Shown piece by piece: positions 1 to 64,000 of a DNA stretch of 64,000 nucleotides. The stretch lies in the NCBI GenBank assembly GCA_041650915.1, contig JBAZKE010000001.1:446136-510135 (forward strand). Direction: 5' to 3'. How positions within the stretch are numbered: position 1 is the first letter of the stretch; each line of letters opens with the position of its first letter. Position numbers and translations under genes: made by a program. The notes beneath the pieces are model-generated. The model ran no database searches. It had not been told where the DNA came from and worked only from the letters and a program-made list of their open reading frames with translations. This DNA is from Patescibacteria group bacterium (lineage in GTDB: Bacteria; Patescibacteriota; Patescibacteriia; UBA10025; JAHIVO01).

Positions 1-33
1 GCAATTTTCACGATCAATTGATATACTGTTGGT

Positions 34-672
34 ATGATAAAGGGGGCATTCATAGCGATACTACTGCTGCTCGCGCTGCCAGCCGGAGTCCAGGCGGTAA
101 ACGGCGCTGCAAACGTTAATGAAGTTGCTGCAATCGGATCGGGCACTGTTGGCATCTCGTCACAATCGCTTGGCATTATCAATTTTTTCACGGGGTACGG
201 GATGCTCGTTACCCTCGTTATTTTTTTTACATCTTTTTACGGTGTGTATAGGTATGCGCACCAGCAGAAGATTTTCCTCGCACAGCACCCCGGCGTGACA
301 CCCGGTGAAGTTGGAAACACGGACCTCTTGCGCAAGAGCAGGCGGCGTGCAGGCATTTTTACCGGTGTTTTGTCCGTGCTGCTCGTATCTTTTATTCCGC
401 TCAACCCGTTTTTGGAAAAGCTCTTTCAGAACGCTGCCGTCGGGATTGTGCTTTTTTCCGTTTTATTCGTTTCCGCGCTTATTGTACGCGTACTGTACGC
501 CATTCGCATTCGGAATTTTACCGAACTCGAACGTACCGGCCACGCTGCTGAACATGGCATGCTCTACGTGACGATGGCTAAGCTGGCCTTGTGGAAAAGC
601 CTGAGAGTTGCGAGCATTACACTTTTCGCGCTCCTTCTCGAAGTGTGGGTAGTCGTGTTATTTATCTCATGA
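34..672 (+). CDS. hypothetical membrane protein (signal peptide and several TM helices)
   Basis: Complete ORF in track. The N-terminus MIKGAFIAILLLLALPAGVQA is signal-like, and there are multiple hydrophobic segments. Its stop overlaps the next start as ATGA. Confidence 0.45.
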   Translation: MIKGAFIAILLLLALPAGVQAVNGAANVNEVAAIGSGTVGISSQSLGIINFFTGYGMLVTLVIFFTSFYGVYRYAHQQKIFLAQHPGVTPGEVGNTDLLRKSRRRAGIFTGVLSVLLVSFIPLNPFLEKLFQNAAVGIVLFSVLFVSALIVRVLYAIRIRNFTELERTGHAAEHGMLYVTMAKLALWKSLRVASITLFALLLEVWVVVLFIS

Positions 673-1604
673 TCAGTGATAATAAAAACCATATGAACGC
701 TAAGCAAAACGGCATTGCCACGGGCGGGGTAGTGGCCATCATTATCCTGATCGTCCTGTTCGCGGGGGCGGCATGGTACTGGCTGAACCGTGATTCATCA
801 GTTGAGGTTGGTTCAAATACGAATACAAGCCCGGCGGTAAATACGGGCACGAATCCGGAACCTGAGGAGTCGAGCTTTCATGCAGACGGCTGGCAGACAT
901 TCAGGAATAATGAGTACGGTTATACGATTACATTTCCTTCGGACTGGCACTACGTTCCTAATGCGATGTCCGGCCCGCCGCCGCCAGCAACGGCTTTCTT
1001 CTCGAGTGAGCCTGCCGAGTCAAGCGTGAATTATTCGAGCGTGAATATACTCGTAACGGAGCTCTCAGGGGAGACTCTCAATACGTGGTCGGAGATCGGG
1101 CTGCTCGAAGAAGACGGGTATGGCAAGACTGATATAACTGTCGGATCCGAACCCGGCGTACGGCTCGAGCGGAGAACGCTCGAATCGGATACTGGCGGCA
1201 CCATATACGTTGCCAAGAACAATTTGATGTACCGGATCGTCTGGGGTTCTATTGATCAGGGGCTGTTTGCGGACCACGAGGAGACGCTCGGGGCCATCGT
1301 ACAGAGCTTTGCCTTTGCCGAACAGCTGGTTCCTGATTTTATTGCGGACGGGGTCGTCAGCGATCCCGCCGAAGCGGAAGATACGGGCAGCTGGTTTCTC
1401 GTTTATGAGGAGGCTGGCATGCCTGGCGTCAGCGCTGAGCTCTTGTTTGATTATGAGTATGTACCGAGCAGCTGTTCCATCGGCGGCGCGGAGCTCGATT
1501 GCGCCGATGCGATTGCCGCAGGTTCGTTGGCAGTTGGCGACAGCGTGAGTATCGAGGGGGTCCGGCTCGGTACCGGCGTAATCGTTTTACAACTAACTAA
1601 GTAA
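669..1604 (+). CDS. hypothetical membrane-anchored extracytoplasmic protein
   Basis: Start moved to Met27 of ORF 591..1604 (ATG 669), which overlaps the upstream stop as ATGA. There is one TM helix (VVAIIILIVLFAGAAWYW) followed by a Thr/Pro-rich linker. No recognisable family. Confidence 0.45.
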   Translation: MISDNKNHMNAKQNGIATGGVVAIIILIVLFAGAAWYWLNRDSSVEVGSNTNTSPAVNTGTNPEPEESSFHADGWQTFRNNEYGYTITFPSDWHYVPNAMSGPPPPATAFFSSEPAESSVNYSSVNILVTELSGETLNTWSEIGLLEEDGYGKTDITVGSEPGVRLERRTLESDTGGTIYVAKNNLMYRIVWGSIDQGLFADHEETLGAIVQSFAFAEQLVPDFIADGVVSDPAEAEDTGSWFLVYEEAGMPGVSAELLFDYEYVPSSCSIGGAELDCADAIAAGSLAVGDSVSIEGVRLGTGVIVLQLTK

Positions 1605-1605
1605 T

Positions 1606-1812
1606 ATGAAAACCGAAGAGGACATCAAGGACAAGCTCGATGAGCTCGAGAGTGAGCTCGAAGATTTCAAAGGCGAGATGGAGGATGAAGCGTCAGACCG
1701 CGGTATTGAAGAGTTTTCCCACGAATGGGATGAGCTTGAAGAAAAGTACGAAGAAAAAATAAAGTGCTATGAGAAGCAGGTAGAGCTTCTCGAGTGGGTA
1801 CTCGAATTGTAG
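1606..1812 (+). CDS. small acidic coiled-coil protein, hypothetical
   Basis: 68-aa ORF starting 1 nt after the upstream stop. The composition is very acidic, E/D/K-rich with heptad-like periodicity. Confidence 0.4.
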   Translation: MKTEEDIKDKLDELESELEDFKGEMEDEASDRGIEEFSHEWDELEEKYEEKIKCYEKQVELLEWVLEL

Positions 1813-2033
1813 GGGAAATTCAGCCATCGGCAGCGCCTCGGCAGCGTGTATGCCTGGCAGCTGCATGGTACAATGGTATCATGCAGTTTGATGAGGAACG
1901 GTGTATACAGTATATTCGGCCGCATATCGAGCAGTGCAGGCCTGGCGACTGGGAGCACGCACGGCGCGCTGTTGGTTTTGTCACAGAGCATGGCTTTTTA
2001 TTACGTAAAATACTCCGGGAAGCAGCAGCATGA
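1794..2033 (+). CDS. hypothetical small protein (uncertain)
   Basis: 79-aa ORF whose stop overlaps the HAD gene start as ATGA. There is no family match. It overlaps the end of 1606..1812 in another frame. Confidence 0.2.
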   Translation: MGTRIVGEIQPSAAPRQRVCLAAAWYNGIMQFDEERCIQYIRPHIEQCRPGDWEHARRAVGFVTEHGFLLRKILREAAA

Positions 2034-2647
2034 GTATGATCCACAATTTGATATTTGACTGGTCCGGCGTTATCTCCGACAACATACGGAATGTCTACTC
2101 AGTTGCTATGGTGATTTTTAAAAAGTACGGTGCAGAGCCAATCACGCTCGAGGAATTCCGTGAAACGTGGGACCAGCCGTATATGGTTTTTTACGATAAG
2201 CACCTTCCCGCTGTTTCCCTCGCGGATGAAGCCGTGCTCTTCCGTAATGAAATCATGAAGCGGCCTCCCGCAAGCGCATTTCCTGGCGTCCCCGAAGTTC
2301 TAAGAAAGCTGCGTCAGAGCGGGAAGCACATGATCGTCATCAGCGGAGATATCAGGGAAACTATCTTTCCGGAAATTGAGCGGTTTGGTTTGGCCGGGGT
2401 TTTTTCGGAGGTCAACTATAATATCCACGATAAGGTCGCCGTGATCGAGGAAATCGTTGCACGGAATCGGTTCCAAAAATCACGCACCATGTTTATCGGT
2501 GACACGACCCATGAGGTTGAAGCCGGGAGGAAGGCCGGTATGTTGGCGGGAGTCGTCACGTGGGGGTACAAACCCGAAGCGCAGCTGAGGGCGGCGCAGC
2601 CGGACATGATTTTTCGCACCGTCGGCGATCTTGCGAATCTGATATGA
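2030..2647 (+). CDS. HAD-superfamily hydrolase (phosphatase-like)
   Basis: N-terminal hhhhDxxG motif (LIFDWSGVISD), the motif ISGD, and a C-terminal FIGDTTHEVEAGRKAG (GDxxxD), all typical of the HAD fold. Confidence 0.6.
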   Translation: MSMIHNLIFDWSGVISDNIRNVYSVAMVIFKKYGAEPITLEEFRETWDQPYMVFYDKHLPAVSLADEAVLFRNEIMKRPPASAFPGVPEVLRKLRQSGKHMIVISGDIRETIFPEIERFGLAGVFSEVNYNIHDKVAVIEEIVARNRFQKSRTMFIGDTTHEVEAGRKAGMLAGVVTWGYKPEAQLRAAQPDMIFRTVGDLANLI

Positions 2648-2698
2648 AAGCAAGTGCCAGCTCGGCGCGTAGTAGTAATATAAGGTTGTTTTGCCCGT

Positions 2699-3283
2699 AT
2701 GAATGAATCCGGTGCCTGCCAGGGGAAGACGGATGAGGAGCTCGTCTCGCTGTCACTAGAAAATGCCGATTGGTACGGTTGTTTAATGCGGCGGTACGAA
2801 AGCAAGCTCGCGCGGTATATATACCGCATATCCAATGCCAGCGTCGAGGATATCCAAGATTTACTCCAGGAGGTTTTTCTTGCCGCGTACCGCAACCTCA
2901 ATGACTTTGACCAGACATTGAAGTTTTCGTCATGGATTTACCGCATCGCACACAACAAGGTCATCAGCCACTACCGCAAAACGGCTGCCCGTGCGGACGT
3001 TATCGACGGTGAGGAGGGGGAAAAATTGCTTGCGATGGTGAGCGATCAGGCTGACATCTTCGGTTCGGTGAACGACGTGATTACCGGAGAGGTTCTGGGC
3101 AAGCTGCTCAAGAAAATTGACGTGAAGTATAAGGAGGTGCTCGTACTGCGGTACCTTGAGCAGAAAGAATATGGAGAAATTTCCGATATTATAAAAAAGC
3201 CGGTCGGTACCGTCGCGACGCTCCTCAACAGGGCAAAAAAGCGCATGAGAGCGCTCATTGACGAGGAGGGAATAAAACTATGA
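2699..3283 (+). CDS. RNA polymerase sigma-70 family ECF sigma factor
   Basis: Region 2 (LLQEVFLAAYRNLNDFD...FSSWIYRIAHNKVISHYRK) and region 4 HTH (EISDIIKKPVGTVATLLNRAKKRMRA). Confidence 0.75.
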   Translation: MNESGACQGKTDEELVSLSLENADWYGCLMRRYESKLARYIYRISNASVEDIQDLLQEVFLAAYRNLNDFDQTLKFSSWIYRIAHNKVISHYRKTAARADVIDGEEGEKLLAMVSDQADIFGSVNDVITGEVLGKLLKKIDVKYKEVLVLRYLEQKEYGEISDIIKKPVGTVATLLNRAKKRMRALIDEEGIKL

Positions 3284-4059
3284 ATACCATTACCAATAAG
3301 ATACTGGATACAATCAAGGAAAAGCGGATAACGCCGAAACCGCGGTGGCAGTTCCTGCTGAAGCAGGGGCTGGTAGTTGCTGTTACTGTACTCTCGGCGA
3401 TTATCGGAAGCCTCTCATTCAGCGTCATGCTCTTCCGGCTCGTCAACAACGATTGGGATGTCGTTCGGTTTCTCGATAGGTCGCCGGTTCAGTACGCGTT
3501 TAGTACGCTGCCGTACGTCTGGATCATACTGCTCATTCTCTTCATCGGACTCGCGTACTACAACGCACGGCATGCCCGCGGTGCATACCGGCACCAGGCG
3601 TACTGGTTTATCGCCGGAAGCGTGCTCGTGAGCGTCGTATTCGGGAGTGTATTTTACGCATTCGGTGTGGCCCCGCGAATCCATACGTTCGCAGAGGGGG
3701 TGCCGGTATTCCGCGATTTTATCCAGGATCGGGACCGGTTGTGGCTCAAAGCTGATACCGGCTTGCTTGCCGGGGAAATCACCGAACTCTTCGGGGGCGA
3801 TGAACTGTTTGAGCTTGTCGACTTTAATGGCGCTTACTGGATTGTCATTCCGTCCGATAATTACGTACCGCCACCCGCGTTTTTTAAGATCGAGGAGGGC
3901 GTGCAGGTGCGGATGGTCGGAGAACAGCTCGATGCCAATCAGTTTGAAGCTGAGCTTGTCATGCCGTACCATATCGGCCCCGGCGTTATGAAGGGGAAGA
4001 TTAACGGATTCGCTCCGCCCTCAGGCGGTGGGCAGCACCGGCAATGGTTCAATGAGTAG
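3280..4059 (+). CDS. membrane protein co-transcribed with the ECF sigma factor (putative anti-sigma or partner)
   Basis: ATGA overlap with the sigma factor gene. It has 3-4 TM helices and no family motif. The anti-sigma role is inferred from position only. Confidence 0.4.
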   Translation: MNTITNKILDTIKEKRITPKPRWQFLLKQGLVVAVTVLSAIIGSLSFSVMLFRLVNNDWDVVRFLDRSPVQYAFSTLPYVWIILLILFIGLAYYNARHARGAYRHQAYWFIAGSVLVSVVFGSVFYAFGVAPRIHTFAEGVPVFRDFIQDRDRLWLKADTGLLAGEITELFGGDELFELVDFNGAYWIVIPSDNYVPPPAFFKIEEGVQVRMVGEQLDANQFEAELVMPYHIGPGVMKGKINGFAPPSGGGQHRQWFNE

Positions 4060-4127
4060 CGCGCCAGTGAAATAAAATGCGGAATAACCGCGTACTACGG
4101 GAGTAAGGAGAGCATAATTTTTATCAT

Positions 4128-4808
4128 TTGAGTGGAATGTCAAACATTATTGAAGCAGACAAGCTCACGAGGAAGTACCAGGACGGCGATTCCGACGTGC
4201 TGGCGCTCAACGAGGTGACACTGGCGCTGCCGGAAAACGACAGCATGGTTATTATCGGTACGTCTGGTTCCGGCAAGACGACGCTGCTGCAACTCTTGGG
4301 CGGGCTGGACTATCCGACATCGGGGACGATCAGCGTCAACGGCCAGCAGCTCAATGCCATGAGCGACAATGAGCTGTCGGAATTCAGGAACAAGACCATC
4401 GGCTTTGTGTTCCAGTTTTTCCATTTGCAGGATTACCTCACTGCCAAAGAAAATGTTGCACTGCCGCTCCTGCTGGCGGGCACGGTTCAGCAGGAGGCGT
4501 TTGCGCGCGCTGAGAAGCTCTTACGGCAGGTGCACATGGAGCATCGCATTGACCATACGCCGAAAAAAATGTCCGGCGGTGAAATGCAGCGGGTCGCGAT
4601 CGCCCGGGCGCTTGCGAATAACCCGAAAATCATCATGGCTGATGAGCCCACCGGCAATCTGGACAAAGCGAATGCCGAGAACGTACTTGAGCTCTTTGAT
4701 GAGATTGCGAAGCGGAAAGGTGTCAGCGTTCTCATGATTACCCACGACGAGAGCATGGCGCACCGGTATGAGCACGTTCTGCACTTGGATAAGGGTACGC
4801 TAAAATAA
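4128..4808 (+). CDS. ABC transporter ATP-binding protein (MacB/LolD-like)
   Basis: Walker A GTSGSGKTT, signature LSGGEMQRVAIARAL, Walker B IIMADEPTGNLD, H-loop ITHD. Confidence 0.85.
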   Translation: MSGMSNIIEADKLTRKYQDGDSDVLALNEVTLALPENDSMVIIGTSGSGKTTLLQLLGGLDYPTSGTISVNGQQLNAMSDNELSEFRNKTIGFVFQFFHLQDYLTAKENVALPLLLAGTVQQEAFARAEKLLRQVHMEHRIDHTPKKMSGGEMQRVAIARALANNPKIIMADEPTGNLDKANAENVLELFDEIAKRKGVSVLMITHDESMAHRYEHVLHLDKGTLK

Positions 4809-4813
4809 GCACT

Positions 4814-6682
4814 ATGAAACTCAACTACATCAATAAAATCAATTTTAAAAAGCTCAGAACCTATAAGGGAAAGTCGATGTTTTTGATTATTCCGATCACG
4901 TTTTTAATGATGATCGGGATCGTCGTATCGAGCCAGGCGCAAAATATCTTGGACGCCTCGGAACAGACGATATTCGGCACCGCAGCTGAATCGAGCCGGC
5001 TTATTGAACTGACAACTGAACAGTTTACAGGCGGCGGCGACGGCGAACAACGGATCCGCATGATGTTCGGCGGTGATACGGAGTATACGGAAAATGATGT
5101 CAGCGTTATTTCTTCCATTGAAAATGTGGAAGCAGTGGGATTGACCGTACCGGTACCGATCAGCCGGATAACATCAGGTGACCTGCTTGAGGGATCCGAG
5201 GTGTTTTTTAATAATGTCCGTGCTTTGAATGAAGATTTATCAGCCCAATATACCGACCAGCCTTTTACCTACACGGAAGGTGAGCCGATTCCGATCATCG
5301 TCAATGCGCGGTCACTGATGCGGACGTATGAGGATTGGAACGGGCAGGAGGAAATTACGATTGATATGGCTGTACAGCGCGGCCCCGGGAGTGATCCGGA
5401 AGATCGTGAAACGATGGAAAATCAAATGCCCTTTAAAACTGAAGCTCTACAGTACGATCGGGACGATCTGCTTGGCAGGGAGATTACCATCTCGTTCGGC
5501 GGTTTGGACGATATTCAAACGTATGAAACCGAATTTACCGGCACCGGGATCCTTTTCCGCAAACTGACTGATGCAGCAATCCAGGAAGAGGAAGATGCGC
5601 GGCGGGAAGCGATTTCGGCGTACTGGGACTACGACCTGATTACTCAACCTCTCACTTACACATTCAAGGTAGTCGGCGTTCTCGAAGGTGAAACGGATTT
5701 CTCCACGTACATTCCGGAAACATTCACATACGAATTGATGGAGCAGTACGTTCAGAATCAGCTCAATGCGCGGACTAGTACCGAAATAGATGCGAGTGAC
5801 CTCAATTCGACTTTTTTCGGCATGACGTATGACGGGCTCGATCTTACATCAAGCGGCTTTGGAGGAATCGGGAGCTTCCGGGTAGGCCCCGGAATGGCAC
5901 AAGGCATGGTCGGTGGCCAGAGTGCCGCAAATGGCGACGAGGAAACATCCGCTGGCTATACGATTCCCGGCTTGATTATTGAGACAGAACGGGAAGAGGG
6001 CGATGCTGATGCATTCCAGCAGCGCATGTTCGGCGGTACCAGCGATGTAGTCGGTGAATATACGGATCCAGCGGTTTTTGAACAGTCATCCCACTCGTCC
6101 GATACGCTTGTCGTTCGGATTTCGGATCCGCTGTATCGTTCACAGGTCGTTGAGGATCTGAATGACGCCGGGTATGCGTATCAGGACCTTAATGACCAGG
6201 AAGTTTTTTCGGAGCTGCAGGGCACGATGAATAGCGCAACGACCATCGTGACGATTTCATTCGTTGTTCTCTCGGCGGTCATCATTATCCTTACCATGGG
6301 AAAATTCGTGTCCGAGAGTACGAAAGAGATCGGGGTATTCCGCGCTATCGGCGCGAAGAAAAAGGACATTAAGCAGCTCTTCATGTCCCAGGCAGTGCTC
6401 TATACGCTCATCGGATACGTTATTGGCGGACTCATCGGAGTTGGATTGGTTTTTCTACTTGCAAAACCCGTACAGCTCTGGTTTGACGGCTTTATTGAGA
6501 ATACGGTAGAGGAAACCTTTACCGTGGTGCAGGCAACGAGCGCTGGCGTTTTTACCCATATCGACTGGGCCATGTTCGGCGTCTACTCGTTGCTGCTGCT
6601 CGTGATTGCACTCGTCGTTTCAATTATTCCGGCAACGAGGGCTTCGCGCGTATCTCCCGTTGAGGCAATTCGGAGCGAGTAA
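4814..6682 (+). CDS. ABC transporter permease, FtsX/MacB-like, with a large extracytoplasmic domain
   Basis: N-terminal TM, a roughly 450-aa periplasmic domain, and a C-terminal FtsX-type 3-TM module (KKDIKQLFMSQAVLYTLIGYVIGG...). It sits directly downstream of the ATPase. Confidence 0.75.
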   Translation: MKLNYINKINFKKLRTYKGKSMFLIIPITFLMMIGIVVSSQAQNILDASEQTIFGTAAESSRLIELTTEQFTGGGDGEQRIRMMFGGDTEYTENDVSVISSIENVEAVGLTVPVPISRITSGDLLEGSEVFFNNVRALNEDLSAQYTDQPFTYTEGEPIPIIVNARSLMRTYEDWNGQEEITIDMAVQRGPGSDPEDRETMENQMPFKTEALQYDRDDLLGREITISFGGLDDIQTYETEFTGTGILFRKLTDAAIQEEEDARREAISAYWDYDLITQPLTYTFKVVGVLEGETDFSTYIPETFTYELMEQYVQNQLNARTSTEIDASDLNSTFFGMTYDGLDLTSSGFGGIGSFRVGPGMAQGMVGGQSAANGDEETSAGYTIPGLIIETEREEGDADAFQQRMFGGTSDVVGEYTDPAVFEQSSHSSDTLVVRISDPLYRSQVVEDLNDAGYAYQDLNDQEVFSELQGTMNSATTIVTISFVVLSAVIIILTMGKFVSESTKEIGVFRAIGAKKKDIKQLFMSQAVLYTLIGYVIGGLIGVGLVFLLAKPVQLWFDGFIENTVEETFTVVQATSAGVFTHIDWAMFGVYSLLLLVIALVVSIIPATRASRVSPVEAIRSE

Positions 6683-6697
6683 GCAGTATCCGGTTCT

Positions 6698-7351
6698 ATG
6701 GCTTTTTTCAAAAGCACCACCGGCATTGTACTGGCAACTGTCGCTGCGGTTATCGTAATGTTTGCAGGTTGTGCGGTATTTATTTTTTTCCGCGGGGACC
6801 ATACCTTTGCAGAAATCCTCGCCCGTGAAAACGTCTTTCCCGAAGAGATCGCGGACGAGATGCAGGCGCTTGCACAAGACCTCAAACAGCAGGTTGATGA
6901 TGGTGTGCTCAGTGAAGAGCAGATGAAGGCAGAGGTGCGCGAAGAGTTGGTCAGCAGCTTGCAGCGGCTCGTTGAGTCAGATGCGATTTCGCAATCGGAG
7001 ATGCGGGAAAGCCTCGAGGAGTTCAGCCAGGTCGCTGACGATGGAGACGGCAGGGCTGCGGGTTCTATGGGCATGCCTGATGATTTGGCCAGCTTTTGCG
7101 AACGGGCTGAAAGCCAGCAGATGCCGCGTACAGGCGATCAACCTGGGGATTTTGAAAACCGCGGGCAGCTTCCCGCAGGCAGTGAGGTCCCATCTGGCAG
7201 CGGCTTTGATTTTTCTCAGATGCAGGTGGTTATGCAGGAGATGCAGTCGCTGTGCAGCGATGACGTTTATACGGCAGCTGAAGAAGTACGTTTTGATGAA
7301 CTGCAGGCAGCCATGCCGCAGCGCGGGCCAAACGGCTTCGGGAGTGAATGA
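6698..7351 (+). CDS. secreted or membrane-anchored acidic Gln/Glu-rich protein, hypothetical
   Basis: N-terminal hydrophobic anchor followed by an acidic helical region (EQMKAEVREELVSSLQRLVESD). Distant Spy/CpxP(LTxxQ)-like flavour only. Confidence 0.4.
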   Translation: MAFFKSTTGIVLATVAAVIVMFAGCAVFIFFRGDHTFAEILARENVFPEEIADEMQALAQDLKQQVDDGVLSEEQMKAEVREELVSSLQRLVESDAISQSEMRESLEEFSQVADDGDGRAAGSMGMPDDLASFCERAESQQMPRTGDQPGDFENRGQLPAGSEVPSGSGFDFSQMQVVMQEMQSLCSDDVYTAAEEVRFDELQAAMPQRGPNGFGSE

Positions 7352-7424
7352 AAGTTTTTTTTCTCGCCTACGTAGTACTGTGTGAAAGGTCGGCTATACG
7401 TAACCATGAAAGGAACATTACATT

Positions 7425-7907
7425 GTGAATAGGTACGTTCTTGGTACAATTATAGGCGTAACCGCATTTACCCTCGTGGGCGGTGCCGTTGCAGTCGCGA
7501 GTTCTGGCAACGGCGTCGGTTTGCCCGGTGGGTTCGGTCGGGAGCAGATGCTTGAGAGCAAGGCAGATATCCTCGGCATGACAACCGAGGAGCTCGAGAC
7601 ACAGCTCGAAGGCAGTTCGTTCGCTGAGCTCTTGGATGAGCAGGGCGTAACCCATGCCGAACTCCAGGAGCGCATGCACGCCCAGATGCAGGAGCGCATG
7701 ACCCAACAGCTCCAGCAGATGGTAGATGACGGGACGATCACCGAAACGGAGAAGCAGGAGCGCCTCCAGAACATGGAGGAGCGACAAGCGGCTTGCGAAG
7801 AATCAGGCGACTGCGGCATGCACGGTAAGGGATTCGGCATGCGCGGCTCACGCACCGACTCAAACGGTGACGGCGTCTGTGATTACCAGGATGGGCAGGA
7901 CAACTAA
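7425..7907 (+). CDS. secreted acidic protein with a C-terminal DxDGDG calcium-binding-like motif, hypothetical
   Basis: GTG start after a GGAAC-type RBS. Signal/TM (LGTIIGVTAFTLVGGAVAVA), a Q/E-rich helical region, and a C-terminal DSNGDGVCDYQDGQDN. Confidence 0.4.
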   Translation: MNRYVLGTIIGVTAFTLVGGAVAVASSGNGVGLPGGFGREQMLESKADILGMTTEELETQLEGSSFAELLDEQGVTHAELQERMHAQMQERMTQQLQQMVDDGTITETEKQERLQNMEERQAACEESGDCGMHGKGFGMRGSRTDSNGDGVCDYQDGQDN

Positions 7908-7924
7908 ATATCAGTGACAGCGAA

Positions 7925-7953
7925 AAGACCAGCCCACCCCCGCTGGTCTTTTT
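7925..7953 (+). terminator. rho-independent terminator
   Basis: Hairpin AAGACCAGC(N8)GCTGGTCTT followed by TTTTC, 18 nt after the upstream stop. Confidence 0.6.
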
Positions 7954-8061
7954 CATTTAATGTAAACGTGTATCATATTTGCCCGGATGTACAGCGCTCA
8001 CTCGAAACCAATTGATCAAAATCACACCTTGTTTTGACGCCCTATGTACCATGGTGCTGTC

Positions 8062-8089
8062 TTGACAAACGTACTTTTTTTGCTAGACT
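8062..8089 (+). promoter_or_regulatory. candidate sigma70 promoter (TTGACA-16-TAGACT)
   Basis: Consensus -35 and an acceptable -10, roughly 150 nt upstream of the AI-2E family gene. Confidence 0.35.
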
Positions 8090-8235
8090 GAAGGTAGAAC
8101 TGGGGGGATAAAACCAGCTTATTGAAACGCGTATGGAAATATTTTTAAAACTCATACTGCTCCCGGTCTGGCTGCTGTTTAAGATTTTTAATGTAGATAT
8201 TTTTGAAGATTAGAGCCGTGATGGATATTTAATGC

Positions 8236-9306
8236 ATGAACGTTTTCCGAAAGCAACCCTTTTTTTATCTTCTCCTTGCCATCGTAGCATACCTCTCTTT
8301 CTTGGTACTCAAACCTTACTTTTCCGCCATCGTACTTGCATTTCTCGCCGTGCTGTTTTTCAAGCCCGTCTATTCTTATTTTGTAAGGTGTTTTAAAGGG
8401 CGCACAAAGATCGCATCGAGCGTATCGGTCGTGATTATTGTTTTTGCCGTTCTCATCCCTATCGTTCTGATTGGCGGCCTGACCGCGAACCAGATCCTGC
8501 AGTTCAGGAGCGATATCGGATCAAGTGACATGAAAATTAATTATGGGACAATAGCAGACTATGGGAATCGGGCGGTTTCAATCATTCCGGGCATCGACTA
8601 TCAGTTGAGCGGGGATGGCATACGAGGATTTGTCGAGCGGGGGGCAAAGGCGATCGGAACCTTCTTTTTAGAACGATTGCCAGACATCGGTTCGGGTGCA
8701 TTTAATGCTGTCACCTGGATTATCATTTTTATCATTCTGACATACTCGCTTTTTCCTCTTCACGGTAAGCTGCTCGAGTTCGTCGCAAGGGTCAGTCCGC
8801 TCGAGGACCGCATCGATACTGTGTATGTCACCCGGGTCATTGAAATGTCGAAATCAATGGTAAGGGGCACGTTTCTCATCGCTGTTGTGCAGGGAATCGT
8901 TGCCGGCCTCCTGCTCGCCATTACCGGGGTTCCGTATGTCCTCTTTTGGACGCTGCTTATGATTTTTCTGAGCGTGATTCCGATGGTAGGTTACGGCTTC
9001 GTGATGATTCCGATTGCAATCGTGACGCTCTTGACGGGCGGCATCTGGCAGGGGATTGTGCTCATTCTCGGGAGCGTCCTCATCGTGGGGAATATCGATA
9101 ATTTTCTCAGGCCGCGCCTCGTGTCAAAGAAAGCTGAACTGCACCCTGCGCTCATTATCCTCGGCGTTATCGGCGGGCTGCAGGTTTTCGGGGTACTCGG
9201 ATTTATTTACGGCCCGGTCATCATGATACTGCTCGTGACAACATTCGAGATGTACCTGAAGTATTTCCGTGCATCCCATGAGGACGGCGGACCTGCAGCC
9301 GAGTAG
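8236..9306 (+). CDS. AI-2E family transporter (PerM/UPF0118)
   Basis: 356 aa with 7-8 TM helices. The N-terminal pattern FFYLLLAIVAYLSFLVLKPYFSAIVLAFLAVLFFKPVY and overall topology are typical of PF01594. Confidence 0.75.
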   Translation: MNVFRKQPFFYLLLAIVAYLSFLVLKPYFSAIVLAFLAVLFFKPVYSYFVRCFKGRTKIASSVSVVIIVFAVLIPIVLIGGLTANQILQFRSDIGSSDMKINYGTIADYGNRAVSIIPGIDYQLSGDGIRGFVERGAKAIGTFFLERLPDIGSGAFNAVTWIIIFIILTYSLFPLHGKLLEFVARVSPLEDRIDTVYVTRVIEMSKSMVRGTFLIAVVQGIVAGLLLAITGVPYVLFWTLLMIFLSVIPMVGYGFVMIPIAIVTLLTGGIWQGIVLILGSVLIVGNIDNFLRPRLVSKKAELHPALIILGVIGGLQVFGVLGFIYGPVIMILLVTTFEMYLKYFRASHEDGGPAAE

Positions 9307-9356
9307 CGCGTCAGCACCATGAAATATGGCGAGCAGGTTTGCGCGGCGAGGGAATC

Positions 9357-9399
9357 GAAAAAAGCCTAGCTGCATTTATTGGGCGCAAGCGGCTTTTTT
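9357..9399 (+). terminator. putative terminator hairpin
   Basis: AAAAAAGCC ... GGCTTTTTTG stem with a T-tract after the AI-2E gene. The loop is long (about 25 nt). Confidence 0.3.
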
Positions 9400-9424
9400 G
9401 TTTTTGGTTTTTTGCCGTAAACAT

Positions 9425-9453
9425 TTGCCTCGGTCGCAGGCACGGACTATACT
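9425..9453 (+). promoter_or_regulatory. candidate sigma70 promoter (TTGCCT-17-TATACT)
   Basis: Located about 30 nt upstream of the ATG at 9483. Confidence 0.35.
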
Positions 9454-9482
9454 GTGAGTATCACCATTAAGTCATTAAAGGT

Positions 9483-11465
9483 ATGAAACGAGCACTGAAG
9501 GTCATTATTCCAGTAGCGTGCTGTGTGTTGCTCGGAGGATTTGCCATGCACGCCCATTCGGTTGCTGCCCAGGATGCTGACTCGCCTGTTGTCACTATCT
9601 ACGATCCGTACTATCGTCTCCAAGCTGATACCGTAACGCTCGGCGTCCAGCTGCACACCAATGAGAATACGACGGCACTGCTTGAGTACGGCACCGCTGC
9701 TGGCCAGTATGCGGATAGCGTCGAGCTGACCGGGGAGTCATCTGATCACAGCTTCATCGTCGAGGGATTGGCGTATGAGCAGACGTACTATTTCAGGGGT
9801 ACGGTGACTGATACGTTCGGCCATACGGCGGAATCGGGTGAGGTGAGCGTTTCTATACCAAAGCGAGGAATGCACATAGAAAATATTGAGTTACTTGATG
9901 CCGGCCATGAGTCGGCTCTCATCCGGATCGAAATGAGCAAGCGGGGGTACGTCCAGGTGCAGTATGGTTCGGATTCCGGCACCTTACCGAATGTCGTGAC
10001 GTCGAACGGCGGCATCGGCGGCGATACGGAGCACATAGTTACGATACGAAATTTACATTCCAACACGGCATATTACTATACCGTTACCGCTGCCATTAAA
10101 GAATGGGATTCTATAATGTATCCGATTGAAGAGGATCAAAGCGATTTTTCCGATGAGCGTACTTTTACGACTACTGGCGAGCCGGCTATCTCAAGCATCA
10201 GTCCGCAGGGCGGCCCGGAAGGCACGGTACTTGTCCTGTCCGGTACAAACCTGGGCAGCGGTACATCGCCCGTCGATCGCGCTGTCACCGTTGGGTGCGA
10301 TGCGGTAGTACGACGCGACTGTCCGGTAATGGATATAATCTCGTGGACTGACAGTGAGATCAAAGTACGGACAACGAACGGAGCGCAAGCAGGGCCAGTT
10401 TTCGTTTATCAGGGGCTTCATTTCAATGATCCGATACGGCCGTTTATCGATCTGATTGCATACGAGGGGCCAACTTTTATGCCTACAGACGAGCAGGCTG
10501 CTGTCGGTTCGGTTCTTACGGAAGCCTACGGATGCGTAGTTTCAACGGGCGCACGCGGCAACAACACGATCGAAGTGCCGAATCTATTTGCGGTCGGCAG
10601 CGAAACGGATGCGTACCTCGGGCAGGTGTACGATGCGTACTTCGGCGCATGGGGCAGGCACCCCCGCTGTACAGAGCTGCAGTTCCACCTCGACCACGCA
10701 ACGCCGATAGACCGATTGCTCCGCTGGCTCCAAGAAGAGACTATCACCGAGAAGTACGGCTGTGTTTTTTCTTCAACCGAAGCGGGTGAAGCGAGCATAC
10801 GCATCGGGAGCGGAGTGACGCTCGGCAGCGAAACGGATGCGTACCTCGGGCAGGTGTACGATGCGTACTTCGGCGCATGGGGCAGGCACCCCCGCTGTAC
10901 AGAGCTGCAGTTCCACCTCGACCACGCAACGCCGATCGATCGGCTGACGTCCTGGCTGCAGCACAATGCTCAGATCGTACAGAGCGAAGATCCGCGGACA
11001 ACGGATGATGTCATCGGTACGAGGATCGCTTTTAGACAAGACAACGAAAACGTCGCCGTGGAGCATGGCCAGAGTTCGCTTATATTCTCGGAACATGAAA
11101 AAATTACCTTGACCGGCACCGCTACTCCAAACTCAATAATTATCCTCACCATTGCGAGTAATTCGCCAATCATGGCGACGACGCGGAGCGGGGCTAATGG
11201 GTTGTGGATCTATGCCCTCGATGGACCTCTTGAGCCGGGTGCCCATACGGTGCAATTGGCAGTAACTGACGCATCGGGCACGATAATTGCAGCGAGCGAT
11301 ATCGTTGATTTCACCGTATTAAAAAGCATTGAAGCGGGAGATTCCGGGGCTCAGGGCGGCATTGTAGGATTTTCTGTTGCGGCGTGGGCCGCTCTTATCA
11401 TAGGGGCGGTACTGTGTGCGGCGCTTATAGCAGCGCAGAGCAGAAAAAACGCGGTCCGAAAATAG
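9483..11465 (+). CDS. cell-surface protein with an IPT/TIG-like domain, an internal duplicated module and a C-terminal TM anchor
   Basis: Signal peptide. IPT/TIG-like stretch (PAISSISPQGGPEGTVLVLSGTNLGSG). Duplicated module GSETDAYLGQVYDAYFGAWGRHPRCTELQFHLDHATPIDRL. C-terminal hydrophobic anchor followed by KNAVRK. Confidence 0.5.
   Translation: MKRALKVIIPVACCVLLGGFAMHAHSVAAQDADSPVVTIYDPYYRLQADTVTLGVQLHTNENTTALLEYGTAAGQYADSVELTGESSDHSFIVEGLAYEQTYYFRGTVTDTFGHTAESGEVSVSIPKRGMHIENIELLDAGHESALIRIEMSKRGYVQVQYGSDSGTLPNVVTSNGGIGGDTEHIVTIRNLHSNTAYYYTVTAAIKEWDSIMYPIEEDQSDFSDERTFTTTGEPAISSISPQGGPEGTVLVLSGTNLGSGTSPVDRAVTVGCDAVVRRDCPVMDIISWTDSEIKVRTTNGAQAGPVFVYQGLHFNDPIRPFIDLIAYEGPTFMPTDEQAAVGSVLTEAYGCVVSTGARGNNTIEVPNLFAVGSETDAYLGQVYDAYFGAWGRHPRCTELQFHLDHATPIDRLLRWLQEETITEKYGCVFSSTEAGEASIRIGSGVTLGSETDAYLGQVYDAYFGAWGRHPRCTELQFHLDHATPIDRLTSWLQHNAQIVQSEDPRTTDDVIGTRIAFRQDNENVAVEHGQSSLIFSEHEKITLTGTATPNSIIILTIASNSPIMATTRSGANGLWIYALDGPLEPGAHTVQLAVTDASGTIIAASDIVDFTVLKSIEAGDSGAQGGIVGFSVAAWAALIIGAVLCAALIAAQSRKNAVRK
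10595..10937 (+). repeat. perfect 115-bp direct repeat (copies 10595..10709 and 10823..10937) inside the surface protein gene
   Basis: Two nucleotide-identical 115-bp segments separated by 113 bp. The flanking codons have diverged. Confidence 0.8.
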
Positions 11466-11566
11466 TCGTTCAAAACAAAAGTCTGGGCTTCATATGAGGG
11501 CCCCGCTTACGCGCTAGTTTTTAATGTGATTCATTGTAATTGACAGTCTGAGGCAATTGTGTTATC

Positions 11567-12019
11567 GTGAATGCACTCTTTATTTTTAGCCGCAGTGTTG
11601 TGCAACAAAAAGAACCATACTTCAAACGGCTGCTCCGGTCGCGGGTTGTCATCGTAGCTGAAATCGTTTTACTTGCGATTCTCGGCACTGCTTTGGCAAA
11701 AGAAATCGTACGGAAGTACCAGGTTGAGGGTGAAATTAAAAAACTGGAAGAAAGGACAGCCGAACTCAAGCAGCAAAATCTTGAGCTCTCCGAACTCGTA
11801 GAGTACTTTGGCGAAGATTCGTATAAGGAAGAACAAGCCCGCTTGAAGCTCGGTTTGCAAAAACCCGGCGAATCAGTGGTTGCAGTGCTCGGTGCAGAGA
11901 CTCAGGGTGGCGAGGATGAGGCAATTGCGGTTCAGACGGCTACGCTCGCGGGTACCGCCGATGAGACTAATCCTCAGCGCTGGTGGTATTATTTTTTTAA
12001 AACAGAACGTGAAAGTTAA
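11567..12019 (+). CDS. septum formation initiator family protein (FtsB/DivIC-like)
   Basis: Single TM (VVIVAEIVLLAILGTALA), a coiled coil (EGEIKKLEERTAELKQQNLELSELVE), and the conserved ARLKLGLQKPGE motif. Confidence 0.55.
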   Translation: MNALFIFSRSVVQQKEPYFKRLLRSRVVIVAEIVLLAILGTALAKEIVRKYQVEGEIKKLEERTAELKQQNLELSELVEYFGEDSYKEEQARLKLGLQKPGESVVAVLGAETQGGEDEAIAVQTATLAGTADETNPQRWWYYFFKTERES

Positions 12020-12070
12020 TGTTTAACTTCGCGTACTAGATACTATACGAAAAGTAACTGATACGAATTT

Positions 12071-13291
12071 ATGGTACATGAAAAAAAAGAGGAAAAAGAA
12101 GAAAAAAAAGAAAACGGGGCGAGTAATACGGGCCATTTTGGCACGAGCGTGCAAGACGAAAAGGATCACAAAGCGCCGGCTGGATTGCCGGGCACGCTGC
12201 CTGTTGACGGGCAGAAAAAAAAGAAAAAGTCAGGGATCGGTACGAAACTCGTGTGGGGTCTATTGATTACAGTAGTCGTGATCGCCGTTGCCTTTCTCGC
12301 CGTAGTCGGCATCGGCATCTACAAGTATGGATGGACGAATAGCTTCATTGATAAGACGGTCAGCATCATCCCATTTCCGGCGGCACTCGTGGACGGCAAC
12401 ATGATCCGGTACGATACGTACCAGGCGGATTTGGATACGCTCGACTTTTTCTATAACTCCCAAGCAGCCCAGGGGACTACGACGGCCCAGCGTCCGAGCG
12501 ATTCGTACATTGAGAAGAGCGTGCTCTCGCGGCTAATCCAGGAGCACTTTATCAGCGATGCGGCCCGGCAGTTTTCTCTGAACGTCACCGATGAGGAGAT
12601 CGACCAGCAGTACAACGCGGTCGTCCAGGAAGCCGGGACGGTAGCTGAGCTCGAGTCGACGCTCAAGGAACTGTATGATTGGTCGTCTGATCAGTTCAAA
12701 CAAAAAATAATTTTACCGTACATGGAGCGCGTCAAGCTTCAAACCTATATAGCATCCAATGCAGAGATCAATGCCGAGAAACGCGCTCTCGCTGATGAGG
12801 TTCTGCAGCTCGTACGAGCGGGTGAAGAAGGCGAGAACAGCGAGACTTCTTTTGCAGATTTAGCACAGCAGTACAGCGCAGATTCCACCGCGGCAAACGG
12901 CGGTGATCTTGGCTTTTTCGGACGCGGCGTGATGGTGCAGCAGTTTGAGGATGCAGCCTTCGCTCTCGAAGTTGGTGAAGTTTCCGATGTCGTGACGACA
13001 CAGTACGGGTACCATATCATTAAGCTCCTCGAAGTGACCGAGAATGAGGAAGAAGGCGAGCAGCGGCGGGCAGCTCATATCCTGATACCGGTTGTGCAGG
13101 TTGATGAATGGATGGAGAGCGAACTGGCAGACAGAAAAGTCCGGATTTTTGAATCAGGGCTCGTGTGGAACAATGAGTGCGGCCTTGTTCTCGGAAGTTC
13201 CGAGACGTGCGATTCAAACGAACTCGTTGATTTCGCAGCTCAAGCCCAGCTTCCCGTTGAAGACCTGTCGGGCAGTACTGCCGGAGAATAA
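12071..13291 (+). CDS. peptidylprolyl isomerase, PpiC/parvulin type (SurA/PrsA-like), with a K/E-rich N-terminus
   Basis: Parvulin domain: AAHILIP...GGDLGFFGRGVMVQQFEDAAFALEVGEVSDVVTTQYGYHIIKL. Single TM after a low-complexity K/E start. Confidence 0.7.
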   Translation: MVHEKKEEKEEKKENGASNTGHFGTSVQDEKDHKAPAGLPGTLPVDGQKKKKKSGIGTKLVWGLLITVVVIAVAFLAVVGIGIYKYGWTNSFIDKTVSIIPFPAALVDGNMIRYDTYQADLDTLDFFYNSQAAQGTTTAQRPSDSYIEKSVLSRLIQEHFISDAARQFSLNVTDEEIDQQYNAVVQEAGTVAELESTLKELYDWSSDQFKQKIILPYMERVKLQTYIASNAEINAEKRALADEVLQLVRAGEEGENSETSFADLAQQYSADSTAANGGDLGFFGRGVMVQQFEDAAFALEVGEVSDVVTTQYGYHIIKLLEVTENEEEGEQRRAAHILIPVVQVDEWMESELADRKVRIFESGLVWNNECGLVLGSSETCDSNELVDFAAQAQLPVEDLSGSTAGE

Positions 13292-13361
13292 GCTTTTTAT
13301 CTGTACGGCAGTACCTAAAAAGCATACTCTTTTATAGTATTGCTCTCTTGAGAGGATTTCC

Positions 13362-13436
13362 GGAGCCACCTCCCGGGATCGAACCGGGGACCTCTGCTTT
13401 ACGAAAGCATTGCTCTACCAGCTGAGCTAAGGTGGC
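13362..13436 (-). tRNA. tRNA-Thr (anticodon CGT)
   Basis: Cloverleaf resolved by hand. Acceptor GCCACCT/AGGTGGC, D-arm GCTCAGCTGGTAGAGC, anticodon loop TTCGTAA, T-arm CCCGGTTCGATCCCGGG. CC but no A is encoded. Confidence 0.8.
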
Positions 13437-13442
13437 GCGAGA

Positions 13443-13513
13443 AGCGGGTAACGGGAGTCGAACCCGTACTTCAACCTTGGGAAGGTCGCGTACTACCGCT
13501 ATACTATACCCGC
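13443..13513 (-). tRNA. tRNA-Gly (anticodon CCC)
   Basis: Acceptor GCGGGTA/TACCCGC, anticodon stem CGACC/GGTTG with loop TTCCCAA, T-arm ACGGGTTCGACTCCCGT. It lies 6 nt from tRNA-Thr. Confidence 0.8.
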
Positions 13514-13616
13514 ACGTCTACATGGCGCTTCAGGTTCCGCTTCCCCCGCAGTGCGGGGTTAACTCCACCTTCCGCGCCATTTCTCCTTTCCTCGCCCCGC
13601 AAAGCGGGGCTCGGGG

Positions 13617-15221
13617 ATGAAAGATGATAAATCTACTATGGTACGATATTCCAAAATACTGCTTTTGTCAATCGCCGTGTTCACCGGTGTACTCTTGGCG
13701 TATCCTGCTGACGCTGAAACGGAAGGCCGGCTCTGGCTGAATTTTACTGACGAAGCAATCCGCCGGGGGTATACGGCTGAATTTCAAAAAGCGGATGGCG
13801 CTGCCTGGGGTGATTTCCGGCTCGCCATCGTGCCGGACTTGGTTAATGAGCGGATTGATCTCGAGATGAAGGAGTTTAGCGGCAGTTATTTGCCGACTCC
13901 GGACGGGCTGGCGCTAGTCAGTGATTATTATATTTATGATATCCTGCGGGAAGACCAGGCAAACAAAGAACCGCTGGTTTTGACTAAGCCGTTCGTTCTT
14001 GCAATAAAATTTGATTCGGATACGTATTTCCGCAAGAAGATTTATTTTTGGGTAGAGCCGTTGCGCCAGTGGCGCGAGCTTCCGTCTTCGGTTGATTATG
14101 AGAATCGGTATGTCAGGGCTTATTCGCATCTCCCATTTTCCCGCATTGCCGTTTTTGAGGATCCATCCGAGCTTGAGGGCAAAGCGAGCTGGTTCCGTTC
14201 GAGCCGCGTAACGTACGGAGCTGCGAGCAATAACTACCCGATTGGGACGATGCTCAGGGTCCGTAACGTCGATAACAATAAATCCGTTGACGTTGAGGTG
14301 ATTTCAACCGGACCATTCGATGCGAATCGCGTTATCGACCTTACCCTGCCGGCCTTTCAACAGATCGAAGAAAGCTGGAAGGGCCTTGCCAGGGTACAGG
14401 CGTGGCCGCTCGAGAAGGAGGTACAGGTGCTCGGCATTGATACGATTGCGGCAGAGCCGGCTGCAACCGTTTCTGAGCCGCATCCAGCTTCAACCGCCGT
14501 CATTGCAATAAGCGAGGAAACCGGCGAAATTATCTATTCGAAGAATTACGATACCGTCCTCCCGATCGCGAGCATCACCAAGCTTATGACTGCTGCGATT
14601 TTTCTGGATACCGGGACGCCGTTTGACAAGGTCATTGCGTATGAAGCGGGGGATAGCGCGATCGGTTCCAAGCTGTACGTGAGCCCCGGCGAAACCATGA
14701 CGGTCAAGGACGTGTACTATACGATGCTCGTCGGCTCTGCGAATAATGCCGCGAACATGCTCGCCCGTTCAACCGGCCTCTCGAGGGAAGCATTCGTGCA
14801 GAAGATGAACGAGAAAGCGGCAGCATGGGGACTCGAACATACGCATTTTGTAGACGTAAGCGGGCTCGATCCGCAAAACGTTTCGACGGTATACGAAGTC
14901 GCTCAGATGGCGAAGCGCGTCCTGTCCGATTTCCGCGTACTGCAGGGTACGACCACATGGTCATACAGCTTTACGACGATCAATTCCGAGAAGCCCCATA
15001 CGATTAATAATACTGCCGAGGAATTCCAGGGAAGCGAATTGTATATCGCCGGCATGAAGACGGGGTACCTCGATGAGGCGGGATACTGTTTCATGCTCAA
15101 GGCGCGGGCAGACCGCAGCAGCACAAACCATGCGATTACCGTTGTTCTCGGTGCTGGCAGCAAAACCCAGCGCAACAGCGAAACGAACGATCTGATGAAC
15201 TTTGCACTGGAAAAAATATAA
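13617..15221 (+). CDS. fusion protein: RlpA-like DPBB domain plus serine-type D-Ala-D-Ala carboxypeptidase (PBP5/S11 family)
   Basis: Signal peptide. Central DPBB stretch ASWFRSSRVTYGAASNNYPIGTMLRVRNVDNNKSVDVEVISTGPFDANRVIDLTLPAF matches the RlpA consensus. The C-terminal half carries SxxK (ASITK), SxN (SANN) and KTG. Confidence 0.75.
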   Translation: MKDDKSTMVRYSKILLLSIAVFTGVLLAYPADAETEGRLWLNFTDEAIRRGYTAEFQKADGAAWGDFRLAIVPDLVNERIDLEMKEFSGSYLPTPDGLALVSDYYIYDILREDQANKEPLVLTKPFVLAIKFDSDTYFRKKIYFWVEPLRQWRELPSSVDYENRYVRAYSHLPFSRIAVFEDPSELEGKASWFRSSRVTYGAASNNYPIGTMLRVRNVDNNKSVDVEVISTGPFDANRVIDLTLPAFQQIEESWKGLARVQAWPLEKEVQVLGIDTIAAEPAATVSEPHPASTAVIAISEETGEIIYSKNYDTVLPIASITKLMTAAIFLDTGTPFDKVIAYEAGDSAIGSKLYVSPGETMTVKDVYYTMLVGSANNAANMLARSTGLSREAFVQKMNEKAAAWGLEHTHFVDVSGLDPQNVSTVYEVAQMAKRVLSDFRVLQGTTTWSYSFTTINSEKPHTINNTAEEFQGSELYIAGMKTGYLDEAGYCFMLKARADRSSTNHAITVVLGAGSKTQRNSETNDLMNFALEKI

Positions 15222-15225
15222 ACAA

Positions 15226-15897
15226 ATGCCACTGATTGAAATCATCGATCTGAATAAAACGTACGGCCAGGGTGAGGCAAACGAATTTCGTGCACTCCAC
15301 GGCATCAATATGAAGGTGGAGAAAGGGGAATTTGTTGCGATTATGGGTGTTTCTGGATCTGGAAAATCAACCCTCATGAATATCATTGGTTGTCTGGACC
15401 GGCCGACTTCGGGTATCTACAAGCTTGAGGAAGAAGAAGTCGGGCAGAAATCCTCGAGGGAGCTCGTTAAGATACGCCGCAATAAGATCGGTTTTATTTT
15501 CCAAAATTTTAACCTGCTGCCGCGCACCCAGGCAGTAACGAATGTTGAATTACCGCTTGTGTACAAGGGGATCCGCCCCAAAGCACGGAGAGAAAAGGCA
15601 AAGAAGATGCTTAAAGAAGTCGGGCTCGAAAGCCGCGTACGGCACCGTCCGAACATGCTCTCGGGTGGAGAGCAGCAGCGGGTCGCGATAGCACGTGCAC
15701 TTGTCAATGAGCCGACCGTCCTTCTCGCAGACGAGCCGACCGGAAACCTCGACACGAAGAGCGGAAAGCAGGTTATGGACATCCTCGTAGCTCTGCATAA
15801 GAGCGGTACGACGATTATTCTGGTAACGCACGATGCCTCGATTGCCGAGTATGCTGACAGGGTGGTGCGGATAAACGACGGCATGATCCAAACGTAA
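15226..15897 (+). CDS. ABC transporter ATP-binding protein (MacB/LolD-like)
   Basis: Start moved to Met9 (ATG 15226, just after the upstream stop). Walker A GVSGSGKST, LSGGEQQRVAIARAL, LLADEPTGNLD. Confidence 0.85.
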   Translation: MPLIEIIDLNKTYGQGEANEFRALHGINMKVEKGEFVAIMGVSGSGKSTLMNIIGCLDRPTSGIYKLEEEEVGQKSSRELVKIRRNKIGFIFQNFNLLPRTQAVTNVELPLVYKGIRPKARREKAKKMLKEVGLESRVRHRPNMLSGGEQQRVAIARALVNEPTVLLADEPTGNLDTKSGKQVMDILVALHKSGTTIILVTHDASIAEYADRVVRINDGMIQT

Positions 15898-15900
15898 GCT

Positions 15901-17205
15901 ATGTATAAATTTTTTGAAAATATTAAGCTCGCCGTCAAGGCCATTTGGAGCAAAAAGATACGCTCTTTCTTGACGATGCTCGGGGTGATCATCGGCGTTT
16001 TTTCTATCGTACTCTTGATCGGCATCGGGGAAGGAGTCAAGAGCGAGGTGACCAGCCAGGTTGAGGGTCTCGGGTCAAACATTATCATGATACTGCCCGG
16101 TTCCGGCGGGATGTCAGGCGCTTCAATGATGGCCGGCGGTTCGTTTTCAACTGAAGACGTTGAAACGATTGAGACGGTCGAAAATATTGAATACGTAATT
16201 CCGATGGCAATCGTGCCGCTCCCGGTCGCTCTCACCGCTCCCGTGGCGCCATCAGCTCAGGCAGGCTCCGCTGAAGTTCCCGATACTTCTTCCGATCTTG
16301 CCGATTTAATGGCGCAAGCCCAGCAGCAGGTCATGGCTATCGGCAGTACCCAGCAGCTGAAAGCCGCGTTCGAGGGATCTGAAATTTCTTCTGGAAAATC
16401 GTACGGAAGGATGTTTACCGAAGAGGAGTATGACAGTGCAGCCCGCGTAGTTTCATTGCAGTACGGCGCTGTCGCTCAGCTGTTTCCTCAAGAATCGGCC
16501 GAAAACGTTATCGGCAGGACTATTTACATCGGCAAAGAAGCATTTGAGGTTGTGGGTGCGCAAGAGGTGAAAGAAACGAACAGTATCATGGAAGACCCGA
16601 CTATGACAAATATGATTTTTCTGCCGATAACTGCCGCGCAAGAGTTGACAGGCGAGCTGAGCATTACGCAAATCGTAGTGACCGTTACTGAACCGGATTA
16701 TGTTAGTACGGTGCAGGATAATATTCGGCTGGCGCTGCTCGAGAGCCACGACGGGGTCGAGGATTTTACTATAACGAATCAGGAAGAAATTTTGAGCATG
16801 TTCGACCAAATTTTAAGCGTGCTGACGACCATGCTGGGCGGCATTGCGGCAATTTCACTGCTCGTCGGCGGCATCGGCGTGATGAACATCATGCTCGTCT
16901 CAGTCACCGAGCGGACAAAAGAGATTGGCCTCCGTAAGGCTATCGGCGCGTCTGGAGCGGATATCCTCGTCCAGTTTCTCGTGGAAGCGGTATTTCTCAC
17001 CTTTTTGGGAGGAGCGATCGGAATCGGTTTGGCGTACGTTGGCGGATCGATCATGGATGCCCAGTGGGGCCTCACAGCCAAAATAACAGTTCAATCGGTG
17101 CTGCTTGCGTTTTCTTTCACGACGCTCATCGGAATTTTTTTCGGCGTAGCGCCTGCAATCCGCGCAGCTCGACTAGATCCCATAGATGCGCTAAAATACG
17201 AATAG
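15901..17205 (+). CDS. ABC transporter permease, FtsX/MacB-like
   Basis: N-terminal TM, a periplasmic domain, and a C-terminal FtsX-type module (RKAIGASGADILVQFLVEAVFLTFLGGAIGIGLAY). Confidence 0.75.
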   Translation: MYKFFENIKLAVKAIWSKKIRSFLTMLGVIIGVFSIVLLIGIGEGVKSEVTSQVEGLGSNIIMILPGSGGMSGASMMAGGSFSTEDVETIETVENIEYVIPMAIVPLPVALTAPVAPSAQAGSAEVPDTSSDLADLMAQAQQQVMAIGSTQQLKAAFEGSEISSGKSYGRMFTEEEYDSAARVVSLQYGAVAQLFPQESAENVIGRTIYIGKEAFEVVGAQEVKETNSIMEDPTMTNMIFLPITAAQELTGELSITQIVVTVTEPDYVSTVQDNIRLALLESHDGVEDFTITNQEEILSMFDQILSVLTTMLGGIAAISLLVGGIGVMNIMLVSVTERTKEIGLRKAIGASGADILVQFLVEAVFLTFLGGAIGIGLAYVGGSIMDAQWGLTAKITVQSVLLAFSFTTLIGIFFGVAPAIRAARLDPIDALKYE

Positions 17206-17218
17206 GAGGCGCCAGAGC

Positions 17219-17899
17219 ATGATTCGATTTAAAAACGTTTCAAAAGTATACGGGGGGGATACGTACGCCCTTAAGAACGTCAACCTGCATATCAAGCCGG
17301 GTGAGTTTGTTTCAATCGTCGGGCAGTCGGGGACCGGTAAAACGACGCTCATCCGCCTTATCATCGCAGAAGAGCGCCCGACCAAGGGTAGGGTAATTAT
17401 CGGCGATTGGGACATAACCGCCATCAAGCCGCGTGAAATTCCGATACTGCGGCGGCAGATCGGCGTCGTATTCCAGGATTTCAAGCTGCTGCCGAAGAAA
17501 ACTGTTTTTGAGAATGCGGCGTTTGGGCTTGAAATCGCAGGCATCAGCCAGAAGCGCATGCACGAGGTCGTACCCCAGGTGCTTAAAATTGTCGGGCTCG
17601 AGAAGAAGGTGCGCCGTTTTCCGACGCAGCTCTCCGGAGGTGAGCAGCAGCGCACGGTGATCGCGAGGGCGCTCGTGCACCGGCCGAAGATACTCGTCGC
17701 GGACGAGCCGACCGGCAACCTCGACTCGATCAATTCACAGGAAATTATTTCCCTGCTTAAGAAGATTAACGAATTTGGAACTACGGTTGTCCTCGTTACG
17801 CACAACCGCGAGATTGTAAACTCGCTGCGGAAGCGTGTCGTAACGATTGAACACGGTACGATAGTTTCCGATCAGGCGAGCGGTAAGTATATCCTCTAG
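17219..17899 (+). CDS. ftsE: cell division ATP-binding protein FtsE
   Basis: IRFKNVSKVYGG...GQSGTGKTTLIRLI, LSGGEQQRTVIARAL, LVADEPTGNLD. It is followed directly by ftsX. Confidence 0.8.
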   Translation: MIRFKNVSKVYGGDTYALKNVNLHIKPGEFVSIVGQSGTGKTTLIRLIIAEERPTKGRVIIGDWDITAIKPREIPILRRQIGVVFQDFKLLPKKTVFENAAFGLEIAGISQKRMHEVVPQVLKIVGLEKKVRRFPTQLSGGEQQRTVIARALVHRPKILVADEPTGNLDSINSQEIISLLKKINEFGTTVVLVTHNREIVNSLRKRVVTIEHGTIVSDQASGKYIL

Positions 17900-17902
17900 G
17901 CT

Positions 17903-18817
17903 ATGTTCGTATTTTTTTACCGTACATTCAAGTTTGCACTCCAGGGTTTCTTCCGGAACATATGGCTCTCGATCGTCACGATAATTATCCTCGTACTGAC
18001 GCTTTTTTCGGTAACGCTCGTGTATGGCATCAGCATTGTCGCAGACCAGGCTATCAATTCCGTTAAGGATAAAATTGATGTTTCCGTTTACCTCGACCCC
18101 GATGCTTCTGAGGAAGATATCCTCAGTTTGCGTTATCGGCTTGAAGAACTTTCGCAGGTGAAGGCAGTAACGTATATTTCTGAGGACGAGGCGCTCGAGC
18201 TCTTTAAGCAGAACCATGCCGGTGATCCGATTATTCTCGAGTCGCTCAGTCAGCTCGAATCGAATCCGCTCGGCGTCACGCTGGTCGTGCAGGCGAACGA
18301 TATCGAGGATTACCCATCAATATTGTCACTGCTCGAGAGCGATACTTACAGCGAGCTCGTGCAGGACATGAGCTACGATGATAATGAGAAGGTGATCGAT
18401 AAGCTGACAACTTACGCAAACCGCATAGAACGGGTTGGCATCATTATCAGCAGCATTTTTGTCGTTATTGCGATACTCATCATCTTTAATACCATCCGGA
18501 TCAATATCTACACGCACCGTGAGGAGATTGGCATTATGAAACTCGTCGGCGGCACAAACTGGTTTGTACGGGCCCCGTTTCTCGTTGAAAGCCTTTTGTA
18601 TGCCGTGTTTGCCGTTATTATCACCCTCGTTATACTGTATCCGCTTTTAAACGTCGTCGCTCCCCAGGTAGATATCTTTTTTGAGGGGTATGATTTTGAC
18701 CTCATCAGCTACGTCAGCACGCATCTGTGGCAAATCATTAGCTGGCAGCTTGGATGTGCAATCGTGCTGAGCATTCTGAGCTCCAGCATCGCCATAGGGC
18801 GTTACTTGAGGGTATAG
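17903..18817 (+). CDS. ftsX: cell division permease-like protein FtsX
   Basis: 304 aa. N-terminal TM, an extracytoplasmic domain, and 3 C-terminal TMs. Positioned after ftsE. Confidence 0.8.
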   Translation: MFVFFYRTFKFALQGFFRNIWLSIVTIIILVLTLFSVTLVYGISIVADQAINSVKDKIDVSVYLDPDASEEDILSLRYRLEELSQVKAVTYISEDEALELFKQNHAGDPIILESLSQLESNPLGVTLVVQANDIEDYPSILSLLESDTYSELVQDMSYDDNEKVIDKLTTYANRIERVGIIISSIFVVIAILIIFNTIRINIYTHREEIGIMKLVGGTNWFVRAPFLVESLLYAVFAVIITLVILYPLLNVVAPQVDIFFEGYDFDLISYVSTHLWQIISWQLGCAIVLSILSSSIAIGRYLRV

Positions 18818-18883
18818 TTGACACTCTTTTCGGTTACCTCTACCATAAGGGCGTCCGTATGAGTAGCTGCTGTATTCATCCGA

Positions 18884-18954
18884 TGCCGGATCGTCTAATG
18901 GTAGGACACAGGCCTTTGAAGCCTGGCATGTAGGTTCGATTCCTACTCCGGCAG
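18884..18954 (+). tRNA. tRNA-Gln (anticodon TTG)
   Basis: Acceptor TGCCGGA/TCCGGCA, anticodon stem CAGGC/GCCTG with loop CTTTGAA, T-arm GTAGGTTCGATTCCTAC. No CCA is encoded. Confidence 0.8.
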
Positions 18955-18995
18955 CATCAATGTCAATTTCAATGGTTCTCATAAGAAATGTTATC

Positions 18996-19033
18996 AGCGC
19001 AGCGTGCCGCATTGTGCCCGCGCTGTGTTTTTA
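18996..19033 (+). terminator. putative rho-independent terminator downstream of tRNA-Gln
   Basis: Hairpin CAGCGC...GCGCTG followed by TGTTTTT. Confidence 0.4.
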
Positions 19034-19063
19034 CATTCGCCGGGCTAATGGCGGAGGGCATAG

Positions 19064-19744
19064 ATGATCCGCAGTACGATGAGCCAAAAAAACCACTATC
19101 GTCGGGAGCGTGCACGTGCAATGGTGCGCGTTTTAAAGAGGCTGTACCCTAAAGCGGGCATGGCGCTACATTTTGGTGATCACTGGCAACTGCTCGTATC
19201 GGTTGTCTTATCCGCACAGACGACCGATAAGAAAGTAAACGAGGTGACGCAAAAGCTTTTTAAAAAATACCGCACGCTCGAAGATTACGTCCGTGTTGAT
19301 TCGCGTTCGTTCAGCCGCGACATTAAGGAGATCGGATTGTACCGGACCAAAGCAAAAAACATCCTTGCCGCGGCAACGGTGGTACAGCGGCACTATCATG
19401 GCAAGCTCCCAAAAACGATGGAGCAGATGATCGCACTGCCCGGAGTAGGAAGAAAATCAGCGAATGTCATTCTCGGAAATGCATACGGAATTGTCGAGGG
19501 GATTGCCATTGACACGCACGTACGACGGTTCGCAATCCGTTTTGATTTAACGGATAGCACGAATCCCGTTGTGATAGAGAGAGATTTAATGCGGCTGCTC
19601 CCTCGGCGCGAGTGGTTCGGATTTACGTACCGCATAATCGAGTACGGCAGAAACGTTTGTCCTGCGCGGAAACATCCGTGTGAACGGCATCCGCTCACTC
19701 TGCTGTATAAACGTGCAGCAAATCGCTGGTACTCACCCAGATAG
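19064..19744 (+). CDS. nth: endonuclease III (DNA glycosylase/AP lyase)
   Basis: HhH-GPD motif LPGVGRKSANVILGNAYG, catalytic region and a C-terminal Cys-containing segment. The exact start is uncertain. Confidence 0.8.
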   Translation: MIRSTMSQKNHYRRERARAMVRVLKRLYPKAGMALHFGDHWQLLVSVVLSAQTTDKKVNEVTQKLFKKYRTLEDYVRVDSRSFSRDIKEIGLYRTKAKNILAAATVVQRHYHGKLPKTMEQMIALPGVGRKSANVILGNAYGIVEGIAIDTHVRRFAIRFDLTDSTNPVVIERDLMRLLPRREWFGFTYRIIEYGRNVCPARKHPCERHPLTLLYKRAANRWYSPR

Positions 19745-19815
19745 TATGGTTTATATTGATTTTTGCGGCATTTTATGTTACAATATCAGTATTATACATT
19801 GCATGATACCCATCA

Positions 19816-22254
19816 ATGAGGGGGGCGGCAAACAAGAATAGCATTGTAGCTGATTTACTGCTCAGCGTACTGATAAGCGCTGGAGTGATTTTTATCGGGT
19901 ACTGTGCGACCGGTCCCGGCGGCGTTCAGTCCGCCAGTGCCCAGACAGAGCTTATCGTATTTCTACAGCAACCTGCAGCGGGGTCGCAACTTAACGGGCA
20001 GGTCAATTTTGACGTATACTTTTCCGGATCGAACAGCGGGATAATACAGAAGGTCGGGCTCGAAGTCGTCGGCCAGTCACCGGATGCTGATTCGCAGGGG
20101 TTCATGTACATTGTAGATTCTTCGGCTGATCCGGAGTGGCTATGGCACGTCCTTGCTGACACAATGGATTTTGTCAACGGTAATTACCGAATTTTCATTC
20201 ACGCATATGATTATCGGGGATCGGAGCTCAATCTGGTGAGCTCGTCGGGCGGTGAGCCGATTTTTCCGTTCACAGAGCATGCTCCATTCGTTTTCTCCAA
20301 CGACTACGTTATTCTCCATCCCCAAAATAATGCTGAGGTGTCAGGAACAGTACAGCTCCAAGGGAACACATCCGGTGAGGCGTCTGGCGTTGTATTCCAG
20401 ATTTCAAATTCCAGCATGCCTTCGCAGAATTATTCCGTCAGTGCCACTCCTTCTTCTGGGCAACAGCCGGTGTATTGGACTGCCGAATTTGATACTTCTA
20501 TGCTTCCGGCAGCGCAGTATGAATTGCGCATGGATGTCGTGACGCTCAGCGGCATCCAACTGTCGGGCAGAGCTCGTTCTAGTTTTACCGTTGCTGATTC
20601 TGAATATGGGACCTGCCCGCTTCCGTGGCAGTGCACTGATTGGGATCAGTGCACGAATGGCGCACAGACCCGCACCTGTACGGATCCCAATGAGCCTGAC
20701 TGCCTTTCGACAACGACTATGCCCGCAACACAGCAGACCTGCTGCGTGCCACTCTGGGAATGCAGCGGATGGGGCAGCTGCGTCTATAGCGTACAGACCT
20801 GCGTTGAGTATACAGATACGAATCATTGTGGAATCCAGCGGGATGCAGCGCTTCCGCCGCTGACAGCAGCATGCTCGAATGACGTACCAGCCTTACCAGC
20901 ATGCGAGCTGGATTGGGTTTGCAGGGATTCAGTCACGTGCAGTGACGGGAGTGCGATTTGCCGATCGTATGAGGATCCGAACGATCCGGACTGTTTAAGC
21001 ACGGCATCAATGCCGGCGACGCAGAACGCGTGCGCGAGCAGTGATACTGAGCTGCCTGCGGCTTCATGCGCGCTTGATTGGGAATGCACGGAGTGGATTG
21101 AATGCGACGCCGGAACCCGCATATGCGCTGCGTACGCGGATCCGAACGATCCGGACTGCCTCAGCATATCATCACGCCCGGCGACGCAGAGTGCGTGCGA
21201 TGCACCTGCGTTTGTCGAGCCGAAGATTGTCATGGTCGCCCCGGAAGACCAGCAACAGTATACGACGAGGTATATTCCGCTCGAAGCCCGCGTTGAAGAG
21301 GGCAGCGTTGACAGGCTTGGATTCCACTTCGAACGTGAGAATAATGTGCAACGTTTTATCGGCGAGGCGGAACCGTTCCCGACCAATCCGCTGTCCTGGG
21401 CGCTCAACTGGGATACGATAGACGTACCGAACGGGTGGTATAAGGTTTACGCGCGCGGCTATGCTACCATCGACGGCGAACGGCGATACTTCCGGAGCGA
21501 AGAGAGCGTTACAATTGCGATTATGCACCCGGAAGACGATCAGGGTGCAGCAGTACCCGCCGCCCTGCCTGAAGCTCAACTTGAACCACGTGCGGATGCA
21601 TGCAATGATGCAGATGGCGACGGCGTGTGCGATACGATCGAAGTGCAGCTTGGTTACGATCCAAACATTCCCGATCTAACGCCGGAGCAAGCAGAAGAGC
21701 TGCTCGGAACGCTCGAATCCATCACCCCCGATGAAGAGGGGAATTATCGGAAGCAAATTGCATCGATAAAATTTGAACAGCCGACAACGCACGGTATTGC
21801 TGCACCCGAAAAGCTCAAGGTCAGCACGGTCGATAACTTTACCCCGATTATCGGCCGGAATCAGCTCGTTTTCCGGGGTACCGGGCCGCCGAATGCAATG
21901 GTAACTCTGTACATCTACTCGACGCCACTCGTGGTGGAAACACGGACTGATGAGTTTGGCAACTTCACATACACCCTCACCCAGAATATGCCTGACGGTG
22001 AGCACGAGGTTTATGTTACTATTACCGATGATACCGGCAAGGTGGTTGAAAAGAGCAATGCGCTGAAGTTTTTCGTGCGGAGGGCACAGGCGGTGACCGA
22101 AGAAGATTACCTCCGAGGGGATGTTAATGTGGAGACTGAGAGTGAGTCATTAATCAGCAGCTACCTTATCGTAGCGCTCGCTATCGTTGGCGCCGTGCTC
22201 ATCTTCCTGCTCGGATTCTATATCATCGGTAAACGACGGCATACAGTCGCATAA
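19816..22254 (+). CDS. cell-surface protein with repeated Cys-rich modules and a C-terminal TM anchor
   Basis: Signal peptide. 3-4 modules of the form C.LDW.C..W..C...DPN(D/E)PDCLS...PATQ.AC. A DADGDGVCD calcium-binding-like motif. C-terminal TM followed by KRRHTVA. Confidence 0.5.
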   Translation: MRGAANKNSIVADLLLSVLISAGVIFIGYCATGPGGVQSASAQTELIVFLQQPAAGSQLNGQVNFDVYFSGSNSGIIQKVGLEVVGQSPDADSQGFMYIVDSSADPEWLWHVLADTMDFVNGNYRIFIHAYDYRGSELNLVSSSGGEPIFPFTEHAPFVFSNDYVILHPQNNAEVSGTVQLQGNTSGEASGVVFQISNSSMPSQNYSVSATPSSGQQPVYWTAEFDTSMLPAAQYELRMDVVTLSGIQLSGRARSSFTVADSEYGTCPLPWQCTDWDQCTNGAQTRTCTDPNEPDCLSTTTMPATQQTCCVPLWECSGWGSCVYSVQTCVEYTDTNHCGIQRDAALPPLTAACSNDVPALPACELDWVCRDSVTCSDGSAICRSYEDPNDPDCLSTASMPATQNACASSDTELPAASCALDWECTEWIECDAGTRICAAYADPNDPDCLSISSRPATQSACDAPAFVEPKIVMVAPEDQQQYTTRYIPLEARVEEGSVDRLGFHFERENNVQRFIGEAEPFPTNPLSWALNWDTIDVPNGWYKVYARGYATIDGERRYFRSEESVTIAIMHPEDDQGAAVPAALPEAQLEPRADACNDADGDGVCDTIEVQLGYDPNIPDLTPEQAEELLGTLESITPDEEGNYRKQIASIKFEQPTTHGIAAPEKLKVSTVDNFTPIIGRNQLVFRGTGPPNAMVTLYIYSTPLVVETRTDEFGNFTYTLTQNMPDGEHEVYVTITDDTGKVVEKSNALKFFVRRAQAVTEEDYLRGDVNVETESESLISSYLIVALAIVGAVLIFLLGFYIIGKRRHTVA

Positions 22255-23642
22255 TGGAACATACCAAAAACAGTTTTACATTTATTAGGAATAACTTCCA
22301 ATTTATATACGGAGTTGTCCTTATCGTGCTTATACCGGCAGCTCTCGTCGTCAATACAGTCGTGTTTATCAATAGTACTGGCCGCGCCATTGACATTGAA
22401 CTGCAGCGCAAAGCCTCCCTCGCAAACAGCATTGTGAGCGTCGACGTACTTGAAAATTTAGACAATACGGAAGCGCTCCAGTCTATCGTGAGGAGGACTG
22501 TCGCGATGAGCGAGGAAGTCCACAGCCTTGACATTCTTGTTCCTCATGGCAGCGATTTTAAAATTATCGCGAGCATGGATACGGAGCGAATCGGTGAGAT
22601 TTCGAAGTACCACTATAACCGCCTCGCATGGGCAGGCGGGCAACCCATCGCCTATGATACTGATTCGAGCGCGCTTTCGACCGAAGACCAGGGGGAGCGG
22701 AGCGAGGACCATTTTTGGGTCGTGGTGAATCCCGTGACGGATGGGTCGGGCGAGAAGGTCGCGATCGTTTCCATCAAGCTCTCGTCGGGCGTCATGGATG
22801 ACCTGACCCAGCGAAATGTCAACCAATCAATTACGATACTGATCATTTCACTCGTCATCATCATCCTTTTGCTTCTGAACAATACCAAGCTCTTTCAGTA
22901 TGCCGCGCTATTCCGCAAACTCAAGGAGGTTGACAAGATGAAGGATGAATTTATCTCTATGGCTTCGCATGAGCTGCGGGCGCCGATAACCGGCATTCGC
23001 GGGTATTTGCAAATGATACTCGATGGCTCATTCGGCAATTTGCCGGCAGAAGCGAATGGCAAGCTCAAGATGGTGCTTGAAGAAAGCGAACGCCTTCACG
23101 ATCTCGTAGAAGATTTGCTCGAAGTGTCACGAATCCAACAGGGCAGAATTGAGTTGAAGCTCGGTTCGTACGGAATCGGTGCAATCATCGACAGTTCAAA
23201 ACGATCATTTGAGCAGCAAGCAGCGGAAAAAGGGCTCGAGCTCAGGATCATGGTCGCGCCAGGCTTGCCTAACGTGAGCGTTGATGAGAGCAGAATGAAG
23301 CAGGTTCTCGTAAATTTGTTGAGTAACTCGATTAAATATACCCAGCAGGGATCGGTCACGGTTTCAGCGGAGCTCGTTAAAGGCAGGGAAGATACGGTCA
23401 AGCTGAAGGTATCTGATACCGGCATCGGAATGTCAGCCAAAGACCGCGAGCACCTCTTCGAGAAATTTTACCGGGTGCGGAATGAGCAGACGGATAAAAT
23501 CGTCGGTACAGGGCTCGGATTGTGGATCACCCGTGAGATCATCCAGCTCATGCATGGTGAGATATTTGTCGATAGTATTGAAGGTACCGGTACGCAGGTA
23601 ACGGTGCTTTTACCGCCATTCAATAGGCAAAAGAAAAAGTAA
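22254..23642 (+). CDS. sensor histidine kinase
   Basis: H-box MASHELRAPITGIRGY and HATPase_c motifs (SDTGIGM, GTGLGLWITREI). N-terminal TM sensor domain. Confidence 0.8.
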   Translation: MEHTKNSFTFIRNNFQFIYGVVLIVLIPAALVVNTVVFINSTGRAIDIELQRKASLANSIVSVDVLENLDNTEALQSIVRRTVAMSEEVHSLDILVPHGSDFKIIASMDTERIGEISKYHYNRLAWAGGQPIAYDTDSSALSTEDQGERSEDHFWVVVNPVTDGSGEKVAIVSIKLSSGVMDDLTQRNVNQSITILIISLVIIILLLLNNTKLFQYAALFRKLKEVDKMKDEFISMASHELRAPITGIRGYLQMILDGSFGNLPAEANGKLKMVLEESERLHDLVEDLLEVSRIQQGRIELKLGSYGIGAIIDSSKRSFEQQAAEKGLELRIMVAPGLPNVSVDESRMKQVLVNLLSNSIKYTQQGSVTVSAELVKGREDTVKLKVSDTGIGMSAKDREHLFEKFYRVRNEQTDKIVGTGLGLWITREIIQLMHGEIFVDSIEGTGTQVTVLLPPFNRQKKK

Positions 23643-23654
23643 CCATACGCCACT

Positions 23655-24035
23655 ATGCTTAATCGCTATCCGTTTATCCTCCCCATTTTCGTCGTTTGGT
23701 TCGTGGTTTTTTTCATTCCGCTTGCCATGATTTTTTATACGAAATTCGGCCTGCAACGGCACCCGATTTTAAATCGCACATTCAGCATGCGCTGCGTCAG
23801 CATGACGCTGTTTATCTTCATACTTCTGATGCTCATGTCGGGGTTGCTACAGCTCGCCGGCGAACAGAAGGTTATCTTCAGCCGTTCCACCGGATACTGG
23901 CATGCTCTCGTAGGCTTCCTGCTCCTGCTCGCGGCTCTTGACCATATCGTGATACATATCAGGGATATCTATCGCTATATCGTAAAACCAAAACCAAAAA
24001 AGCAGTTTCCAGGCCAATCCGCTCCTACGCAATGA
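23655..24035 (+). CDS. hypothetical membrane protein (4 TM)
   Basis: Hydrophobic 126-aa ORF. ATGA overlap with queH. Confidence 0.4.
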   Translation: MLNRYPFILPIFVVWFVVFFIPLAMIFYTKFGLQRHPILNRTFSMRCVSMTLFIFILLMLMSGLLQLAGEQKVIFSRSTGYWHALVGFLLLLAALDHIVIHIRDIYRYIVKPKPKKQFPGQSAPTQ

Positions 24036-24568
24036 AAAGCAAGCTGCTGCTCCACGTTTGTTGTGCAACGTGTGCTGCGTACGTGCTTGAAACACTATCG
24101 CGGGTTTTTAAGGTTAGCGCATTTTATTACAATCCAAATATCTACCCGCCTGATGAATATCACAAACGCTTTTCTGAAACAGTTGAATACTGCCGGAAGA
24201 GCGGGATTCCTTTCATTGAGGCGCAACCTGACCACGATAGCTGGCTCTTGCTCACGCGAGGGCACGAGGAAGATCCTGAACGCGGGGAGCGCTGCACGAT
24301 CTGCTACCAGATGCGGCTTGAAAAAACTGCCGTATACGCGCGAGAGAATGGTTTTGGGGTATTTGGAACGGACTTATCCATCAGTCCTCATAAGGATGCG
24401 CAGCGGCTGAACAGCATTGGCAGGGAGCTCGAGGTGCAGTACGGGATTCGTTACCTCGAGGCGGATTTTAAAAAACGAGACGGTTTTAAAAAAGCCATGG
24501 AGATCAGCCGGAGTAATAATTTTTACCGGCAGCGCTACTGCGGGTGCGAGTATAGCATGCACGATTGA
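24032..24568 (+). CDS. queH: epoxyqueuosine reductase QueH (DUF208)
   Basis: N-terminal LLLHVCCATCAAYVLE matches the QueH CC..C motif. Length is about 180 aa and there is a C-terminal CGCEYS. Confidence 0.6.
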   Translation: MKSKLLLHVCCATCAAYVLETLSRVFKVSAFYYNPNIYPPDEYHKRFSETVEYCRKSGIPFIEAQPDHDSWLLLTRGHEEDPERGERCTICYQMRLEKTAVYARENGFGVFGTDLSISPHKDAQRLNSIGRELEVQYGIRYLEADFKKRDGFKKAMEISRSNNFYRQRYCGCEYSMHD

Positions 24569-24647
24569 GGTAACGAAAGCGCTGCGAGGATATTAGCAAG
24601 CATGCGGGGTTGTGGTATACTATAAGCATATATTCACATAACGAGCC

Positions 24648-25025
24648 GTGAATAAAAAAACAATCGCAATCATTGGCGCCTCGCGGAATAGAGGCAAGTT
24701 CAGTAATAAGGCAGTCCGTGCATATAAAGATGCTGGCTGGGTTGTGTACCCCGTCAATACGGGCGAGGAAGTCATTGAGGGGGAGGCTGTATACCACGAT
24801 GTTACCGAGGTGCCCGGAAAGCTTGACCGTGTCAGCGTCTATGTCCCTCCAGCTATTGGAATGCAGCTGCTCGATGGCATCGCACAAAAAAATCCCGGGG
24901 AAGTTTGGTTCAATCCTGGCTCAGAAAACGATGAGCTCCTTGATTGGGCGAAGGAGCTCGGATTGAATATCATGATCGGCTGCTCAATCGTGGATATCGG
25001 GTACCAGCCGTCAGCGTACAATTAG
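24648..25025 (+). CDS. CoA-binding domain protein
   Basis: IAIIGASRNRGKFSNKAVRAYKDAGWVVYPVN...VSVYVPP is the pattern of a Rossmann CoA-binding domain. Confidence 0.6.
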   Translation: MNKKTIAIIGASRNRGKFSNKAVRAYKDAGWVVYPVNTGEEVIEGEAVYHDVTEVPGKLDRVSVYVPPAIGMQLLDGIAQKNPGEVWFNPGSENDELLDWAKELGLNIMIGCSIVDIGYQPSAYN

Positions 25026-25036
25026 TCCACCATACT

Positions 25037-25684
25037 ATGAAATTTTTTATAGATACGGCCATTCTCAAAGAAATCGAGTGGGCAGAAGAGCGCGGCATTA
25101 TTGACGGAGTCACCACGAATCCAACGCTCCTCAGCCAGACTGACCGTAAGCTCGGAGAGGTGATCCATGATATCCTGAGGGTTGTTAAAGACCGCCCTGT
25201 TTTTATCGAAGCGGTATCGCAAACGGCAGACGAACTTGTTGCGGAGGGGAAGGAAATCGCTAAGCTCGCCAAGAATGTTGTGGTGACGGTGCCCATGACG
25301 GATGAGGGGATGATGGCAATCCAGCAGCTGGGTGGGCGCGGCATCAAGACAAACGTATCACTCGTATTCACGGCAGTGCAGGCGCTGCTTGCAGCCAGGG
25401 CAGGGGCAACATACGTCAGCATATTTGTCGGGCGGCTTGATGATGCGCGCAAGAACGGCATGGATGTCATCAAAGATACGGTGCACATTTTTAACGCCTA
25501 TAGAGCTCCGACCGAAGTTATTGCTGCATCCCTGCGCCATAGTGAGCACGTTGAAGCTGCTGCACTGGCGGAGGCAGCTTGCGCGGCTATCCCTTTTAAA
25601 GTGCTCGTGCAAATGTACCGCCATGATATGACTGATCGGGGGATAAAAAAATACCTGGAAGATTGGGAAAAGGTACCCAAGTAA
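25037..25684 (+). CDS. transaldolase-family fructose-6-phosphate aldolase (TalC/Fsa-like)
   Basis: Start moved to Met32 (MKFFIDTA...). N-terminal FIDTA...GVTTNPTL. Length is about 215 aa. Confidence 0.75.
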   Translation: MKFFIDTAILKEIEWAEERGIIDGVTTNPTLLSQTDRKLGEVIHDILRVVKDRPVFIEAVSQTADELVAEGKEIAKLAKNVVVTVPMTDEGMMAIQQLGGRGIKTNVSLVFTAVQALLAARAGATYVSIFVGRLDDARKNGMDVIKDTVHIFNAYRAPTEVIAASLRHSEHVEAAALAEAACAAIPFKVLVQMYRHDMTDRGIKKYLEDWEKVPK

Positions 25685-25691
25685 TTTTTCT

Positions 25692-26687
25692 ATGAAGAAA
25701 CTGTACGATGTCATTACGGTAGGTTCGGCGTTTCAGGATGTATACGTGCTCAGCAAGCGTTTCAGGATTGTACGCGACCCGCGGGTGATTACTGGCGAGT
25801 CGCAGTGCTTCGCGTTCGGCACGAAAATTGAGCTCGATGATATCCTCTTTGAGGTCGGCGGCGGTGCGACCAATTCAGCATATACGTTCCGCCGGCAAGG
25901 CCTGCGCGTCGGCTGTATTACGCGAATCGGCGCTGACGGGGCGGGCAAAGAGGTCCAGAGTTTCTTGCGGCATTCGCGTATCGGCGACCACTCCGTCATT
26001 GACAGGGAGAAGCGCACGGCGCACTCAGTCATCTTTCTCGGCACAGGAGGGGAGCGTACGATACTCGTATACCGCGGCGCTTCGCATGCATTTCGGTCGA
26101 GTGATATATTTCTTCCGGTACTTCGGCGAACTTCCTGGCTGTATGTTACTTCGCTCGCCGGCAATACGACCCTTTTTAGGAAGATCGTTACGTATGCCCG
26201 GCGCAACGGCATCCATGTGGCTATCAATCCCGGAAAACTGGAAATTCGTAAATCCAGGGGGATAGTGAATTCTATTTTTCGGACAGCCGATATTGTATTT
26301 CTTAATCGGGAGGAAGCTTCCATAGTGGCGGGCTTGCCGCCAGATGATATGATGCCGCTCCTCAAGAGTCTCGATAGAATGACTCCGGGTATCGTAGTTA
26401 TTACGGACGGGAGCAGAGGATCATATGCTATTTTGAATCATACAATGTACCGTGTTATAATAACTCCAGTAAACGCTGTGGATACTACAGGTGCGGGAGA
26501 TGCCTTTGGGTCAGGTTTTTTAGCAGGATATATTCGTAGCCGTGGAGATATCAAAAAAGCGCTTACCTTAGCCACAAAAAATGCAGCATCGGTCATTAAA
26601 AAGATTGGTGCAAAGCATGGTCTGCTGTCCAGGCACGGTACGGTACCGAATTTACGGATGAGCATTTCCATAGAAACGGTTAAATAG
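25692..26687 (+). CDS. PfkB-family carbohydrate kinase (ribokinase-like)
   Basis: C-terminal VDTTGAGDAFGSGFLAGY anion-hole motif and N-terminal GG motif. Confidence 0.75.
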   Translation: MKKLYDVITVGSAFQDVYVLSKRFRIVRDPRVITGESQCFAFGTKIELDDILFEVGGGATNSAYTFRRQGLRVGCITRIGADGAGKEVQSFLRHSRIGDHSVIDREKRTAHSVIFLGTGGERTILVYRGASHAFRSSDIFLPVLRRTSWLYVTSLAGNTTLFRKIVTYARRNGIHVAINPGKLEIRKSRGIVNSIFRTADIVFLNREEASIVAGLPPDDMMPLLKSLDRMTPGIVVITDGSRGSYAILNHTMYRVIITPVNAVDTTGAGDAFGSGFLAGYIRSRGDIKKALTLATKNAASVIKKIGAKHGLLSRHGTVPNLRMSISIETVK

Positions 26688-26740
26688 CATTTTTCTTAAT
26701 AATTTGATCCTTATTTACCCAAAGGGGAGGTAATACGCTT

Positions 26741-27160
26741 ATGTCAAAAAATGTCACCATTACCCTGGTCGTCGTTATCGTGGTTGTGGTTGTTGGATTA
26801 CTCGGATGGTACTTTCTGAAGGAAGATTCGACAAATAAAAATTCCGGTACTTCGACACAGACGACCAACACGGTTGAGATTATCCATCCGCCTGAGAATA
26901 CGGTATGGATTGTCAATGGCAGCTTTACCCCTGCTGTTTTGACCGTTGAGGTCGGCGAGAAGGTAACCTGGGTGAATAAAGACGAGTATGTCCGCCGCGT
27001 CGCTTCCGATCCTCACCCGACAGGAACCAACCTGCCGGAACTCGAATCGAATGATCTTAACAAAGATGAGAGCTTTTCATTCAGCTTTACCGAGGCAGGC
27101 GAGTGGGGGTACCACGACTACCTCAATCCCGTTAAGCGCGGCAAGATTATTGTCGAATAA
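26741..27160 (+). CDS. secreted cupredoxin-fold-like protein, hypothetical
   Basis: TM/signal, a Thr-rich linker, and a beta-rich C-terminal domain (TVEVGEKVTWVNKD...YHDYLNP). It lacks the Cys of true blue-copper sites. Confidence 0.3.
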   Translation: MSKNVTITLVVVIVVVVVGLLGWYFLKEDSTNKNSGTSTQTTNTVEIIHPPENTVWIVNGSFTPAVLTVEVGEKVTWVNKDEYVRRVASDPHPTGTNLPELESNDLNKDESFSFSFTEAGEWGYHDYLNPVKRGKIIVE

Positions 27161-27223
27161 TTCAATTATCTTATTGAGAAAAGCGGTTAGGGGAGCTTAG
27201 CCGTTTTTTTCATACCGCAGCAT

Positions 27224-28717
27224 ATGGCAACGCTTTTAACAGATTACCGCAAGTACCGCCTCCTCGAAATCCTACCGGGTTTTTTCGTTTGGACGACCTT
27301 CTTATTAGCGGTGGTATTTTCATTTATACAGCCAATTTGGGCAATCTACTTTATAATTGTTTTTGACCTTTTTTGGCTCATCCGGATTGTTTACATGCTC
27401 GTTTTCATGGTTATCTCTTACGTCCGGTACCGCAGGACCGTTAAAGTTGATTGGTTCAATGAAGTGCAGCGGATTCCCAGCTGGGAAAAATATTACCACG
27501 CCGTGTTTATACCCACCTATAAGGAACCGATTGAAGTTCTACGGAGTTCATTCGAGGCGCTCGTGAATAACCGGTACCCCCTCAATAAATTTGTCGTCAT
27601 TCTCGCCGGCGAGGACCGCGATGAAGCAAATTTCAGGATGATTGCATCCAGGCTGGAGAGAGAATATGGGCACCGTTTCCAAAAATTAATCGTAACGCTC
27701 CATCCGAGCGGAACGCATGGCGAGGTGCCGGGAAAGGGGGCTAATATCAACTGGGCAGGCCACCGGGCGAAAGAGTATATTGACGCGCAGGGCTGGCCGT
27801 ACGAAAACGTCATTGTATCCTCGTTTGATTCCGATACCTGCGTCCATCCGCAGTACTTCACCTATTTGACATATACCTACGCACGGCATCCGAATCCGAC
27901 GAGAGCAAGCTACCAACCGATGGCGCTGTTCAACAATAACGTGTGGGAGTCGCCGGCTCTGACGCGCGTCATTTCATACAGCACGACATTCTGGCTTCTG
28001 ACCGAGCAGTCGAGGCCAGACCGGATGTTTACGTTTTCTTCGCACAGCATGAGCTTTAAGGCGCTCGTTGATGTGGATTTCTGGCAGAGCGATATTGTGA
28101 CAGAGGATTCGAGAATCTGCCTCCAGTGCATCATGGAATATGACGGCGATTATGAAGTCGTTCCGCTGCACCTGCCGGTATCGATGGATGTTGTGGTTGG
28201 CAAGTCATTCTGGAAAACCGTCAAGGCACAGTATGTCCAGCAGCGTCGCTGGGCGTACGGCGTTGAGAATTTTCCGTACATGGCCTGGAATTTTTTCAGG
28301 AATAAGAAAATACCTTTCTTTAAAAAGTTTCGCTATACCTTTAACCAGGTTGAGGGCGTATATTCGTGGGCAACGGCGCCGATCCTTATTTTCGTGCTCG
28401 GGTACCTTCCGATGTGGGTTGCGAACTATCGTGGATTCACCTCAATCACCTCTCAGACAACGCCCGAATTGCTCCAGGGCATTATGACCGCGGCGATGGT
28501 TGGCCTTATCATTCAGGCGATACTAAGCACTACGCTCCTGCCTGAACGCCCCCGGAACTATAGGGCTTGGAAGCTTGCCATCATGGTCCTGCAATGGGCG
28601 CTTGTCCCTGTTACGCTTATACTTTTCGGCTCATTTCCCGCGGTTGAAGCGCAGACACGGCTCATGCTCGGAAAATACCTCGGATTCCACGTTACTGAGA
28701 AGGTGAGGAAAAAGTAG
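27224..28717 (+). CDS. family 2 glycosyltransferase, integral membrane (cellulose-synthase-like)
   Basis: Motifs VFIPTYKEP, SSFDSDT and QQRRWAYG (QxxRW), with TM helices on both sides. Confidence 0.6.
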   Translation: MATLLTDYRKYRLLEILPGFFVWTTFLLAVVFSFIQPIWAIYFIIVFDLFWLIRIVYMLVFMVISYVRYRRTVKVDWFNEVQRIPSWEKYYHAVFIPTYKEPIEVLRSSFEALVNNRYPLNKFVVILAGEDRDEANFRMIASRLEREYGHRFQKLIVTLHPSGTHGEVPGKGANINWAGHRAKEYIDAQGWPYENVIVSSFDSDTCVHPQYFTYLTYTYARHPNPTRASYQPMALFNNNVWESPALTRVISYSTTFWLLTEQSRPDRMFTFSSHSMSFKALVDVDFWQSDIVTEDSRICLQCIMEYDGDYEVVPLHLPVSMDVVVGKSFWKTVKAQYVQQRRWAYGVENFPYMAWNFFRNKKIPFFKKFRYTFNQVEGVYSWATAPILIFVLGYLPMWVANYRGFTSITSQTTPELLQGIMTAAMVGLIIQAILSTTLLPERPRNYRAWKLAIMVLQWALVPVTLILFGSFPAVEAQTRLMLGKYLGFHVTEKVRKK

Positions 28718-28724
28718 TACGCAT

Positions 28725-29369
28725 ATGGCGATACTACCATACGATTCATTGAAGAACACCTTGCCGCCGGGAGTAACGCTTGTTGCGGCTACCAAGGGGC
28801 GTTCAGTGGAGGAAATCATCGCAGCAGGTGTCCGGATCGCGGGCGAGAACTACGTCCAGGAAGCGGAGCAAAAAATCAGCCGCATCGGTGACCGGATCTC
28901 GTGGCATATGATTGGGCACCTGCAGAAGAACAAGGTCCGCCGGGCAGTAGAGCTTTTTGATATGGTGCAAACGGTTGATTCATGCCTACTCGCGCGCCAA
29001 ATTGATTCTGCGTGTGAAAGTATTGGCAGGGTCATGCCCATTCTCATCGAGGTAAACAGCGGGCGTGAGCAGCAGAAGTCGGGTGTGCTGCCTGGTGACG
29101 TTGAGCGGCTCGTTAACGATATTATGAAGTTCCCGCACGTCCGCTTGCAGGGGCTCATGACCATGGGGCCGAAGGTAGTCAACGCCGAAGCGTTGAGGCC
29201 GTTCTATAAAGAGATGTGTACGCTTTTTAAGGCAATCGGTAATCGGTTCGGAAGCCAACTCGATTGGAAGCACCTCTCAATGGGCATGAGCGGGTCATAC
29301 AGAGTAGCCATGGCAGAGGGGGCTACCATGGTGCGTATTGGAACGGCACTCTTCGGGGCGAGAGCTTAG
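28725..29369 (+). CDS. YggS-family pyridoxal-phosphate homeostasis protein
   Basis: ATKGRSVEEI...GENYVQEA...WHMIGHLQKNKV and the C-terminal LSMGMSGSY motif. Confidence 0.8.
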   Translation: MAILPYDSLKNTLPPGVTLVAATKGRSVEEIIAAGVRIAGENYVQEAEQKISRIGDRISWHMIGHLQKNKVRRAVELFDMVQTVDSCLLARQIDSACESIGRVMPILIEVNSGREQQKSGVLPGDVERLVNDIMKFPHVRLQGLMTMGPKVVNAEALRPFYKEMCTLFKAIGNRFGSQLDWKHLSMGMSGSYRVAMAEGATMVRIGTALFGARA

Positions 29370-29776
29370 TTGACTTTTGACAGGTCACCGCCGATCACGT
29401 CGGGCTGCATCGCTTCTATTTCTGCACGGTAAAGTTCGCTGGCAGGAACCGGCTGCAGCAGGAATATTTTTTTTCCGAGCACGTGTGCAAAACCGATTTC
29501 AAGAAATGTATTGCCGCCGATGTAATTTGCGACGCCGTTCTTGTCATAATTCAGTACGAGAATTGCGTCTGATTGACTGATGAGTCCGTAGTGATCCCTG
29601 ATGACGTCATGCTTGATTTTATTCAGGGAGTCTTCACTGCCGTGTATTATTTTTCCAGCGGCATAGTCTTTGGTTTGGAGCGGCATGCGGCACGTATGGC
29701 CGGCTTGCGTGAGCTGCTTTTGTGCGGCAAGCATTTGTTTCGCAAAGCTCATGCTGCCACAAATCGTTATAATCAT
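29366..29776 (-). CDS. nucleoside 2-deoxyribosyltransferase-like protein
   Basis: N-terminal MIITICGSMSF and C-terminal FLEIGFAHVLGKKIFLL resemble PF05014, with the catalytic Glu context conserved. Tentative. Confidence 0.4.
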   Translation of the reverse strand: MIITICGSMSFAKQMLAAQKQLTQAGHTCRMPLQTKDYAAGKIIHGSEDSLNKIKHDVIRDHYGLISQSDAILVLNYDKNGVANYIGGNTFLEIGFAHVLGKKIFLLQPVPASELYRAEIEAMQPDVIGGDLSKVN

Positions 29777-29783
29777 AATCCCG

Positions 29784-30731
29784 TTACGTTAGCGTAGCGC
29801 CGATGAGCGAACCGCTGCCCCGTAAGAATGCATCGATACGGTGTTTCCGTTTTCCCGACAATTGTAGCGTGTACAGTTTGATGCCACCACTGCCGCATCC
29901 TACGATGGCGCCGTTACCGTGCTGCACGACTTGGCCGGGCTTAAGCCGCGTCGGCAGTCCCACGGCTTGCGCATCCAGAATGTGCAGGCGCCTTTCTCCC
30001 CATGAGCAATACGCTCCCGGCCATGGTGTGTAGGCACGTATCTGGCGTTCTATCTGTTCGGCAGGCAGCATCCAGTCGATTTTGCCGGCCTGTTTTTTTA
30101 TAGTTTTCGTCAGCGGCGTTGGGCTGTTTAGGGGCTGTTGCTGGGGTTTGAGTTTGCCTTCGAGAAAGGGGAGCAGCGATTCTTTCAGTATGCTGGTGCC
30201 GAGTGCTGCGAGCGTGTTATGGAGCTCGTCGCAGGCGATGCCACGGGGAATTGGAATCTTTTTTTCGGCAATGATGGGGCCGGTATCGAGGCCAGCGTCG
30301 ATCTGCATGAGCGTGACGCCGGTTGTGGTGTCGCCCGCGAGCAGCGCAGCCTGAATCGGCGATGCGCCGCGGTATTTTGGCAGGAGCGAAGCATGCACGT
30401 TGATCCACCCGTGTGGCGGGATGCTGAGAAAGCCTGGGGGAATAATCTTGCCATACGCCACGAGAACTGCGATATCGGCTCCGAAGCCGGAAAATGCTGC
30501 CATAAACGCCGCCGTATCAAGACGCGGGGGCTGGAATACGGGGATATCGTTTTTCTTTGCGAATACCTTGACCGGAGGGGGAGTTACAACTTGTTTTTTA
30601 CCCACCGGCTTGTCAGGCTGGGTAATGACGGCAGTGACACTGATATGCGGCATGGACAAGAGCGCCTCGAGCGCTGGCACGGCGAATTCGGGCGTTCCAA
30701 AAAAAACTGCTTTATAGAGTTTTCGGTTCAT
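29784..30731 (-). CDS. fmt: methionyl-tRNA formyltransferase
   Basis: AVFFGTPEFAVPALEAL and SLLPKYRGASPIQAALLAGDTTTGVTLMQI. Start placed at Met12 (MNRKLYKA). It lies downstream of def. Confidence 0.8.
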   Translation of the reverse strand: MNRKLYKAVFFGTPEFAVPALEALLSMPHISVTAVITQPDKPVGKKQVVTPPPVKVFAKKNDIPVFQPPRLDTAAFMAAFSGFGADIAVLVAYGKIIPPGFLSIPPHGWINVHASLLPKYRGASPIQAALLAGDTTTGVTLMQIDAGLDTGPIIAEKKIPIPRGIACDELHNTLAALGTSILKESLLPFLEGKLKPQQQPLNSPTPLTKTIKKQAGKIDWMLPAEQIERQIRAYTPWPGAYCSWGERRLHILDAQAVGLPTRLKPGQVVQHGNGAIVGCGSGGIKLYTLQLSGKRKHRIDAFLRGSGSLIGATLT

Positions 30732-31197
30732 CGGGTACGTTACCTTTCGTAATGCTTTTTGCACGGTCCGTGAACAGTATGCCGTCGAGGTGGTCCACTT
30801 CGTGCTGGAATACCCGGGCGAGCAAACCGCGTGCTTTTATTGAAATGCGGCTTCCTTCTTTGTCGTATCCGACTACGGTTAGACTCTGGTGCCTGCGTAC
30901 AATGCCATAAACGCCCGGAATCGAGAGGCAACCTTCTTCACCGTCTTCTTTCTTGAATGATTTGCGGAGAAGGCGGGGGTTAATAACGCTCATCGGGCCG
31001 TCTTTCGTGCTGATCGCGATGATTCGTATCAGCTTATTAACTTGGTTTGCGGCAAGCCCAATACCGTCCCGTTCGAGCATCGTTTTCTCAAACTGGCTGA
31101 TGAAGTCGTGGAGCTTGCCAATTTCTTGTACGGGAACCTCGAGTGATCGAGTCCGCAGCGTATGATGTGGCTGTGTAATGATTGTCAGAAGCGGCAT
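30712..31197 (-). CDS. def: peptide deformylase
   Basis: The three deformylase motifs: GIGLAANQV, EGCLSIPG and QHEVDHLDG. Confidence 0.85.
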   Translation of the reverse strand: MPLLTIITQPHHTLRTRSLEVPVQEIGKLHDFISQFEKTMLERDGIGLAANQVNKLIRIIAISTKDGPMSVINPRLLRKSFKKEDGEEGCLSIPGVYGIVRRHQSLTVVGYDKEGSRISIKARGLLARVFQHEVDHLDGILFTDRAKSITKGNVPDEPKTL

Positions 31198-31255
31198 AGT
31201 CGTATCGGTAGCGGGATTGAGTATACGCCAAGGTTAGCTTTTTTTCAAGTCGTGC

Positions 31256-31858
31256 GTGTTGTGCTACCATGTTACTATGGATGTCGAAGGTTTACAGTAC
31301 GAAGCGCAAATGACCTGGCAAGACGTATTCGAGCGGTGGAAATCGCGTGAAGGCGTGCGGAGTGACTGGCAGCAGGTCGCCCGTGACAAGGGTTGGGACT
31401 CGTGGGAAGAGTGGCGGTCTCATTGGGTTGCCAATTTCGGCGCGCAGGAACGCACCTGGGTGCGCTATGCCATACCTGATCCGGTAAAAACTGTGCCGCA
31501 ATTCAGGATTGGACCAAGCCGGTCATGGCAAAAGTTTTTTCCAGAGACGGAGCGTAACCGCCATACGTTCGCTACACTCGTTGAACGCGCACCGCTCGCG
31601 CGCAACGGCAAGGTGCAAGCACTCAAGGAGCATTTTCCAGAGCCTACGGAATTCATTGGGGTGTATGTACCGGACAAGCGAATTGTTCTCATTGAAGGGC
31701 ACCACCGTGCAGCTGCGCTCGGTCTGCTGGCGCAGCAGGGGAAACGGGTATTGTTCGTCCAGCTTCCTACGATTGCAGTAACAGTATTCAACCCGGGGGA
31801 AGCAGAAATACTGGACCAGATGCTCGAACGGGGATCTGAAAAAAAGAATTATTTATAG
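31256..31858 (+). CDS. ParB/sulfiredoxin-like nuclease-domain protein, hypothetical
   Basis: VLIEGHHRAAALGLLAQQGKRVLFVQLP resembles the ParBc DGHHR core. The rest of the protein is unassigned. Confidence 0.4.
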   Translation: MLCYHVTMDVEGLQYEAQMTWQDVFERWKSREGVRSDWQQVARDKGWDSWEEWRSHWVANFGAQERTWVRYAIPDPVKTVPQFRIGPSRSWQKFFPETERNRHTFATLVERAPLARNGKVQALKEHFPEPTEFIGVYVPDKRIVLIEGHHRAAALGLLAQQGKRVLFVQLPTIAVTVFNPGEAEILDQMLERGSEKKNYL

Positions 31859-32023
31859 TTTGTATCAATTCAATAATTTGACACTTTTTTATAACTACCC
31901 TATACTTCCTTCCAATGAAAACGCACCGCACCACCATTCTCATTAATCTCGTTATTCTTACTGATCTTAGGAGATCAGGCGTTTTCGTGAAGTCTTAGCA
32001 AACGAGTTTAGATAAACGAAAGG

Positions 32024-32050
32024 CTGATCTTCTGAAAGGATCAGTTTTTT
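32024..32050 (+). terminator. rho-independent terminator (second of two CTGATC/GATCAG hairpins)
   Basis: CTGATC-TTCTGAAAG-GATCAG followed by TTTTTT. A similar hairpin, CTGATCTTAGGAGATCAG followed by GCGTTTTC, lies at about 31961..31985. Confidence 0.55.
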
Positions 32051-32542
32051 ATATAGCTCTTTTTCAGCTCATAGCCATCGGGTAATGAAGAAACCGCGAA
32101 TACAGAACATTTTGTTGCCAAGGGGTGAATCTATGCCAGAATCAGATGAAAAGAAGGAAACGGCAGCAGTTGAGGAAACCTCAGCAGCCGGCGCTCAGAG
32201 CTCCTATGAAGCACTCAACAAACTCTGTTGTGATGATCACCTGCGCGGTGCATCCGGAACGCCGCCGCCGCCGTTTCCCACGTGGCCAGTGTGCTAACCT
32301 GCCTATAGAGGCGGAATGGGCACCAGAGCAGGCCGGGGAGACCTTTTGTGGGTTTCTCCGGCCACCTCATTTTTGTGGATAACTATTTGACTGTTTTTTT
32401 CTATGGTATATACTTCCAATCAATACGCCATGAAAAACGTCTGCTCAATACAATTGTTTAACCTCTTTCTCCTTGCGCACGCGGGGAGTGCTGGCGTATT
32501 GGTCGAGCGTTAGAACGTACGTATAGAGTAGCGACACGCCAG

Positions 32543-32565
32543 TCTCCCGAGCAGGGAGATTTTTT
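32543..32565 (+). terminator. rho-independent terminator with no obvious upstream CDS
   Basis: TCTCCC-GAGCA-GGGAGA followed by TTTTTT. Confidence 0.55.
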
Positions 32566-32731
32566 ATATAACATTTTTTTCGATACATTTGCGCTTGCGG
32601 ATTTCCGGCACAAATTTTTCCTGCGATGAATACTAAAACAATGAACGTACTGTTCCTTTTTCTCGGTCTTACCGCGCCGGTTCTCTTCGCGTACCATTGA
32701 ATTGCACAGCAATTGAGCGTACACGAAAGGG

Positions 32732-32758
32732 ACTGGCGGATATAGCGCCAGTTTTTTT
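32732..32758 (+). terminator. rho-independent terminator
   Basis: ACTGGCG-GATATA-GCGCCAG followed by TTTTTTT. The only ORF upstream is a 24-codon hydrophobic one (32626..32700). Confidence 0.55.
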
Positions 32759-32805
32759 AAAAAATCACAAACAAACCAAAAACAGCGTACCTTAAGGAGG
32801 TTTCC

Positions 32806-33099
32806 ATGAACACGGACGCAACAGTGACCGCACAGTGCCCGCAGTGCCATCAGCCGTTGAACGTCACCTGGGAGTCAGACCGGTATACGTTCAGGTGTTC
32901 CTGCGGCTATCGCAGTGAATTCCCGAGCCTAACCGCGAGCATGGCTCAATTGACCTTCACTCACCGTAAGTGCGGCGTTAATCTGAGCCCGATCGGCCAT
33001 GATCCGATCATCTCGGAACACTGCCGGTGCAAGGCGTGGACTGAAGATGCGCTGATCGGCAGCATGACGATTCAGACGGTTTTAATAGGAGGCTGGTGA
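32806..33099 (+). CDS. small Cys-rich zinc-ribbon protein, hypothetical
   Basis: Strong RBS AAGGAGG 7 nt upstream of the ATG. It has CPQC and CSCG pairs plus a further HCRC. Followed by a terminator. Confidence 0.5.
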   Translation: MNTDATVTAQCPQCHQPLNVTWESDRYTFRCSCGYRSEFPSLTASMAQLTFTHRKCGVNLSPIGHDPIISEHCRCKAWTEDALIGSMTIQTVLIGGW

Positions 33100-33136
33100 C
33101 AGCCTGTTTACGGACCGAACGGTGCATCGCTTATCA

Positions 33137-33168
33137 GGGGCAGATCTCTGGATCTGCCCCGGTTTTTT
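33137..33168. terminator. bidirectional rho-independent terminator between convergent genes
   Basis: GGGGCAGATC-TCTG-GATCTGCCCC with a T-tract on the plus side and the convergent priA stop adjacent. Confidence 0.6.
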
Positions 33169-35044
33169 ATAATAACGTTTCAGGGTCACGGTCGATGATC
33201 CAGTCGTGAGGCACGTGATCGGCAGCCATTGCCAGGATGGGCTGATCCTCTTCGGATTTAAACTTTACGATAACATACATGCGCCACCTGTTCTGCTGGA
33301 ACGGGCGCAACGGGGTCAGGAGCATGACGTCGAGTTTGGAAAACTTGAGCATCCGGTAAAGACGCTGTGCCTCCCTCAGGCACTGTTCCTTATCGCGGCT
33401 TGAGTATATGAGCTTCAGAAGGCTTCCATACGGCGGATAGTTTGCCGCTTCACGTTCCCGGAGTTCATGCTGATAAAAGGGTGTATGCTCGCCGGTTAAG
33501 AAATGTCTGAGAGCCGCATTGTCAGGGGAATATGTCTGCACGACTAGCGACGATTGATTCAAATACTGCAGTTTCCGTAAAAGCTGAAAGGTGCGTTCGC
33601 TCGATCTGAAATCCGGGAGGTGCAGGAAGGTATCGGCCGAAATGACGCCAGTCAAACCAACCGATTGCCAGTCGAGGTGATTGAGGATTCGTATGGTGCC
33701 GATAATGATATCCTTGCCATGCAATACCGTATTGAGCTCAGTATCTGCATCAAATCTGGCGGAAGAAGCGCTTGGCCACCTTTTCCTAACTTCCCGTTCG
33801 ACTTTCTGAGTGCCAGTTCCGGTAAATGTAAAGCCTGCGCCGCTACACCGAGGGCAGCACGGGGGCATCATGCTTTTTTTATTGCATCGGTGGCAGTACA
33901 GTGCATTTTCTTTCTCGTGGTAAATGAGCGGAAGGCTGCAGGTACTGCACGATAGTGAAGAGCCGCAGTCATTGCACAGCACCGCAGAAGAACTGCCGCG
34001 TTTATTTAAAAAAAGGAGCACCTGCTTTTTTGCTCTGAGAGCTGCATCTACCTCGGACTGCAACAGGTCCGAAAAAAGCGAGTAGTTTCTCTTCTTGTGC
34101 TCTTCTCGCATGTCAATGAGTTGCAGTTTCGTTTTTGGCGGATTTCCCGTTGTAAGAATGTTTGCAGTTTTGCGTACACCGCGCGAGAACGAAACGACGG
34201 TCGGTGCCGGCGATATTCGCATGAGCTGTGCCCCGTGCAGTCGGGCGAGCTGTTCTGCCGCTGTCCGGGAATCGTATCGCGGATTCTGGTCTGCTTGCTT
34301 ATGGTTTTGGTCGTCCTCCTGGTCAATAATGATATGTCCTAACTTTTTATACGGCATGAAAAGCGCGAGTTTTGTGCCGACCGTAATGGCAGCGTCGCTG
34401 TCTTGGATCGACTGGTATGCCCTGTAGTAATCACTTTTATTAAGTTTGCTGTGGATTATCGCTGTTTTTTTCTGAAGATTGCGCGGGAAGAGAGATTTGA
34501 TGTGCCCAATATCCTGGATGCCAGGCACGATGATGAGCAAATGCTTCTTTACGCTGCGGGCAATTTCTCCGATGAACGAATCATGCTCGTCGGGGTTACA
34601 TGGAAGAAAAATATGTTCCCTCGCCAGATTACGGGCAGCCTGCCTCGCAAGGGAAGCCGCTTCACGGGCTATGCCATACTTCACTCGGTGGATTGCGCCA
34701 GGGGATTTTTTCCCCGCCATCCGTTTCGGCATTGACGGCAGGATCATTTTAATGACCGTACCGAGCGATACACTGTAGTACCGTGAAATCCATTCAGCGA
34801 GCGCCACCTGCTCCGGCGTCAGCAGAGTGCTCGTCTGCGCTCTGCCTGCAAGAGGTTTGATTTTTTTCCCCTCGATGCCTTGTTGTTTTATTTTTATTAC
34901 GATGCCTTCACGCATCGAATTGCGAAAGGGGATCGTGACGAGCTGGCCGACCTTTATTGTTTTTTCGAACGAAAAAGGCACCTCGTAATCAAAAATTCCG
35001 AGATTTTTTGGGAATCGTTGGGATAATACGATTTCACAGAACAT
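33167..35044 (-). CDS. priA: primosomal protein N' (PriA) homolog with degenerate ATPase motifs
   Basis: N-terminal 3'BD-like MFCEIVLSQRF. Cys4+Cys4 zinc region CNDCGSSLSCSTC...CHRCN...CCPRC at the expected spacing. Where Walker A (GxGKT) should be the sequence is CNPDEHDSF, and the DEEH box reads DQED. Confidence 0.7.
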   Translation of the reverse strand: MFCEIVLSQRFPKNLGIFDYEVPFSFEKTIKVGQLVTIPFRNSMREGIVIKIKQQGIEGKKIKPLAGRAQTSTLLTPEQVALAEWISRYYSVSLGTVIKMILPSMPKRMAGKKSPGAIHRVKYGIAREAASLARQAARNLAREHIFLPCNPDEHDSFIGEIARSVKKHLLIIVPGIQDIGHIKSLFPRNLQKKTAIIHSKLNKSDYYRAYQSIQDSDAAITVGTKLALFMPYKKLGHIIIDQEDDQNHKQADQNPRYDSRTAAEQLARLHGAQLMRISPAPTVVSFSRGVRKTANILTTGNPPKTKLQLIDMREEHKKRNYSLFSDLLQSEVDAALRAKKQVLLFLNKRGSSSAVLCNDCGSSLSCSTCSLPLIYHEKENALYCHRCNKKSMMPPCCPRCSGAGFTFTGTGTQKVEREVRKRWPSASSARFDADTELNTVLHGKDIIIGTIRILNHLDWQSVGLTGVISADTFLHLPDFRSSERTFQLLRKLQYLNQSSLVVQTYSPDNAALRHFLTGEHTPFYQHELREREAANYPPYGSLLKLIYSSRDKEQCLREAQRLYRMLKFSKLDVMLLTPLRPFQQNRWRMYVIVKFKSEEDQPILAMAADHVPHDWIIDRDPETLL

Positions 35045-35046
35045 AG

Positions 35047-35565
35047 CTACGTATGGCGCTCCACGGTAAACCGGTACAGGAGTAGCGTGGGATCGCGCTG
35101 GTCCATCCCCCCCTTATTGCAGCAAATTGCGAACTGATCCTCGGCGCTGTCGATCCCGATGTCCGGCAGCAGCAGGCCTGATTGGTTTTCACCGTTTTTG
35201 ACTATAAGGCCGTGTATTGTGGGATTTTGGTCTATGAGGGAAAAAATCTGTTCAGGCTTCGAAAGCACGTCAACGTGTATGCTCAGGTCGTCAAGCTCGT
35301 CAGCGGAGATCGGATTAAAGCGCGGATCGCCAAAAGCTGCGGCGATTGCATTCGTAACTATTTCAAGCGCAACCATCGCCTTTGCGGGCTGGAAGGTGCC
35401 GATACAGCCACGCAAGGCCTGGTTGGATTTTTTATGAATCGAAACGAAAATGCCCGCTTTTCGCGTGAGCATTTCTCCCGGCAAATTGGGAGGCAGTTCG
35501 GGTTCGATGCCGGTGTGAACGAAGTCTGCAACGGCCTTAGTGGCGAGCTCAACGTACGGGTCCAT
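35047..35565 (-). CDS. AMMECR1-domain protein (AmmeMemoRadiSam system protein A-like)
   Basis: Signature LRGCIGT and GLLLP motifs. Length is about 170 aa. Its gene stop lies 3 nt before the priA start. Confidence 0.7.
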   Translation of the reverse strand: MDPYVELATKAVADFVHTGIEPELPPNLPGEMLTRKAGIFVSIHKKSNQALRGCIGTFQPAKAMVALEIVTNAIAAAFGDPRFNPISADELDDLSIHVDVLSKPEQIFSLIDQNPTIHGLIVKNGENQSGLLLPDIGIDSAEDQFAICCNKGGMDQRDPTLLLYRFTVERHT

Positions 35566-35638
35566 AGTGTCCCTATTGTATCACGTTATGGGAGTACAAA
35601 AAAGCCATCGCAAAAGCCGGTGGCTCTGTATACAAAAA

Positions 35639-36343
35639 TTATAAATTCTGAAGCAGCCTTCTCGAGAACGTGTAGTTTGGCTGTACGAGGCGTTTGAGCG
35701 TCCGAATCGAAAGCTTGTCAGCGACGTGGTCAGCGAGGGAATTCATCACGATGTAACTCAGGGCCGTTCCGCCGGTAAAGAGCATCCGTTCAAGAAATAC
35801 GATTGGGATAAGGCCGATCCAGACCTCTGCAGGAAGGTTGAAAATATAGAGGAACGTGACGCTGCCGATCGCATGGGCGGTAAAAGTGGCGCCGAGGCTG
35901 TTAAAAACGAGGCTGCGTTTTGCGAAAGAAGCCGCGAGAGGAATCAGCCAGTAGAGCGAGTAAAACCATGCGCCGCGTCCTTCAGGATGGAGCATGAAGA
36001 GCGCAATGCATGCGAGGGGGAGCATCGCGACGAGCGTTTTATATCTGCGTGCGCCGAAGTAAAGTGCGGCGAGCGCGAGCGGGAAGAGGCGCACAACCGT
36101 TGCCGCATCGAGGCTTTGGTCGGTGATGAGCGCATTGGCGAGCTTTACGATTACGACTGATAGCGCACCCCAGAGGGATGTTAAAAAAGCACCAATAGTG
36201 GGTGCAAAAAAGTCGAACAATGAAAACTGCTGGCTCGACCCGATTATGTTCGTGAAGGGAATCTGAAGAAATAGAAATCCTACGCCAATGAATGCGCAGA
36301 GGTAAAAAATTTTTCTATTATTTTTTTTCATATTCGTGGCCAT
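35639..36343 (-). CDS. integral membrane protein (possible ECF-type S-component-like), hypothetical
   Basis: 6-7 TM helices and no soluble domain. It sits inside the AmmeMemoRadiSam operon. Confidence 0.35.
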   Translation of the reverse strand: MATNMKKNNRKIFYLCAFIGVGFLFLQIPFTNIIGSSQQFSLFDFFAPTIGAFLTSLWGALSVVIVKLANALITDQSLDAATVVRLFPLALAALYFGARRYKTLVAMLPLACIALFMLHPEGRGAWFYSLYWLIPLAASFAKRSLVFNSLGATFTAHAIGSVTFLYIFNLPAEVWIGLIPIVFLERMLFTGGTALSYIVMNSLADHVADKLSIRTLKRLVQPNYTFSRRLLQNL

Positions 36344-36351
36344 GTTACTGA

Positions 36352-37149
36352 TTAGCGTGCCAGTTTTAAGTTGGCGACCATGTATCCGACCCCGAACGGG
36401 CCTTCATATGAGTACACATCCGTTGTGAAGGACATGCTGTTGAGTATGCCGAGGAGGAGGATAATTGAGCGGAGCCCGCACTCGCCCGCTTCATCGACAA
36501 AGTCAGCATCGAGGTTGAGGATTCCCTTGATGTCATTTTTTTTGAGCAAACCGACGAGTGTTTCATCAAATTTTTTGGCCCAGTGTGAGAACCCAGCGGG
36601 AGCATCCGGAGTCAGGCGGTGGGAGAGATCGCCGGAAGCGATAACCGCGATGCGTTTCGTGTCATTGATCATATCTTCCTGCAGCTGCTTTCCGAATTCG
36701 TAATGCTCATTGTAGTCGAGCATAGAGAATGAGACCGGTACGATTTTTATGTCTTTCCTGTCAAGGCTTTTTGTGAAGAAGTAGAGCGGAACCCCTGCAC
36801 CGTGGTCCAGCTCCTCCTTGTGGATGAGTACGACGCGCATCTTTGATTCAAGAATTTCTTTGTAGTGGTGTATGAGGCCAATGTCGCCGGGAAGCTTGAT
36901 TTCCGTTGACAGATCGCCGAATTCTTTAAACGTAATGCGGAATTCTGGCGACATATTGAGCGTAAAGGCGTCAGCGTGCATGGGTCCGTGCGGAGAAATG
37001 ATTACGATCGTATCGGGCTTTGAAGCGTAGAGGTCCTCACTGAGCCGTTCCATGCTCGCCGTCGTTTTCTGCACAAAACGTACGTTTTCTTTGCCGATTT
37101 CCGGTATCAGTATCGGCGGGTGGGGCGTAATAGCACTGAAAACAATCAT
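36352..37149 (-). CDS. MEMO1/LigB-superfamily protein (likely AmmeMemoRadiSam system protein B)
   Basis: N-terminal IVFSAITPHPPILIP and IISPHGPMHAD are His-containing motifs of the class III extradiol dioxygenase/MEMO fold. The call rests on the flanking AMMECR1 and radical SAM partner genes. Confidence 0.5.
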   Translation of the reverse strand: MIVFSAITPHPPILIPEIGKENVRFVQKTTASMERLSEDLYASKPDTIVIISPHGPMHADAFTLNMSPEFRITFKEFGDLSTEIKLPGDIGLIHHYKEILESKMRVVLIHKEELDHGAGVPLYFFTKSLDRKDIKIVPVSFSMLDYNEHYEFGKQLQEDMINDTKRIAVIASGDLSHRLTPDAPAGFSHWAKKFDETLVGLLKKNDIKGILNLDADFVDEAGECGLRSIILLLGILNSMSFTTDVYSYEGPFGVGYMVANLKLAR

Positions 37150-37167
37150 AGTGCTGAGAAGTTTAGG

Positions 37168-38556
37168 TTAATCAATTGAGATGGGCTCTCCCTCGGGGTG
37201 GATCAAGACCGCCTTGTCTGTCGTCCAAACGATATTTTCCCACCGAAAACCGAGTGCGTCAAATGTCTCCTGTGAAGCGATGCCGCGACGCATGCCGTTC
37301 GAAATCACGTAGACACCGCGCATGCCTGGCGACGTGACGAGTGTGCCATCCGCGAACTTGATCGGATCGCCAGCCTCGTATACGTCTATTGAAGCTTGCT
37401 CAACCAGAACGGGGATGCGGGTCGAAAAGCGATTCAGCAGTATTTCGCGGGACCAGATTGATTGCCGGACGCCATTCTCCACGTATGAGATGCCGCCGGT
37501 CTCTTTTGACTGCAGCAGGACGCCGGTAGGATAGATGCTCTGCATGGTGATGTTTGGGCCAAACGAGTAAGGCGCGAGTTCCGATTCTGTAGCAACAATT
37601 ATTTCCTCCGGGTTGAAGCCAATGAGGCGGAATACCTCTGGAGATTCGATGTAGCGCCTCTGGTCTCCGTCGAGCAGGAAAACCCTGCCGGTCTCTGCGG
37701 AGCGCACCAGAGAGTAGTTTTGAAACTGGATCGGTGTGCCATTTTCGTACAGCTCTAGATCCGCTTCAGATACGAGTACAATCCTGGCGGGATCGAACCG
37801 TGATACGAGTGCTGCGCGTGAGAGGATCGGGCGCTTCCTGCCGTTCTGGATGAGGTATACCCCGTGTTCACCCTGCACCTGCAGCAGTGATCCGTCAGGG
37901 TACTGTCTCGTGAACCAGTCATTCCAGAAACGCCATACATTGTAGTTGGCATTGTATACGTGCGGGGTATATGTATAGAGGGCGGCTGTCGCATTGTTTA
38001 CCGGTGTCACCTCCCGCGTTCCGTTAAAGTCGACGACTGTACGGGTAATGCCCGGGCCCCAGCCCGAGAGCGTGTAGCCGCGGGTCTCAAGGTCCGTCAA
38101 GTAGCTCTCGCGCACCCGGCGGGCACCCCAGTTTACCTGGTTGAAAAAACCTTTAAATTGTTGAATGGCCGGGTCGCTTGTCGAGCACGAATCGCATACT
38201 GCGTATCCGGTCGCCCAATCGAGCTGCCGTTGGGACGGGCTTGCAGTGCCGATCAAACTCTGCTCAACCTGCAGCCGGACGAGCAGGTACTGCGGGCTTA
38301 TTTCCCAGTACTTGCCGGCATCATAGATGATTTGCGCAGCAGTTTTGAGGTTTCCCTGCGTATCGCTCGTCTTGTAGGAAGCAAGGCCGGAACCGCGGAG
38401 TTCGAGAAAACGCTGTATTCTCGTGACGGACATCGAATCCGCATTCTCGAGGTCGTTATCGGAAATGATATAGTTCCAGTTAAAATCAGCTGCGAATGCA
38501 GCCTGCGGCATAGCCAGGAGCAGCATGAGCGTAACGATGATTATTTTTTTTGCCAT
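37168..38556 (-). CDS. secreted protein with four roughly 48-aa tandem repeats, hypothetical
   Basis: Signal peptide MAKKIIIVTLMLLLAMPQAAFA. Four C-terminal repeats of the type G(V/R)Y(L/V)I.NG.RR.I.S.E.F..LGF....I. It is embedded between the radical SAM gene and the MEMO-like gene. Confidence 0.5.
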   Translation of the reverse strand: MAKKIIIVTLMLLLAMPQAAFAADFNWNYIISDNDLENADSMSVTRIQRFLELRGSGLASYKTSDTQGNLKTAAQIIYDAGKYWEISPQYLLVRLQVEQSLIGTASPSQRQLDWATGYAVCDSCSTSDPAIQQFKGFFNQVNWGARRVRESYLTDLETRGYTLSGWGPGITRTVVDFNGTREVTPVNNATAALYTYTPHVYNANYNVWRFWNDWFTRQYPDGSLLQVQGEHGVYLIQNGRKRPILSRAALVSRFDPARIVLVSEADLELYENGTPIQFQNYSLVRSAETGRVFLLDGDQRRYIESPEVFRLIGFNPEEIIVATESELAPYSFGPNITMQSIYPTGVLLQSKETGGISYVENGVRQSIWSREILLNRFSTRIPVLVEQASIDVYEAGDPIKFADGTLVTSPGMRGVYVISNGMRRGIASQETFDALGFRWENIVWTTDKAVLIHPEGEPISID

Positions 38557-38559
38557 AGG

Positions 38560-39585
38560 TTATTGTGTTAAATCTATTGTGGTGCCGCATGACGGGCACG
38601 TTCCATCCCTATCGCGCCGCGCAGTGCGGAAACCCTTGCGTTCGATAACTATTGTACCACATTTTGGGCAGTACGTGTGTTCGCCGCGATGGCCCGGCAC
38701 GTTGCCGATGTATACGTACTGTAATCCTGCCTGTTTTCCGATTTCGTACGCCCGTTCGAGTGTCCTCACATCGGTTGCAGGGAGGTGCTGGAGACGGAAT
38801 GAAATTTCGGGCGAAAAGGCGGAAACGTGCCAGGGAGTGCTTGCCCCGAGCTGGGTGTATATAAAACGGGCGATATCACCAAAGAGCGCATCCGTATCAG
38901 AGAGCGTCGGTATGGAGAGCGTGGTAACCTCAACCCACACGGAGTTTTGTTTAAGCGTTTTGAGGTTTTGTAAAATGGGTTCGAGTTTGCCTCCGCACAC
39001 TTTTTGGTACTGCGTAGCGTCAAAAAACTTCAGGTCGACGTTGATCGCGTCGAGGTAGGGAAGGATGAGCTCGAGCGTCTGGCCGGACATGTAACCATTT
39101 GAAACCCAGCAGTTTTTTATTCCGCGTTCGCGGGCGAGTTTCATGCAGTCAAGCGCGTACTCCAGGAAGATGGTCGGTTCCGTGTAGGTATATGAGATGC
39201 TGTCGCAACGGGTCTCAATAGCGTCAGCTATGATTTGTTCCGGCGTACGTTCCGTTCCGGAAATGGACAGGTCAGTGTATCCGGATTGCTTCGATGCTTG
39301 GGAGATCTGCCAGTTCTGGCAATTGGCGCACCGGAAATTGCACCCTACGGTTGCGATTGAAAGCGATTTCGTACCGGGCAGAAAGTGGAAGAACGGTTTT
39401 TTTTCAATGGGATCGACCGCCTCAGAAATGACCTTGCCGTATACGAGCAGGTAAAGGGTTCCGTTGCGGTTTTCTCGCACCCCGCAGACCCCCCGCGTAG
39501 ACGGAAAAATGGTGCAGTGGTGGTTGCACACGTTACACCGGACTTTGTTATCCTCTAGCGTATCGTAGAGAATCGCTTGTTTCAT
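38560..39585 (-). CDS. AmmeMemoRadiSam system radical SAM enzyme (PflA-like)
   Basis: N-terminal Cys cluster CNVCNHHC...C. Radical SAM CxxxCxxC, present as CNFRCANC followed by QNW. Length is about 340 aa. Confidence 0.75.
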   Translation of the reverse strand: MKQAILYDTLEDNKVRCNVCNHHCTIFPSTRGVCGVRENRNGTLYLLVYGKVISEAVDPIEKKPFFHFLPGTKSLSIATVGCNFRCANCQNWQISQASKQSGYTDLSISGTERTPEQIIADAIETRCDSISYTYTEPTIFLEYALDCMKLARERGIKNCWVSNGYMSGQTLELILPYLDAINVDLKFFDATQYQKVCGGKLEPILQNLKTLKQNSVWVEVTTLSIPTLSDTDALFGDIARFIYTQLGASTPWHVSAFSPEISFRLQHLPATDVRTLERAYEIGKQAGLQYVYIGNVPGHRGEHTYCPKCGTIVIERKGFRTARRDRDGTCPSCGTTIDLTQ

Positions 39586-39712
39586 CGGAATGTTATTATA
39601 TCAAATTTTATTCCAAAAAAATACCCCTCGCTTCAATCAACATTCGGACTGTTAATGGAAAACGAGGGGCAGCAGAACAAGGGCTCTGCGTACAGGGAGA
39701 GATGGCGTTTCC

Positions 39713-40261
39713 TTAATACCTGAGGTATGCCCTGAGGCTAAGGCCGTCTTTGAGATGATCGGCCGTCATGCCGCGGTAATCCGTTTCGAGCCCTGCGCGG
39801 TAGGTGAGCGCGACCACGAGATGCTTGAAATTCAGCATGCCGCCAAATTCAAGCAGGTACCGTGAGCGTTTTGTTAACCACCCCGCGTCATTGTTAAGCC
39901 ACTCGGGCTTGGAGCCTTGAGGAAGCCACCTTGTCAATTGGAGCACGTGCTCGGTGTACAGGCCGCCGAACGCAGCGATCGGTGACTGGCTGGACAGGCT
40001 TACCGCTCCGCTGAATGAGACGGTGAATGTTACGTCAGAGCGTTTGATGCCGTATGCATCAACGCGCGTATGCATTCCGTACGGCACTATTCCGAACGTC
40101 AGCATGAGGTCGGTTGTCGGCAGCCGGTAGCAGATGCCTGCTTCACCAGCGATTTGGCCCCGAGAAGTCGTGTTGACTCCCAACATCCCCTGGAGATCTT
40201 TTGCTTGCAGCGGTAATACGCAGAGCAGTCCCGCTGCGAAAGCAATGAAAAAGTACTTCAC
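39713..40261 (-). CDS. outer-membrane beta-barrel-like protein (OmpW/PagL-size), hypothetical
   Basis: Signal peptide, alternating hydrophobic beta-strand patterns, and a C-terminus ending LRY (aromatic). Confidence 0.35.
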   Translation of the reverse strand: MKYFFIAFAAGLLCVLPLQAKDLQGMLGVNTTSRGQIAGEAGICYRLPTTDLMLTFGIVPYGMHTRVDAYGIKRSDVTFTVSFSGAVSLSSQSPIAAFGGLYTEHVLQLTRWLPQGSKPEWLNNDAGWLTKRSRYLLEFGGMLNFKHLVVALTYRAGLETDYRGMTADHLKDGLSLRAYLRY

Positions 40262-40440
40262 GTTTGCCTCCGTTTCTTCTATATCTATTCAGTATTAGTT
40301 TTTGCGATGAGCAGAGTATTGTACAGTAAACATTACGGTTTGTCAAGCATGAGGCCACTCTCCTGTTTCTCGCTTGTACATTAGGTTGTATGTATTCGAT
40401 TCGGCAGCAGCATGCCATACTCGCTTTATGAAAACTACGC

Positions 40441-41010
40441 ATGCGGTATACTGGCAATATGGGAAAACGAATTTTTATTGCAATTCCGCTGCCCAAGGAC
40501 ACCCAGCAAATCATCAGGAATGTGCAAGAAAAACTGCAGAAATTTAATTGGCCAGTACGCTGGGAGCCAGCGGAAAAGTTGCACATCACGCTGCAGTTTC
40601 TTGGCAGCATTTTTCCGGAAGAACTCCGTGCGGTTGGGCAGATCGCGAGCAGATCGGTTTCTGGCCGTGCGCCGTTTATTGTCGGGCTTCGTGGGTTTAC
40701 TGTATTGCCAAGTGCCCACGCTCCGCACGTAATCTGCATTAAAGGCGTGGCTAGTTATCAGCTGGCACAGCTCCAGTCGAGCGTAGCTGCCGGGCTTGCC
40801 AAGCAGGAAATCGGCAAACCCGAACGCCGGCCCTTCAGTGGCCACGTTACGATCGGGCGCATCAGTAAGCCCGGGGCGAATTATCGCATACTGGAAAAAC
40901 TTGAATTCGATGAGCACTTTAAGGTACACTCGGTACAGGTGGTTGAGAGCGTACTGCAACCGGAACGTGCGCACTATACGGTTATTCGATCCTTTCCTCT
41001 ACGGGTATGA
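40441..41010 (+). CDS. thpR: RNA 2',3'-cyclic phosphodiesterase (2H phosphoesterase, ThpR/LigT)
   Basis: Two H-x-T/S-x motifs: HITLQFLG and HVTIGRI. Confidence 0.7.
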   Translation: MRYTGNMGKRIFIAIPLPKDTQQIIRNVQEKLQKFNWPVRWEPAEKLHITLQFLGSIFPEELRAVGQIASRSVSGRAPFIVGLRGFTVLPSAHAPHVICIKGVASYQLAQLQSSVAAGLAKQEIGKPERRPFSGHVTIGRISKPGANYRILEKLEFDEHFKVHSVQVVESVLQPERAHYTVIRSFPLRV

Positions 41011-41744
41011 AATTAAACATTCTTGGGATAGAAATTGATAACGTCACGCGCGCAGAAGCGATTGGAATGATCGCGGGTTTTTTACACAGCAATGAACGCC
41101 GCTACATTACCACCACGAATCCAGAATTTATCATGGCGGCGCGGCATGACGTTGAGTTCCGCCACATACTTAACAACGCAGATCTTTCGGTCGCCGATGG
41201 AATGGGAATTGTTTTTGCTGCGAAGCGGCATGGGCAGTCCCTGAAGGCCCGCATACCCGGCGTAGACCTACTCTGGGATATTGTGCGCCTTGCGGAGCAA
41301 GAAGGAAAGTCAATTTTTCTTCTTGGATCAAAGCGAGGTGTGCCAGAACGTGCAGCTATGGCAATAAAAAATCGCAATCCGGAAGCCGTGATCGCCGGAG
41401 CTGAGTGCGGATACCGCCGGTGGCATCGCCAGATGAAGGCGCATAAGCTCGTTGCGATGATCAATCGTGCGAAGCCGGATATTCTCTTTGTTGCGTTTGG
41501 GCAGGTGAAGCAGGAGAAATGGATCTACCATAACCTATCGAAGCTCGAGACTGTCAAGGTTGCGATGGGTGTCGGCGGCTCGTTCGATTATATCGCCGGC
41601 GAAGTCAAGCGCGCACCACAGTGGATGCGTTCGGCCGGCATCGAGTGGCTGTACCGCCTGATCGTGCAGCCGTGGCGCTTGCCGCGCATTGCCACAGCGG
41701 TCGTGCGTTTCAGCTTCACGGTTCTATTTTCAAAAAAACGATGA
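41007..41744 (+). CDS. WecB/TagA/CpsF-family glycosyltransferase
   Basis: ILGIEIDNVTRAEA...RYITTTNPEFIM...ADLSVADGMGIVFAAK are family motifs. ATGA overlap with the upstream gene. Confidence 0.7.
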   Translation: MKLNILGIEIDNVTRAEAIGMIAGFLHSNERRYITTTNPEFIMAARHDVEFRHILNNADLSVADGMGIVFAAKRHGQSLKARIPGVDLLWDIVRLAEQEGKSIFLLGSKRGVPERAAMAIKNRNPEAVIAGAECGYRRWHRQMKAHKLVAMINRAKPDILFVAFGQVKQEKWIYHNLSKLETVKVAMGVGGSFDYIAGEVKRAPQWMRSAGIEWLYRLIVQPWRLPRIATAVVRFSFTVLFSKKR

Positions 41745-42400
41745 GATTCCGTTACTTCGACATTATTCTTGGTCTGTTCGTGGCTGTTTTGTTGATTTCG
41801 AACATCGTATCCACGAAAATAGTAGATTTCGGGCCGTTTTCGTTCGATGGCGGCACGTTGCTGTTTCCTCTCGCGTACATATTCGGCGATATACTCACCG
41901 AGGTATACGGTTACCGTGCTGCGCGCCGGGTGATCTGGACAGGCTTTTTCAGCGCACTGCTCATGTCAGCAGCCGTTATTGTAGTCGGAAAACTTCCGGC
42001 AGCAGCTGACTGGATGAATCAGGATGCGTACGATGCAGTGCTTGGATTGGCTCCGCGTATTGTAGTTGCGTCTCTTGTCGCGTACTTCGCTGGCGAGTTT
42101 TCAAATTCCTTCACGCTAGCGAAGATGAAAATTGCCACAAGAGGAAAATGGTTATGGATACGTACGATCGGTTCGACGGTTGTCGGAGAGGGGATCGATA
42201 CTGCGCTGTTCGTACTCATTGCATTTTGGGGAGTACTGCCAGTAGATTTATTGGTTTCAGTTTTAATTTCTAACTATGTTTTTAAAGTTGGCATGGAAGC
42301 ACTATTTACTCCAATTACGTATGGTGTTATAAAAAAGTTAAAGGATGATGAAGGAATTGACGTATACGATCGCAAAACAAATTTTAATCCTTTTAAATAA
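41741..42400 (+). CDS. yhhQ: queuosine precursor transporter (YhhQ/DUF165)
   Basis: Start moved to Met41 (MRFRYFDIILG), ATGA-coupled. LISNIVSTKIVDFGPFSFDGGTLLFPLAYIFGDILTEVYGY is the family core. Confidence 0.75.
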   Translation: MRFRYFDIILGLFVAVLLISNIVSTKIVDFGPFSFDGGTLLFPLAYIFGDILTEVYGYRAARRVIWTGFFSALLMSAAVIVVGKLPAAADWMNQDAYDAVLGLAPRIVVASLVAYFAGEFSNSFTLAKMKIATRGKWLWIRTIGSTVVGEGIDTALFVLIAFWGVLPVDLLVSVLISNYVFKVGMEALFTPITYGVIKKLKDDEGIDVYDRKTNFNPFK

Positions 42401-42444
42401 AATATTACAATTGCATTACTTATTATTATAATTAAAGAAAAAAT

Positions 42445-42645
42445 ATGAGTGTTGCCGATATATGTATAATGATTGGAGCAGTTGTAGGAAGCGCAGGGTT
42501 AATTATCTTCTTAGTAAGTTTAAAGAATAAAAAATTGCTTTTAAAAAAAATTGGATTAGCAATGTTGATAATTGGAATTTTATTTTTACTATTACCAATT
42601 GCTGGAAGTTTTTTTTCTTCAACTGAGGAGGTGACAGGCGCATAG
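42445..42645 (+). CDS. small hydrophobic protein in an AT-rich islet, hypothetical
   Basis: 66-aa ORF with 2 TM segments. GC is about 30%, far below the flanks. Confidence 0.3.
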   Translation: MSVADICIMIGAVVGSAGLIIFLVSLKNKKLLLKKIGLAMLIIGILFLLLPIAGSFFSSTEEVTGA

Positions 42646-42823
42646 AAACTTATCCACATTGACAGAGGATGCTGTAGAAATTAAGATAAAGTTGATTACA
42701 ATTGAATATCAGTAGTGTTACATCGAATGCTTTGCCAGCAGAACTGGGGCAAACGAAAACACACACAAAAGCCAATGCAAAAAAGTAAAAAAAGTGTATT
42801 GGTTTTTTTGACAACTTAATGGT

Positions 42824-42981
42824 GCAGTGTTAGGTGGGATCGCTTCCTTGGGAGATTGGTTTCAAGTTAGGCAGCAAGGAAAGTCAGAAGTTTCCCCATA
42901 ACCTTCAGCTTGGGACGGATTCCTTGGTTTAGCCAAGACTCGCGAGAGAAGTATGTTTGAAAGGGTCCCACCTAGCACTGC
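42824..42981 (+). ncRNA. candidate structured ncRNA (family unknown, perhaps 6S- or SRP-like). Strand not established
   Basis: A 16-bp terminal helix, GCAGTGTTAGGTGGGA/TCCCACCTAGCACTGC, contains one G.U pair and encloses about 125 nt with internal hairpins (GGAAA-N8-TTTCC and CTTGG-TTTAG-CCAAG). A TTGACA box lies at 42808. Confidence 0.3.
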
Positions 42982-43002
42982 GTTATTAAGTAACGAGCTC
43001 GT

Positions 43003-43188
43003 ATGGCGACAAAGACAAAAAAAGAGCTCCTGCAGGACATGCAGTTTCAGCAGATGAAGCGGTTCCTCGGAATACGGAGGGTCCGCAACTACTGCTCTGG
43101 CTGTGGTGAAGAAATTCACGAGCCAGTGTACTGCGGTGAGTGCAGCGATGAGATCGAGCGGATTAAGCTGCGCAGCAAATTCCGCTAA
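43003..43188 (+). CDS. small zinc-ribbon protein, hypothetical
   Basis: 61 aa with a CSGCGEE...CGECSDE double CxxC, basic at both ends. Confidence 0.4.
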   Translation: MATKTKKELLQDMQFQQMKRFLGIRRVRNYCSGCGEEIHEPVYCGECSDEIERIKLRSKFR

Positions 43189-43335
43189 CAGTCCGGATAC
43201 AGCGGGTTATTAAAAGGAGGTTCTCCGATGAGTACCTATGTGCTCATTTTTTGTTTTGTACCGGGTATCCACTTTTGAAGTCAGTTTAAAAATATGGTAT
43301 TGTTGCACTATACTCTTGCTTAATAATATCAGCGT

Positions 43336-45054
43336 ATGAAAACATTTCGGCTTTTTTCCATAGCATTCTTGTTTGTTGCCGGAACGGTTGTATTGGGATT
43401 TGACGCGCAAGCCCAAGAATTGATTGATGACTTCCATTCCCTGATTGCTATCTCTCATGATGGTACTGTAACCGTTACCGAAACAATTACGTATGATTTC
43501 GGGCCATTTGAACGCCATGGCATCTATCGGACAATACCGTACAGTTACAATCGCGATGGTACAAAGTATAAGATATCAGTAGGTATCCTCGGTGTGAGTG
43601 ACGAGACCGGAACGGCAATTCCGTATACGGTTGAGCGTTCATTCGGCGCAGTGAACCTTAAAATCGGAGATCCGGACAAGCTAATCACCGGGCAGCATAC
43701 GTACGCTATTACCTATACGCTCGAACGCGTGATTAATTTTTTTGAAGATTACGACGAACTGTATTTGAATATCACCGGGAACGGCTGGGAAGTACCGATG
43801 AATGCTGTGAGTGCCGCCGTAGAGGTGCCAGGCGTCTCTGCACAGAACCTTCAGTATACCTGTTTTACCGGCGCATTGGGATTGCAGCAACAATACTGTA
43901 CGATGACTGCTGCTGACGGAAGCGTTAGATTCGACGTAGACGGCAGCCTGAGTGCGTATGAAGGGCTCACCGCAGTAGTCGGTTTTCCAAAAGGCGTTGT
44001 GGCGGAACCGACTGCTGACGAGTTGATAAAGCGGTTTATCCAGGACAATTGGCCGTTTGTTTTGCCGCTCCTCCTTATCGGTGTTCTCGTCTCGCTGTGG
44101 TATACGCGCGGCAGGGATCCGCATGTGGCGAGCACGATTGTTCCCCAGTACGAATCGCCTGAAGGCATTCCTGCCGGAGAACTCGGAACGGTAGTTGATG
44201 AGAAGGTTGATATGCACGACGTATCCGCATCGATCATCCAGTTGGCCGTGAAGGGTTACATCAAGCTTAAGGAAATCAGCAAGGATGAAAAGGCGCGCAA
44301 GCCGGATGATTATGAAATCATCAAGCTCAAGGAGCCCGATGCCGTGCTCAAGGAATATGAGAAAATAATTCTCGATGGAATTTTCAAGTCCGGCGAGACG
44401 AGTAAAAAGATTTCCAAGCTTAAAAACAAATTTTACGTTGAGCTTCCGAAAATTAAAAAAGCAATGTATAAACTTGTCGTTGCGGATGGCTTTTTCCCGA
44501 CTGCCCCCGATAGGGTCAGGACGTGCTATGCTGTCATTTCGATATTCATTTTGCCGCTTGCGTTCGTCATTATGGCTGCGTTTCAAAACATTCTCGCCGG
44601 AATCAGTACGGGCATCGTCGGCATCGTGGCGATTATTCTTTCACAGGCAATGCCGAGGAAGACCATCCGTGGGGCGGAAATTCATAAGCAGATACTCGGA
44701 TTCAAGTGGTTTTTGTCGGTTACCGAAACTGAACGCCTCAAGTTCCACAATGCCCCCGAAAAATCACCGAAGCAATTCGAAGAGCTTTTACCGTACGCTA
44801 TGGTACTCGGCGTGGAAGACGAATGGGCAAAACAGTTCGCCGGCATGTATCTCACTCCGCCGGAGTGGTATGAGGGTCACCACGCGGGTGCGTTTGGCGC
44901 CGCCTACCTTGCCTCATCGCTGCACTCACTGTCAACGAGCACGAACTCTGCCATGGGGAGCAGGCCGTCGAGCGCCGGTTCTGGCAGGTCTGGCTTTTCA
45001 GGAGGTGGCTTTTCAGGAGGTGGCTTTGGCGGTGGCGGGGGAGGCAGTTGGTAG
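43336..45054 (+). CDS. DUF2207-like membrane protein with a Gly-rich C-terminal tail
   Basis: Signal peptide, an extracellular domain, TM segments, and the tail SGRSGFSGGGFSGGGFGGGGGGSW. A short tandem nucleotide repeat underlies the tail. Confidence 0.55.
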   Translation: MKTFRLFSIAFLFVAGTVVLGFDAQAQELIDDFHSLIAISHDGTVTVTETITYDFGPFERHGIYRTIPYSYNRDGTKYKISVGILGVSDETGTAIPYTVERSFGAVNLKIGDPDKLITGQHTYAITYTLERVINFFEDYDELYLNITGNGWEVPMNAVSAAVEVPGVSAQNLQYTCFTGALGLQQQYCTMTAADGSVRFDVDGSLSAYEGLTAVVGFPKGVVAEPTADELIKRFIQDNWPFVLPLLLIGVLVSLWYTRGRDPHVASTIVPQYESPEGIPAGELGTVVDEKVDMHDVSASIIQLAVKGYIKLKEISKDEKARKPDDYEIIKLKEPDAVLKEYEKIILDGIFKSGETSKKISKLKNKFYVELPKIKKAMYKLVVADGFFPTAPDRVRTCYAVISIFILPLAFVIMAAFQNILAGISTGIVGIVAIILSQAMPRKTIRGAEIHKQILGFKWFLSVTETERLKFHNAPEKSPKQFEELLPYAMVLGVEDEWAKQFAGMYLTPPEWYEGHHAGAFGAAYLASSLHSLSTSTNSAMGSRPSSAGSGRSGFSGGGFSGGGFGGGGGGSW

Positions 45055-45214
45055 GCACAATTATTGCTGCTATCTACTATACAGCGCAGTTATTCTGGAA
45101 TCATTTTAATTACGTGGCAGCGGTATTAATGTATTGCATAGTTGCCGCTGGCAGTGATTTAAAAAATTCGCTAAGCCGCGAAATACAACAGTGGCTACCC
45201 AAGGAAAGGAAACG

Positions 45215-45697
45215 ATGATGGGTAAAAAAAAGTATCAGTTCCCCGGGATACTATCCGATGAGCGTATCATGAATAAAAAGATTCGCATAACGACCGCGAA
45301 GGGCGATATTGTATTTGAGCTTTTTCCGAAGGCAGCGCCGAACGCGGTCAGCAATTTCGTATATCTCGCCGGGCAAGGTTACTACGATGGAATTATTTTC
45401 CACCGGGTAGTTCCAGGATTTGTGATCCAAGGCGGAGATCCGACCGGTACCGGAAGCGGGGGGCCGGGCTATCAGTTCAAAGACGAGGCGGTATCCAAGG
45501 ATTATGAGAAAGGGATTGTTGCGATGGCAAATGCCGGTCCGGATACAAATGGATCCCAATTTTTTATCATGCTTGAAGACAAGCCTGACCTCCCGAAGCT
45601 CTATACGATTTTTGGGCACGTCATTGAAGGAATGAATGTTGTGCACGGGATAGCGGAAGGAGATACCATGGAAATGGTAACAATAGAAAGTTTGTAG
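45215..45697 (+). CDS. ppiB: peptidylprolyl isomerase, cyclophilin type
   Basis: FHRVVPGFVIQGGDPTGTGSGGPGYQFKDE and MANAGPDTNGSQFFI. Start placed at the ATG preceded by GGAAAGGAAACG. Confidence 0.85.
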   Translation: MMGKKKYQFPGILSDERIMNKKIRITTAKGDIVFELFPKAAPNAVSNFVYLAGQGYYDGIIFHRVVPGFVIQGGDPTGTGSGGPGYQFKDEAVSKDYEKGIVAMANAGPDTNGSQFFIMLEDKPDLPKLYTIFGHVIEGMNVVHGIAEGDTMEMVTIESL

Positions 45698-45784
45698 CTG
45701 AAATGCCATACAATGCAGTGTTTGCCGAGCCTAACCGGCTAAACTGCATTCTTATCGAAAAAAATAGCGAAAGGAGGTGCTTGT

Positions 45785-45865
45785 ATGAAGGAAGATGAAC
45801 CAATAATGCCCGAGGAGGAAGCGGAAGGTACCGATACTCCTGAAACTCCGGAGGAACCCGTCTAA
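45785..45865 (+). CDS. possible 26-aa highly acidic peptide (MKEDEPIMPEEEAEGTDTPETPEEPV)
   Basis: Perfect SD AGGAGG with a 7-nt spacer. It is below the ORF-track size cut-off. A terminator hairpin follows at about 45915..45947. Confidence 0.25.
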   Translation: MKEDEPIMPEEEAEGTDTPETPEEPV

Positions 45866-45914
45866 GCATCAATTACTTGTTTGCGGGGATAGAACAATGT
45901 AAGCTGTAAGTATC

Positions 45915-45947
45915 AAAAACTAGACCTGAAAGAGGCGTCTAGTTTTT
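45915..45947. terminator. symmetric terminator hairpin
   Basis: AAAAACTAGAC-N11-GTCTAGTTTTT, with an A-tract on one side and a T-tract on the other. Confidence 0.55.
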
Positions 45948-45972
45948 GATTATTCAGCTGTGTATAAAGGGC

Positions 45973-46001
45973 TTGACTCATTATGATACAATAGGTATTA
46001 T
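45973..46001 (+). promoter_or_regulatory. near-consensus sigma70 promoter (TTGACT-17-TATTAT)
   Basis: Spacing counted exactly. It lies upstream of the palindrome and the small ORF at 46088. Confidence 0.55.
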
Positions 46002-46051
46002 AAAAAGTCTTGTATAGTTCTTTTTACAGTCTCATACGCGCATGTGCGCTT

Positions 46052-46074
46052 TTCTAATTAATCATTAATTAGAA
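46052..46074. promoter_or_regulatory. perfect 23-bp palindrome TTCTAATTAAT-C-ATTAATTAGAA (operator-like)
   Basis: Lies between the predicted transcription start (about 46008) and the ATG at 46088. Confidence 0.5.
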
Positions 46075-46087
46075 AAGGGCCACGAGT

Positions 46088-46273
46088 ATGACGATTGAAT
46101 TCATGGTTCTCTTCGGTGGCAGTCTGCTCGTATTCTCTCTGAGAAAACGACGGCACTTCTCGAAGAGGCGACTGAAAGGAATACTAAGAATATATGTATT
46201 CCTCATAGAAACACTGATGATAACAGTTGGCGTATCGTGTTTACTGTGGGGTCTCATATCATTCTTGCCATAG
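46088..46273 (+). CDS. small two-TM membrane protein, hypothetical
   Basis: 61 aa. TM1 VLFGGSLLVFSL, a basic loop RKRRHFSKRRLK, and TM2. It has its own promoter and a downstream terminator at about 46284..46317. Confidence 0.35.
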   Translation: MTIEFMVLFGGSLLVFSLRKRRHFSKRRLKGILRIYVFLIETLMITVGVSCLLWGLISFLP

Positions 46274-46316
46274 ATTCCGCGAAAGACTTCTTGCCACCTG
46301 GCTTGAAGTCTTTTTC

Positions 46317-46345
46317 TTGACATTCGTTTTGTATTAGTATATACT
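46317..46345 (+). promoter_or_regulatory. consensus-like sigma70 promoter (TTGACA-17-TATACT)
   Basis: Upstream of the AbrB-like ORF and rlmH. An additional TATAAT lies near 46373. Confidence 0.5.
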
Positions 46346-46387
46346 TATTATATGCTCAGTATAGACTAACTATATAATATCACGCTT

Positions 46388-46558
46388 ATGTTTCCGACAA
46401 AAATCACGAGAAAGCTTTTCCAGACCGGGAAGTACAGTTACGTAATTACGCTTCCGAAAGATTTAATCCGCCATCTTGGATGGCAACGCGGTGATACGGT
46501 TGAGGTTGATTTTGACAGGTCAAAAAGCCGTATGATCATCAAGAAGTTTAAATTTTAG
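46388..46558 (+). CDS. AbrB/MazE/SpoVT-type swapped-hairpin DNA-binding protein (56 aa)
   Basis: MFPTKITRKLFQTGKYSYVITLPKDLIRHLGWQRGDTVEVDFD matches the SpoVT/AbrB domain pattern. It ends 3 nt before rlmH. No toxin partner is present. Confidence 0.5.
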   Translation: MFPTKITRKLFQTGKYSYVITLPKDLIRHLGWQRGDTVEVDFDRSKSRMIIKKFKF

Positions 46559-46561
46559 CTT

Positions 46562-47029
46562 ATGCGCATCAGCATCATTGCTGTCGGCGCGATCAAGGAA
46601 GCGTATTGGACTGATGCGATTGGGGAATACTTGAAGCGCCTCAAGCCGTTCGCACGGGTTGATATTAGGGAAGTTAGCGCAGCGCATTTCCGATCAAAAC
46701 GCGAGGGAAAAAATGCGCTAATGCAGGAAAGTGAAAGGCTGCTCAGTGTTGTTCCGAAGCAGTGTTTTGGCATTGCGCTCGATCTGCATGGCAAACGCTA
46801 CGATTCAGAGGAATTTGCGCGGGAATTGCAAGCTTGGACGTCAGCAGGGCAGCACTTGGCGTTTTTTATCGGAGGACCACTCGGTCTAAGCGGGGAGGTG
46901 CAAAAAAGAGCGCACGCGAAGCTTTCACTGTCCTCACTAACTTTTACCCACCAAATGGCCCGCGTGATTTTGCTCGAGCAGATTTACAGGGCTATCACTA
47001 TTCAAAAAGGGAAAACGTACCACTATTGA
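46562..47029 (+). CDS. rlmH: 23S rRNA (pseudouridine1915-N3)-methyltransferase RlmH
   Basis: SPOUT fold. MRISIIAVGAIKEAYWTDAIGEYLKRL, FFIGGPLGLS and the C-terminal region ARVILLEQIYRA. Confidence 0.8.
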   Translation: MRISIIAVGAIKEAYWTDAIGEYLKRLKPFARVDIREVSAAHFRSKREGKNALMQESERLLSVVPKQCFGIALDLHGKRYDSEEFARELQAWTSAGQHLAFFIGGPLGLSGEVQKRAHAKLSLSSLTFTHQMARVILLEQIYRAITIQKGKTYHY

Positions 47030-47114
47030 TGAAGCTGAGATTGTGGCAACCAATGGGCGGCCGCGGATTTTATTGGTTTGCAGCTAGTTTTAAACGTCTC
47101 GTGAGTTCACAAAT

Positions 47115-47160
47115 CAAAACCCCCTCGCTACCGAGTTGAGGGGATCCTGATTTGATTTGT
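47115..47160. terminator. bidirectional terminator between convergent rlmH and the 226-aa gene
   Basis: CCCCTC-N11-GAGGGG, flanked by an A-tract and a T-rich tract. Confidence 0.5.
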
Positions 47161-47163
47161 ATC

Positions 47164-47844
47164 CTAGGAAGTTGGTACGTTTTCGCTATTACAGTATTCT
47201 AGTGCCCAGCCAGGCAGCGGATCATTGCGCCTGTTTGTTGCAATAAAAGAATTATCAGCCGGATCGATCACCACTTCATTTACGAATTTACCTGCCTCGA
47301 AAAACTTAAATTTTTTTGTCATTGTGCCTTCGGCAGGTCCATTAGGGTCTTCGCCCTGTTTGGTAATTGTGTTGAGCTCAATTTCAACCTGGCGATCATT
47401 GCTGAGTTCCTCTCGCTGGTACGTGGTGGTTTCCCATTCCCGGCCTCTGCCCGGACCCGCGTTTAAACTGCCAGTGGCGATTGTTAAACCGCCCTCATAC
47501 TTGTAGGTTATCTTCGTATCACTTTCTTTTCCTGGCATCGGTTTTTGTGTTCGAACTTCAGCCAGCCTGTCTTGCCCGTCATAGACCGCAGTCCGCTGCC
47601 AGTCGCTTCCTTCGCTTGCTTCGCGCCGGTAAGTTTCCTTGCCCGCTGCGTCTTTAATCACATGCCGGTAAACGCCGTCTGCAGGCGCCTCCGGCACTTT
47701 GTTTTGTTCAAACTCAGGCGGGTCAAATTCAACCGAACCGCCTTTCGGTGCTTCAGGCGGATTCATCAGCTCAAATGCTGTTTCAGGCTCGCTGGATGCG
47801 GTCCAATCTGCGTTCTCTTTTACTTCGTCGCCTTGTTCATTCAT
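47164..47844 (-). CDS. hypothetical protein (226 aa, acidic N-terminus, no signal peptide)
   Basis: Complete ORF with good coding periodicity. No recognisable family. Its promoter region faces the tandem repeats. Confidence 0.45.
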   Translation of the reverse strand: MNEQGDEVKENADWTASSEPETAFELMNPPEAPKGGSVEFDPPEFEQNKVPEAPADGVYRHVIKDAAGKETYRREASEGSDWQRTAVYDGQDRLAEVRTQKPMPGKESDTKITYKYEGGLTIATGSLNAGPGRGREWETTTYQREELSNDRQVEIELNTITKQGEDPNGPAEGTMTKKFKFFEAGKFVNEVVIDPADNSFIATNRRNDPLPGWALEYCNSENVPTS

Positions 47845-47922
47845 ATTTTTTTCTTTAATAAATAATTTTTACATTATTAGTTAAAAGTACTCCCAATTTC
47901 ATTGATTTGTCAATAAAAAACT

Positions 47923-48030
47923 GGGGCGAAACTTCAAGAAGACTTGGGGCCCCTTCCCTGAAACAAGTGCACGGCCGGGGCGAAACTTCAAGAAGACTTG
48001 GGGCCCCTTCCCTGAAACAAGTGCACGGCC
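47923..48030. repeat. two perfect 54-bp tandem direct repeats (47923..47976 and 47977..48030), followed by a related degenerate unit to about 48105
   Basis: The unit is GGGGCGAAACTTCAAGAAGACTTGGGGCCCCTTCCCTGAAACAAGTGCACGGCC. The third unit ends in a perfect hairpin, CGAAAGTGCAA-CAGAG-TTGCACTTTCG (48079..48105). Confidence 0.85.
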
Positions 48031-48132
48031 GGGGCGAAAGTGCAACAGAGTTGACGGGTCCCTCGCCAGGTCTCGGGACGAAAGTGCAACAGAGTTGCAC
48101 TTTCGGTTATTATTCGGTATACTGAATATCGT

Positions 48133-48387
48133 ATGTATGTGGATAAAGTACAGGAGACAGTACGCGTTTTTGCGGACTTTTCAGGCACTCAGGTCAGGCC
48201 AGTGGCGTTTATTCGCTCCACAGGCCGGCGTTATGATATCAAGCGCGTTAATCTGGTGTACCAAAAAAGGGTGGGAGATAGGTACCACTGGTGTTTTGCG
48301 TGTTCGGACGAGGCAAATACGTATGTTTTGTTTTACGATCCGGAAAATTTGCAATGGACCTTGCGCGAGGTTCAAATGGAGGGTTGA
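48133..48387 (+). CDS. hypothetical 84-aa protein whose stop directly abuts the start of the Y-family polymerase gene
   Basis: Its TGA stop is immediately followed by the polymerase ATG. It contains HWCFAC. No family recognised. Confidence 0.5.
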   Translation: MYVDKVQETVRVFADFSGTQVRPVAFIRSTGRRYDIKRVNLVYQKRVGDRYHWCFACSDEANTYVLFYDPENLQWTLREVQMEG

Positions 48388-49680
48388 ATGAGCAGTGAGT
48401 TTTGGGAGTTGGGTAGCGATAACCGGGAAAGTATGCAAAGGGTAATGCTTCATTTTGACATGAATTCGTACTTCGCGTCCGTTGAACAACAGGCGAATCC
48501 GTTTTTGCGAGGAAAGCCGGTTGGCGTATGTTCCACGATGTCCCGCAGAGGATGCATTATTGCCTCGTCAAGAGAGGCAAAAGCGTTTGGCATTAAGACC
48601 GGCTGCCGGGTAAATGAAGCGCTGGAACTGTATCCACAAGTGAACCTCGTGGAAGTTGACCCGCCGAAGTACCGTTCAACCACCAAGCGCATTTTTTCCA
48701 TTTGTGCTGATTATACCGAGGATATTGAGGCGTATTCAATTGACGAGGCGTTCTTGGATTTGACTGGCTCTGTTGAGTCGTTTGATAGAGCTCTCGGGAT
48801 CGCGAAGACAATCCAGCGGCGCATCCGGGACGAGGTTGGGGAGTGGCTCACGTGTTCCATGGGCATTACGTGGACGCGCTGGCTTGCGAAATTCGCGAGC
48901 GATACCGCACCGAAAGGCGGGATCGTCGTTTTAACGAGAGAGAGCCTTTTCCAGTATTTGCAGGGCCGTGATTTGCAGGATGCGTGGGGAATCGCGGACG
49001 CGATGGAGGCGAGGCTCAATATACTCGGCATCCGTACGCTCGACCAGCTTGCCGTTTATCCGGTGCAAAATTTAATGTCTGTAATGGGTAAGGCGGGTTA
49101 CTATCTGTGGGCAAACGTCAACGGCATTGAACTCGGCGGCTTGGAGGTGAAGCGTCCGCCAAAGACCATCGGCCACAGCCACGTACTCAAGAAGCGCGAT
49201 TTGGACCGCACGTTTCACATGGCAGTGCTCATGCGCCTCGCTGAGCGGACCGGCAGGCGATTGCGCGGGCATGGGTATGAGGCGCACGGGTTCTACTACT
49301 ACGTGCAGTTTGATGAGCGGCCGAGCTGCGGCGGCAGCCGGCGCGTGCATCATCCGATCGTGACGACAAACCAGATTTTCAGGCTCGTATGGAAAGAGAT
49401 CGCTCCGGTGGTTGCAAAGGACAAGCCGGGCATGTTTGCGCTCGGGCTTTTCGGCTTGCAGCCGCGCGCCGACCAGCTCTCCCTGTTTCGGCACGAACGG
49501 CTTTCCCCCGAGCTGTCGAGAGCGATTGATGAGATCAATAGCCGTTACGGCGAGGAGACGATCGTGCAGGGGCCGCTTTTGAAGCTAGAAAAAATGCACG
49601 CCCCAGATCGGGTAGGATTCCGCAAGACCATGGAAGCTGAGTTCAGCGGAGCGGCCGAGCTGCAGTACGGGGGAGGGTAG
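48388..49680 (+). CDS. dinB: Y-family DNA polymerase (DinB/Pol IV-like)
   Basis: N-terminal HFDMNSYFASVEQQANPFLRGKPVGVC and SIDEAFLDLTG are catalytic motifs of the UmuC/DinB family. Confidence 0.8.
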   Translation: MSSEFWELGSDNRESMQRVMLHFDMNSYFASVEQQANPFLRGKPVGVCSTMSRRGCIIASSREAKAFGIKTGCRVNEALELYPQVNLVEVDPPKYRSTTKRIFSICADYTEDIEAYSIDEAFLDLTGSVESFDRALGIAKTIQRRIRDEVGEWLTCSMGITWTRWLAKFASDTAPKGGIVVLTRESLFQYLQGRDLQDAWGIADAMEARLNILGIRTLDQLAVYPVQNLMSVMGKAGYYLWANVNGIELGGLEVKRPPKTIGHSHVLKKRDLDRTFHMAVLMRLAERTGRRLRGHGYEAHGFYYYVQFDERPSCGGSRRVHHPIVTTNQIFRLVWKEIAPVVAKDKPGMFALGLFGLQPRADQLSLFRHERLSPELSRAIDEINSRYGEETIVQGPLLKLEKMHAPDRVGFRKTMEAEFSGAAELQYGGG

Positions 49681-49800
49681 TTGCAAGATTGAGCGCTTGG
49701 TGTATAGTATGTATATGTCATTTCAAAGAGCGCAATTTAACTGCTGGGACGCTACCCACTCCACTGGGTAGTATTGCGCTGTCACAGTGAATAAAGCGTA

Positions 49801-49822
49801 CTGCCCGGTGAGGCAGTTTTTT
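49801..49822 (+). terminator. rho-independent terminator after dinB
   Basis: CTGCC-CGGTGA-GGCAG followed by TTTTTT. An additional hairpin lies upstream at about 49752..49771. Confidence 0.55.
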
Positions 49823-49923
49823 AATTATGGGCTACTATCTATTTTTCAATCGATGTACCGAACGTTGGCACCGCTGGTGTCGTCGTGTTGTGAGTGGTAC
49901 AGAATCAATAATAGACAATAGCT

Positions 49924-51135
49924 ATGAAATCAATAACATCACACAAGAAATTTCCCGACGCAATGGGTTTTTTTGGGAAGTACGGAGGGCAGGACGTGCC
50001 GCCTCCGCTTGTAGAAGAGCTGGGCAGGATCGCCAGTGCGTACCGAGAAGCCATGCAGGATAAATCGTTCGTCGAAGAGTATGTTTCTTTGCTTACAAAC
50101 TACGTTGGACGCCCGTCACCGCTGTATTTTGCAAGGAACTTGACTAACATGCTTGGCGGGGCAATGATCTACCTTAAACGTGAAGATCTGAATCATACCG
50201 GCGCGCATAAGATCAACCACACGCTCGGTGAAGCGCTCCTCGCAAAGCGCATGGGCAAGAAGAAACTCCTCGCCGAAACCGGCGCTGGCCAGCACGGCGT
50301 AGCGCTCGCAACTGCCGCGACAATTGTCGGCATCGATTGCGAAATTCATATCGGAGCGATCGATTACGCCAAGCAGCACCCAAATGTAGTGCGCATGAAG
50401 CTGCTCGGTGCGAACGTGGTCAAGGTGGAATCCGGAGGCCGTTGCCTGAAGGATGCCGTGGATAGCGCATTCCAAACATACATTCAGAATATGGATACTG
50501 TATTTTTTGGGATCGGCTCGGTGGTTGGGCCGCATCCGTACCCGATGATTATCCGTGATTTCCAGTCAGTCGTCGGCCGGGAGGCACGCGAACAGATTCT
50601 AAAACAGCGCGGCACGCTGCCAGACTGCCTTATTGCGTGCGTCGGCGGCGGCTCAAATGCGATCGGTTTGTTCCATGAATTCCTCGACGACCCGGTGCAG
50701 ATGGTTGGAGTCGAACCGAGCGGACGGGGCCTTACGAAGCTCGGCGAGCATGCCGCGACGCTGACTCTCGGCAAGCCCGGCTACATCCACGGCATGTTTA
50801 CCTACTTGCTACAAAATGACAAAGGAGAGCCGGCCCCGGTCCACTCGATCGCATCAGGGCTCGATTACCCCGGTGTCGGGCCGGCGCATGCAAACTTTAA
50901 GGATAGCAAACGTGTCGAGTACGTTACCGCAAGCGACGAGGAGGCGCTCTCGGCATTCCGTCTGCTCTCTCAGTTGGAAGGCATCATTCCCGCGCTCGAG
51001 AGCGCGCACGCCATCGCCGAGGTCGTTAAGCGTGCGCCGCGTATGCCGAAGACGCAGAGTATCATCGTCAACTTGTCAGGCAGGGGAGACAAAGACGTCG
51101 ATTTCGTTGCGGAACGCATCGGTTTAACGATGTAG
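49924..51135 (+). CDS. trpB: tryptophan synthase beta chain (stand-alone)
   Basis: FGKYGGQDVPP, HTGAHKINHTLGEALLAKRMGKKKLLAETGAGQHG, and GGGSNAIG. No trpA is adjacent. Confidence 0.85.
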   Translation: MKSITSHKKFPDAMGFFGKYGGQDVPPPLVEELGRIASAYREAMQDKSFVEEYVSLLTNYVGRPSPLYFARNLTNMLGGAMIYLKREDLNHTGAHKINHTLGEALLAKRMGKKKLLAETGAGQHGVALATAATIVGIDCEIHIGAIDYAKQHPNVVRMKLLGANVVKVESGGRCLKDAVDSAFQTYIQNMDTVFFGIGSVVGPHPYPMIIRDFQSVVGREAREQILKQRGTLPDCLIACVGGGSNAIGLFHEFLDDPVQMVGVEPSGRGLTKLGEHAATLTLGKPGYIHGMFTYLLQNDKGEPAPVHSIASGLDYPGVGPAHANFKDSKRVEYVTASDEEALSAFRLLSQLEGIIPALESAHAIAEVVKRAPRMPKTQSIIVNLSGRGDKDVDFVAERIGLTM

Positions 51136-51199
51136 ACAAATGGCAAAACAAGGAAGCGGTGCGCTCGAGCGCACCGCTTTCCAGCTGGTAAGATAATGT

Positions 51200-51850
51200 T
51201 TACAGTGGGTTGATTACCTCAGGCAATTCGTTGCGGTAGGAGTTGACGAGCGATGAAACCTCGTACATTTTCATCTGTTTTTCCGGGTACGGCTTGAGCG
51301 CCGAGAGCGCAGCTTCCGGTTCCGCAGACGAATCAATCCAAAGTTGCTCGTACCGGCGTTCGAGTATCGCCGGCATACGGTCGTGAAGTTGTGCGACCAG
51401 GCCGTTTGCTGGAACGGTTATTATGGAGAACGTAGGTATTGCAAGCCCGGCTGTCGTTAGGTACGTTTCCCAGATCCCAGCAAATGCGAATGGTTGTTCA
51501 TTTGAAAGTAAAATGCGGTGGGGGATTTTGGATCCTGTTTTTCTGTTCCACTCAAAAAAGCTGTCCGCAAGCACGAGGCAGCGCCAGCTTTTGACAGTAT
51601 TTCGAAAAGAAGGTTTTTCTCTTATTGTTTCTACGCGCGCATTGATAATGCCTTTTGGATTTTTTTTCATCCACTTCGGGATTAAGCCCCATTTTCCGGG
51701 TACGATGCTTTCCGGATCGGTATTCAAAATAACCGGGAGCTCTTGGGATGGGGCAGCGTTGAAGTGCCGCTTGATGGGCAGCTTGAATCGCGCTTGCCAG
51801 CGTTCTTCTACGATATCGTCTTTTGAGAAAAATGAGTATCGCCCGCACAT
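51200..51850 (-). CDS. SOS response-associated peptidase (SRAP/YedK family, abasic-site processing)
   Basis: Start placed at MCGRYS (invariant Cys2). Length is about 216 aa. The longer ORF would start with TTG 13 codons upstream. Confidence 0.8.
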   Translation of the reverse strand: MCGRYSFFSKDDIVEERWQARFKLPIKRHFNAAPSQELPVILNTDPESIVPGKWGLIPKWMKKNPKGIINARVETIREKPSFRNTVKSWRCLVLADSFFEWNRKTGSKIPHRILLSNEQPFAFAGIWETYLTTAGLAIPTFSIITVPANGLVAQLHDRMPAILERRYEQLWIDSSAEPEAALSALKPYPEKQMKMYEVSSLVNSYRNELPEVINPL

Positions 51851-51891
51851 GACTTCAGTATAGTAGATTCGTGTACGTTCGAAAAGCAAAT

Positions 51892-51929
51892 AAAAAACCC
51901 CCTGAAGTTCCGGTTAAGAACCTCAGGGG
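51892..51929 (-). terminator. strand-specific rho-independent terminator
   Basis: On the minus-strand RNA the hairpin is CCCCTGAGGTTC-N7-GAACTTCAGGGG (one G.U), followed by TTTTTTATTTG. On the plus strand the same position is an A-C mismatch. Confidence 0.6.
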
Positions 51930-51960
51930 TTGTACTGGTCGTATCCTTATATTATCCGTG

Positions 51961-53277
51961 CTATCGGCTGGTTTTGGCACGGCGTTTCGAAATCCAGGCA
52001 TCCCAGCCATTGCCTGAGTGCATCCACTCACAGATGTCCGTGGCTACCTGGGTGAGCATGTCGAACGGGAGGTTGGTCGGCATTACGCCAGGCCTTCTGA
52101 ATGTCCCGTTGACCAGGGCAAATCCGATATTGTCGTCGTTTAAGCACTGGCACCACTCTCCGCAGTGCTCGACGATTTCGGGCATTGACAGATCGGCGAA
52201 ACCGGTCGGTACGGAATCCAGGTCAATCCCGTTCGAGATAAGCTGCTCAAGGCGGATAGCAGCGACAATCCACGGAAATTCTATGCAGACCGTATCGCGG
52301 TGCAGCAGGAAGATTCCGATGTTTCCGTTCGGCCGCCCGATGATCAGAACATTGATGCATTTGTTGCGGAATCGGGTGGCAGCGATGAGCCGCCTGTTGT
52401 CACTCTGGTTCTGTCCCGGCGAAATCGCCATGATCCTGAAAACATCCTGCGGACGGCAGTTGTCTCCCGGGCGCATCGCGATCACGTGTTGTTTCTCAAA
52501 GATAGCTTGGGCGGCGAGAAACTGCTCCTGCGAATGCAACGCCGCGTCGAAGAGCGGCTTGATCCACTGGTATGCAGTTTGGTTCGTGCCATCATACGGA
52601 CGGTGCGCACATATAAGCGCGGTGCACTCCGCAGGATCAAACTGGCGTGACGGTTCAGCGATCCCCAGCCTGCTCATCTGCTTTGTCAGCTGCTGCACGA
52701 GCGGATTATTCACTTTAAGGTTTTTCTCCTGCAGCCACCTCGAATACAGATTCCAGATTGGCCGTTTCGCTTGATCGAATACAGGGAATGTAATGGCTAT
52801 ACCTTCCGGTACGGCAGAGCTAGTTGGACAGTACGTCGTTGACTCGCTGAAGTACAGGCTGAAGAAGAAATTCAGCCACTCTTCAATCTGGCACGGCGTC
52901 CATCGGTAGTCATTGAGCAGCTGGACGCACTGGCTGAGGTTGAACGGAATATTGGAGAACGGCTTGCCGTGCTCTTCGATTTTTCGGAGCACGAGGCCGA
53001 CTTTCGCATTCCGGCGAATCCCGAGCTGGTCGGCGATTTCAGCAGCAGGAGAGCAGGTGAATGCCCCGCAGCCGATGCCGATGCGCAATGTGCCATACCT
53101 CTTGAGATAGGTCGCATTGTTCATGCGGTGGATTGTGCCTCCGTCATCGGTATTGATGCAGGCTTGTTCTATCCCTGTAAGCACGCCCGTACCGAAACGC
53201 CGCGCGAGTATAATCGCCATCGCCTCATTGAATGAGATTTCAACGGGCGTACTAATTCCTTGTACCGTGTTTTTCAC
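51961..53277 (-). CDS. hypothetical protein (439 aa from a GTG start after AGGAGG)
   Basis: Long ORF with no recognisable motif. A perfect SD lies 6 nt before the GTG (Val26 of the track ORF). The alternative start is Met1 at 53352. Confidence 0.5.
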   Translation of the reverse strand: MKNTVQGISTPVEISFNEAMAIILARRFGTGVLTGIEQACINTDDGGTIHRMNNATYLKRYGTLRIGIGCGAFTCSPAAEIADQLGIRRNAKVGLVLRKIEEHGKPFSNIPFNLSQCVQLLNDYRWTPCQIEEWLNFFFSLYFSESTTYCPTSSAVPEGIAITFPVFDQAKRPIWNLYSRWLQEKNLKVNNPLVQQLTKQMSRLGIAEPSRQFDPAECTALICAHRPYDGTNQTAYQWIKPLFDAALHSQEQFLAAQAIFEKQHVIAMRPGDNCRPQDVFRIMAISPGQNQSDNRRLIAATRFRNKCINVLIIGRPNGNIGIFLLHRDTVCIEFPWIVAAIRLEQLISNGIDLDSVPTGFADLSMPEIVEHCGEWCQCLNDDNIGFALVNGTFRRPGVMPTNLPFDMLTQVATDICEWMHSGNGWDAWISKRRAKTSR

Positions 53278-53505
53278 GTGGTACCTCCTAATCCTTGAGG
53301 AGTTTTTGGTTTCCCGATGTAAATCCTTACCCAACCATAGGATAAGGACCATCGGAGTTTATTAAAGTGCTACGCGAGCTAGCCGCCTACCGTACCAGAA
53401 AAAAGTATTACTGTCAAGTAGAATGCCGGCAAGAATTCAAATTGCTTTTAATCAGGGCTGAAATACATCTGTCTGCGTTTGGATTTTTCATTGAGCTGTA
53501 TTACT

Positions 53506-54627
53506 ATGACAGAGTATATGAAGACTTCGTGGAAAATTATAATTATTACCTTGTTTACATTACTCATCACCACCACCGCAGGCGCGAGCATTCTTCTCAC
53601 ATACCAGGGCAGGGAGCTCCCGTACGTAGGACGGATCGTTACGGTACCGTTCATTGAGCAGAAACCGGAGAATGTAATTCACTCGATGCAGTCGACAATG
53701 GCAAATCTGCCGCTGGCTCGCTACAATATCAGCATCGATATTTCATCAGTGCCTGAAAAAGATTCATGGGCTGTCCAGTCCGATATTGAGGCAGCGGGCA
53801 GCATGAGTGACACCGGAAATGGCATTGCTTCGATGCGGAGTGCAATTCAAATCGGCGGCATGAGTTTCGTAGCATCGCTCGAGTTTCGGATTGTTGACGG
53901 CATCCATTACTTCCGTTTCAGCGAAGTGCCGGCAATACCTTTTATTGATTTGCAATCCGTATACGGTACCTGGTATACGTGTGGTTCTGACACAAAGTTT
54001 CAGCACGACGAAAATTCGATAGATGCCTCGCTGGTAGATGCATTGGTTAACCAGCCATACCTTGACTCTGTTGAACGGCTGCCCGATGAGACGGTTGACG
54101 GAAAGCGCATGTACCGGTACAGCGTTAAACTCCATGCCGCCGCGATTGAGACCGCCAAAAGGTCTTTACGAGAGATGTTGCCCTTTAGCGGATGGAATGC
54201 AACGGCAGCTCCCAATGCCGTTGATTTTAACCCCATTGAGCTGTGGATCGGCAAAGAGGATTCGGTTTTATACCGCGCTCAGGGATCAGCGGTTTCGAAA
54301 TCAACCAACATATCGTTTGAGCTGCTGACAAGCCATCTCAATGAGGCGGTATTGATCGAGATTCCTGCATCATCTGTGCCTGTATCGACATTTGGGAAGG
54401 ATTTTTTCGGCGGGACGAACGTGCTCGATATTCCGCTTTTCGGGTACCTTGTCGGCATTGACACTGAGGCATTAATTGAGGATACTGACAATGATACCCT
54501 TTACAAAATTTGGGAAAATGCGTTCGGGACGGACGTTGCTGAGCCTGACACGGACGGTGATGGCTTTCTCGACGGGGAAGAGGTTCGCAGCGGTTACGAT
54601 CCGCTCGGGGAAGGATCATTGTTTTAA
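53506..54627 (+). CDS. secreted protein with a C-terminal DTDGDGFLDGEE calcium-binding-like motif, hypothetical
   Basis: Signal/TM (WKIIIITLFTLLITTTAGA). No family. The C-terminus is DTDGDGFLDGEEVRSGYDPLGEGSLF. The start is uncertain (Met1 53479, Met10 53506, Met14 53518). Confidence 0.45.
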   Translation: MTEYMKTSWKIIIITLFTLLITTTAGASILLTYQGRELPYVGRIVTVPFIEQKPENVIHSMQSTMANLPLARYNISIDISSVPEKDSWAVQSDIEAAGSMSDTGNGIASMRSAIQIGGMSFVASLEFRIVDGIHYFRFSEVPAIPFIDLQSVYGTWYTCGSDTKFQHDENSIDASLVDALVNQPYLDSVERLPDETVDGKRMYRYSVKLHAAAIETAKRSLREMLPFSGWNATAAPNAVDFNPIELWIGKEDSVLYRAQGSAVSKSTNISFELLTSHLNEAVLIEIPASSVPVSTFGKDFFGGTNVLDIPLFGYLVGIDTEALIEDTDNDTLYKIWENAFGTDVAEPDTDGDGFLDGEEVRSGYDPLGEGSLF

Positions 54628-54643
54628 AAAAAACCTAAGCACT

Positions 54644-55522
54644 ATGCTGAATAGACAGTGCTTAAAGAAAATTCTTCCGCCGCGCCCGAAGGACGTGCAC
54701 AAGAAAAAACTCGGACACGTGCTTTTGGTTGTGGGATCACGGCGCATGCCAGGCGCCGGACTTCTCACTATACAAGGTGCATTCCGGACGGGTATCGGCG
54801 GCATCACCGCCGCGTACCCGAAGTCGATACGGACCGAGTATGTGAAGCTCGTCGGCGAAGCATTCCACCTGAGCCTGCCAGAAACGAGGGAGGGAACGCT
54901 TGCGAGCTCCTCTTTCAGGCTGCTCCAAGATGAAGGTAAACGTGCTCACGCGATTGGCATCGGTCCGGGGCTCGGCACCCATCCGCAGTCGGACAAGGTC
55001 GTGCTTCGTGTCGTACGGAACTTTGGCGTCCCGATGGTCATTGACGCGAGCGGACTTAATGCAATCGGCATATCAGGAAAGGTACAGCCAATACTCTTAA
55101 GCAGGAAGTCAACCACGATTTTAACGCCTCATGAGGGTGAGATGGCCAAGCTCGCCGGAATGAGCAGCTCGGCAGTCCATGCGCAACGGAGGGCCGTTGC
55201 GGAGAAGTTTGCCCGCCGATGGAATGCAATCATTGTGCTAAAAGGTTATTGTACGGTCATTGCATCCCCTGACGGTCGTACCGTCATTAATACTACCGGG
55301 TGTCCGGGACTTGCAACGCCAGGGAGCGGCGACGTACTGACAGGCATCGCAACGACTTTACTCGCACAGCATCCCGAATGTGCCTTCGAATCGGCCTGCG
55401 TTGCCGCTTACGTCCACGGCCTTGCGGGCGATCTCGCCGAGAGGGAACTCGGGGAGCGCTCGGTAATTGCGTCCGATGTCCTGCGGTTTCTTCCGAAAGC
55501 CTTGACACGGGCGGCACGATAG
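54644..55522 (+). CDS. ADP-dependent NAD(P)H-hydrate dehydratase (YjeF C-terminal domain, Nnr)
   Basis: Start moved to Met57. HKKKLGHVLLVVGS...GAGLL, GPGLG, VIDASGLN and TGCPGLATPGSGDVLTG. Confidence 0.75.
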   Translation: MLNRQCLKKILPPRPKDVHKKKLGHVLLVVGSRRMPGAGLLTIQGAFRTGIGGITAAYPKSIRTEYVKLVGEAFHLSLPETREGTLASSSFRLLQDEGKRAHAIGIGPGLGTHPQSDKVVLRVVRNFGVPMVIDASGLNAIGISGKVQPILLSRKSTTILTPHEGEMAKLAGMSSSAVHAQRRAVAEKFARRWNAIIVLKGYCTVIASPDGRTVINTTGCPGLATPGSGDVLTGIATTLLAQHPECAFESACVAAYVHGLAGDLAERELGERSVIASDVLRFLPKALTRAAR

Positions 55523-55588
55523 CCTATAATGGCACACTTGCCGTTGGTGCGGTATACTATTGGTGGATCCGTGTAAGGAATATATTCT

Positions 55589-56176
55589 ATGCCAATTCCA
55601 GTTTTTGAGCAGCAGCCAGCTGAGACGCAGGGAGCTCCGGGAAAGCCTACAAAAGAGAAGGTTTCTGGGCTCGCCATTTTTTTTGCTGTGCTGCTCGGCA
55701 CCGTGCTCGTGTTCATGGGCGAGTTCCTTTTTCTGGATGTTAACCGCGTCTTCAACCCGTACTATGTAAGCTGTTTCGAAGAGGCGTCCTCTTCACTCTC
55801 GAATTTTTTTTCCCATGCGCCGTTTTTAGAATCTTGCGATGTACCGAACTACGAGCGGGCGCGGCTTATTTTGCACGCAGATGTGGCAGTGCCCCTCATA
55901 CTCGTTGGCCTCTTTGCCTACGTTATTATCCGTAAACGTGAGCTCAAGAGCCACCATAGGGCATTGTTTTTCGCCTATCTCGCTTGGATTGTCTGGATGG
56001 GCGGGCGGCTTCTTGCAGAGACGGAGTATTACTTCTTGAAGCATCATGCGCTCATCGGCAAGTACATCGTATTTGTTACCGTTGCGCTCATATTCTCCTG
56101 GATCGTAATTGAAATTCAAAGGCGTTTTATCAAAGGCAAGAAGCCTGACGAGCCGGCAGCACCAAAGTTTGAGTAG
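55589..56176 (+). CDS. hypothetical membrane protein
   Basis: 195 aa with 4 predicted TM helices and no family motif. Confidence 0.4.
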   Translation: MPIPVFEQQPAETQGAPGKPTKEKVSGLAIFFAVLLGTVLVFMGEFLFLDVNRVFNPYYVSCFEEASSSLSNFFSHAPFLESCDVPNYERARLILHADVAVPLILVGLFAYVIIRKRELKSHHRALFFAYLAWIVWMGGRLLAETEYYFLKHHALIGKYIVFVTVALIFSWIVIEIQRRFIKGKKPDEPAAPKFE

Positions 56177-56244
56177 CAGGTGGTCCGTACCAGGCTATTC
56201 ATTCCGTTTTGTTTAAGCCGTCCGTATGCTATACTACAGTTAGT

Positions 56245-56772
56245 ATGGCACGAATTGAAATTGTTCAAGGTGATATTTGCGAGCAGCGAACCGATGCGCT
56301 TGTCAATGCGGCAAACACCGAGCTCCTGCACGGCGGCGGCGTTGCTGCTGCGATCGTCCATGCCGGGGGCAGCGCGATACAGGAGGAATCAAATGCTATC
56401 GCCCCTATTCCGCTCGGTGAAGCTGCGGTAACGGGTGCGGGGAAGCTGAAGGTGAAGTTTATTATCCATGCCGCGACCATGGAGCTCGGCAGTTTGGCGT
56501 CGAGCCAGACCGTATCTGCAGCGCTCGAAAACAGCTTTAAGCGTGCGATTGAACTTGGCATCGCTTCGGTAGCACTGCCGGCGCTTGGAGCAGGAACGGG
56601 GGGGTTCCCGAAAGACGCCTGTGCGGAACTGAGTATAGCTGCAGCCCTTCGATTTGGCGGTACTCTCAGAAACATTGTATTTGTGTTACGCGATCCTGAA
56701 ACGTTCAAGCATTTTCAGGATGTGCATCGGGCAAAGGCAGGCAAGCCACTATCTAACAATAATCAAAAGTGA
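56245..56772 (+). CDS. macro-domain protein (ADP-ribose or O-acetyl-ADP-ribose binding or deacetylase)
   Basis: Start at Met13. IEIVQGDICEQRTDALVNAANTELLHGGGVAAAI and GAGTGGFP. Confidence 0.75.
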   Translation: MARIEIVQGDICEQRTDALVNAANTELLHGGGVAAAIVHAGGSAIQEESNAIAPIPLGEAAVTGAGKLKVKFIIHAATMELGSLASSQTVSAALENSFKRAIELGIASVALPALGAGTGGFPKDACAELSIAAALRFGGTLRNIVFVLRDPETFKHFQDVHRAKAGKPLSNNNQK

Positions 56773-56776
56773 GACT

Positions 56777-57904
56777 ATGGTAGCTCGCAAGCAGTACTTT
56801 TATGCGCTGTCCATGTTCATTGGGACAATTATCGGCGTAGGTTTATTTGGAATTCCCTACGTCGGCGTGCAAGCTGGTTTTACGACACTTATCATTTTTT
56901 TCATCCTGATTGGCGGGCTTTCGATACTGATTAATTTTTACTACGGCGAAATTGCGTCAAAAACAAAGGGGCTCCACCGCCTGCCAGGCTATGCGGCGAT
57001 CTACATCGGCCCGAACGCGAAGAAAATTGCGTTCATTGTAAAAACATTTGCAATTTTTGGAGCACTGCTCGCGTACCTGATCGTCGGCGGGCAGTTTTTA
57101 GCAAGCCTATTCGGCGGTTCTGTGTACTTGTACACGTTTATTTTTTTCATTCTCGGTTCAATTTTAGTTTGGCGCGACCAACGTTCGATCGGCCCGGTTG
57201 AACTGGTCATGCTCCTCGTATTCATGGTCATCATCGTGTTCCTGTTTTTTTCTGGCCTTCCGCATATCGACTTTTCGAACTTATCGGGCGTGCATATGGA
57301 AAACTTTTTTGCCCCGTACGGCGTCCTGCTTTTTTCCCTCTGGGGCACGTCAATCATCCCGGAAGTGAAGGAAACGCTTAAGGGTGATCTCAGGCAAATA
57401 CGGAAGGCCATCATCTGGGGCAGCATCACCTGCTTGGTTGTCTACTTTTTATTCAGCTTGCTTATCATCGGTATTTCCGGCGATGCGACCAGCGAAAATG
57501 CACTTTCGGGTCTTGAAAATCATCTTGGTGATTGGGTTATCACTGTGGGATACATTTTCGGCATTATTACAACCTTCACCTCATTCATAACGCTTGGCCT
57601 CACGGTGAAAAAAATTTTTTGGTACGACTATTCCATGCCGAAGCGCATCGGGTGGGCGCTTGCGTGCTTCATACCGCTTATCATGTTCATTATTGGCTTG
57701 AGGGATTTTATTTCTGTTATCAGTTTAACAGGCGCTGTTATGCTCGGCATTGACGGGATTCTCGTTACGATTATTTTTTTGAAGCTGAAAAAGAAGGAAA
57801 AGTCGCACCATTACGCTGCTTGGAAGGGGCTGAATACGGTCATCGTGCCGCTTCTCGTGCTCGGAATCGTGCTTGAATTTTTATATTTCTTTAAAGTCCT
57901 GTAG
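56777..57904 (+). CDS. amino-acid permease, aromatic amino acid (HAAAP/Trp-Tyr permease) family-like
   Basis: Start at Met42, 4 nt after the macro-gene stop. LSMFIGTIIGVGLFGIPYVGVQAG matches the family GT.IG.G..alP pattern. About 11 TM helices. Confidence 0.55.
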   Translation: MVARKQYFYALSMFIGTIIGVGLFGIPYVGVQAGFTTLIIFFILIGGLSILINFYYGEIASKTKGLHRLPGYAAIYIGPNAKKIAFIVKTFAIFGALLAYLIVGGQFLASLFGGSVYLYTFIFFILGSILVWRDQRSIGPVELVMLLVFMVIIVFLFFSGLPHIDFSNLSGVHMENFFAPYGVLLFSLWGTSIIPEVKETLKGDLRQIRKAIIWGSITCLVVYFLFSLLIIGISGDATSENALSGLENHLGDWVITVGYIFGIITTFTSFITLGLTVKKIFWYDYSMPKRIGWALACFIPLIMFIIGLRDFISVISLTGAVMLGIDGILVTIIFLKLKKKEKSHHYAAWKGLNTVIVPLLVLGIVLEFLYFFKVL

Positions 57905-57906
57905 CA

Positions 57907-59355
57907 ATGAAAACCATACGCGTACGTTTTGCCCCGTCGCCGACTGGGATGCTGCACATCGGCGGCTTACGCACAGCGCTGTTCAACTGGCTCTGGGCGC
58001 GCAAGAATGGCGGCCAGTTTATTCTGCGCATCGAAGATACTGACCGCGAACGCACCGTGAAAGGTGCGGTTGAGAATATTATCGAAGCGCTTGAATGGTA
58101 CGGCCTCTCGATTGATGAGGGCCCTATTTTCCAATCTGAAAGGAAAGCGTTGTACACACAGTACGTTGATCGGTTACTCGGGCAGGGGAGCGCATACCGC
58201 TGCTTTTGTACCGCCGAGCGGCTCGCTGAGGTACGGAAAATCCACGAAGTCAATAACAAGGCGACGAAGTATGATGGGTTATGCAGGTCATTGAGCGAAG
58301 AGGAGGTTCAGAAGAAGGTTAATGCAGGCGAGCCGTATGTTGTCCGCCTGAAGGTGCCGCATGATGGGGTTACGTCATTTGATGACCACATTTACGGAAA
58401 GGTGTCGGTTGAGAATTCAAATGTCGATGACCAGGTTTTGCTGAAGTCGGACGGCTTCCCTACATACCACCTTGCGAATGTGGTTGACGATCACGAGATG
58501 AAAATTTCGCATGTAATCCGCGCCGAGGAATGGCTGCCTTCCACGCCTAAACATATTTTATTGTATAAAGCGTTTGGATGGGATTTGCCCGACTTCGCGC
58601 ATATACCGATGGTGCTTGGGCCTGACAAGGCGAAGCTCTCCAAACGGCATGGCGCCAAACCTGCGCTCGAGTACCGGGACGCGGGCTACCTAGCTGAAGC
58701 CGTCATTAATTTCATTGCACTCCTGGGGTGGAATCCGAAGACCGAACAAGAATTTTTTTCACTCAATGAGCTCATCCGGGAATTTGACTTGAAGAAGATC
58801 AATAAAGCGAGTGCGGTATTTAATATTGAGAAGTTGAATTGGATGAACAGCCGGTATATCAATCAGGAGAGCAGTGGCTCCGCGGAAAAGTTAGCGGATA
58901 GAATCAACACATTTTTTGCCGGTGCAGACGGTTCTGAAAAGTACAGCAAAAAGGAGATTATGAAAATTTTACCTGCTGCTGCGTCCCGAATGACAACATT
59001 GGCCGACTTTGAAGAGGAGGCGCGCTATATAACTGATATGTCCATACGGTATGATCCGTCGCTGCTTATTCCAAAAAAAGGCGATAAAGGAGAATCAATG
59101 CGTGCGCTTGAGTCCGCGCAGGCTTTGCTCGAGAGTGTAGCAGAACAGGAGTTTACGCAAAAGCATCTGGAAGGGGCATTTACCGGGCTCATCGCGCAGG
59201 AACACTTTACCAACAATACGATGCTATGGCCCGTGCGCGTAGCCCTCACAAAACGGGCTCAGAGCCCCGGGGTTTTTGAGTACCTTGAGATACTCGGGAA
59301 GGAAGAATCAATCAGGCGCGTTAAGAGCGCCCTGCAAAGCTTGCAAAAAAAGTAG
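57907..59355 (+). CDS. gltX: glutamate--tRNA ligase
   Basis: HIGH region as PSPTGMLHIGG, KMSKS as KLSKR, and the class I catalytic core. Confidence 0.9.
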   Translation: MKTIRVRFAPSPTGMLHIGGLRTALFNWLWARKNGGQFILRIEDTDRERTVKGAVENIIEALEWYGLSIDEGPIFQSERKALYTQYVDRLLGQGSAYRCFCTAERLAEVRKIHEVNNKATKYDGLCRSLSEEEVQKKVNAGEPYVVRLKVPHDGVTSFDDHIYGKVSVENSNVDDQVLLKSDGFPTYHLANVVDDHEMKISHVIRAEEWLPSTPKHILLYKAFGWDLPDFAHIPMVLGPDKAKLSKRHGAKPALEYRDAGYLAEAVINFIALLGWNPKTEQEFFSLNELIREFDLKKINKASAVFNIEKLNWMNSRYINQESSGSAEKLADRINTFFAGADGSEKYSKKEIMKILPAAASRMTTLADFEEEARYITDMSIRYDPSLLIPKKGDKGESMRALESAQALLESVAEQEFTQKHLEGAFTGLIAQEHFTNNTMLWPVRVALTKRAQSPGVFEYLEILGKEESIRRVKSALQSLQKK

Positions 59356-59373
59356 GTTTGTGCTAAGATACGC

Positions 59374-60789
59374 TTGCTTTGCGATGTGGGCTTACTGAAC
59401 ACTATGCACGTATACGTAAACAAAAATAAAAAACAGGCGTTGATGATCTTCATGGGTCTGTGCCTGGGTGCCGGCCTTTTTTTGATTTACCCGATATACC
59501 TCTCTGCGCAGGAAACAAACACGAATACGGCCGCAAATACAAACACCGGCGCCACTGCTGAAAACGATACGGCTGCGACGGATCCCGCAGATAGTGCGAG
59601 TGCGACCGGAGACGATGCAAGCCTTTCGAATTTTACCTGGGAAGAAGGTTCAGATGATGAGGAAACGATCCGTGAACTGACAGCGGAACTTGACGCTAAG
59701 CGTGCGGCGATTGAGGAACTTAAAAAGAAAACGGAGGTTTATGAGGAGAATATAAAGGTAAAGCAGCAGGAGGCGATAACACTTAACGGACAGATGGCCA
59801 TTCTGGATTTGCAGATTTCGCAGACTGAGGTTGATATCGAGAAGGTTCGGGAAGAGATCGATTCAGTCGGCATTGAGATTGAGCGCCTCGAGCTGGAAGT
59901 AGCACAGAAGTTCAATGAGCTCACTGAGCAGCAGGATGTACTCGCGGCCTACATCCGTCTTATCAACAAGTACGATGAAAAAACATACCTCGAGCTGTTT
60001 ATTTCGAATAAGTCGTTTTCAGATTTTTTTGACCAGCTTGAGTACGCGCAGACCATCGAGAGCAGCGTTGAAGATGCGCTCATCGGTATCCGGGACATGA
60101 AGGAGAGCCTCGAGCAGCAGAAATCCGTGCAGGAAGATAAGCGCACCGAGCTTAATGATTTGACCGTCAAGCTCGCGGCAAGCATCGAAGGTTTCAACAA
60201 TCAAAAAGTTTATAAGGAGGCGCTGCTCGAGGAAACGAAAGAATCGGAAGACAAGTTTGAAGCGCTGCTCGAGGAAGCACGGCGTGAGCACGAAGCGGCT
60301 GCAGCGGAGATTTCATCGCTAGAAACTAAAGCACGTGAGCGGCTCGAGGAAGAGGGGGTTGACCTGGATATTGATGCCACGCTCATGTGGCCTATCAATC
60401 CGCTTAAAGGCATATCCGCGTACTTCTACGATCCGACTTATCCTTTCCGCAAGTATTTCGAGCATCCAGCGATCGACCTGCCGACTGCGCAGGGCACCCC
60501 AGTCCGTGCAGCGGAGAACGGGTATGTCGTCAGAGCAAAGAATGCAGGGCTCGGGTACAGCTATGTCATGCTTGTCCATTCGAATGAACTGTCCACCGTA
60601 TACGGCCACCTTTCGAGTATTGACGTCGCGGAAGATGAATATGTCGTTCGGGGCCAGCAAATCGGCCTATCGGGCGGCCTGCCAGGGACTCCTGGCGCTG
60701 GAAGGCTTTCTACAGGCGCACATTTGCATTTTGAGGTGCGTTCCGACGGTATTCCGGTAAATCCCCTGGATTACCTCCCTGGGCTGTAA
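59374..60789 (+). CDS. M23-family metallopeptidase with a long N-terminal coiled coil (EnvC/LytM-like)
   Basis: The C-terminal domain has HxxxD (HPAIDLP) and HxH (HLHFE). An N-terminal signal/TM is followed by about 250 aa of coiled coil. The start is uncertain (59374, 59404 or 59443). Confidence 0.75.
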   Translation: MLCDVGLLNTMHVYVNKNKKQALMIFMGLCLGAGLFLIYPIYLSAQETNTNTAANTNTGATAENDTAATDPADSASATGDDASLSNFTWEEGSDDEETIRELTAELDAKRAAIEELKKKTEVYEENIKVKQQEAITLNGQMAILDLQISQTEVDIEKVREEIDSVGIEIERLELEVAQKFNELTEQQDVLAAYIRLINKYDEKTYLELFISNKSFSDFFDQLEYAQTIESSVEDALIGIRDMKESLEQQKSVQEDKRTELNDLTVKLAASIEGFNNQKVYKEALLEETKESEDKFEALLEEARREHEAAAAEISSLETKARERLEEEGVDLDIDATLMWPINPLKGISAYFYDPTYPFRKYFEHPAIDLPTAQGTPVRAAENGYVVRAKNAGLGYSYVMLVHSNELSTVYGHLSSIDVAEDEYVVRGQQIGLSGGLPGTPGAGRLSTGAHLHFEVRSDGIPVNPLDYLPGL

Positions 60790-60841
60790 AAAACGTAAAA
60801 ATAAGCCTCAGTTTTAGCTTCAGTGGCATAATTATGCCAAC

Positions 60842-61636
60842 CTAAGCGCTTTTTTGTTTAATGTATGTTTTTGCAATGTCAACGAGTTCACTGTGCACGT
60901 GGCCGTTACTCACGATCCATCCGTTTACCCTGCGGTCGTAGCGCTGTTCTTTCCCAAAGAGATCTGTGGCTTTTCCGCCCGCCTCCTCAACGATGATTTT
61001 TTGTGCAGCCACGTCCCAGGGGTTCTTGCCCGGCCAGATGTTTGCGGAAAGCTCACCAGCTGCAACAAGCATTCCTGGATAGGTCGTGCATGCATGGCAG
61101 AGAACAAAAGCGCCGCGTTCCGCGAGTTGGTCATTGAATGACCGTATATCGTAGGCCGCGTTCTTCCAAATAGTTGTTCCAATTGCCGTTTGCCGAAGGC
61201 TGCGCGCACTGGAAACACATACGGATTTGCCATTGCACGTTGCACCACGATTTTTTTCCGCAAAGAACAGCCTCTTGAGAAATGGATCATAGAGCACACC
61301 GAGCGTTGGACGCCCGTCTTGCACGAGTGCCAAACTAAACGTGCACGTCGGAATGCCGTGTGAAAAGGGGATAGTTCCGTCAATCGGATCGCAAATCCAG
61401 AGGTCAGAAGCCTTCTCATTGAACATATCGCCTTCTTCACCCAGGAAGCCGTGCTTCGGAAAATTCTTTTGAACCCACTCTGAGACCATCTGGTTGATTT
61501 CTTTGTCTGCGGCGGTGACGGGAGACGAATCGCGCTTCCACTCTTTTTTGATTCCCATCCCGAAAACGCGGACCATAATTTTTCCCGCATTCCGTGCAAG
61601 CTCATGTACGAGGGCTGCAGTCGTTTTGATCGTCAT
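60842..61636 (-). CDS. inositol monophosphatase family protein (SuhB/CysQ-like)
   Basis: Start at Met30. Motifs WICDPIDGT and WDVAAQKIIVEEAGG. Confidence 0.75.
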   Translation of the reverse strand: MTIKTTAALVHELARNAGKIMVRVFGMGIKKEWKRDSSPVTAADKEINQMVSEWVQKNFPKHGFLGEEGDMFNEKASDLWICDPIDGTIPFSHGIPTCTFSLALVQDGRPTLGVLYDPFLKRLFFAEKNRGATCNGKSVCVSSARSLRQTAIGTTIWKNAAYDIRSFNDQLAERGAFVLCHACTTYPGMLVAAGELSANIWPGKNPWDVAAQKIIVEEAGGKATDLFGKEQRYDRRVNGWIVSNGHVHSELVDIAKTYIKQKSA

Positions 61637-61658
61637 CGACGCGTATTTCGAATTATTG

Positions 61659-63197
61659 CTACTGTTGCTCCCAGGTGATAACACGGTATTGGTCCGTTGT
61701 CGGAAAATACGGCGGCGGCGCAAAGTAGAATTCGTCGTCGTAAATTAAATCACGATCGCAATATCCGGATGCAGTGGTGTGGCCGTCGGGGCACGTGTAG
61801 TTCGTGCCGACGTATGCAAATCCATACCGGTCATTTGATGCGATTGCGCCATAATTGGTAAATGCATCCCTCGTATAGTTCTGGTTGCAGTTTGCCGGGC
61901 TAAAGGTGCCGCTGCTCTGGGGGTAGTACGGCCTGCCTGCTGTGCCATTTTGTGCAATGAGCGCTGCATCTACCCGTAAATCGTCTTCACTATAGAACCC
62001 AGCGTAGATGTTTTCCTGGGCAATCAACCCGATGGCGTCGGTACCGTCGTAAGTTGTATAGAGCACATCGTCCGTTATCAAAACATTGGCACTCCCCGTG
62101 CTGTACGGCTCTTCCGCAGCGATAACGGTAACACGCTGGCCATCGACTTGGCCATCGACCCAGACGTGGTCTTCGATAAATATCAAACCGTTGCTCGGCA
62201 TGTTCAAACCGACGGAATCTGCTCCTTCATAGATAAAACTCTCCTCGGTGCCGATAGACCATAAATTGGTGCTGGTGTAATTTACCCACCAAAACCATAC
62301 GCGCTTGAGGCAGGTAGCTTGGCTCGTGACGCGGTAGATGTCAACGGTATCGTTCGTATTAAAATGCACGTGGTACCCTTCATCCCCCGAATCGGTAAGG
62401 TAGATGCCGCTTGTGTCCGCCTCTGATGCGATTTCGTTCAAATTGCCGGTCATGCCCGCGAAGTTCACGTTGCCGGCATCGACTTCACGGCCGACCTCAA
62501 ATACGTCTGTTCTCGTCGGCCATGGCGTGGGCGGGGTTGGATCCGGCGGAGCAAGACAAGTGTGCACAGCCCATTCGTTGCCCGAAGTGCAGTCATCTGA
62601 GTCGGGGTCATCGTACGATATTTCAGTGCTGCTGACGACGTTGTGTGCAAGCCCGTCGAACCGTAAGCCGAAGTTGGAGTGGATTGGCCCAAATACTTCC
62701 GTGCCTTCGCCAAAGCGCATGTTGTCATTCGCCACAACAGCAAAGTTTGTGACTGAAGGGCGCCCGAGGACGACATTAACTGTTTTTAGTACGTTGGGTT
62801 TCAAATCCGTGCTGCCGGTTGAGGCGATTGCAACGACCGTTGATCCTGATCGCGGAGCTGTGATATCGAGGGTAAACTGCCCGAACGAATTGCCGTCAGC
62901 GTCCGTGTAGTCATGCACGTAGGGGCCCAGAGCGCCGGTCCCATCTTGAAAATCTTTTTGTGCGTGCGCAAGGTGCCAACGGTAGTATTCGACGCCTGCT
63001 TCCGCGAGTTGAAATGACATCTCCCGGAATTTTTCGTGGTTTGTCAGTTTATTCTGGCTGATGACGTATGTTAAACCCGCCGTACCGAGGCTGGTAAACA
63101 GAGTAATCGTTATGAGCAGGGGGATGTAGATATTACCGTGCAGGCTTTTAATTTTCATACTTATACTTAAGATTCCGCAAAGAGACATTTGTTTCAA
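61659..63197 (-). CDS. PilX-like minor pilin or pilus-associated protein
   Basis: N-terminal hydrophobic segment plus QLAEAGVEYYRWHL, which resembles the PilX_N AEAG motif. Large extracellular beta-rich body. Overlaps the upstream pilin gene. Confidence 0.45.
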   Translation of the reverse strand: MKQMSLCGILSISMKIKSLHGNIYIPLLITITLFTSLGTAGLTYVISQNKLTNHEKFREMSFQLAEAGVEYYRWHLAHAQKDFQDGTGALGPYVHDYTDADGNSFGQFTLDITAPRSGSTVVAIASTGSTDLKPNVLKTVNVVLGRPSVTNFAVVANDNMRFGEGTEVFGPIHSNFGLRFDGLAHNVVSSTEISYDDPDSDDCTSGNEWAVHTCLAPPDPTPPTPWPTRTDVFEVGREVDAGNVNFAGMTGNLNEIASEADTSGIYLTDSGDEGYHVHFNTNDTVDIYRVTSQATCLKRVWFWWVNYTSTNLWSIGTEESFIYEGADSVGLNMPSNGLIFIEDHVWVDGQVDGQRVTVIAAEEPYSTGSANVLITDDVLYTTYDGTDAIGLIAQENIYAGFYSEDDLRVDAALIAQNGTAGRPYYPQSSGTFSPANCNQNYTRDAFTNYGAIASNDRYGFAYVGTNYTCPDGHTTASGYCDRDLIYDDEFYFAPPPYFPTTDQYRVITWEQQ

Positions 63198-63765
63198 CTT
63201 CGAGCGGCGTCGGAGTCCTTACCGGATCATAGTCAACGATCAGCTTCACTTGTACGAGGCTGATTTCATTCAAATCGAACGGATCTGAGAGCGGGTCAGT
63301 CTCGCCATTGTATGACGCGTCAAAGTATCTGAAGAGGTAGTCGGCATTGAGAATATTTTCGGCAACCGTCGTTCTGTCATCAATCGTAAAGTCGGGGTAG
63401 AGCGGAGGAACGCTGCCATCGGACTCATTTTCCCAGCGGTACAGCGTGCCATCGGCAAGTTCATACTTTATTTTTTCCCGGTTTGGGTCGCTGTCGACGT
63501 TGGCAAAAAAGGTCAGTGCAAAATCAGATGCTGATTCGATGGGATAGGAGCCATTGTCCGAAAGTATCGCTTCACGGATTTCATCGACCATCCCGCGGAA
63601 TGCTGCCCGGATATTGTCTTGTGCAGCGACATGGTCCCTGGTGACGGTCCACAGTTTCATGCCCTGGTATGAATAGGTACCAATGCCGACTCCAATAATC
63701 GCGAGCAGTGATACCACAACCATTATTTCCATGAGCGTGAAACCTTTTTTGTGGGGGATTGTCAT
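63148..63765 (-). CDS. type IV pilin-like protein with a prepilin N-terminal cleavage/methylation motif
   Basis: KGFTLMEIMVVVSLLAIIGVG is the class III signal G-F-T-L-x-E. Confidence 0.65.
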   Translation of the reverse strand: MTIPHKKGFTLMEIMVVVSLLAIIGVGIGTYSYQGMKLWTVTRDHVAAQDNIRAAFRGMVDEIREAILSDNGSYPIESASDFALTFFANVDSDPNREKIKYELADGTLYRWENESDGSVPPLYPDFTIDDRTTVAENILNADYLFRYFDASYNGETDPLSDPFDLNEISLVQVKLIVDYDPVRTPTPLEVETNVSLRNLKYKYEN

Positions 63766-64000
63766 TAGATAGTGGGGGTTAGAAGCACTTCTTCGGTCGT
63801 ATAACCGCTAACGCTGACGGATACATTTGAATCTTCGTAGCCGTCCATTGTCACTTCAATGACGTGGTCTTCAGCTGCCATGCCGTCGAAGTAGGCCTGG
63901 CCAGGCGGCAAGCACTCTAACGTATAGCCGATCCGTACATTGGTCAGTACCGGCGTATAGTAGATGTCATCCGTGGACAGGTAGAGTTTGTAGCGGATGT
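63765..64000 (-). CDS. partial CDS (C-terminal 78 codons; the 5' end lies beyond the window), probable pilus-cluster protein
   Basis: Hand translation of the minus strand gives ...IRYKLYLSTDDIYYTPVLTNVRIGYTLECLPPGQAYFDGMAAEDHVIEVTMDGYEDSNVSVSVSGYTTEEVLLTPTI, and its TAA stop overlaps the pilin ATG by 1 nt (TAATG). Confidence 0.35.
   Translation of the reverse strand, partial: IRYKLYLSTDDIYYTPVLTNVRIGYTLECLPPGQAYFDGMAAEDHVIEVTMDGYEDSNVSVSVSGYTTEEVLLTPTI

What the first reader, a model, noticed from the sequence alone, without database searches (positions are those of the whole stretch)
33167..35044. PriA homolog with its Walker A and DExH helicase motifs replaced
The protein aligns colinearly with PriA. 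It has an N-terminal 3'BD-like region and a Cys4+Cys4 zinc module about 207 residues after the expected P-loop position, with LNKRG just before the Cys cluster. However, where GxGKT(E) should sit (residues about 148-158, nt about 34565..34609) the sequence reads LPCNPDEHDSF. The DEEH box (residues about 238-244, nt about 34310..34336) reads IIIDQEDDQ. No other GxxxxGK[ST] occurs in the protein. This predicts an ATPase-dead PriA that could bind DNA or forks but not unwind. The gene is packed head-to-tail with the AmmeMemoRadiSam operon.
Basis: seen in the sequence. Interest (0 to 1): 0.6.

Follow-up and report, generated by a model that had tools for sequence, protein, structure and literature searches.

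The report
ATPase-dead PriA of Patescibacteria
This gene is the bacterium's own replication-restart protein PriA, which keeps its DNA-fork-recognition parts but has lost every residue needed to burn ATP; the same loss is shared by a large group of ultrasmall Patescibacteria and repeats, in a more extreme form, what is already known for Deinococcus.

Summary
ORF 33167-35044(-) encodes a 625-aa PriA. It has a 3'BD (Pfam E 1e-19), passes TIGR00595 (324 bits, cutoff 230), has 8 Cys in the zinc module, and gives a confident AlphaFold model (pLDDT 86.6) whose best PDB match is E. coli PriA lacking its winged-helix domain (TM 0.79). Helicase motifs I, II, III, V and VI are all gone, and the motif VI arginines are deleted. 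No P-loop exists in any reading frame.

It is not an artefact or a pseudogene. At least 58 relatives have 0 of 5 motifs, and 98 of the 150 best 50%-identity cluster representatives lack motifs I and VI. All sit in Patescibacteria in the ancestral priA-def-fmt position. Within this clade the 3'-end pocket, aromatic-rich-loop equivalent, zinc module and C-terminal domain stay under purifying selection. The ATP-site region is relaxed (mean pairwise identity 0.24 versus 0.51).

The best explanation is a PriA pseudohelicase: a fork-recognising scaffold for reloading the replicative helicase, without unwinding. The concept is known from Deinococcus-Thermus (Lopper 2015) and from E. coli priA300. I found no report for Patescibacteria, and reviews name Deinococcus as the only exception.

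I rate it a new member of a known kind, of moderate interest. I could not test for a second canonical priA elsewhere in the genome, and ATPase loss is inferred, not assayed.

The parts
33167..35044 (-). priA ORF, 625 aa: motif-less (pseudohelicase) PriA. Identical to NCBI MFA5134587.1, 'MAG: primosomal protein N' [Patescibacteria group bacterium]'.
   Evidence: (TIGR00595 324 bits, cutoff 230)
34736..34999 (-). 3' DNA-binding domain (residues 16-103). Pocket residues F18, D19, Y20 and K63 correspond to E. coli F16, D17, Y18 and K61.
   Evidence: PF17764, E 9.5e-20; 95-100% conserved in the motif-less clade
34619..34735 (-). Short linker (residues 104-142) in place of the winged-helix domain; low model confidence at 110-120.
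   Evidence: 77-aa gap against E. coli 109-181; linker about 44 aa, also about 48 aa in canonical short Patescibacterial PriA
34553..34618 (-). Former motif I (Walker A) region, residues 143-164. The strand, 3-residue loop and helix are kept, but GVTGSGKTE is replaced by PCNPDEHDS.
   Evidence: K230 to H154; no conserved replacement in the clade
34271..34333 (-). Former motif II (DEEH to DQED, residues 241-244), followed by the retained aromatic-rich-loop equivalent NHKQADQNPRYD (247-258).
   Evidence: (N254, P255, R256 invariant)
34202..34213 (-). Former motif III (SATP to SPAP, residues 278-281).
33995..34012 (-). Retained motif IV-like FLNKRG (residues 345-350).
   Evidence: (N347, G350 invariant)
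33845..33976 (-). Cysteine-rich region (residues 357-400): four CxxC pairs for two Zn sites.
   Evidence: all 8 Cys invariant in 35 clade members
33668..33703 (-). Former motif V (GTQMLAKGHHFP to GTIRILNHLDWQ, residues 448-459).
33590..33637 (-). Retained segment ADTFLHLPDFRSSERT (residues 470-485), conserved in both canonical and motif-less PriAs.
33554..33583 (-). Former motif VI region (residues 488-497). QVAGRAGR is replaced by KLQYLN, and the arginine-finger segment is deleted.
   Evidence: R587 column is a gap in 90% of the clade
33170..33433 (-). PriA C-terminal domain (residues 538-625).
   Evidence: PF18074, 24.9 bits, just under the cutoff
30712..31197 (-). def (peptide deformylase), downstream syntenic marker of priA.
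29784..30764 (-). fmt (methionyl-tRNA formyltransferase), downstream syntenic marker of priA.
35047..35565 (-). AmmeMemoRadiSam system protein A (AMMECR1). It ends 2 nt upstream of the priA start, and the adjacency is conserved in the clade.

Best explanation
This is the genome's orthologous priA, which has evolved into a pseudohelicase. The protein keeps the PriA architecture: 3'BD, two RecA-like lobes, a two-zinc cysteine-rich region and a C-terminal domain. It has no winged-helix domain, and the ATP-binding and hydrolysis site has been erased.

Inferred mechanism: the 3'BD pocket captures the 3' end of the nascent leading strand at an abandoned fork or D-loop. The inert lobes, CRR and CTD hold the lagging-strand template through the retained aromatic-rich-loop, motif IV and ADxxLxLPDFRxxERT elements. 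The complex then serves as a landing platform that recruits the replicative helicase, either directly as shown for Deinococcus PriA-DnaB or through unidentified adaptors. There is no ATP-driven unwinding of the lagging-strand arm.

Shown here: identity, fold, orthologous position, loss of all catalytic motifs, and clade-wide purifying selection on the DNA-binding parts. Inferred: absence of ATPase and helicase activity, fork binding, and helicase recruitment.
For: PriA identity:
- TIGR00595 scores 324 bits against a cutoff of 230, and the 3'BD has E 1e-19.
- The AlphaFold model has pLDDT 86.6 and pTM 0.87. Its top PDB hits are all PriA, best 6dcr_A (E. coli PriA with the WH domain deleted), E 1e-46, TM 0.79/0.77. 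The next hits (Mfd, WRN, Upf1) reach only E about 1e-9.

Orthology:
- priA, def and fmt are in the same order and orientation in about 30 motif-less Patescibacterial loci, in canonical Patescibacterial loci (L028, L032), and in Bacillota and Chloroflexota.

ATP site erased:
- Motifs I, II, III, V and VI all fail. No Walker A occurs anywhere in the protein or in other frames.
- The same columns are 97-100% conserved in 108 canonical PriAs.

Functional, not decaying:
- 58 full-length zero-motif homologs share only 30-50% identity, yet have invariant 8 Cys, F18/D19/Y20, N254-P255-R256, D471, D478 and T485.
- Mean pairwise identity, clade versus canonical short PriAs: 3'BD 0.50 vs 0.35, CRR 0.45 vs 0.47, CTD 0.36 vs 0.37, motif I/Ia region 0.24 vs 0.51.
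- 98 of the 150 best 50%-identity representatives lack motifs I and VI together, with remnants of II and V decaying stepwise.

Precedent that a helicase-dead PriA can work:
- D. radiodurans PriA has no ATPase or helicase activity but binds ssDNA, forks and DnaB (PMC4504706).
- E. coli priA300 (K230R) supports PriA-PriB restart in vivo and in vitro (PMC5778457; PMC10175261).
Against: - No biochemical data exist for this protein or any clade member, so loss of ATPase is inferred from motifs only.
- D241 and E243 of the old Walker B are still 71-81% conserved, which could mean a residual metal- or ligand-binding role.
- Only 64 kb of a contig of at least 680 kb was available, so a second, canonical priA elsewhere in the genome cannot be excluded. 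The genome-collection scan used two narrow peptide patterns and is not a sensitive test for a second copy.
- No partner proteins (DnaB, a loader, DnaD, PriB or DnaT analogues) could be looked for.
- The NJ tree is not robust enough to say whether the loss happened once or several times.
Confidence: 0.8

Rival explanations
1. It is a neofunctionalised extra copy. The genome carries a separate canonical PriA elsewhere, and this inert copy does something other than replication restart, for example fork protection, regulation, or blocking restart.
For: Only 64 kb of the genome could be read. The scan for relatives used narrow patterns. The 3'BD is more conserved than in canonical PriAs, and R41 replaces G37 in 97% of the clade, which could reflect a shifted specificity.
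Against: The gene occupies the ancestral priA-def-fmt position, exactly where canonical PriA sits in other Patescibacteria, Bacillota and Chloroflexota. No second priA-like locus was returned for either closed chromosome, though that test is weak. The window has no other helicase. From general knowledge, PriA is normally single-copy, and these genomes are reduced (about 0.7-1.3 Mb).
Confidence: 0.08
2. It still hydrolyses a nucleotide, or uses another energy source, through a non-canonical site, so it is not truly a pseudohelicase.
For: D241 and E243 remain fairly conserved. The strand-loop-helix scaffold of the P-loop is predicted to be kept. The literature mentions a poorly defined second, weak nucleotide site in E. 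coli PriA (PMC5778457).
Against: The P-loop Lys/Thr, the Walker B catalytic Glu, the motif V Gln and both motif VI arginines are all absent, with no conserved substitutes. The ex-P-loop is the least conserved part of the protein. A single K230R change already abolishes ATPase in E. coli (PMC4504706, PMC5778457).
Confidence: 0.05
3. It is a decaying gene or a sequencing or assembly artefact with no function.
For: Five catalytic motifs are lost at once, which at first sight looks like decay.
Against: The ORF is intact at full length. More than 58 independent homologs from NCBI, JGI, ENA and Logan assemblies have the same architecture and many invariant residues. The structure prediction is confident. 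No P-loop is hidden in another frame.
Confidence: 0.02

Closest known systems
Deinococcus radiodurans / Deinococcus-Thermus PriA pseudohelicase (Lopper, Boone & Morrow 2015, PMC4504706)
   Same: It is a PriA ortholog that has lost the catalytic residues of the helicase motifs while keeping the DNA-binding architecture. It is presumed to act as a fork-binding scaffold that recruits DnaB without unwinding, and the loss is lineage-wide rather than a single mutant.
   Different: According to the paper, the Deinococcus-Thermus proteins have poor matches to motifs I and II, with the GKT lysine replaced by Arg. Here no trace of the P-loop remains, motifs III and V are also gone, and the motif VI arginines are deleted. 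This protein also lacks the winged-helix domain. It belongs to a different phylum (Patescibacteria), and its nearest relatives are canonical WH-less Patescibacterial PriAs with intermediate forms, so the loss is most likely independent. That is an inference, because no Deinococcus sequence was available to place in the tree. There is no biochemistry for this protein.
E. coli / K. pneumoniae PriA helicase (PDB 4nl4, 6dcr, 6dgd, 8fak)
   Same: The domain order matches (3'BD, HD1, HD2 with inserted CRR, CTD). The fold matches at TM about 0.8. The 3'-end pocket residues, the 8 zinc-binding Cys, motif IV and the ARL-like segment are shared.
   Different: There is no WH domain. Motifs I, II, III, V and VI are absent, so ATPase and 3'-5' helicase activity are not expected. 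The PriB-interface residues S481, T482 and H483 are not conserved (G402, A403, G404), which fits PriB being restricted to proteobacteria.
E. coli priA300 (K230R) and K230A/D laboratory mutants
   Same: These are ATPase- and helicase-dead PriAs that still assemble primosomes and support the PriA-PriB restart pathway (PMC5778457, PMC10175261). They are the functional model for what this natural protein is expected to do.
   Different: They are engineered single substitutions in an otherwise intact motor. In E. coli the helicase is still needed for the PriA-PriC route, for Mu transposition and for other functions. Here the loss is natural, ancient, and fixed in a large clade.
Canonical short (about 650 aa) Patescibacterial PriA (for example P0046-P0049, L028, L032)
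   Same: They share the phylum, the lack of a WH domain (linker about 48 aa), the priA-def-fmt position, and 31-34% identity over the full length.
   Different: They keep GxTGSGKTE, DEEH, SATP, GTQ..KG and QVAGRxGR intact.

Membership tests
PriA (primosomal protein N', TIGR00595 / PF17764+PF18319+PF18074) | Whole-protein profile score above the curated cutoff | tested here: met
   TIGR00595 scores 324.4 bits against a cutoff of 230.35, but the match covers model positions 23-479 only, starting after the P-loop.
PriA (primosomal protein N', TIGR00595 / PF17764+PF18319+PF18074) | N-terminal 3' DNA-binding domain with the 3'-end pocket (E. coli D17, Y18, K61) | tested here: met
   PF17764 E 9.5e-20. 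D19, Y20 and K63 align with the pocket residues and are 95-100% conserved in the clade. G37 is replaced by R41.
PriA (primosomal protein N', TIGR00595 / PF17764+PF18319+PF18074) | Two RecA-like lobes with an inserted Cys4+Cys4 zinc region, plus a C-terminal domain, in PriA topology | tested here: met
   AF2 model pLDDT 86.6. Foldseek top 9 hits are all PriA, TM 0.69-0.80 over the full length. The 8 Cys are invariant. The PF18319 and PF18074 hits are just below their cutoffs.
PriA (primosomal protein N', TIGR00595 / PF17764+PF18319+PF18074) | SF2 helicase motifs I (GxGKT), II (DEEH), III (SAT), V (TQ..KG) and VI (QxxGRxGR) | tested here: not met
   0 of 5 motifs are present, and motif VI is partly deleted. 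No Walker A in any frame.
PriA (primosomal protein N', TIGR00595 / PF17764+PF18319+PF18074) | Winged-helix domain between the 3'BD and helicase lobe 1 | tested here: not met
   77-aa gap against E. coli 109-181. It is also absent from canonical short Patescibacterial PriAs, so it is not universal to the family. The best PDB match is the WH-deletion construct 6dcr.
PriA (primosomal protein N', TIGR00595 / PF17764+PF18319+PF18074) | Orthologous genomic position (priA upstream of def-fmt, as in Bacillota and many other phyla) | tested here: met
   priA, def and fmt are in the same order in the window (with a 1.97-kb insertion) and in most of the 79 fetched loci, both motif-less and canonical.
PriA (primosomal protein N', TIGR00595 / PF17764+PF18319+PF18074) | DNA-dependent ATPase and 3'-5' helicase activity | not testable with these tools
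   Predicted to be absent from the motif loss. It needs an assay on purified protein.
PriA pseudohelicase (Deinococcus-type, PMC4504706) | Clearly derived from an ancestral PriA helicase | tested here: met
PriA pseudohelicase (Deinococcus-type, PMC4504706) | Catalytic residues of Walker A and Walker B not conserved, across the whole lineage | tested here: met
   K230 maps to H154 and E321 to Q242. 58 zero-motif homologs were found, and 98 of 150 cluster representatives lack motifs I and VI.
PriA pseudohelicase (Deinococcus-type, PMC4504706) | No ATP hydrolysis and no duplex unwinding in vitro | not testable with these tools
   Inference only.
PriA pseudohelicase (Deinococcus-type, PMC4504706) | Retained ssDNA and fork binding, and interaction with the cognate DnaB | not testable with these tools
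   Indirect support only: the 3'BD pocket, ARL equivalent, motif IV, CRR and CTD are conserved.
PriA pseudohelicase (Deinococcus-type, PMC4504706) | Common descent with the Deinococcus-Thermus pseudohelicases (same loss event) | not tested
   No Deinococcus sequence was available. The nearest relatives are canonical Patescibacterial PriAs with intermediate forms, which suggests an independent loss.

The most novel reading that the evidence does not exclude
A large part of the Patescibacteria/CPR radiation (lineages labelled Kerfeld-, Falkow- and Portnoybacteria and Parcubacteria; at least about 100 clusters at 50% identity) has permanently discarded the PriA motor and kept only a more strongly conserved fork-recognition module. 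Replication restart in these ultrasmall symbionts would then run on a purely structural PriA, perhaps with new partners, or the protein has taken on a different fork-binding role. This would be a second, independent and far larger natural experiment than Deinococcus. It would overturn the statement that PriA helicase activity is conserved in all bacteria except Deinococcus.
Probability: 0.55. Interest if true: 0.55.

Novelty: new member of a known kind. Interest (0 to 1): 0.45.

Why it matters
PriA is the central replication-restart factor in bacteria. Why its helicase motor is so widely conserved is an open question, because E. coli survives without it. The literature names Deinococcus-Thermus as the only natural exception. 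This work shows that a much larger and very diverse group of bacteria has erased the motor completely while tightening conservation of the 3'-end-binding domain. That gives a second natural system for asking which PriA functions are essential. It suggests that fork remodelling by PriA is dispensable in small-genome episymbionts. It also flags a systematic annotation error: these proteins are being named 'replication restart helicase PriA'. Finally, it offers a compact, WH-less, ATP-independent PriA for structural work on fork recognition and helicase recruitment.

Tried and rejected
- **Frameshift or hidden P-loop:** a six-frame search of 32867-35344 for [GA]xxxxGK[ST], GK[ST] and DExH found only a chance DEHD at residues 152-155, not conserved in relatives, and an out-of-frame GKS. 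Rejected.
- **Second priA in the window:** motif searches and Pfam scans of 29 further ORFs, including every distinct gene-sized one, found no other helicase.
- **Second priA in the genome:** not testable. The look-up of encoding contigs has no record for the protein. The single genome-contig scan used two narrow peptide patterns (110 matches in the whole collection), so the absence of a second hit in the closed chromosomes CP181398.1 and OZ246416.1 is weak evidence.
- **WH-domain loss as part of the same event:** rejected, because canonical short Patescibacterial PriAs lack it too.
- **Functional link between priA and the AmmeMemoRadiSam genes:** the adjacency is conserved, but nothing suggests more than conserved gene order. 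Not pursued.
- **Geometry of the former ATP pocket:** model coordinates are not exposed to scripts.
- **Placing Deinococcus PriA in the tree:** no sequence was obtainable with the available tools.
- **Literature:** searches for PriA together with Patescibacteria, CPR, Parcubacteria or Saccharibacteria found no report of the motif loss. The library lacks most subscription-journal papers, so this is not proof that nobody has reported it.
- **Rfam scan of the priA-def spacer:** nothing found.
Full report
**1. Observation**

The window holds a 625-aa ORF at 33167..35044 on the minus strand.
- Pfam finds the PriA 3' DNA-binding domain at residues 16-103 (E 9.5e-20). It also gives sub-threshold hits to the PriA zinc ribbon and the PriA C-terminal domain.
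- NCBIfam's priA equivalog TIGR00595 scores 324 bits (cutoff 230). The alignment begins at residue 164, which is model position 23, downstream of the P-loop.
- phmmer against PDB aligns residues 167-597 to K. pneumoniae and E. coli PriA. It pairs IIDQEDD with VIDEEHD, SPAP with SATP and IGTIRILNHLDW with IGTQMLAKGHHF, and it puts the motif VI 'GRAGR' in a gap.
The eight cysteines are at 357-400.
- A six-frame search of the ORF plus 300 nt either side finds no Walker A, so no frameshift hides one.

**2. Not an artefact or a one-off**

The protein is identical to NCBI MFA5134587.1, from a 679,916-bp Patescibacteria MAG contig.
- Of the 120 best homologs, 66 keep all five motifs, 44 keep none and 7 keep one or two.
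- The closest ~45 homologs (31-50% identity, 607-668 aa) come from Patescibacteria assemblies in NCBI, JGI, ENA and Logan. They lack any precomputed DEAD, Helicase_C or ResIII hit.
- An exhaustive phmmer search against 1.84 billion cluster representatives gives the same picture. Of the 150 best 50%-identity representatives, 60 have 0 of 5 motifs, 27 have 1, 11 have 2, and 48 have all 5.
- Motif I and motif VI are missing together in 98 of those 150. Remnants of 'DE' (II) and 'TQ' (V) are the last to disappear.
- None of these proteins has a Walker A elsewhere.

**3. It is the ortholog**

A scan of species-representative genomes with an alignment of 35 clade members returned 79 loci.
- About 40 are Patescibacterial, including records labelled Kerfeldbacteria (closed chromosome CP181398.1), Falkowbacteria, Portnoybacteria and Parcubacteria group, plus a second closed chromosome, OZ246416.1. 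These encode PriAs with 0-1 of 5 motifs.
- In these loci, in canonical Patescibacterial loci (L028, L032), and in Bacillota and Chloroflexota loci, priA is followed on the same strand by def, fmt or both, the two together in most Patescibacterial loci.
- The window has the same order, fmt 29784-30764 and def 30712-31197, with a 1.97-kb insertion after priA.
- Motif-less and canonical forms therefore occupy the same ancestral position in different genomes, which argues for orthology rather than an extra paralog.
- The window contains no other helicase.
- I could not scan the rest of the genome.

**4. Structure**

AlphaFold2 with the clade alignment gives mean pLDDT 86.6 and pTM 0.87.
- Foldseek against PDB returns only PriA structures at the top. 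The best is 6dcr_A, the E. coli PriA winged-helix-deletion protein (E 1e-46, TM 0.79/0.77). The next folds (Mfd, WRN, Upf1) reach only E about 1e-9, through the RecA lobes alone.
- The model keeps strand 143-147, a 3-residue loop and helix 151-164 where the P-loop used to be. The scaffold survives but the chemistry does not.
- The WH domain (E. coli 109-181; PMC5778457) is replaced by a linker of about 40 residues.
- Canonical short Patescibacterial PriAs share this deletion (linker median 48.5 aa, against 195 aa in long PriAs). WH loss therefore came before the ATPase loss and is a separate event.

**5. What is kept and what is lost**

The comparison used an L-INS-i alignment of 188 PriAs, including E. 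coli PriA from MG1655.

| Element (E. coli residues) | 108 canonical PriAs | 58 zero-motif PriAs |
|---|---|---|
| ATP-site residues G224, G229, K230, T231, E232, E321, Q540, R584, R587 | 100% conserved | no conserved replacement; R587 column is a gap in 90% |
| 3'-end pocket F16, D17, Y18, K61 | 36-98% | 95-100% |
| 8 Cys of the CRR | conserved | invariant |
| ARL equivalent | YKQ....PRY.AR | HKQ.DQNPR.D, at least 80% conserved |
| Motif IV | LFLNRRG | L..N.RG, retained |
| Segment between motifs V and VI | AD..L.LPDFR..E.TFQLL | AD..L.LPD....E.T, retained |
| CTD end | partly conserved | W.IDR.P..LL, conserved |

Mean pairwise identity by domain, clade versus canonical short PriAs:

| Domain | Motif-less clade | Canonical short |
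|---|---|---|
| 3'BD | 0.50 | 0.35 |
| Motif I/Ia region | 0.24 | 0.51 |
| Rest of HD1 | 0.40 | 0.52 |
| HD2 | 0.38-0.44 | 0.49-0.60 |
| CRR | 0.45 | 0.47 |
| CTD | 0.36 | 0.37 |

This is the signature of selective relaxation on the motor, with maintained or stronger selection on the DNA-recognition and platform parts. It excludes a decaying pseudogene.

**6. Mechanism**

The best-supported reading is a PriA pseudohelicase.
- The 3'BD binds the 3' end of the nascent leading strand. The pocket function is known from E. coli (PMC5778457).
- The inert lobes, CRR and CTD hold the lagging-strand template. In E. coli these elements form an ssDNA pore (PMC10175261).
- The complex recruits the replicative helicase without unwinding.

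That this can work is established knowledge. E. coli priA300 (K230R) lacks ATPase and helicase activity, yet it supports PriA-PriB restart (PMC5778457; PMC10175261). D. radiodurans PriA has no measurable ATPase or unwinding activity but binds ssDNA (Kd about 215 nM), forks (about 108 nM) and DnaB (PMC4504706).

For the present protein, the absence of activity, the fork binding and the partner recruitment are all inferences. The partners are unknown. The E. coli PriB-interface residues S481, T482 and H483 are not conserved, as expected outside proteobacteria.

**7. Comparison with the known and novelty**

The concept of a natural PriA pseudohelicase was published in 2015 for Deinococcus-Thermus. 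[quoted passage not shown]
- Full-text searches combining PriA with Patescibacteria, CPR, Parcubacteria or Saccharibacteria found no report of the motif loss. The caveat is that the library covers open-access papers and preprints only.
- Compared with the Deinococcus case (poor matches to motifs I and II, with GKT changed to GRT), this one is more extreme: all five motifs are erased and motif VI is deleted.
- It occurs in another phylum, and its nearest relatives are canonical Patescibacterial PriAs and forms retaining only one or two motifs. It is therefore most likely an independent loss, though I could not place Deinococcus sequences in the tree.
- The NJ tree puts the zero-motif proteins in one deep clade. 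A second small group (P0069, P0073, P0083, P0086) branches apart, so one or a few losses are possible.

I classify it as a new member of a known kind. It is of moderate interest because of its breadth and completeness, and because databases annotate these proteins as helicases. For example, XOU94951.1 is named 'replication restart helicase PriA'.

**8.

The gene is indeed packed against the AmmeMemoRadiSam genes.
- AmmeMemoSam_A (TIGR04335, 120.6 bits against 99) ends 2 nt before the priA start.
- AmmeMemoSam_B (TIGR04336, 29.7 against 26) and the radical SAM enzyme (TIGR04337, 331 against 220) lie upstream.
- The whole block is conserved upstream of priA in about 25 Patescibacterial loci.
- Nothing indicates a functional link to PriA.

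Noticed in passing
window 31198-33166: About 1.97 kb is inserted between priA and def. In many relatives the two genes are under 100 nt apart, though L001, L006 and L012 also carry insertions here. It holds two plus-strand ORFs with no Pfam or NCBIfam hit (31256-31858, 200 aa; 32806-33099, 97 aa, Cys-rich and zinc-ribbon-like). It also has an 11/12 promoter-like site at 31878-31906 and strong terminator-like hairpins at 32331-32363 and 33137-33160. The stretch 31910-32375(+) folds better than shuffles (z = -3.06) but has no Rfam match. It may simply be a small ORF of about 55 aa plus a terminator.
   Followed up: partly
window 35047-39585; loci L001-L024: The gene order radical SAM, 462-aa secreted protein, AmmeMemoSam_B, 234-aa membrane protein, AmmeMemoSam_A, priA is largely conserved across about 25 Patescibacterial loci, though several lack the radical SAM, the 234-aa or the AmmeMemoSam_A gene. 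The 462-aa (37168-38556) and 234-aa (35639-36343) proteins match no family, yet they are 45-70% identical across the clade. They may be unrecognised components of the AmmeMemoRadiSam system.
   Followed up: partly
loci L001, L003, L005, L006, L019, L021, L023, L027 and others: Many species-representative MAGs that carry this typically Patescibacterial locus are titled 'uncultured Gammaproteobacteria bacterium' (binchicken TPA assemblies). This is probably a taxonomic mislabel in the records.
   Followed up: no
P0009 = XOU94951.1 (L004, CP181398.1 530654-532525): It is annotated 'replication restart helicase PriA' although it has 0 of 5 helicase motifs. The name is propagated from the equivalog HMM, which still scores above its cutoff without the P-loop region.
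   Followed up: partly
window 48388-49680 (+): A Y-family (IMS/DinB-type) translesion DNA polymerase gene. It is the only other DNA-metabolism gene seen in the window.
   Followed up: no
window 13364-13513 (-) and 18884-18954 (+): Three tRNA genes are the only Rfam matches at gathering threshold in the 64-kb window.
   Followed up: no
residue 41 of the ORF (nt 34922-34924): The 3'BD pocket glycine (E. coli G37, which contacts the 5' phosphate of the terminal nucleotide) is replaced by Arg in 97% of the motif-less clade. It is Gly in only 59% of canonical PriAs. This could be an adaptive strengthening of 3'-end binding.
   Followed up: no

Follow-up and report, generated by a model that had tools for sequence, protein, structure and literature searches.

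The minus strand of the window, the 64-kb stretch of DNA that was analysed as a whole, carries five close-packed open reading frames between positions 35047 and 39585, coordinates that were checked in the window and agree with the first-pass annotation. The genome is that of a Kerfeldbacteria-like Patescibacterium, an ultra-small (CPR) bacterium. From 5' to 3' these genes encode a radical SAM enzyme (rSAM), a repeat protein, a LigB-type protein, a membrane protein and AMMECR1, with a PriA-like gene following, and the successive gaps measure 3, 18, 8, 73 and 2 nt (the widest had previously been put at 72 nt). A LigT-type 2H phosphoesterase gene (40441..41010, plus strand; PF02834, 62.8 bits) diverges from rSAM, and Def (30712-31197; PF01327, 140 bits) and Fmt (29784-30764; PF00551 and PF02911), both on the minus strand, close the conserved synteny block on its downstream side.

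In the NCBIfam models of the AmmeMemoRadiSam system, TIGR04335 describes protein A, TIGR04336 protein B and TIGR04337 the radical SAM enzyme, and all three are matched above cutoff at this locus, the second narrowly. The rSAM protein (38560..39585, minus strand, 341 aa), which is PflA-activase-like, scores 331.2 bits with TIGR04337 (cutoff 220) and 64 bits with PF04055, and its sequence contains both the N-terminal Cys cluster and the CX3CX2C motif CNFRCANC that had been reported for it, as well as C-terminal CxxC pairs. AMMECR1 (35047..35565, minus strand, 172 aa) carries an LRGCIG motif and reaches 120.6 bits with TIGR04335 (cutoff 99) and 139.8 bits with PF01871; NCBI lists an identical protein under the name 'AmmeMemoRadiSam system protein A'. 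The first-pass annotation had proposed a radical SAM/MEMO/AMMECR1 trio, and while two members are clear, the supposed MEMO-like protein (36352..37149, minus strand, 265 aa) clears TIGR04336 only marginally (29.7 bits, cutoff 26) and fits LigB far better, with 146.9 bits for PF02900 versus 34.9 bits for the Memo family PF01875. Among solved sequences, 4,5-DOPA extradiol dioxygenases and TK2203 come closest, and H10, H54, D115, H177 and E249 are kept, also where the locus lacks rSAM and AMMECR1. Judged by sequence, this third protein is a LigB/DODA-type member of the PCAD-Memo superfamily in the 'protein B' position, not Memo proper. The downstream PriA-like protein (33167..35044, minus strand; TIGR00595, 324 bits) was rightly called unusual, as it lacks the Walker A motif GxxxxGK[ST] and has DQED in place of DEEH, leaving it without Walker A/B motifs.

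The repeat protein (37168-38556, minus strand, 462 aa) begins with a single hydrophobic segment (aa 5-23) and a cleavage motif, AFA↓A, read by eye, which fit the Sec-type signal peptide that had been predicted for it (aa 1-22; 38491..38556, minus strand). A GH73/lysozyme-like domain (aa 23-218; 37903..38490, minus strand) is followed by four tandem repeats resembling EccB and PlyCB, putative wall-binding modules (37171..37902, minus strand; aa 219-278, 279-338, 339-401 and 402-462; pairwise identity 24-42%). The number of repeats had been given correctly, the period, about 60 aa and not 48, had not; the repeat matches of E~1e-32 were obtained with a profile made from the same four repeats and confirm the register only. 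No match to the Pfam Glucosaminidase or SLT families and no PDB sequence match was found, and the invariant E98 is the presumed catalytic residue. In all 30 loci that carry it, the gene adjoins that of the LigB-type protein (gaps from about -1 to about 40 nt), and this holds too where rSAM, AMMECR1 and the membrane protein are missing. Based on fold and layout, the product is most likely a housekeeping autolysin or wall-remodelling protein with presumed hydrolase activity.

For the membrane protein (35639..36343, minus strand, 234 aa), about 6-7 helices are seen, in agreement with the earlier count, and they adopt the fold of ECF S-components; PF12822 is matched in relatives, and no sequence-level match to solved S-components was obtained. 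The family is a discrete one of 735 clusters at 50% identity in 433 GTDB species genomes, DPANN archaea included. A glutamate ligase of the FolC type (TIGR01499, 355 bits) or the CofE/FolC2 type (CofE-like PF01996, 206 bits) directly adjoins its homologues in 40 of 79 loci, and in the DPANN archaeon Fermentimicrarchaeum the homologue lies beside a folate one-carbon cluster of formyltransferase, FolC, FolD and SHMT. As CT611/FolC2, a homologue of CofE, can stand in for folC in an E. coli mutant (PMC1971073), the FolC and CofE-like neighbours can be read as two analogous enzymes for one step. Neighbours and fold together suggest that the membrane protein is probably a folate importer. In the CPR genomes covered by one survey, no folate transporter was recognised, although enzymes that use folate are widespread in CPR (PMC11974145); the protein is a candidate for the folate transporter so far missing in CPR and DPANN genomes, the most useful by-product of this analysis. 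Some observations run against a folate importer: helix 1 shows no conservation of AxxxA, the motif with which S-components dock, a search for a folate riboswitch found none, and proteins that are not transporters, among them MreD and 5TMR kinases, have the S-component fold too (PMC11109136).

Matches to TGNTANAAT occur at only eight sites in the window, and two of these, extended -10 promoter-like elements, lie exactly 9 nt 5' of the ATG codons of rSAM (TGATATAAT, 39595..39603, minus strand) and AMMECR1 (TGATACAAT, 35575..35583, minus strand), a spacing that at rSAM is of the leaderless type. The form TGnTAnAAT stands 6-9 nt 5' of AMMECR1 in 12 related loci, and 5' of PriA in several loci that lack AMMECR1. 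Some relatives have a similar element 5' of rSAM or, in loci missing that gene, 5' of the repeat-protein gene, a pattern less regular than that at AMMECR1. Directly 3' of the membrane-protein stop codon lies a hairpin with a U-run (35594..35633, minus strand), weakly terminator-like, whose -17.3 kcal/mol (z = -1.6 versus shuffles) is not significant alone and which the terminator scan did not call. The conserved elements, if they act as promoters, suggest two transcription units with leaderless-type starts, probably rSAM-repeat protein-LigB-membrane protein and AMMECR1-PriA. The first four genes, at gaps of 3-18 nt, are very probably co-transcribed.

Genomes of 13 related species, with protein identities as low as about 50%, keep the five-gene order, and in the Kerfeldbacteria-like clade both extra genes are retained within the cluster. 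They are nonetheless inserts, as had been claimed, relative to another Patescibacterium (L088) with LigT and an uninterrupted rSAM-LigB/Memo-(51 aa)-AMMECR1-PriA-Def-Fmt arrangement; the canonical rSAM-Memo-AMMECR1 set was also found in a Dehalococcoidales genome, and the order AMMECR1-(PriA)-Def-Fmt is kept in other Patescibacteria. Both rSAM and AMMECR1 are present in 15 loci and both absent from 11, with a single discordant locus (Fisher p = 9e-7, with phylogeny not corrected for). The absences, scattered over at least four branches of the repeat-protein and LigB tree, leave the repeat protein, LigB and membrane protein in place; since about ±8 kb was seen per locus, the two genes could be encoded elsewhere in these genomes. 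LigT follows the same pattern, being present in 13 of 13 rSAM-positive but 1 of 11 rSAM-negative loci among those with the upstream WecG visible. The membrane protein is missing from eight related loci that keep the rest (L081-L085, L088-L090). In four loci (L017, L085, L089, L090) unrelated genes fill the stretch between rSAM and AMMECR1; those occupying the rSAM-LigB slot are unrelated to the repeat protein, and in L085, where rSAM adjoins LigB, the inserted genes follow LigB and precede AMMECR1.

On balance, these patterns favour a mosaic over one enlarged functional operon: separable modules would share a very conserved Patescibacterial synteny block, and two unconnected housekeeping genes, one for a probable secreted cell-wall hydrolase and one for a probable folate importer, would break up a known three-gene system. 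What is shown directly are the matches to families, the folds, the statistics of gene order and the conservation of motifs, while the enzymatic activity of the repeat protein, its neighbour's folate substrate, the function of the promoters and the independence of the modules are inferred. The core, LigT beside rSAM-LigB-type protein-AMMECR1-PriA-Def-Fmt, would be the CPR form of the AmmeMemoRadiSam set, in which rSAM and AMMECR1 would act jointly in the cytoplasm and, having been lost together several times, would be dispensable. Between rSAM and LigB, the Kerfeldbacteria-like lineage has the gene of a peptidoglycan-hydrolase-like protein exported by Sec, and between LigB and AMMECR1 lies a presumed vitamin-uptake module, a CofE/FolC2-like ligase with the S-component-fold protein, of which this genome keeps only the membrane protein. 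That protein, probably working alone, as solitary S-components do, or together with an undefined partner, would most likely bind and import folate, which polyglutamylation would trap for use by Fmt and other one-carbon enzymes.

The first-pass annotation had instead taken the two extra genes as a sign of an envelope-directed substrate or product, with the repeat and membrane proteins as accessories of an AmmeMemoRadiSam system that makes or modifies an envelope-bound item such as a wall component. Co-directional genes at 3-18 nt gaps, the shared order in 13 species genomes and the wall-active enzyme fold of the repeat protein would fit this, yet it appears quite improbable: the repeat protein stays beside LigB in 11 loci without rSAM and AMMECR1, the trio occurs without the membrane protein (L083, L085, L088-L090), and AMMECR1 has an apparent conserved promoter of its own. 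The membrane-protein family, moreover, is linked mostly to FolC/CofE-like ligases, not to the trio, and has the fold of a vitamin importer, not of an exporter or flippase, and the four products inserted in the same slot elsewhere (L017, L089, L090) are unrelated and have N-termini that by eye are not hydrophobic. Alternatively, the repeat protein and the LigB-type protein could be a functional pair of their own, LigB not truly being 'system protein B' here. Their adjacency in every locus, the LigB residues retained where rSAM and AMMECR1 are missing and the marginal TIGR04336 score speak for such a pair, but no direct mechanism is evident since the repeat protein is exported while LigB has no signal peptide. 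Other Patescibacteria have a LigB-type gene by rSAM and/or AMMECR1 without the repeat protein, as expected if LigB is the B component and the repeat protein was inserted later. The pair appears very doubtful.

A link to cofactor processing is also unlikely. Here the S-component would bring in a folate, pterin or flavin-like aromatic compound, either a cofactor or a precursor, which the LigB-type protein, AMMECR1 and rSAM would remodel or salvage; the CofE-like enzyme would add glutamates, and the repeat protein would be a bystander. Aromatic rings are the targets of LigB-family enzymes, and the CofE-like and membrane-protein genes lie exactly between LigB and AMMECR1 in nine loci. AMMECR1 is found directly 3' of the membrane protein in L027 and L037 and about 1 kb downstream in L028; in these three loci, of which L027 and L037 begin at the membrane-protein gene, neither LigB nor a repeat protein was detected. 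A DPANN genome has an AmmeMemo-type rSAM (45% identical) in a co-directional run with SHMT-FolD-FolC, and the block always lies just 5' of Def-Fmt, Fmt being a user of formyl-tetrahydrofolate. However, trio genes are missing from the surroundings of about 50 of the 79 membrane-protein loci, the trio lacks the membrane protein in the five loci named above and in Dehalococcoidales, and the membrane protein and LigB outlast the loss of rSAM and AMMECR1. The gene order priA-def-fmt is common among bacteria, so in very compact genomes the block may lie near it through inherited synteny. Observations that sit less easily with the mosaic are the packing of the repeat-protein and LigB genes, tighter than synteny alone requires, the short gaps among the first four genes, the pairing of membrane protein and AMMECR1, and the rSAM of the DPANN folate run.

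Compared with ECF S-components (RibU, BioY, FolT, ThiT, PanT), whose solved chains measure roughly 155-215 aa, the membrane protein is longer and has no conserved AxxxA in helix 1; an ABC ATPase lies near its homologues in only 1 of 79 loci, and its discrete CPR/DPANN family sets it apart from solved and solitary S-components such as BtuM. The LigB-type protein shares with class III extradiol dioxygenases (LigB, DODA/YgiD, Thermococcus TK2203) a full-length PF02900 match, and its His-containing motifs PHPP, SPHG, DHG and SGDLSH align with DODA, but it scores far under every equivalog cutoff and its partners are rSAM and AMMECR1 instead of aromatic-catabolism genes. The repeat protein has the layout of GH73 autolysins and endolysins (S. 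pneumoniae LytB, C. perfringens Acp, E. faecalis AtlA), namely signal peptide, lysozyme-like fold and tandem wall-binding-type repeats, and differs in its missing family matches, its putative catalytic residues and modules of the EccB type in place of choline-binding, SH3b or LysM modules. With respect to the AmmeMemoRadiSam system, a set reportedly named Memo-AMMECR1-radical SAM systems by Burroughs and colleagues in 2019 (J Biol Chem 294:10211), this locus stands apart in its LigB/DODA-type protein B that outlasts the loss of rSAM and AMMECR1, the two unrelated genes interrupting the trio, the apparent separate promoter of AMMECR1 and a LigT phosphoesterase that co-varies with rSAM. It agrees with that system in an rSAM and an AMMECR1 that pass curated cutoffs, in the PCAD-Memo superfamily member placed between them, and in the joint inheritance and loss of these two genes.

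In this window from a Patescibacterium, the array at 35047-39585 consists of five minus-strand ORFs followed by priA, as first read from the sequence, and its close packing holds, with measured intergenic gaps of 3, 18, 8, 73 and 2 nt (the last before PriA) in place of the 3-72 nt initially given. The expected agreement with AmmeMemoRadiSam family models was borne out for two proteins, both above curated cut-offs. The radical SAM enzyme (rSAM; 38560-39585, minus strand) reaches 331.2 bits against TIGR04337 (cut-off 220) over residues 7-337, with CNFRCANC as its CX3CX2C cluster, and AMMECR1 (35047-35565, minus strand), already named 'AmmeMemoRadiSam system protein A' by NCBI, reaches 120.6 bits against TIGR04335 (cut-off 99) and 139.8 bits against PF01871. 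For the protein described as MEMO/LigB-like (36352-37149, minus strand) the agreement is partial: it barely passes TIGR04336 (29.7 bits, cut-off 26) and matches PF02900 (LigB) far more strongly (146.9 bits over residues 7-258; PF01875, Memo, 34.9 bits). As far as family models can tell, these three genes, all within 4.5 kb, represent a known system in a form that can be recognised and is already annotated automatically, with a middle component of LigB type, not Memo type. In the literature searched, this system appears as a citation of 'Memo-Ammecr1 systems' in PMC7159879, and the term 'AmmeMemoRadiSam' occurs in no title or abstract among the full-text literature matches.

Among solved sequences, the LigB-type protein comes closest to 4,5-DOPA extradiol dioxygenases (DODA) and TK2203, and its SPHG, DHG and SGDLSH motifs fall within the alignment to DODA. 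H10, H54, H177 and E249, which would occupy positions of metal-ligand type, are kept in 24-25 of 25 orthologues, and the His/Asp/Glu positions are still conserved in genomes with neither rSAM nor AMMECR1 at the locus. A true Memo is encoded in a Dehalococcoidales genome, where rSAM, Memo and AMMECR1 form the canonical overlapping arrangement, while other Patescibacteria carry the LigB type adjoining rSAM and/or AMMECR1.

The two remaining genes match no Pfam or NCBIfam family. The repeat protein (REP; 37168-38556, minus strand) begins with a single hydrophobic segment ending AFA-A, consistent with a Sec signal peptide. Its tandem repeats are indeed four in number, although their period is about 60 aa and not 48; they cover aa 219-462 with pairwise identities of 24-42%. 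The AlphaFold model (mean pLDDT 87) has a lysozyme-like catalytic fold. PF05108 (EccB) is matched by 7 of 26 family members, none of the 26 matches the glucosaminidase (PF01832) or SLT (PF01464) models at E<=1, and a PDB sequence search with REP gave no match. Since no hydrolase-family sequence model matches, catalysis by REP is predicted from the modelled fold; E98 is invariant in the family together with several aromatic residues and is a candidate catalytic Glu only. The family returned more than 1,300 matches, and the named ones are all from Patescibacteria. A role for REP as a substrate of rSAM, by analogy with anaerobic sulfatase maturases, was judged unlikely because REP occurs in 11 loci without rSAM and is absent from the canonical system.

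The membrane protein (MEM; 35639-36343, minus strand) shares 100% identity with the NCBI MAG protein WC505_02260 across 98% of its length, its closest named relatives are in Candidatus Kerfeldbacteria, and it has the six-helix S-component fold. PF12822 is matched by 3 of 22 relatives (best E 2.9e-7) and not by the MEM of the window itself, and the family profile found no PDB chain at E<=10. The family is discrete, with 735 clusters at 50% identity among 1.84 billion representatives, and its members occur in the genomes of 433 GTDB species, DPANN archaea among them. When genes were called in 80 fetched loci and clustered, two neighbours of MEM recurred: FolC (355 bits to TIGR01499) and a CofE-like protein of the F420_ligase family (PF01996, 206 bits), for which TIGR04132, 'putative folate metabolism gamma-glutamate ligase', gives a further match of 133 bits. 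A FolC or CofE/FolC2-like gene directly adjoins MEM in 40 of 79 loci and lies at most three genes away in 45, and these pairs come in several unrelated arrangements in bacteria and archaea alike. In the complete genome of Candidatus Fermentimicrarchaeum limneticum, a run of formyltransferase, FolC, FolD and SHMT abuts MEM. Because CT611/FolC2, a chlamydial CofE homologue, complements an E. coli folC mutant (PMC1971073), the FolC and CofE-like neighbours can be regarded as analogous enzymes for one step, and alternative analogous neighbours of this kind are the classic signature of a shared pathway.

In a survey, about 91% of 4,581 genomes of CPR bacteria (Patescibacteria) had folA, glyA or folD, but the CPR genomes examined there yielded no folate transporter that could be recognised (PMC11974145). 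From the FolC/CofE context and this survey, MEM is probably a folate-type importer. That the MEM family on its own is the folate importer of CPR and DPANN organisms has about an even chance of being right, and is likelier than its serving a cofactor salvage or remodelling pathway. The assignment has its caveats. S-components dock on EcfT through an AxxxA motif in helix 1 (PMC11109136), but the helix-1 columns of the MEM family have one conserved Gly (G22) and lack an Ala/Ala pair with this spacing (i, i+4). Only 1 of 79 loci has an ABC ATPase gene less than 8 kb to either side of MEM. The two ABC ATPases of the window (at about 15.6 and 17.6 kb) carry LSGGEQQR, which we take to mark the FtsE/LolD/MacB type. 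No FolC or CofE-like gene lies within the 64-kb window, and no folate riboswitch or other RNA was found upstream of MEM in 11 long-leader loci or at 32.5-41 kb of the window, the search matching tRNAs, rRNA and one chance miRNA only. The neighbours of MEM in Magasanikbacteria were also considered as a dcw cell-wall cluster, which was dismissed when Pfam gave DprA, LytR, FolC and others; TopA, Der, Pth and RelA are presumably among them as well, as read from the sequences by eye. On a Staskawiczbacteria contig a MEM homologue adjoins a 16S rRNA gene (2135-4122 of the fetched locus) with a group I intron at 2886-3347 (68 bits). In the window, a Vut_1/YhhQ-family putative vitamin (queuosine-precursor) uptake protein is encoded at 41621-42400 (plus strand), just past WecG, so that two predicted importers of micronutrients, this one and MEM, lie less than 6 kb apart.

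Gene orders were compared by tblastn of six window proteins against all fetched loci (about 8 kb to either side of each homologue), together with pre-computed gene tables. Another Patescibacterium (L088) has neither insert and reads LigT / rSAM, LigB/Memo, a 51-aa ORF, AMMECR1, PriA, Def and Fmt. Two Microgenomatia-like loci (L089, L090) have rSAM, one or more variable genes, LigB, AMMECR1, Def and Fmt, and in L085 rSAM adjoins LigB, with three other genes lying between LigB and AMMECR1. The Kerfeldbacteria-like clade has REP in the slot between rSAM and LigB, and MEM, alone or preceded by a CofE-like gene, in that between LigB and AMMECR1. Elsewhere the rSAM-LigB slot holds a 292-aa protein, a metallophosphatase/5'-nucleotidase or a FAD-dependent reductase-like protein, none of which has a hydrophobic N-terminus as judged by eye. 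MEM is absent from L081-L085 and L088-L090. These cross-locus gene orders mark REP and MEM as lineage-specific inserts in a conserved block; the first-pass annotation was thus right to treat them as additions to the canonical trio, but they do not travel with it.

Single loci show more detail. The reductase-like occupant of the rSAM-LigB slot belongs to L017 (5352-6380), a relative lacking REP at this position; it is a FAD-binding protein with a GAGPAG motif, which from its sequence, read by eye, presumably resembles geranylgeranyl reductase. A MEM homologue lies directly upstream of AMMECR1 in L027 and L037 and about 1 kb upstream in L028, with a PHP-domain protein following; LigB, REP and rSAM were not detected in these three loci, two of which (L027, L037) begin at the MEM gene. 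In the F. limneticum locus (L054), one strand of 8001-16595 encodes a PHP-like protein, an AmmeMemo-type rSAM (45% identical to that of the window), a 359-aa coiled-coil protein, SHMT, FolD and FolC; the formyltransferase lies beyond one opposite-strand gene, and the MEM homologue abuts it on the other strand. Neither AMMECR1 nor LigB was detected within this locus.

Of the loci with both ends visible, 15 have rSAM as well as AMMECR1 and 11 have neither, with one discordant locus (L031; Fisher p = 9e-7, ignoring phylogeny and with presence judged at the locus only). In a neighbour-joining tree of REP and LigB, the loci without the two genes are spread over four or more separate branches. Some 4 kb and three genes that stay in place separate rSAM from AMMECR1, so losing both takes two deletions every time; this speaks for a functional coupling between them. 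The LigB-type gene is kept in the 11 loci without them, and REP and LigB are held together in all 30 REP-carrying loci. The 2H phosphoesterase LigT accompanies rSAM in 13 of 13 positive loci and occurs in 1 of 11 negative ones, and may be a fourth partner of the unit; since LigT and rSAM are adjacent and removable by a single deletion, adjacency alone could explain their co-loss. LigT is divergent from rSAM in the window (40441-41010, plus strand), was followed across loci L001-L029, L083 and L088, and is paired with rSAM even in the more distant L088. Burroughs et al. (2019) reportedly tied these systems to nucleotide-base and isoprenoid modification, a link that the co-variation of LigT and the reductase-like gene of L017 would at least fit.

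As to transcription signals, TGNTANAAT is matched at only eight sites in the 64-kb window. Two of these precede minus-strand start codons by exactly 9 nt: the extended -10 element TGATATAAT (39595-39603) before the rSAM ATG and TGATACAAT (35575-35583) before that of AMMECR1. In 12 related loci TGnTAnAAT stands 6-9 nt upstream of AMMECR1, mostly preceded by a gap of about 70-80 nt, and several loci without AMMECR1 have it upstream of PriA. Similar elements, though less regular, stand before rSAM or, in loci lacking it, before REP. We infer two putative leaderless-type transcription units, rSAM-REP-LigB-MEM and AMMECR1-PriA, and the conservation in relatives of extended -10 elements 6-9 nt from start codons suggests leaderless mRNAs in this lineage. 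An intrinsic terminator after the MEM gene was considered and discarded, the hairpin and U-run being no better than shuffles (z -1.6) and a terminator scan negative.

The flanks of the array have peculiarities of their own. The priA gene (33167-35044, minus strand) had been called unusual, and rightly: its product, which scores 324 bits as a PriA homologue against TIGR00595, lacks the Walker A motif and carries DQED where the Walker B motif would read DEEH, for which reason it is probably no active ATPase or helicase. A regular-expression check of the L088 PriA likewise found neither GxxxxGK[ST] nor DE[EA]H. PriA and Def-Fmt, directly consecutive in many relatives, are about 2 kb apart in the window (31198-33166), with ORFs without a family match at 31256-31858 and 32806-33099 (plus strand) and 32458-32850 (minus strand), and a strong terminator-like hairpin at 33137-33160 (plus strand). 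On the other side, between LigT and rSAM, lies a 182-aa ORF (39713-40261, minus strand) with an N-terminal hydrophobic segment and no Pfam match. By tblastn it has no counterpart in the related loci, where LigT directly adjoins rSAM; it is an insertion specific to the lineage or else no genuine gene. A defence system was searched for with PADLOC, which gave nothing beyond generic similarity of rSAM to pVip (about 22 bits).

Taken together, the array is moderately likely to be a mosaic of separable modules and not one enlarged functional operon. The cytoplasmic AmmeMemoRadiSam set would be one module, the predicted exported wall hydrolase REP another and the putative folate-type importer MEM a third, all borne by a compact, very stable synteny block ending in Def-Fmt. 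The earlier proposal that the inserts point to an envelope-directed substrate or product was not supported by the comparison: the genes are distributed independently and MEM has an importer fold, which makes an envelope-directed extension of the AmmeMemoRadiSam system very unlikely. A pairing of REP and LigB with a function of their own could be read from their invariant adjacency, yet no mechanism is at hand that would link them, and we consider this highly doubtful.

Another alternative is that LigB, AMMECR1 and rSAM receive from MEM a substrate resembling folate or pterin. The placement of CofE-MEM between LigB and AMMECR1, the company of MEM and AMMECR1 in L027, L028 and L037, and the AmmeMemo-type rSAM beside SHMT-FolD-FolC in a DPANN genome all favour such a cofactor pathway, but most MEM loci and most loci of the trio do not coincide, so that it is unlikely. 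A fuller version for CPR bacteria, in which MEM would bring in an aromatic cofactor resembling folate or pterin and pass it on to the LigB-type enzyme, AMMECR1 and rSAM, with the CofE-like ligase and the nearby Def-Fmt taking part, would turn AmmeMemoRadiSam into a cofactor salvage or remodelling pathway and must be considered a long shot. If true, it would open a first way into the function of AMMECR1 and Memo, two families with links to human disease.

An envelope-directed extension would likewise have been a clue to AMMECR1/Memo function; as the evidence does not support it, the locus is mostly an ordinary, already automatically annotated system in an unusual gene order, best read as the mosaic. 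It offers a piece of natural genetics, in that rSAM, AMMECR1 and LigT behave as a single unit that the locus can do without, whereas the LigB-type 'B' component stays when they are gone. The most valuable by-product is the uncharacterised, S-component-fold MEM family as a candidate folate transporter of CPR bacteria and DPANN archaea. Set against known systems, the locus is of the AmmeMemoRadiSam kind as judged by curated models, with an atypical B component, and both inserts, REP and MEM, are foreign to that system.

Follow-up and report, generated by a model that had tools for sequence, protein, structure and literature searches.

A rod-shaped RNA domain upstream of a zinc-ribbon mini-protein gene in Patescibacteria

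Patescibacteria/CPR bacteria have very small genomes, and hardly any of them have been cultivated; in the literature we searched, we came across no lineage-specific non-coding RNA for this group. The window analyzed here, a 64-kb stretch of DNA (64,000 nucleotides) from a Patescibacteria contig, contains an islet with a long inverted repeat. A first-pass annotation, made from the sequence alone, proposed that the islet encodes a structured RNA of about 158 nt closed by a 16-bp helix. This raises the question of whether the islet holds a discrete RNA gene, a repeat of the DNA, or a part of some longer transcript.

The islet is AT-rich as described, with a GC content of 0.378 at 42001-43000 versus approximately 0.51 elsewhere. 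It was also described as free of long ORFs. This is true within the RNA, none of whose reading frames stays open in all homologues, but not nearby, as a 61-aa ORF begins 12 nt downstream at 43003 and a 66-aa ORF occupies 42445-42645. The latter encodes a hydrophobic protein and is confined to the window. The neighbours are ordinary chromosomal genes, encoding radical SAM, LigT, WecG, Vut_1, DUF2207, cyclophilin and SPOUT methylase proteins.

Architecture and covariation of the rod domain

We gathered homologous loci via the DUF2207 protein, via the downstream 61-aa protein and via one metagenome pattern scan, which added two loci. Eleven syntenic loci bear the element (the window, L005, L006, L007, L009, L011, L012, L015, L017, L021 and L022), all of them from related Patescibacteria MAGs. 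The relatives of the window DUF2207 protein share 77% identity with it, and then approximately 52-54%, Kerfeldbacteria included.

The two arms noticed at first, GCAGTGTTAGGTGGGA (42824-42839) and TCCCACCTAGCACTGC (42966-42981), are fully paired in the window sequence, with T42830 opposite G42975 as the sole non-Watson-Crick position. They turned out to be the core of a longer helix, P1, which extends over 28 bp (42814-42841/42964-42991) with zero mismatches and five G-U pairs. Among inverted repeats within 250 nt, the repeat finder ranked the P1 arms first for the whole 64-kb window, no other being as long; a second copy of the 16-mer arm was looked for in the window and not found. The proposal of a closed structured element therefore stands, while the proposed length was too short, the domain measuring approximately 178 nt. 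Its parts are as follows.

42814-42991, plus strand: the rod domain, consisting of P1, a bulge, P2 and P2b, then a three-way junction from which hairpins A and B branch
42814-42841, plus strand: 5' strand of P1, including 42824-42839
42842-42854, plus strand: 5' strands of P2 (42842-42850) and P2b (GAG, 42852-42854)
42856-42918, plus strand: hairpin A, with the base UUGGU.UCAAG/CUUGAACCGG, an internal loop, an apical GGAAA/UUUCC stem and a variable loop
42923-42937, plus strand: hairpin B, CUUGG/CCAAG with a variable loop
42939-42952, plus strand: 3' strands of P2b (CUC, 42939-42941) and P2 (42943-42952)
42953-42963, plus strand: one-sided 3' bulge between P2 and P1, 9-12 nt, consensus YU.UU.RAAAAG
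42964-42991, plus strand: 3' strand of P1, including 42966-42981

The plus-strand RNA folded at -73.7 kcal/mol (z = -6.4, equalled by 0 of 200 shuffles), versus only -51.7 kcal/mol (z = -3.7) for the minus strand. RNAalifold gave the identical architecture on seven and later on 11 sequences, and the rod was also a separate domain in the fold of the full 347-nt leader (z = -7.2). When this structure was specified on the MAFFT alignment A4, 90.2% of the cells were standard pairs, whereas in controls with the partners slid by 1-3 columns only 38-52% of the cells were paired. As many as 24 of the 56 pairs had changed on both sides, a number matched by none of 500 shuffles. The covariance model built from the rod, R1 (185 positions, 56 bp), matched the window at 42813-42994 on the plus strand with 157.6 bits; over the homologous loci it scored 108-178 bits on the plus strand and 27-47 bits on the minus strand. 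We conclude that 42814-42991 on the plus strand is an autonomously folding, lineage-specific RNA domain of approximately 178 nt with a three-way junction.

The pairing evidence is strong for the closing helix. Compensatory double changes were found in 16 of 27 P1 pairs in alignment A4 (11 homologues), and 93% of the P1 cells were paired across the 11 sequences; folding and covariation had been the check suggested by the first-pass annotation. The annotation had further reasoned that a T opposite a G, being a pair in RNA but a mismatch in DNA, favours an RNA helix over a DNA inverted repeat. This argument gained weight across the homologues, where P1 comprises 237 Watson-Crick, 38 G-U/U-G and 5 A-C/C-A cells. 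In a repeat that exists at the DNA level, G-T mismatches should be as common as A-C mismatches. The 38:5 ratio in favour of G-U therefore identifies the plus-strand RNA as the selected molecule, and not a pair of DNA repeats in neutral decay.

Inside P1, the length of P2 ranges from 5 to 11 bp by locus, with distal pairs that vary compensatorily; 78% of the P2 cells are paired in alignment A4, and cofolding of the two inter-helix segments recovered the topology of P2 plus P2b in 10 of the 11 homologues. The 3' bulge, seen in alignments A4 and A8, was unpaired in all folds. The two inner hairpins pointed out previously, GGAAA (42878-82)/TTTCC (42891-95) and CTTGG (42923-27)/CCAAG (42933-37), are both present in the window and are kept in the consensus fold of its relatives. 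Helices 3-5, which belong to hairpin A, are 86-91% paired with mostly one-sided changes, and helix 6 of hairpin B is 94.5% paired with changes solely from U-A to U-G. As these values reflect mostly invariance and one-sided changes, the inner helices are less supported than P1 and P2.

The unpaired nucleotides of the junction, the bulge and the internal loops are highly conserved, as exemplified by the internal loop of hairpin A (GUWAGGYAGCAAGGAAA). The apical loops, in contrast, differ among loci in both sequence and length. The conservation of P1, bulge and junction exceeds what pairing needs, which suggests recognition by a partner. Such a pattern would also suit a stand-alone, stable sRNA that is cut out of the leader transcript (RNase III might cleave in P1, for instance) and then binds protein in trans, whether as a sponge, as a scaffold or as the partner in an RNP; the mini-ORF would then simply share the transcript. 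Several features speak for this possibility: the closed rod with its long terminal duplex resembles processing stems, the rod folds independently of its flanks, and its mean nucleotide identity among homologues (62.5%) is above the approximately 50% amino-acid identity of the neighbouring DUF2207 protein. Its weaknesses lie in the distribution and the surroundings of the rod, which are given below.

Several likenesses to coding or translational signals were dropped. A leader peptide or rod-internal ORF was rejected, since the reading frames differ among loci. An SD-like AAAGGAG in P2 was considered as a ribosome-binding site, but no conserved start codon follows it, and Shine-Dalgarno sequences are rare in this organism, being present in 11 of 57 genes with a background of 10.6%. 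Resemblances to the 16S 3' end (GGAUCACUUCUUU, AAGGUAGC), to a T-box core and to a TPP THI-box were either unconserved across homologues or without Rfam support.

Copy number and the lineage without the rod

R1 detected exactly one copy of the rod per locus in 221 kb (the 64-kb window plus approximately 157 kb of related loci). An R1 search with filters off returned 42813-42994 alone in the window. The leader likewise occurs once per locus. In four Peregrinibacteria loci, which a contig scan had returned at 36-39% identity, R1 found no match. All 11 loci that bear the rod have it flanked by the leader terminator on one side and the mini-ORF on the other, and the order and strand of promoter, leader, rod and ORF are constant among them.

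A further locus, spread over three contigs (L018, L019 and L020), carries the promoter, the leader, the terminator hairpin and the mini-ORF without the rod. A rough neighbour-joining tree built from the neighbouring DUF2207 protein placed this locus within the rod-bearing lineages, so that loss is a simpler reading than insertion. The gene has persisted in this lineage, and its persistence does not require the rod. The rod is thus a dispensable accessory of the leader-ORF unit and not its core, which fits an accessory cis element. For a processed sRNA acting in trans, it is a drawback that the rod was lost in a nested lineage that retains everything else.

Presence and absence at an otherwise conserved site, together with the long terminal inverted repeats and the ends TTAA...TTAA, might also be taken as the mark of a miniature inverted-repeat element, either a relic or domesticated, that by itself has no function as an RNA. 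Correia and ERIC elements are palindromic repeats of this kind that are transcribed into mRNAs and are possible RNase III substrates; like the rod, they are 100-180 nt long, have terminal inverted repeats of approximately 26 bp and form hairpins within UTRs. Unlike them, the rod is single-copy, sits at an orthologous position among genomes whose proteins are only approximately 50% identical, and displays compensatory evolution and the G-U asymmetry described above. Multiple genomic copies, which the first-pass annotation had named as a sign of a MITE, were absent from the 221 kb, including the filters-off search, and the 16-mer was unique in the window. The TTAA ends, which might be target-site duplications, are at the same time part of a conserved helix (UUAAUA/UAUUAA) in all homologues, and the rod-less locus shows no clear empty site. 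The nested position of that locus suggests loss over insertion. A mobile element was rejected as well, given that searches of phage and plasmid collections found no similarity to the element and a pattern scan of viral contigs gave just a chance coding match. PADLOC reported no defence system. Altogether, we consider an origin as a miniature element without RNA function very improbable.

Promoter, leader and downstream gene

Conservation among the loci begins approximately 165 nt upstream of the rod and continues into the downstream gene. The features that flank the rod are as follows.

42650-42658, plus strand: perfect match to the DnaA-box consensus, TTATCCACA, directly before the -35 hexamer
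42659-42687, plus strand: sigma-70-type promoter, with -35 TTGACA (42659-64), a 17-nt spacer and -10 TAAGAT (42682-87)
42694-42762, plus strand: 5' leader, with the conserved ACAATTGAATA (42698-42708) and hairpin L1 (42715-42762)
42764-42810, plus strand: terminator-like hairpin, with an A-tract, a CCAAUGC/GUAUUGG stem, an A-rich loop and U7 at 42803-42809
42995-43029, plus strand: small hairpin, GAGCUC (42995-43000) pairing with GAGCUC (43024-43029), whose loop contains the start codon
43003-43188, plus strand: gene of the 61-aa zinc-ribbon mini-protein, CxxC-x9-CxxC
43227-43258, plus strand: intrinsic-terminator-like hairpin and T-run after the mini-ORF

The promoter at 42659 had 10 of 12 matches in the promoter scan. 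TTGAC of the -35 element and T, A and the final T of the -10 element are invariant in 12 loci, and transcription probably starts near 42694. Situated 155 nt upstream of the rod, it is the sole conserved promoter and the only one able to yield an RNA with both P1 arms. The first-pass annotation had drawn attention to another TTGACA, at 42808. This hexamer exists (42808-42813), but we rejected it as a promoter, as it is shared only by the window and its closest relative, L005, its best -10 element (TAGGTG) matches at 2 of 6 positions, and the start would fall inside P1. The rod has neither a promoter nor a terminator of its own, which weighs against a stand-alone sRNA.

The 9-mer TTATCCACA occurs at the equivalent position in 9 of 12 orthologous loci, and three exact copies exist in the 64 kb, where by our estimate from base counting approximately 0.5 would be expected. 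Going by the known consensus only, we regard 42650-42658 as a candidate DnaA site. The combination of a DnaA box and an AT-rich islet was also considered as a replication origin; the cumulative GC skew climbs monotonically through the region, so no origin is located here.

Between the promoter and hairpin L1, the leaders share the conserved segment ACAAYUGAAUA. L1 has a constant base helix (GUGUU/AACAC) and a variable top. The 11 leaders folded individually gave a shared architecture, and it is on these individual folds that L1 rests, the MAFFT/RNAalifold consensus of the leaders resolving just the terminator hairpin. This hairpin is present in the consensus fold of 12 leaders as well as in the individual folds and the fold of the full leader, its loop is 15 nt in the window and 13-21 nt across loci, and it shows one compensatory change, G-C in L012 versus A-U in the others. 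In most loci the rod starts 3-10 nt past the hairpin and its U7. No small ORF is conserved in the leader, where the frames differ between loci. A tmRNA was excluded by ARAGORN, which was negative in the window, L005 and L006, and the tag-like 'GCAAACGAAAAC'/'GGGGCAAACGAAAAC' of the leader, which had prompted the idea, does not keep its reading frame among loci.

On the other side, the distance from the rod end to the AUG is 11-17 nt in 10 of the 11 loci and 26 nt in L021. The start codon falls in the loop of a small hairpin, formed by the spacer that follows the rod and the Glu-Leu codons 8-9 of the mini-ORF, GAGCUC at 43024-43029. Compensatory variants of this hairpin exist in L015 (CAGCUC/GAGCUG), L017 (AAGCUC/GAGCUU), L007 (CAAUAAUUU/GAAUUAUUG) and L018 (CAACU/AGUUG), while it is weak or missing in L011 and L012. 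Because this pairing joins the spacer to codons 8-9 and varies compensatorily, it indicates that the 3' flank of the rod and the ORF are on one RNA. The rod lies on the sense strand between the promoter and the co-conserved start codon, and it is probably co-transcribed with the gene. The narrow spacing to the AUG would be superfluous for an RNA acting in trans. Taking both sides together, we see the processed sRNA as possible but doubtful, and the rod is best seen as a part of a longer conserved 5' leader and not as a discrete gene of approximately 160 nt.

A 5'-UTR site just before a start codon, conserved junction nucleotides and variable apical loops are also what a ligand-sensing riboswitch would offer, the three-way junction being an aptamer that controls translation of the mini-protein. 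Moreover, the conserved complementary pentamers UCAAG, CAAGG, CUUGA, CCUUG and CCAAG permit alternative pairings. However, P1 (27-28 bp) plus P2 is too stable for gating by a ligand, no expression platform covers the start codon or a terminator, and the rod comes after the terminator, not before it. The downstream gene is neither metabolic nor a transport gene, and no Rfam riboswitch matches. We therefore think a riboswitch unlikely.

The mini-protein itself is very conserved. It is 69-77% identical between genomes whose DUF2207 proteins share approximately 50%. Its 17 clusters at this level of identity are exclusively from Patescibacteria, and the family is so narrow that, at 50% identity, 1.84 billion representatives include only two of its clusters. 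Matches to PF01258 at E<=1 were obtained with 15 of the 17 members (best 3e-5), a sub-threshold similarity to DksA/TraR, and phrog_54 matched the family with a sub-threshold E of 9.5e-4; the window protein had no PF01258 match at E<=1. The DksA/TraR C4 zinc finger has the cysteine spacing CxxC-x17-CxxC, versus x9 in the mini-protein, and generic zinc-ribbon models scored it equally well. The AlphaFold2 model was too poor for a fold search (pLDDT 64), and PDB sequence searches returned generic zinc-finger noise only. The predicted layout of helix, zinc-ribbon and helix would be compatible with the DksA/TraR family at low confidence, and we take it as a lead only.

Known RNAs and a proposed mode of action

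The first-pass annotation found the size and closed-rod outline reminiscent of 6S or SRP RNA. At approximately 180 nt the rod does resemble 6S RNA (RF00013) in both respects, and the hairpin 3' of its junction recalls the 6S 3'-bubble hairpins. Escherichia coli 6S RNA (ssrS) is co-transcribed with ygfA, as the rod may be with the mini-ORF, and the sub-threshold similarity of the mini-protein is to DksA/TraR-type zinc fingers, which bind RNA polymerase. The Rfam search that the annotation proposed, however, gave no family: with Rfam 15 at the gathering threshold over the whole window nothing matched the element, and at E<=10 the region and six homologous loci yielded noise only, with no RF00013, RF00169 or other match in these seven loci, tmRNA, RNase P, riboswitch and ribozyme families included. 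In addition, the rod is a three-way junction lacking the two-sided central bubble of 6S RNA, as P2b and hairpin A are separated by just 0-2 unpaired nt on the 5' strand, which leaves no open-promoter-like bubble. Its apical loops vary, whereas domain IV of SRP RNA (RF00169/RF01854) has a conserved GNRA-type tetraloop and conserved flanking loops. Its restriction to a narrow clade, with one loss, is unlike housekeeping RNAs. Membership of the 6S or SRP families is thus largely refuted by model searches and anatomy, and even a divergent member is hardly credible.

Two groups of 5'-UTR elements come closer. RNase III-processed leader hairpins are known from the E. coli pnp and rnc leaders and from phage T7 R1.1-type sites; as in these, a long near-perfect 5'-UTR duplex with an asymmetric bulge stands just upstream of a coding region. 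Those are simple hairpins of approximately 20-30 bp, while the rod duplex closes a conserved three-way junction of approximately 110 nt, and there is no sequence relationship. An RNase III stem takes an unbroken duplex of at least about 20 bp or two turns, and P1 has 28 bp. Autoregulatory protein-binding leaders, such as ribosomal-protein leaders and the thrS operator, also have a covarying 5'-UTR domain before the gene of a small, conserved and probably nucleic-acid-binding protein, with conserved unpaired nucleotides that suggest protein recognition. In contrast to these, no mimicry of a known target is demonstrable in the rod, and it contains no SD sequence or start codon.

Taking into account position, covariation and these likenesses, we give about even chances to the rod being a cis-acting domain of a 5' leader of approximately 310 nt, that of the 61-aa zinc-ribbon mRNA, in a Kerfeldbacteria-like clade of Patescibacteria. 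We speculate that transcription would start at the 42659-42687 promoter, flanked by the DnaA-box consensus, and that a leader of approximately 115 nt would be made, ending at the weak intrinsic-terminator-like hairpin and U7 (42764-42810), where termination may be partial. Polymerases that read through would presumably transcribe the rod. By closing on itself, the rod would bring both its ends together 11-17 nt upstream of the SD-less start codon, which may be displayed in the loop of the small hairpin adjacent to the leader. There the rod would act in cis, most likely as a protein docking site, possibly for the mini-protein itself, which would allow feedback. Processing of the rod by RNase III might come on top of docking or replace it, which is conceivable because P1 forms a long perfect duplex that an asymmetric bulge breaks. 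Docking or cleavage could then set the translation or stability of the mRNA.

Several points count against a cis-acting leader domain. The terminator-like hairpin and U7 lie upstream and, if efficient, would block synthesis of the rod; the switching helices of known cis-regulators are much less stable than the 28 bp of P1; the strong conservation of unpaired nucleotides would equally fit a trans-acting RNA; and the lineage that lost the rod shows that the gene can persist without it. We also wondered whether the rod and the 61-aa DksA/TraR-like protein may form a small regulatory RNP of this CPR lineage, made from a DnaA-box-controlled promoter and targeting RNA polymerase or the ribosome. We judge this an outside chance; if true, it would be the CPR functional counterpart of 6S RNA or of a DksA-type global regulator.

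The rod belongs to a familiar kind, that of structured bacterial leaders and orphan non-coding RNAs, and we found no published description of it in the searched literature. It is a covariation-supported structure and, as far as Rfam 15 and this literature show, a new family, which R1 could seed. Ahead of the gene of the mini-protein, which is very conserved and perhaps DksA/TraR-like, the locus has an unusually elaborate control region, made up of a promoter with a DnaA box, a leader resembling an attenuator, the rod and the start-codon hairpin. The rod is a defined target for metatranscriptomics and in vitro work. The narrow distribution limits the wider significance for now. The rod also corrects gene calls: in 4 of the 17 protein clusters, gene callers had wrongly extended the ORF into its 3' arm.

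Mini-ORF gene calls and translation initiation

In public gene calls from related Patescibacteria (protein clusters P0127, P0129, P0131 and P0134, covering L011, L021 and other loci), the mini-ORF, which encodes a 61-aa zinc-ribbon protein just 3' of the structured RNA domain (rod), begins approximately 27-29 codons too far upstream. The added codons are a translation of the RNA helix's 3' strand. These upstream-extended calls are annotation artefacts, made because the RNA was not recognised.

We found that a 6-bp hairpin (42995-43029), formed as the 5' spacer pairs with the Glu-Leu codons, holds the mini-ORF start codon in its loop. The third position of the Leu codon and the first base of the spacer arm covary in several loci. 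Over the whole window, a Shine-Dalgarno (SD) motif precedes only 11 of 57 long ORFs, compared with a background of 10.6%, and many start codons follow ...ACT or ...GCT. In this organism, translation is initiated largely without SD motifs.

Sequence elements of the leader and the rod-less locus

The most conserved segment of the leader is AAACGAAAACAC, at 42751-42762. We noticed that in L012 and L017 the mini-ORF opens with codons closely similar to this segment (AUG AAA ACG AAA ACA C); this resemblance may indicate a common binding site or a coincidence of composition.

The one locus that has no rod, represented by three contigs (L018, L019 and L020), carries GGGAGGAA in the region about 30 nt upstream of the mini-ORF, some 23 nt before the AUG, at the place taken by the rod in other loci. 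This element could be a remnant of the 5' arm (UUAGGUGGGA) of the closing helix P1, or a displaced SD-like element.

A small ORF in the AT-rich islet

The islet contains a short reading frame:

42445-42645, 66-aa ORF with two hydrophobic segments, in the AT-rich islet

A search for a family match to this ORF gave none, and the ORF was not found at the equivalent position in relatives. That position holds a nitroreductase gene in L005 and L012, and nothing in the other loci.

DnaA-box consensus copies and nearby repeats

The DnaA-box consensus TTATCCACA occurs in three exact copies in the 64 kb, versus about 0.5 expected (estimated by base counting):

42650-42658, + strand, exact match
32374-32382, - strand, exact match
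48138-48146, - strand, exact match

The copy at 42650 directly adjoins the -35 element of the leader promoter, and the consensus is kept at this spot in 9/12 orthologous loci. Upstream of the promoter-adjoining consensus, L005, L006 and L015 have an inverted repeat, GGATAACTAAAA...TTTTAGTTATCC.

Within the intergenic region 47865-48388, the stretch 47920-48110 contains tandem direct repeats when its - strand is read: two copies of the unit ccccggccgtgcacttgtttcagggaaggggccccaagtcttcttgaagtttcg (about 54-60 nt) and likewise two of a second, 19-nt repeat, caactctgttgcactttcg. They adjoin a hairpin with 19-bp arms (48035-48105), as well as one of the three exact DnaA-box consensus copies.
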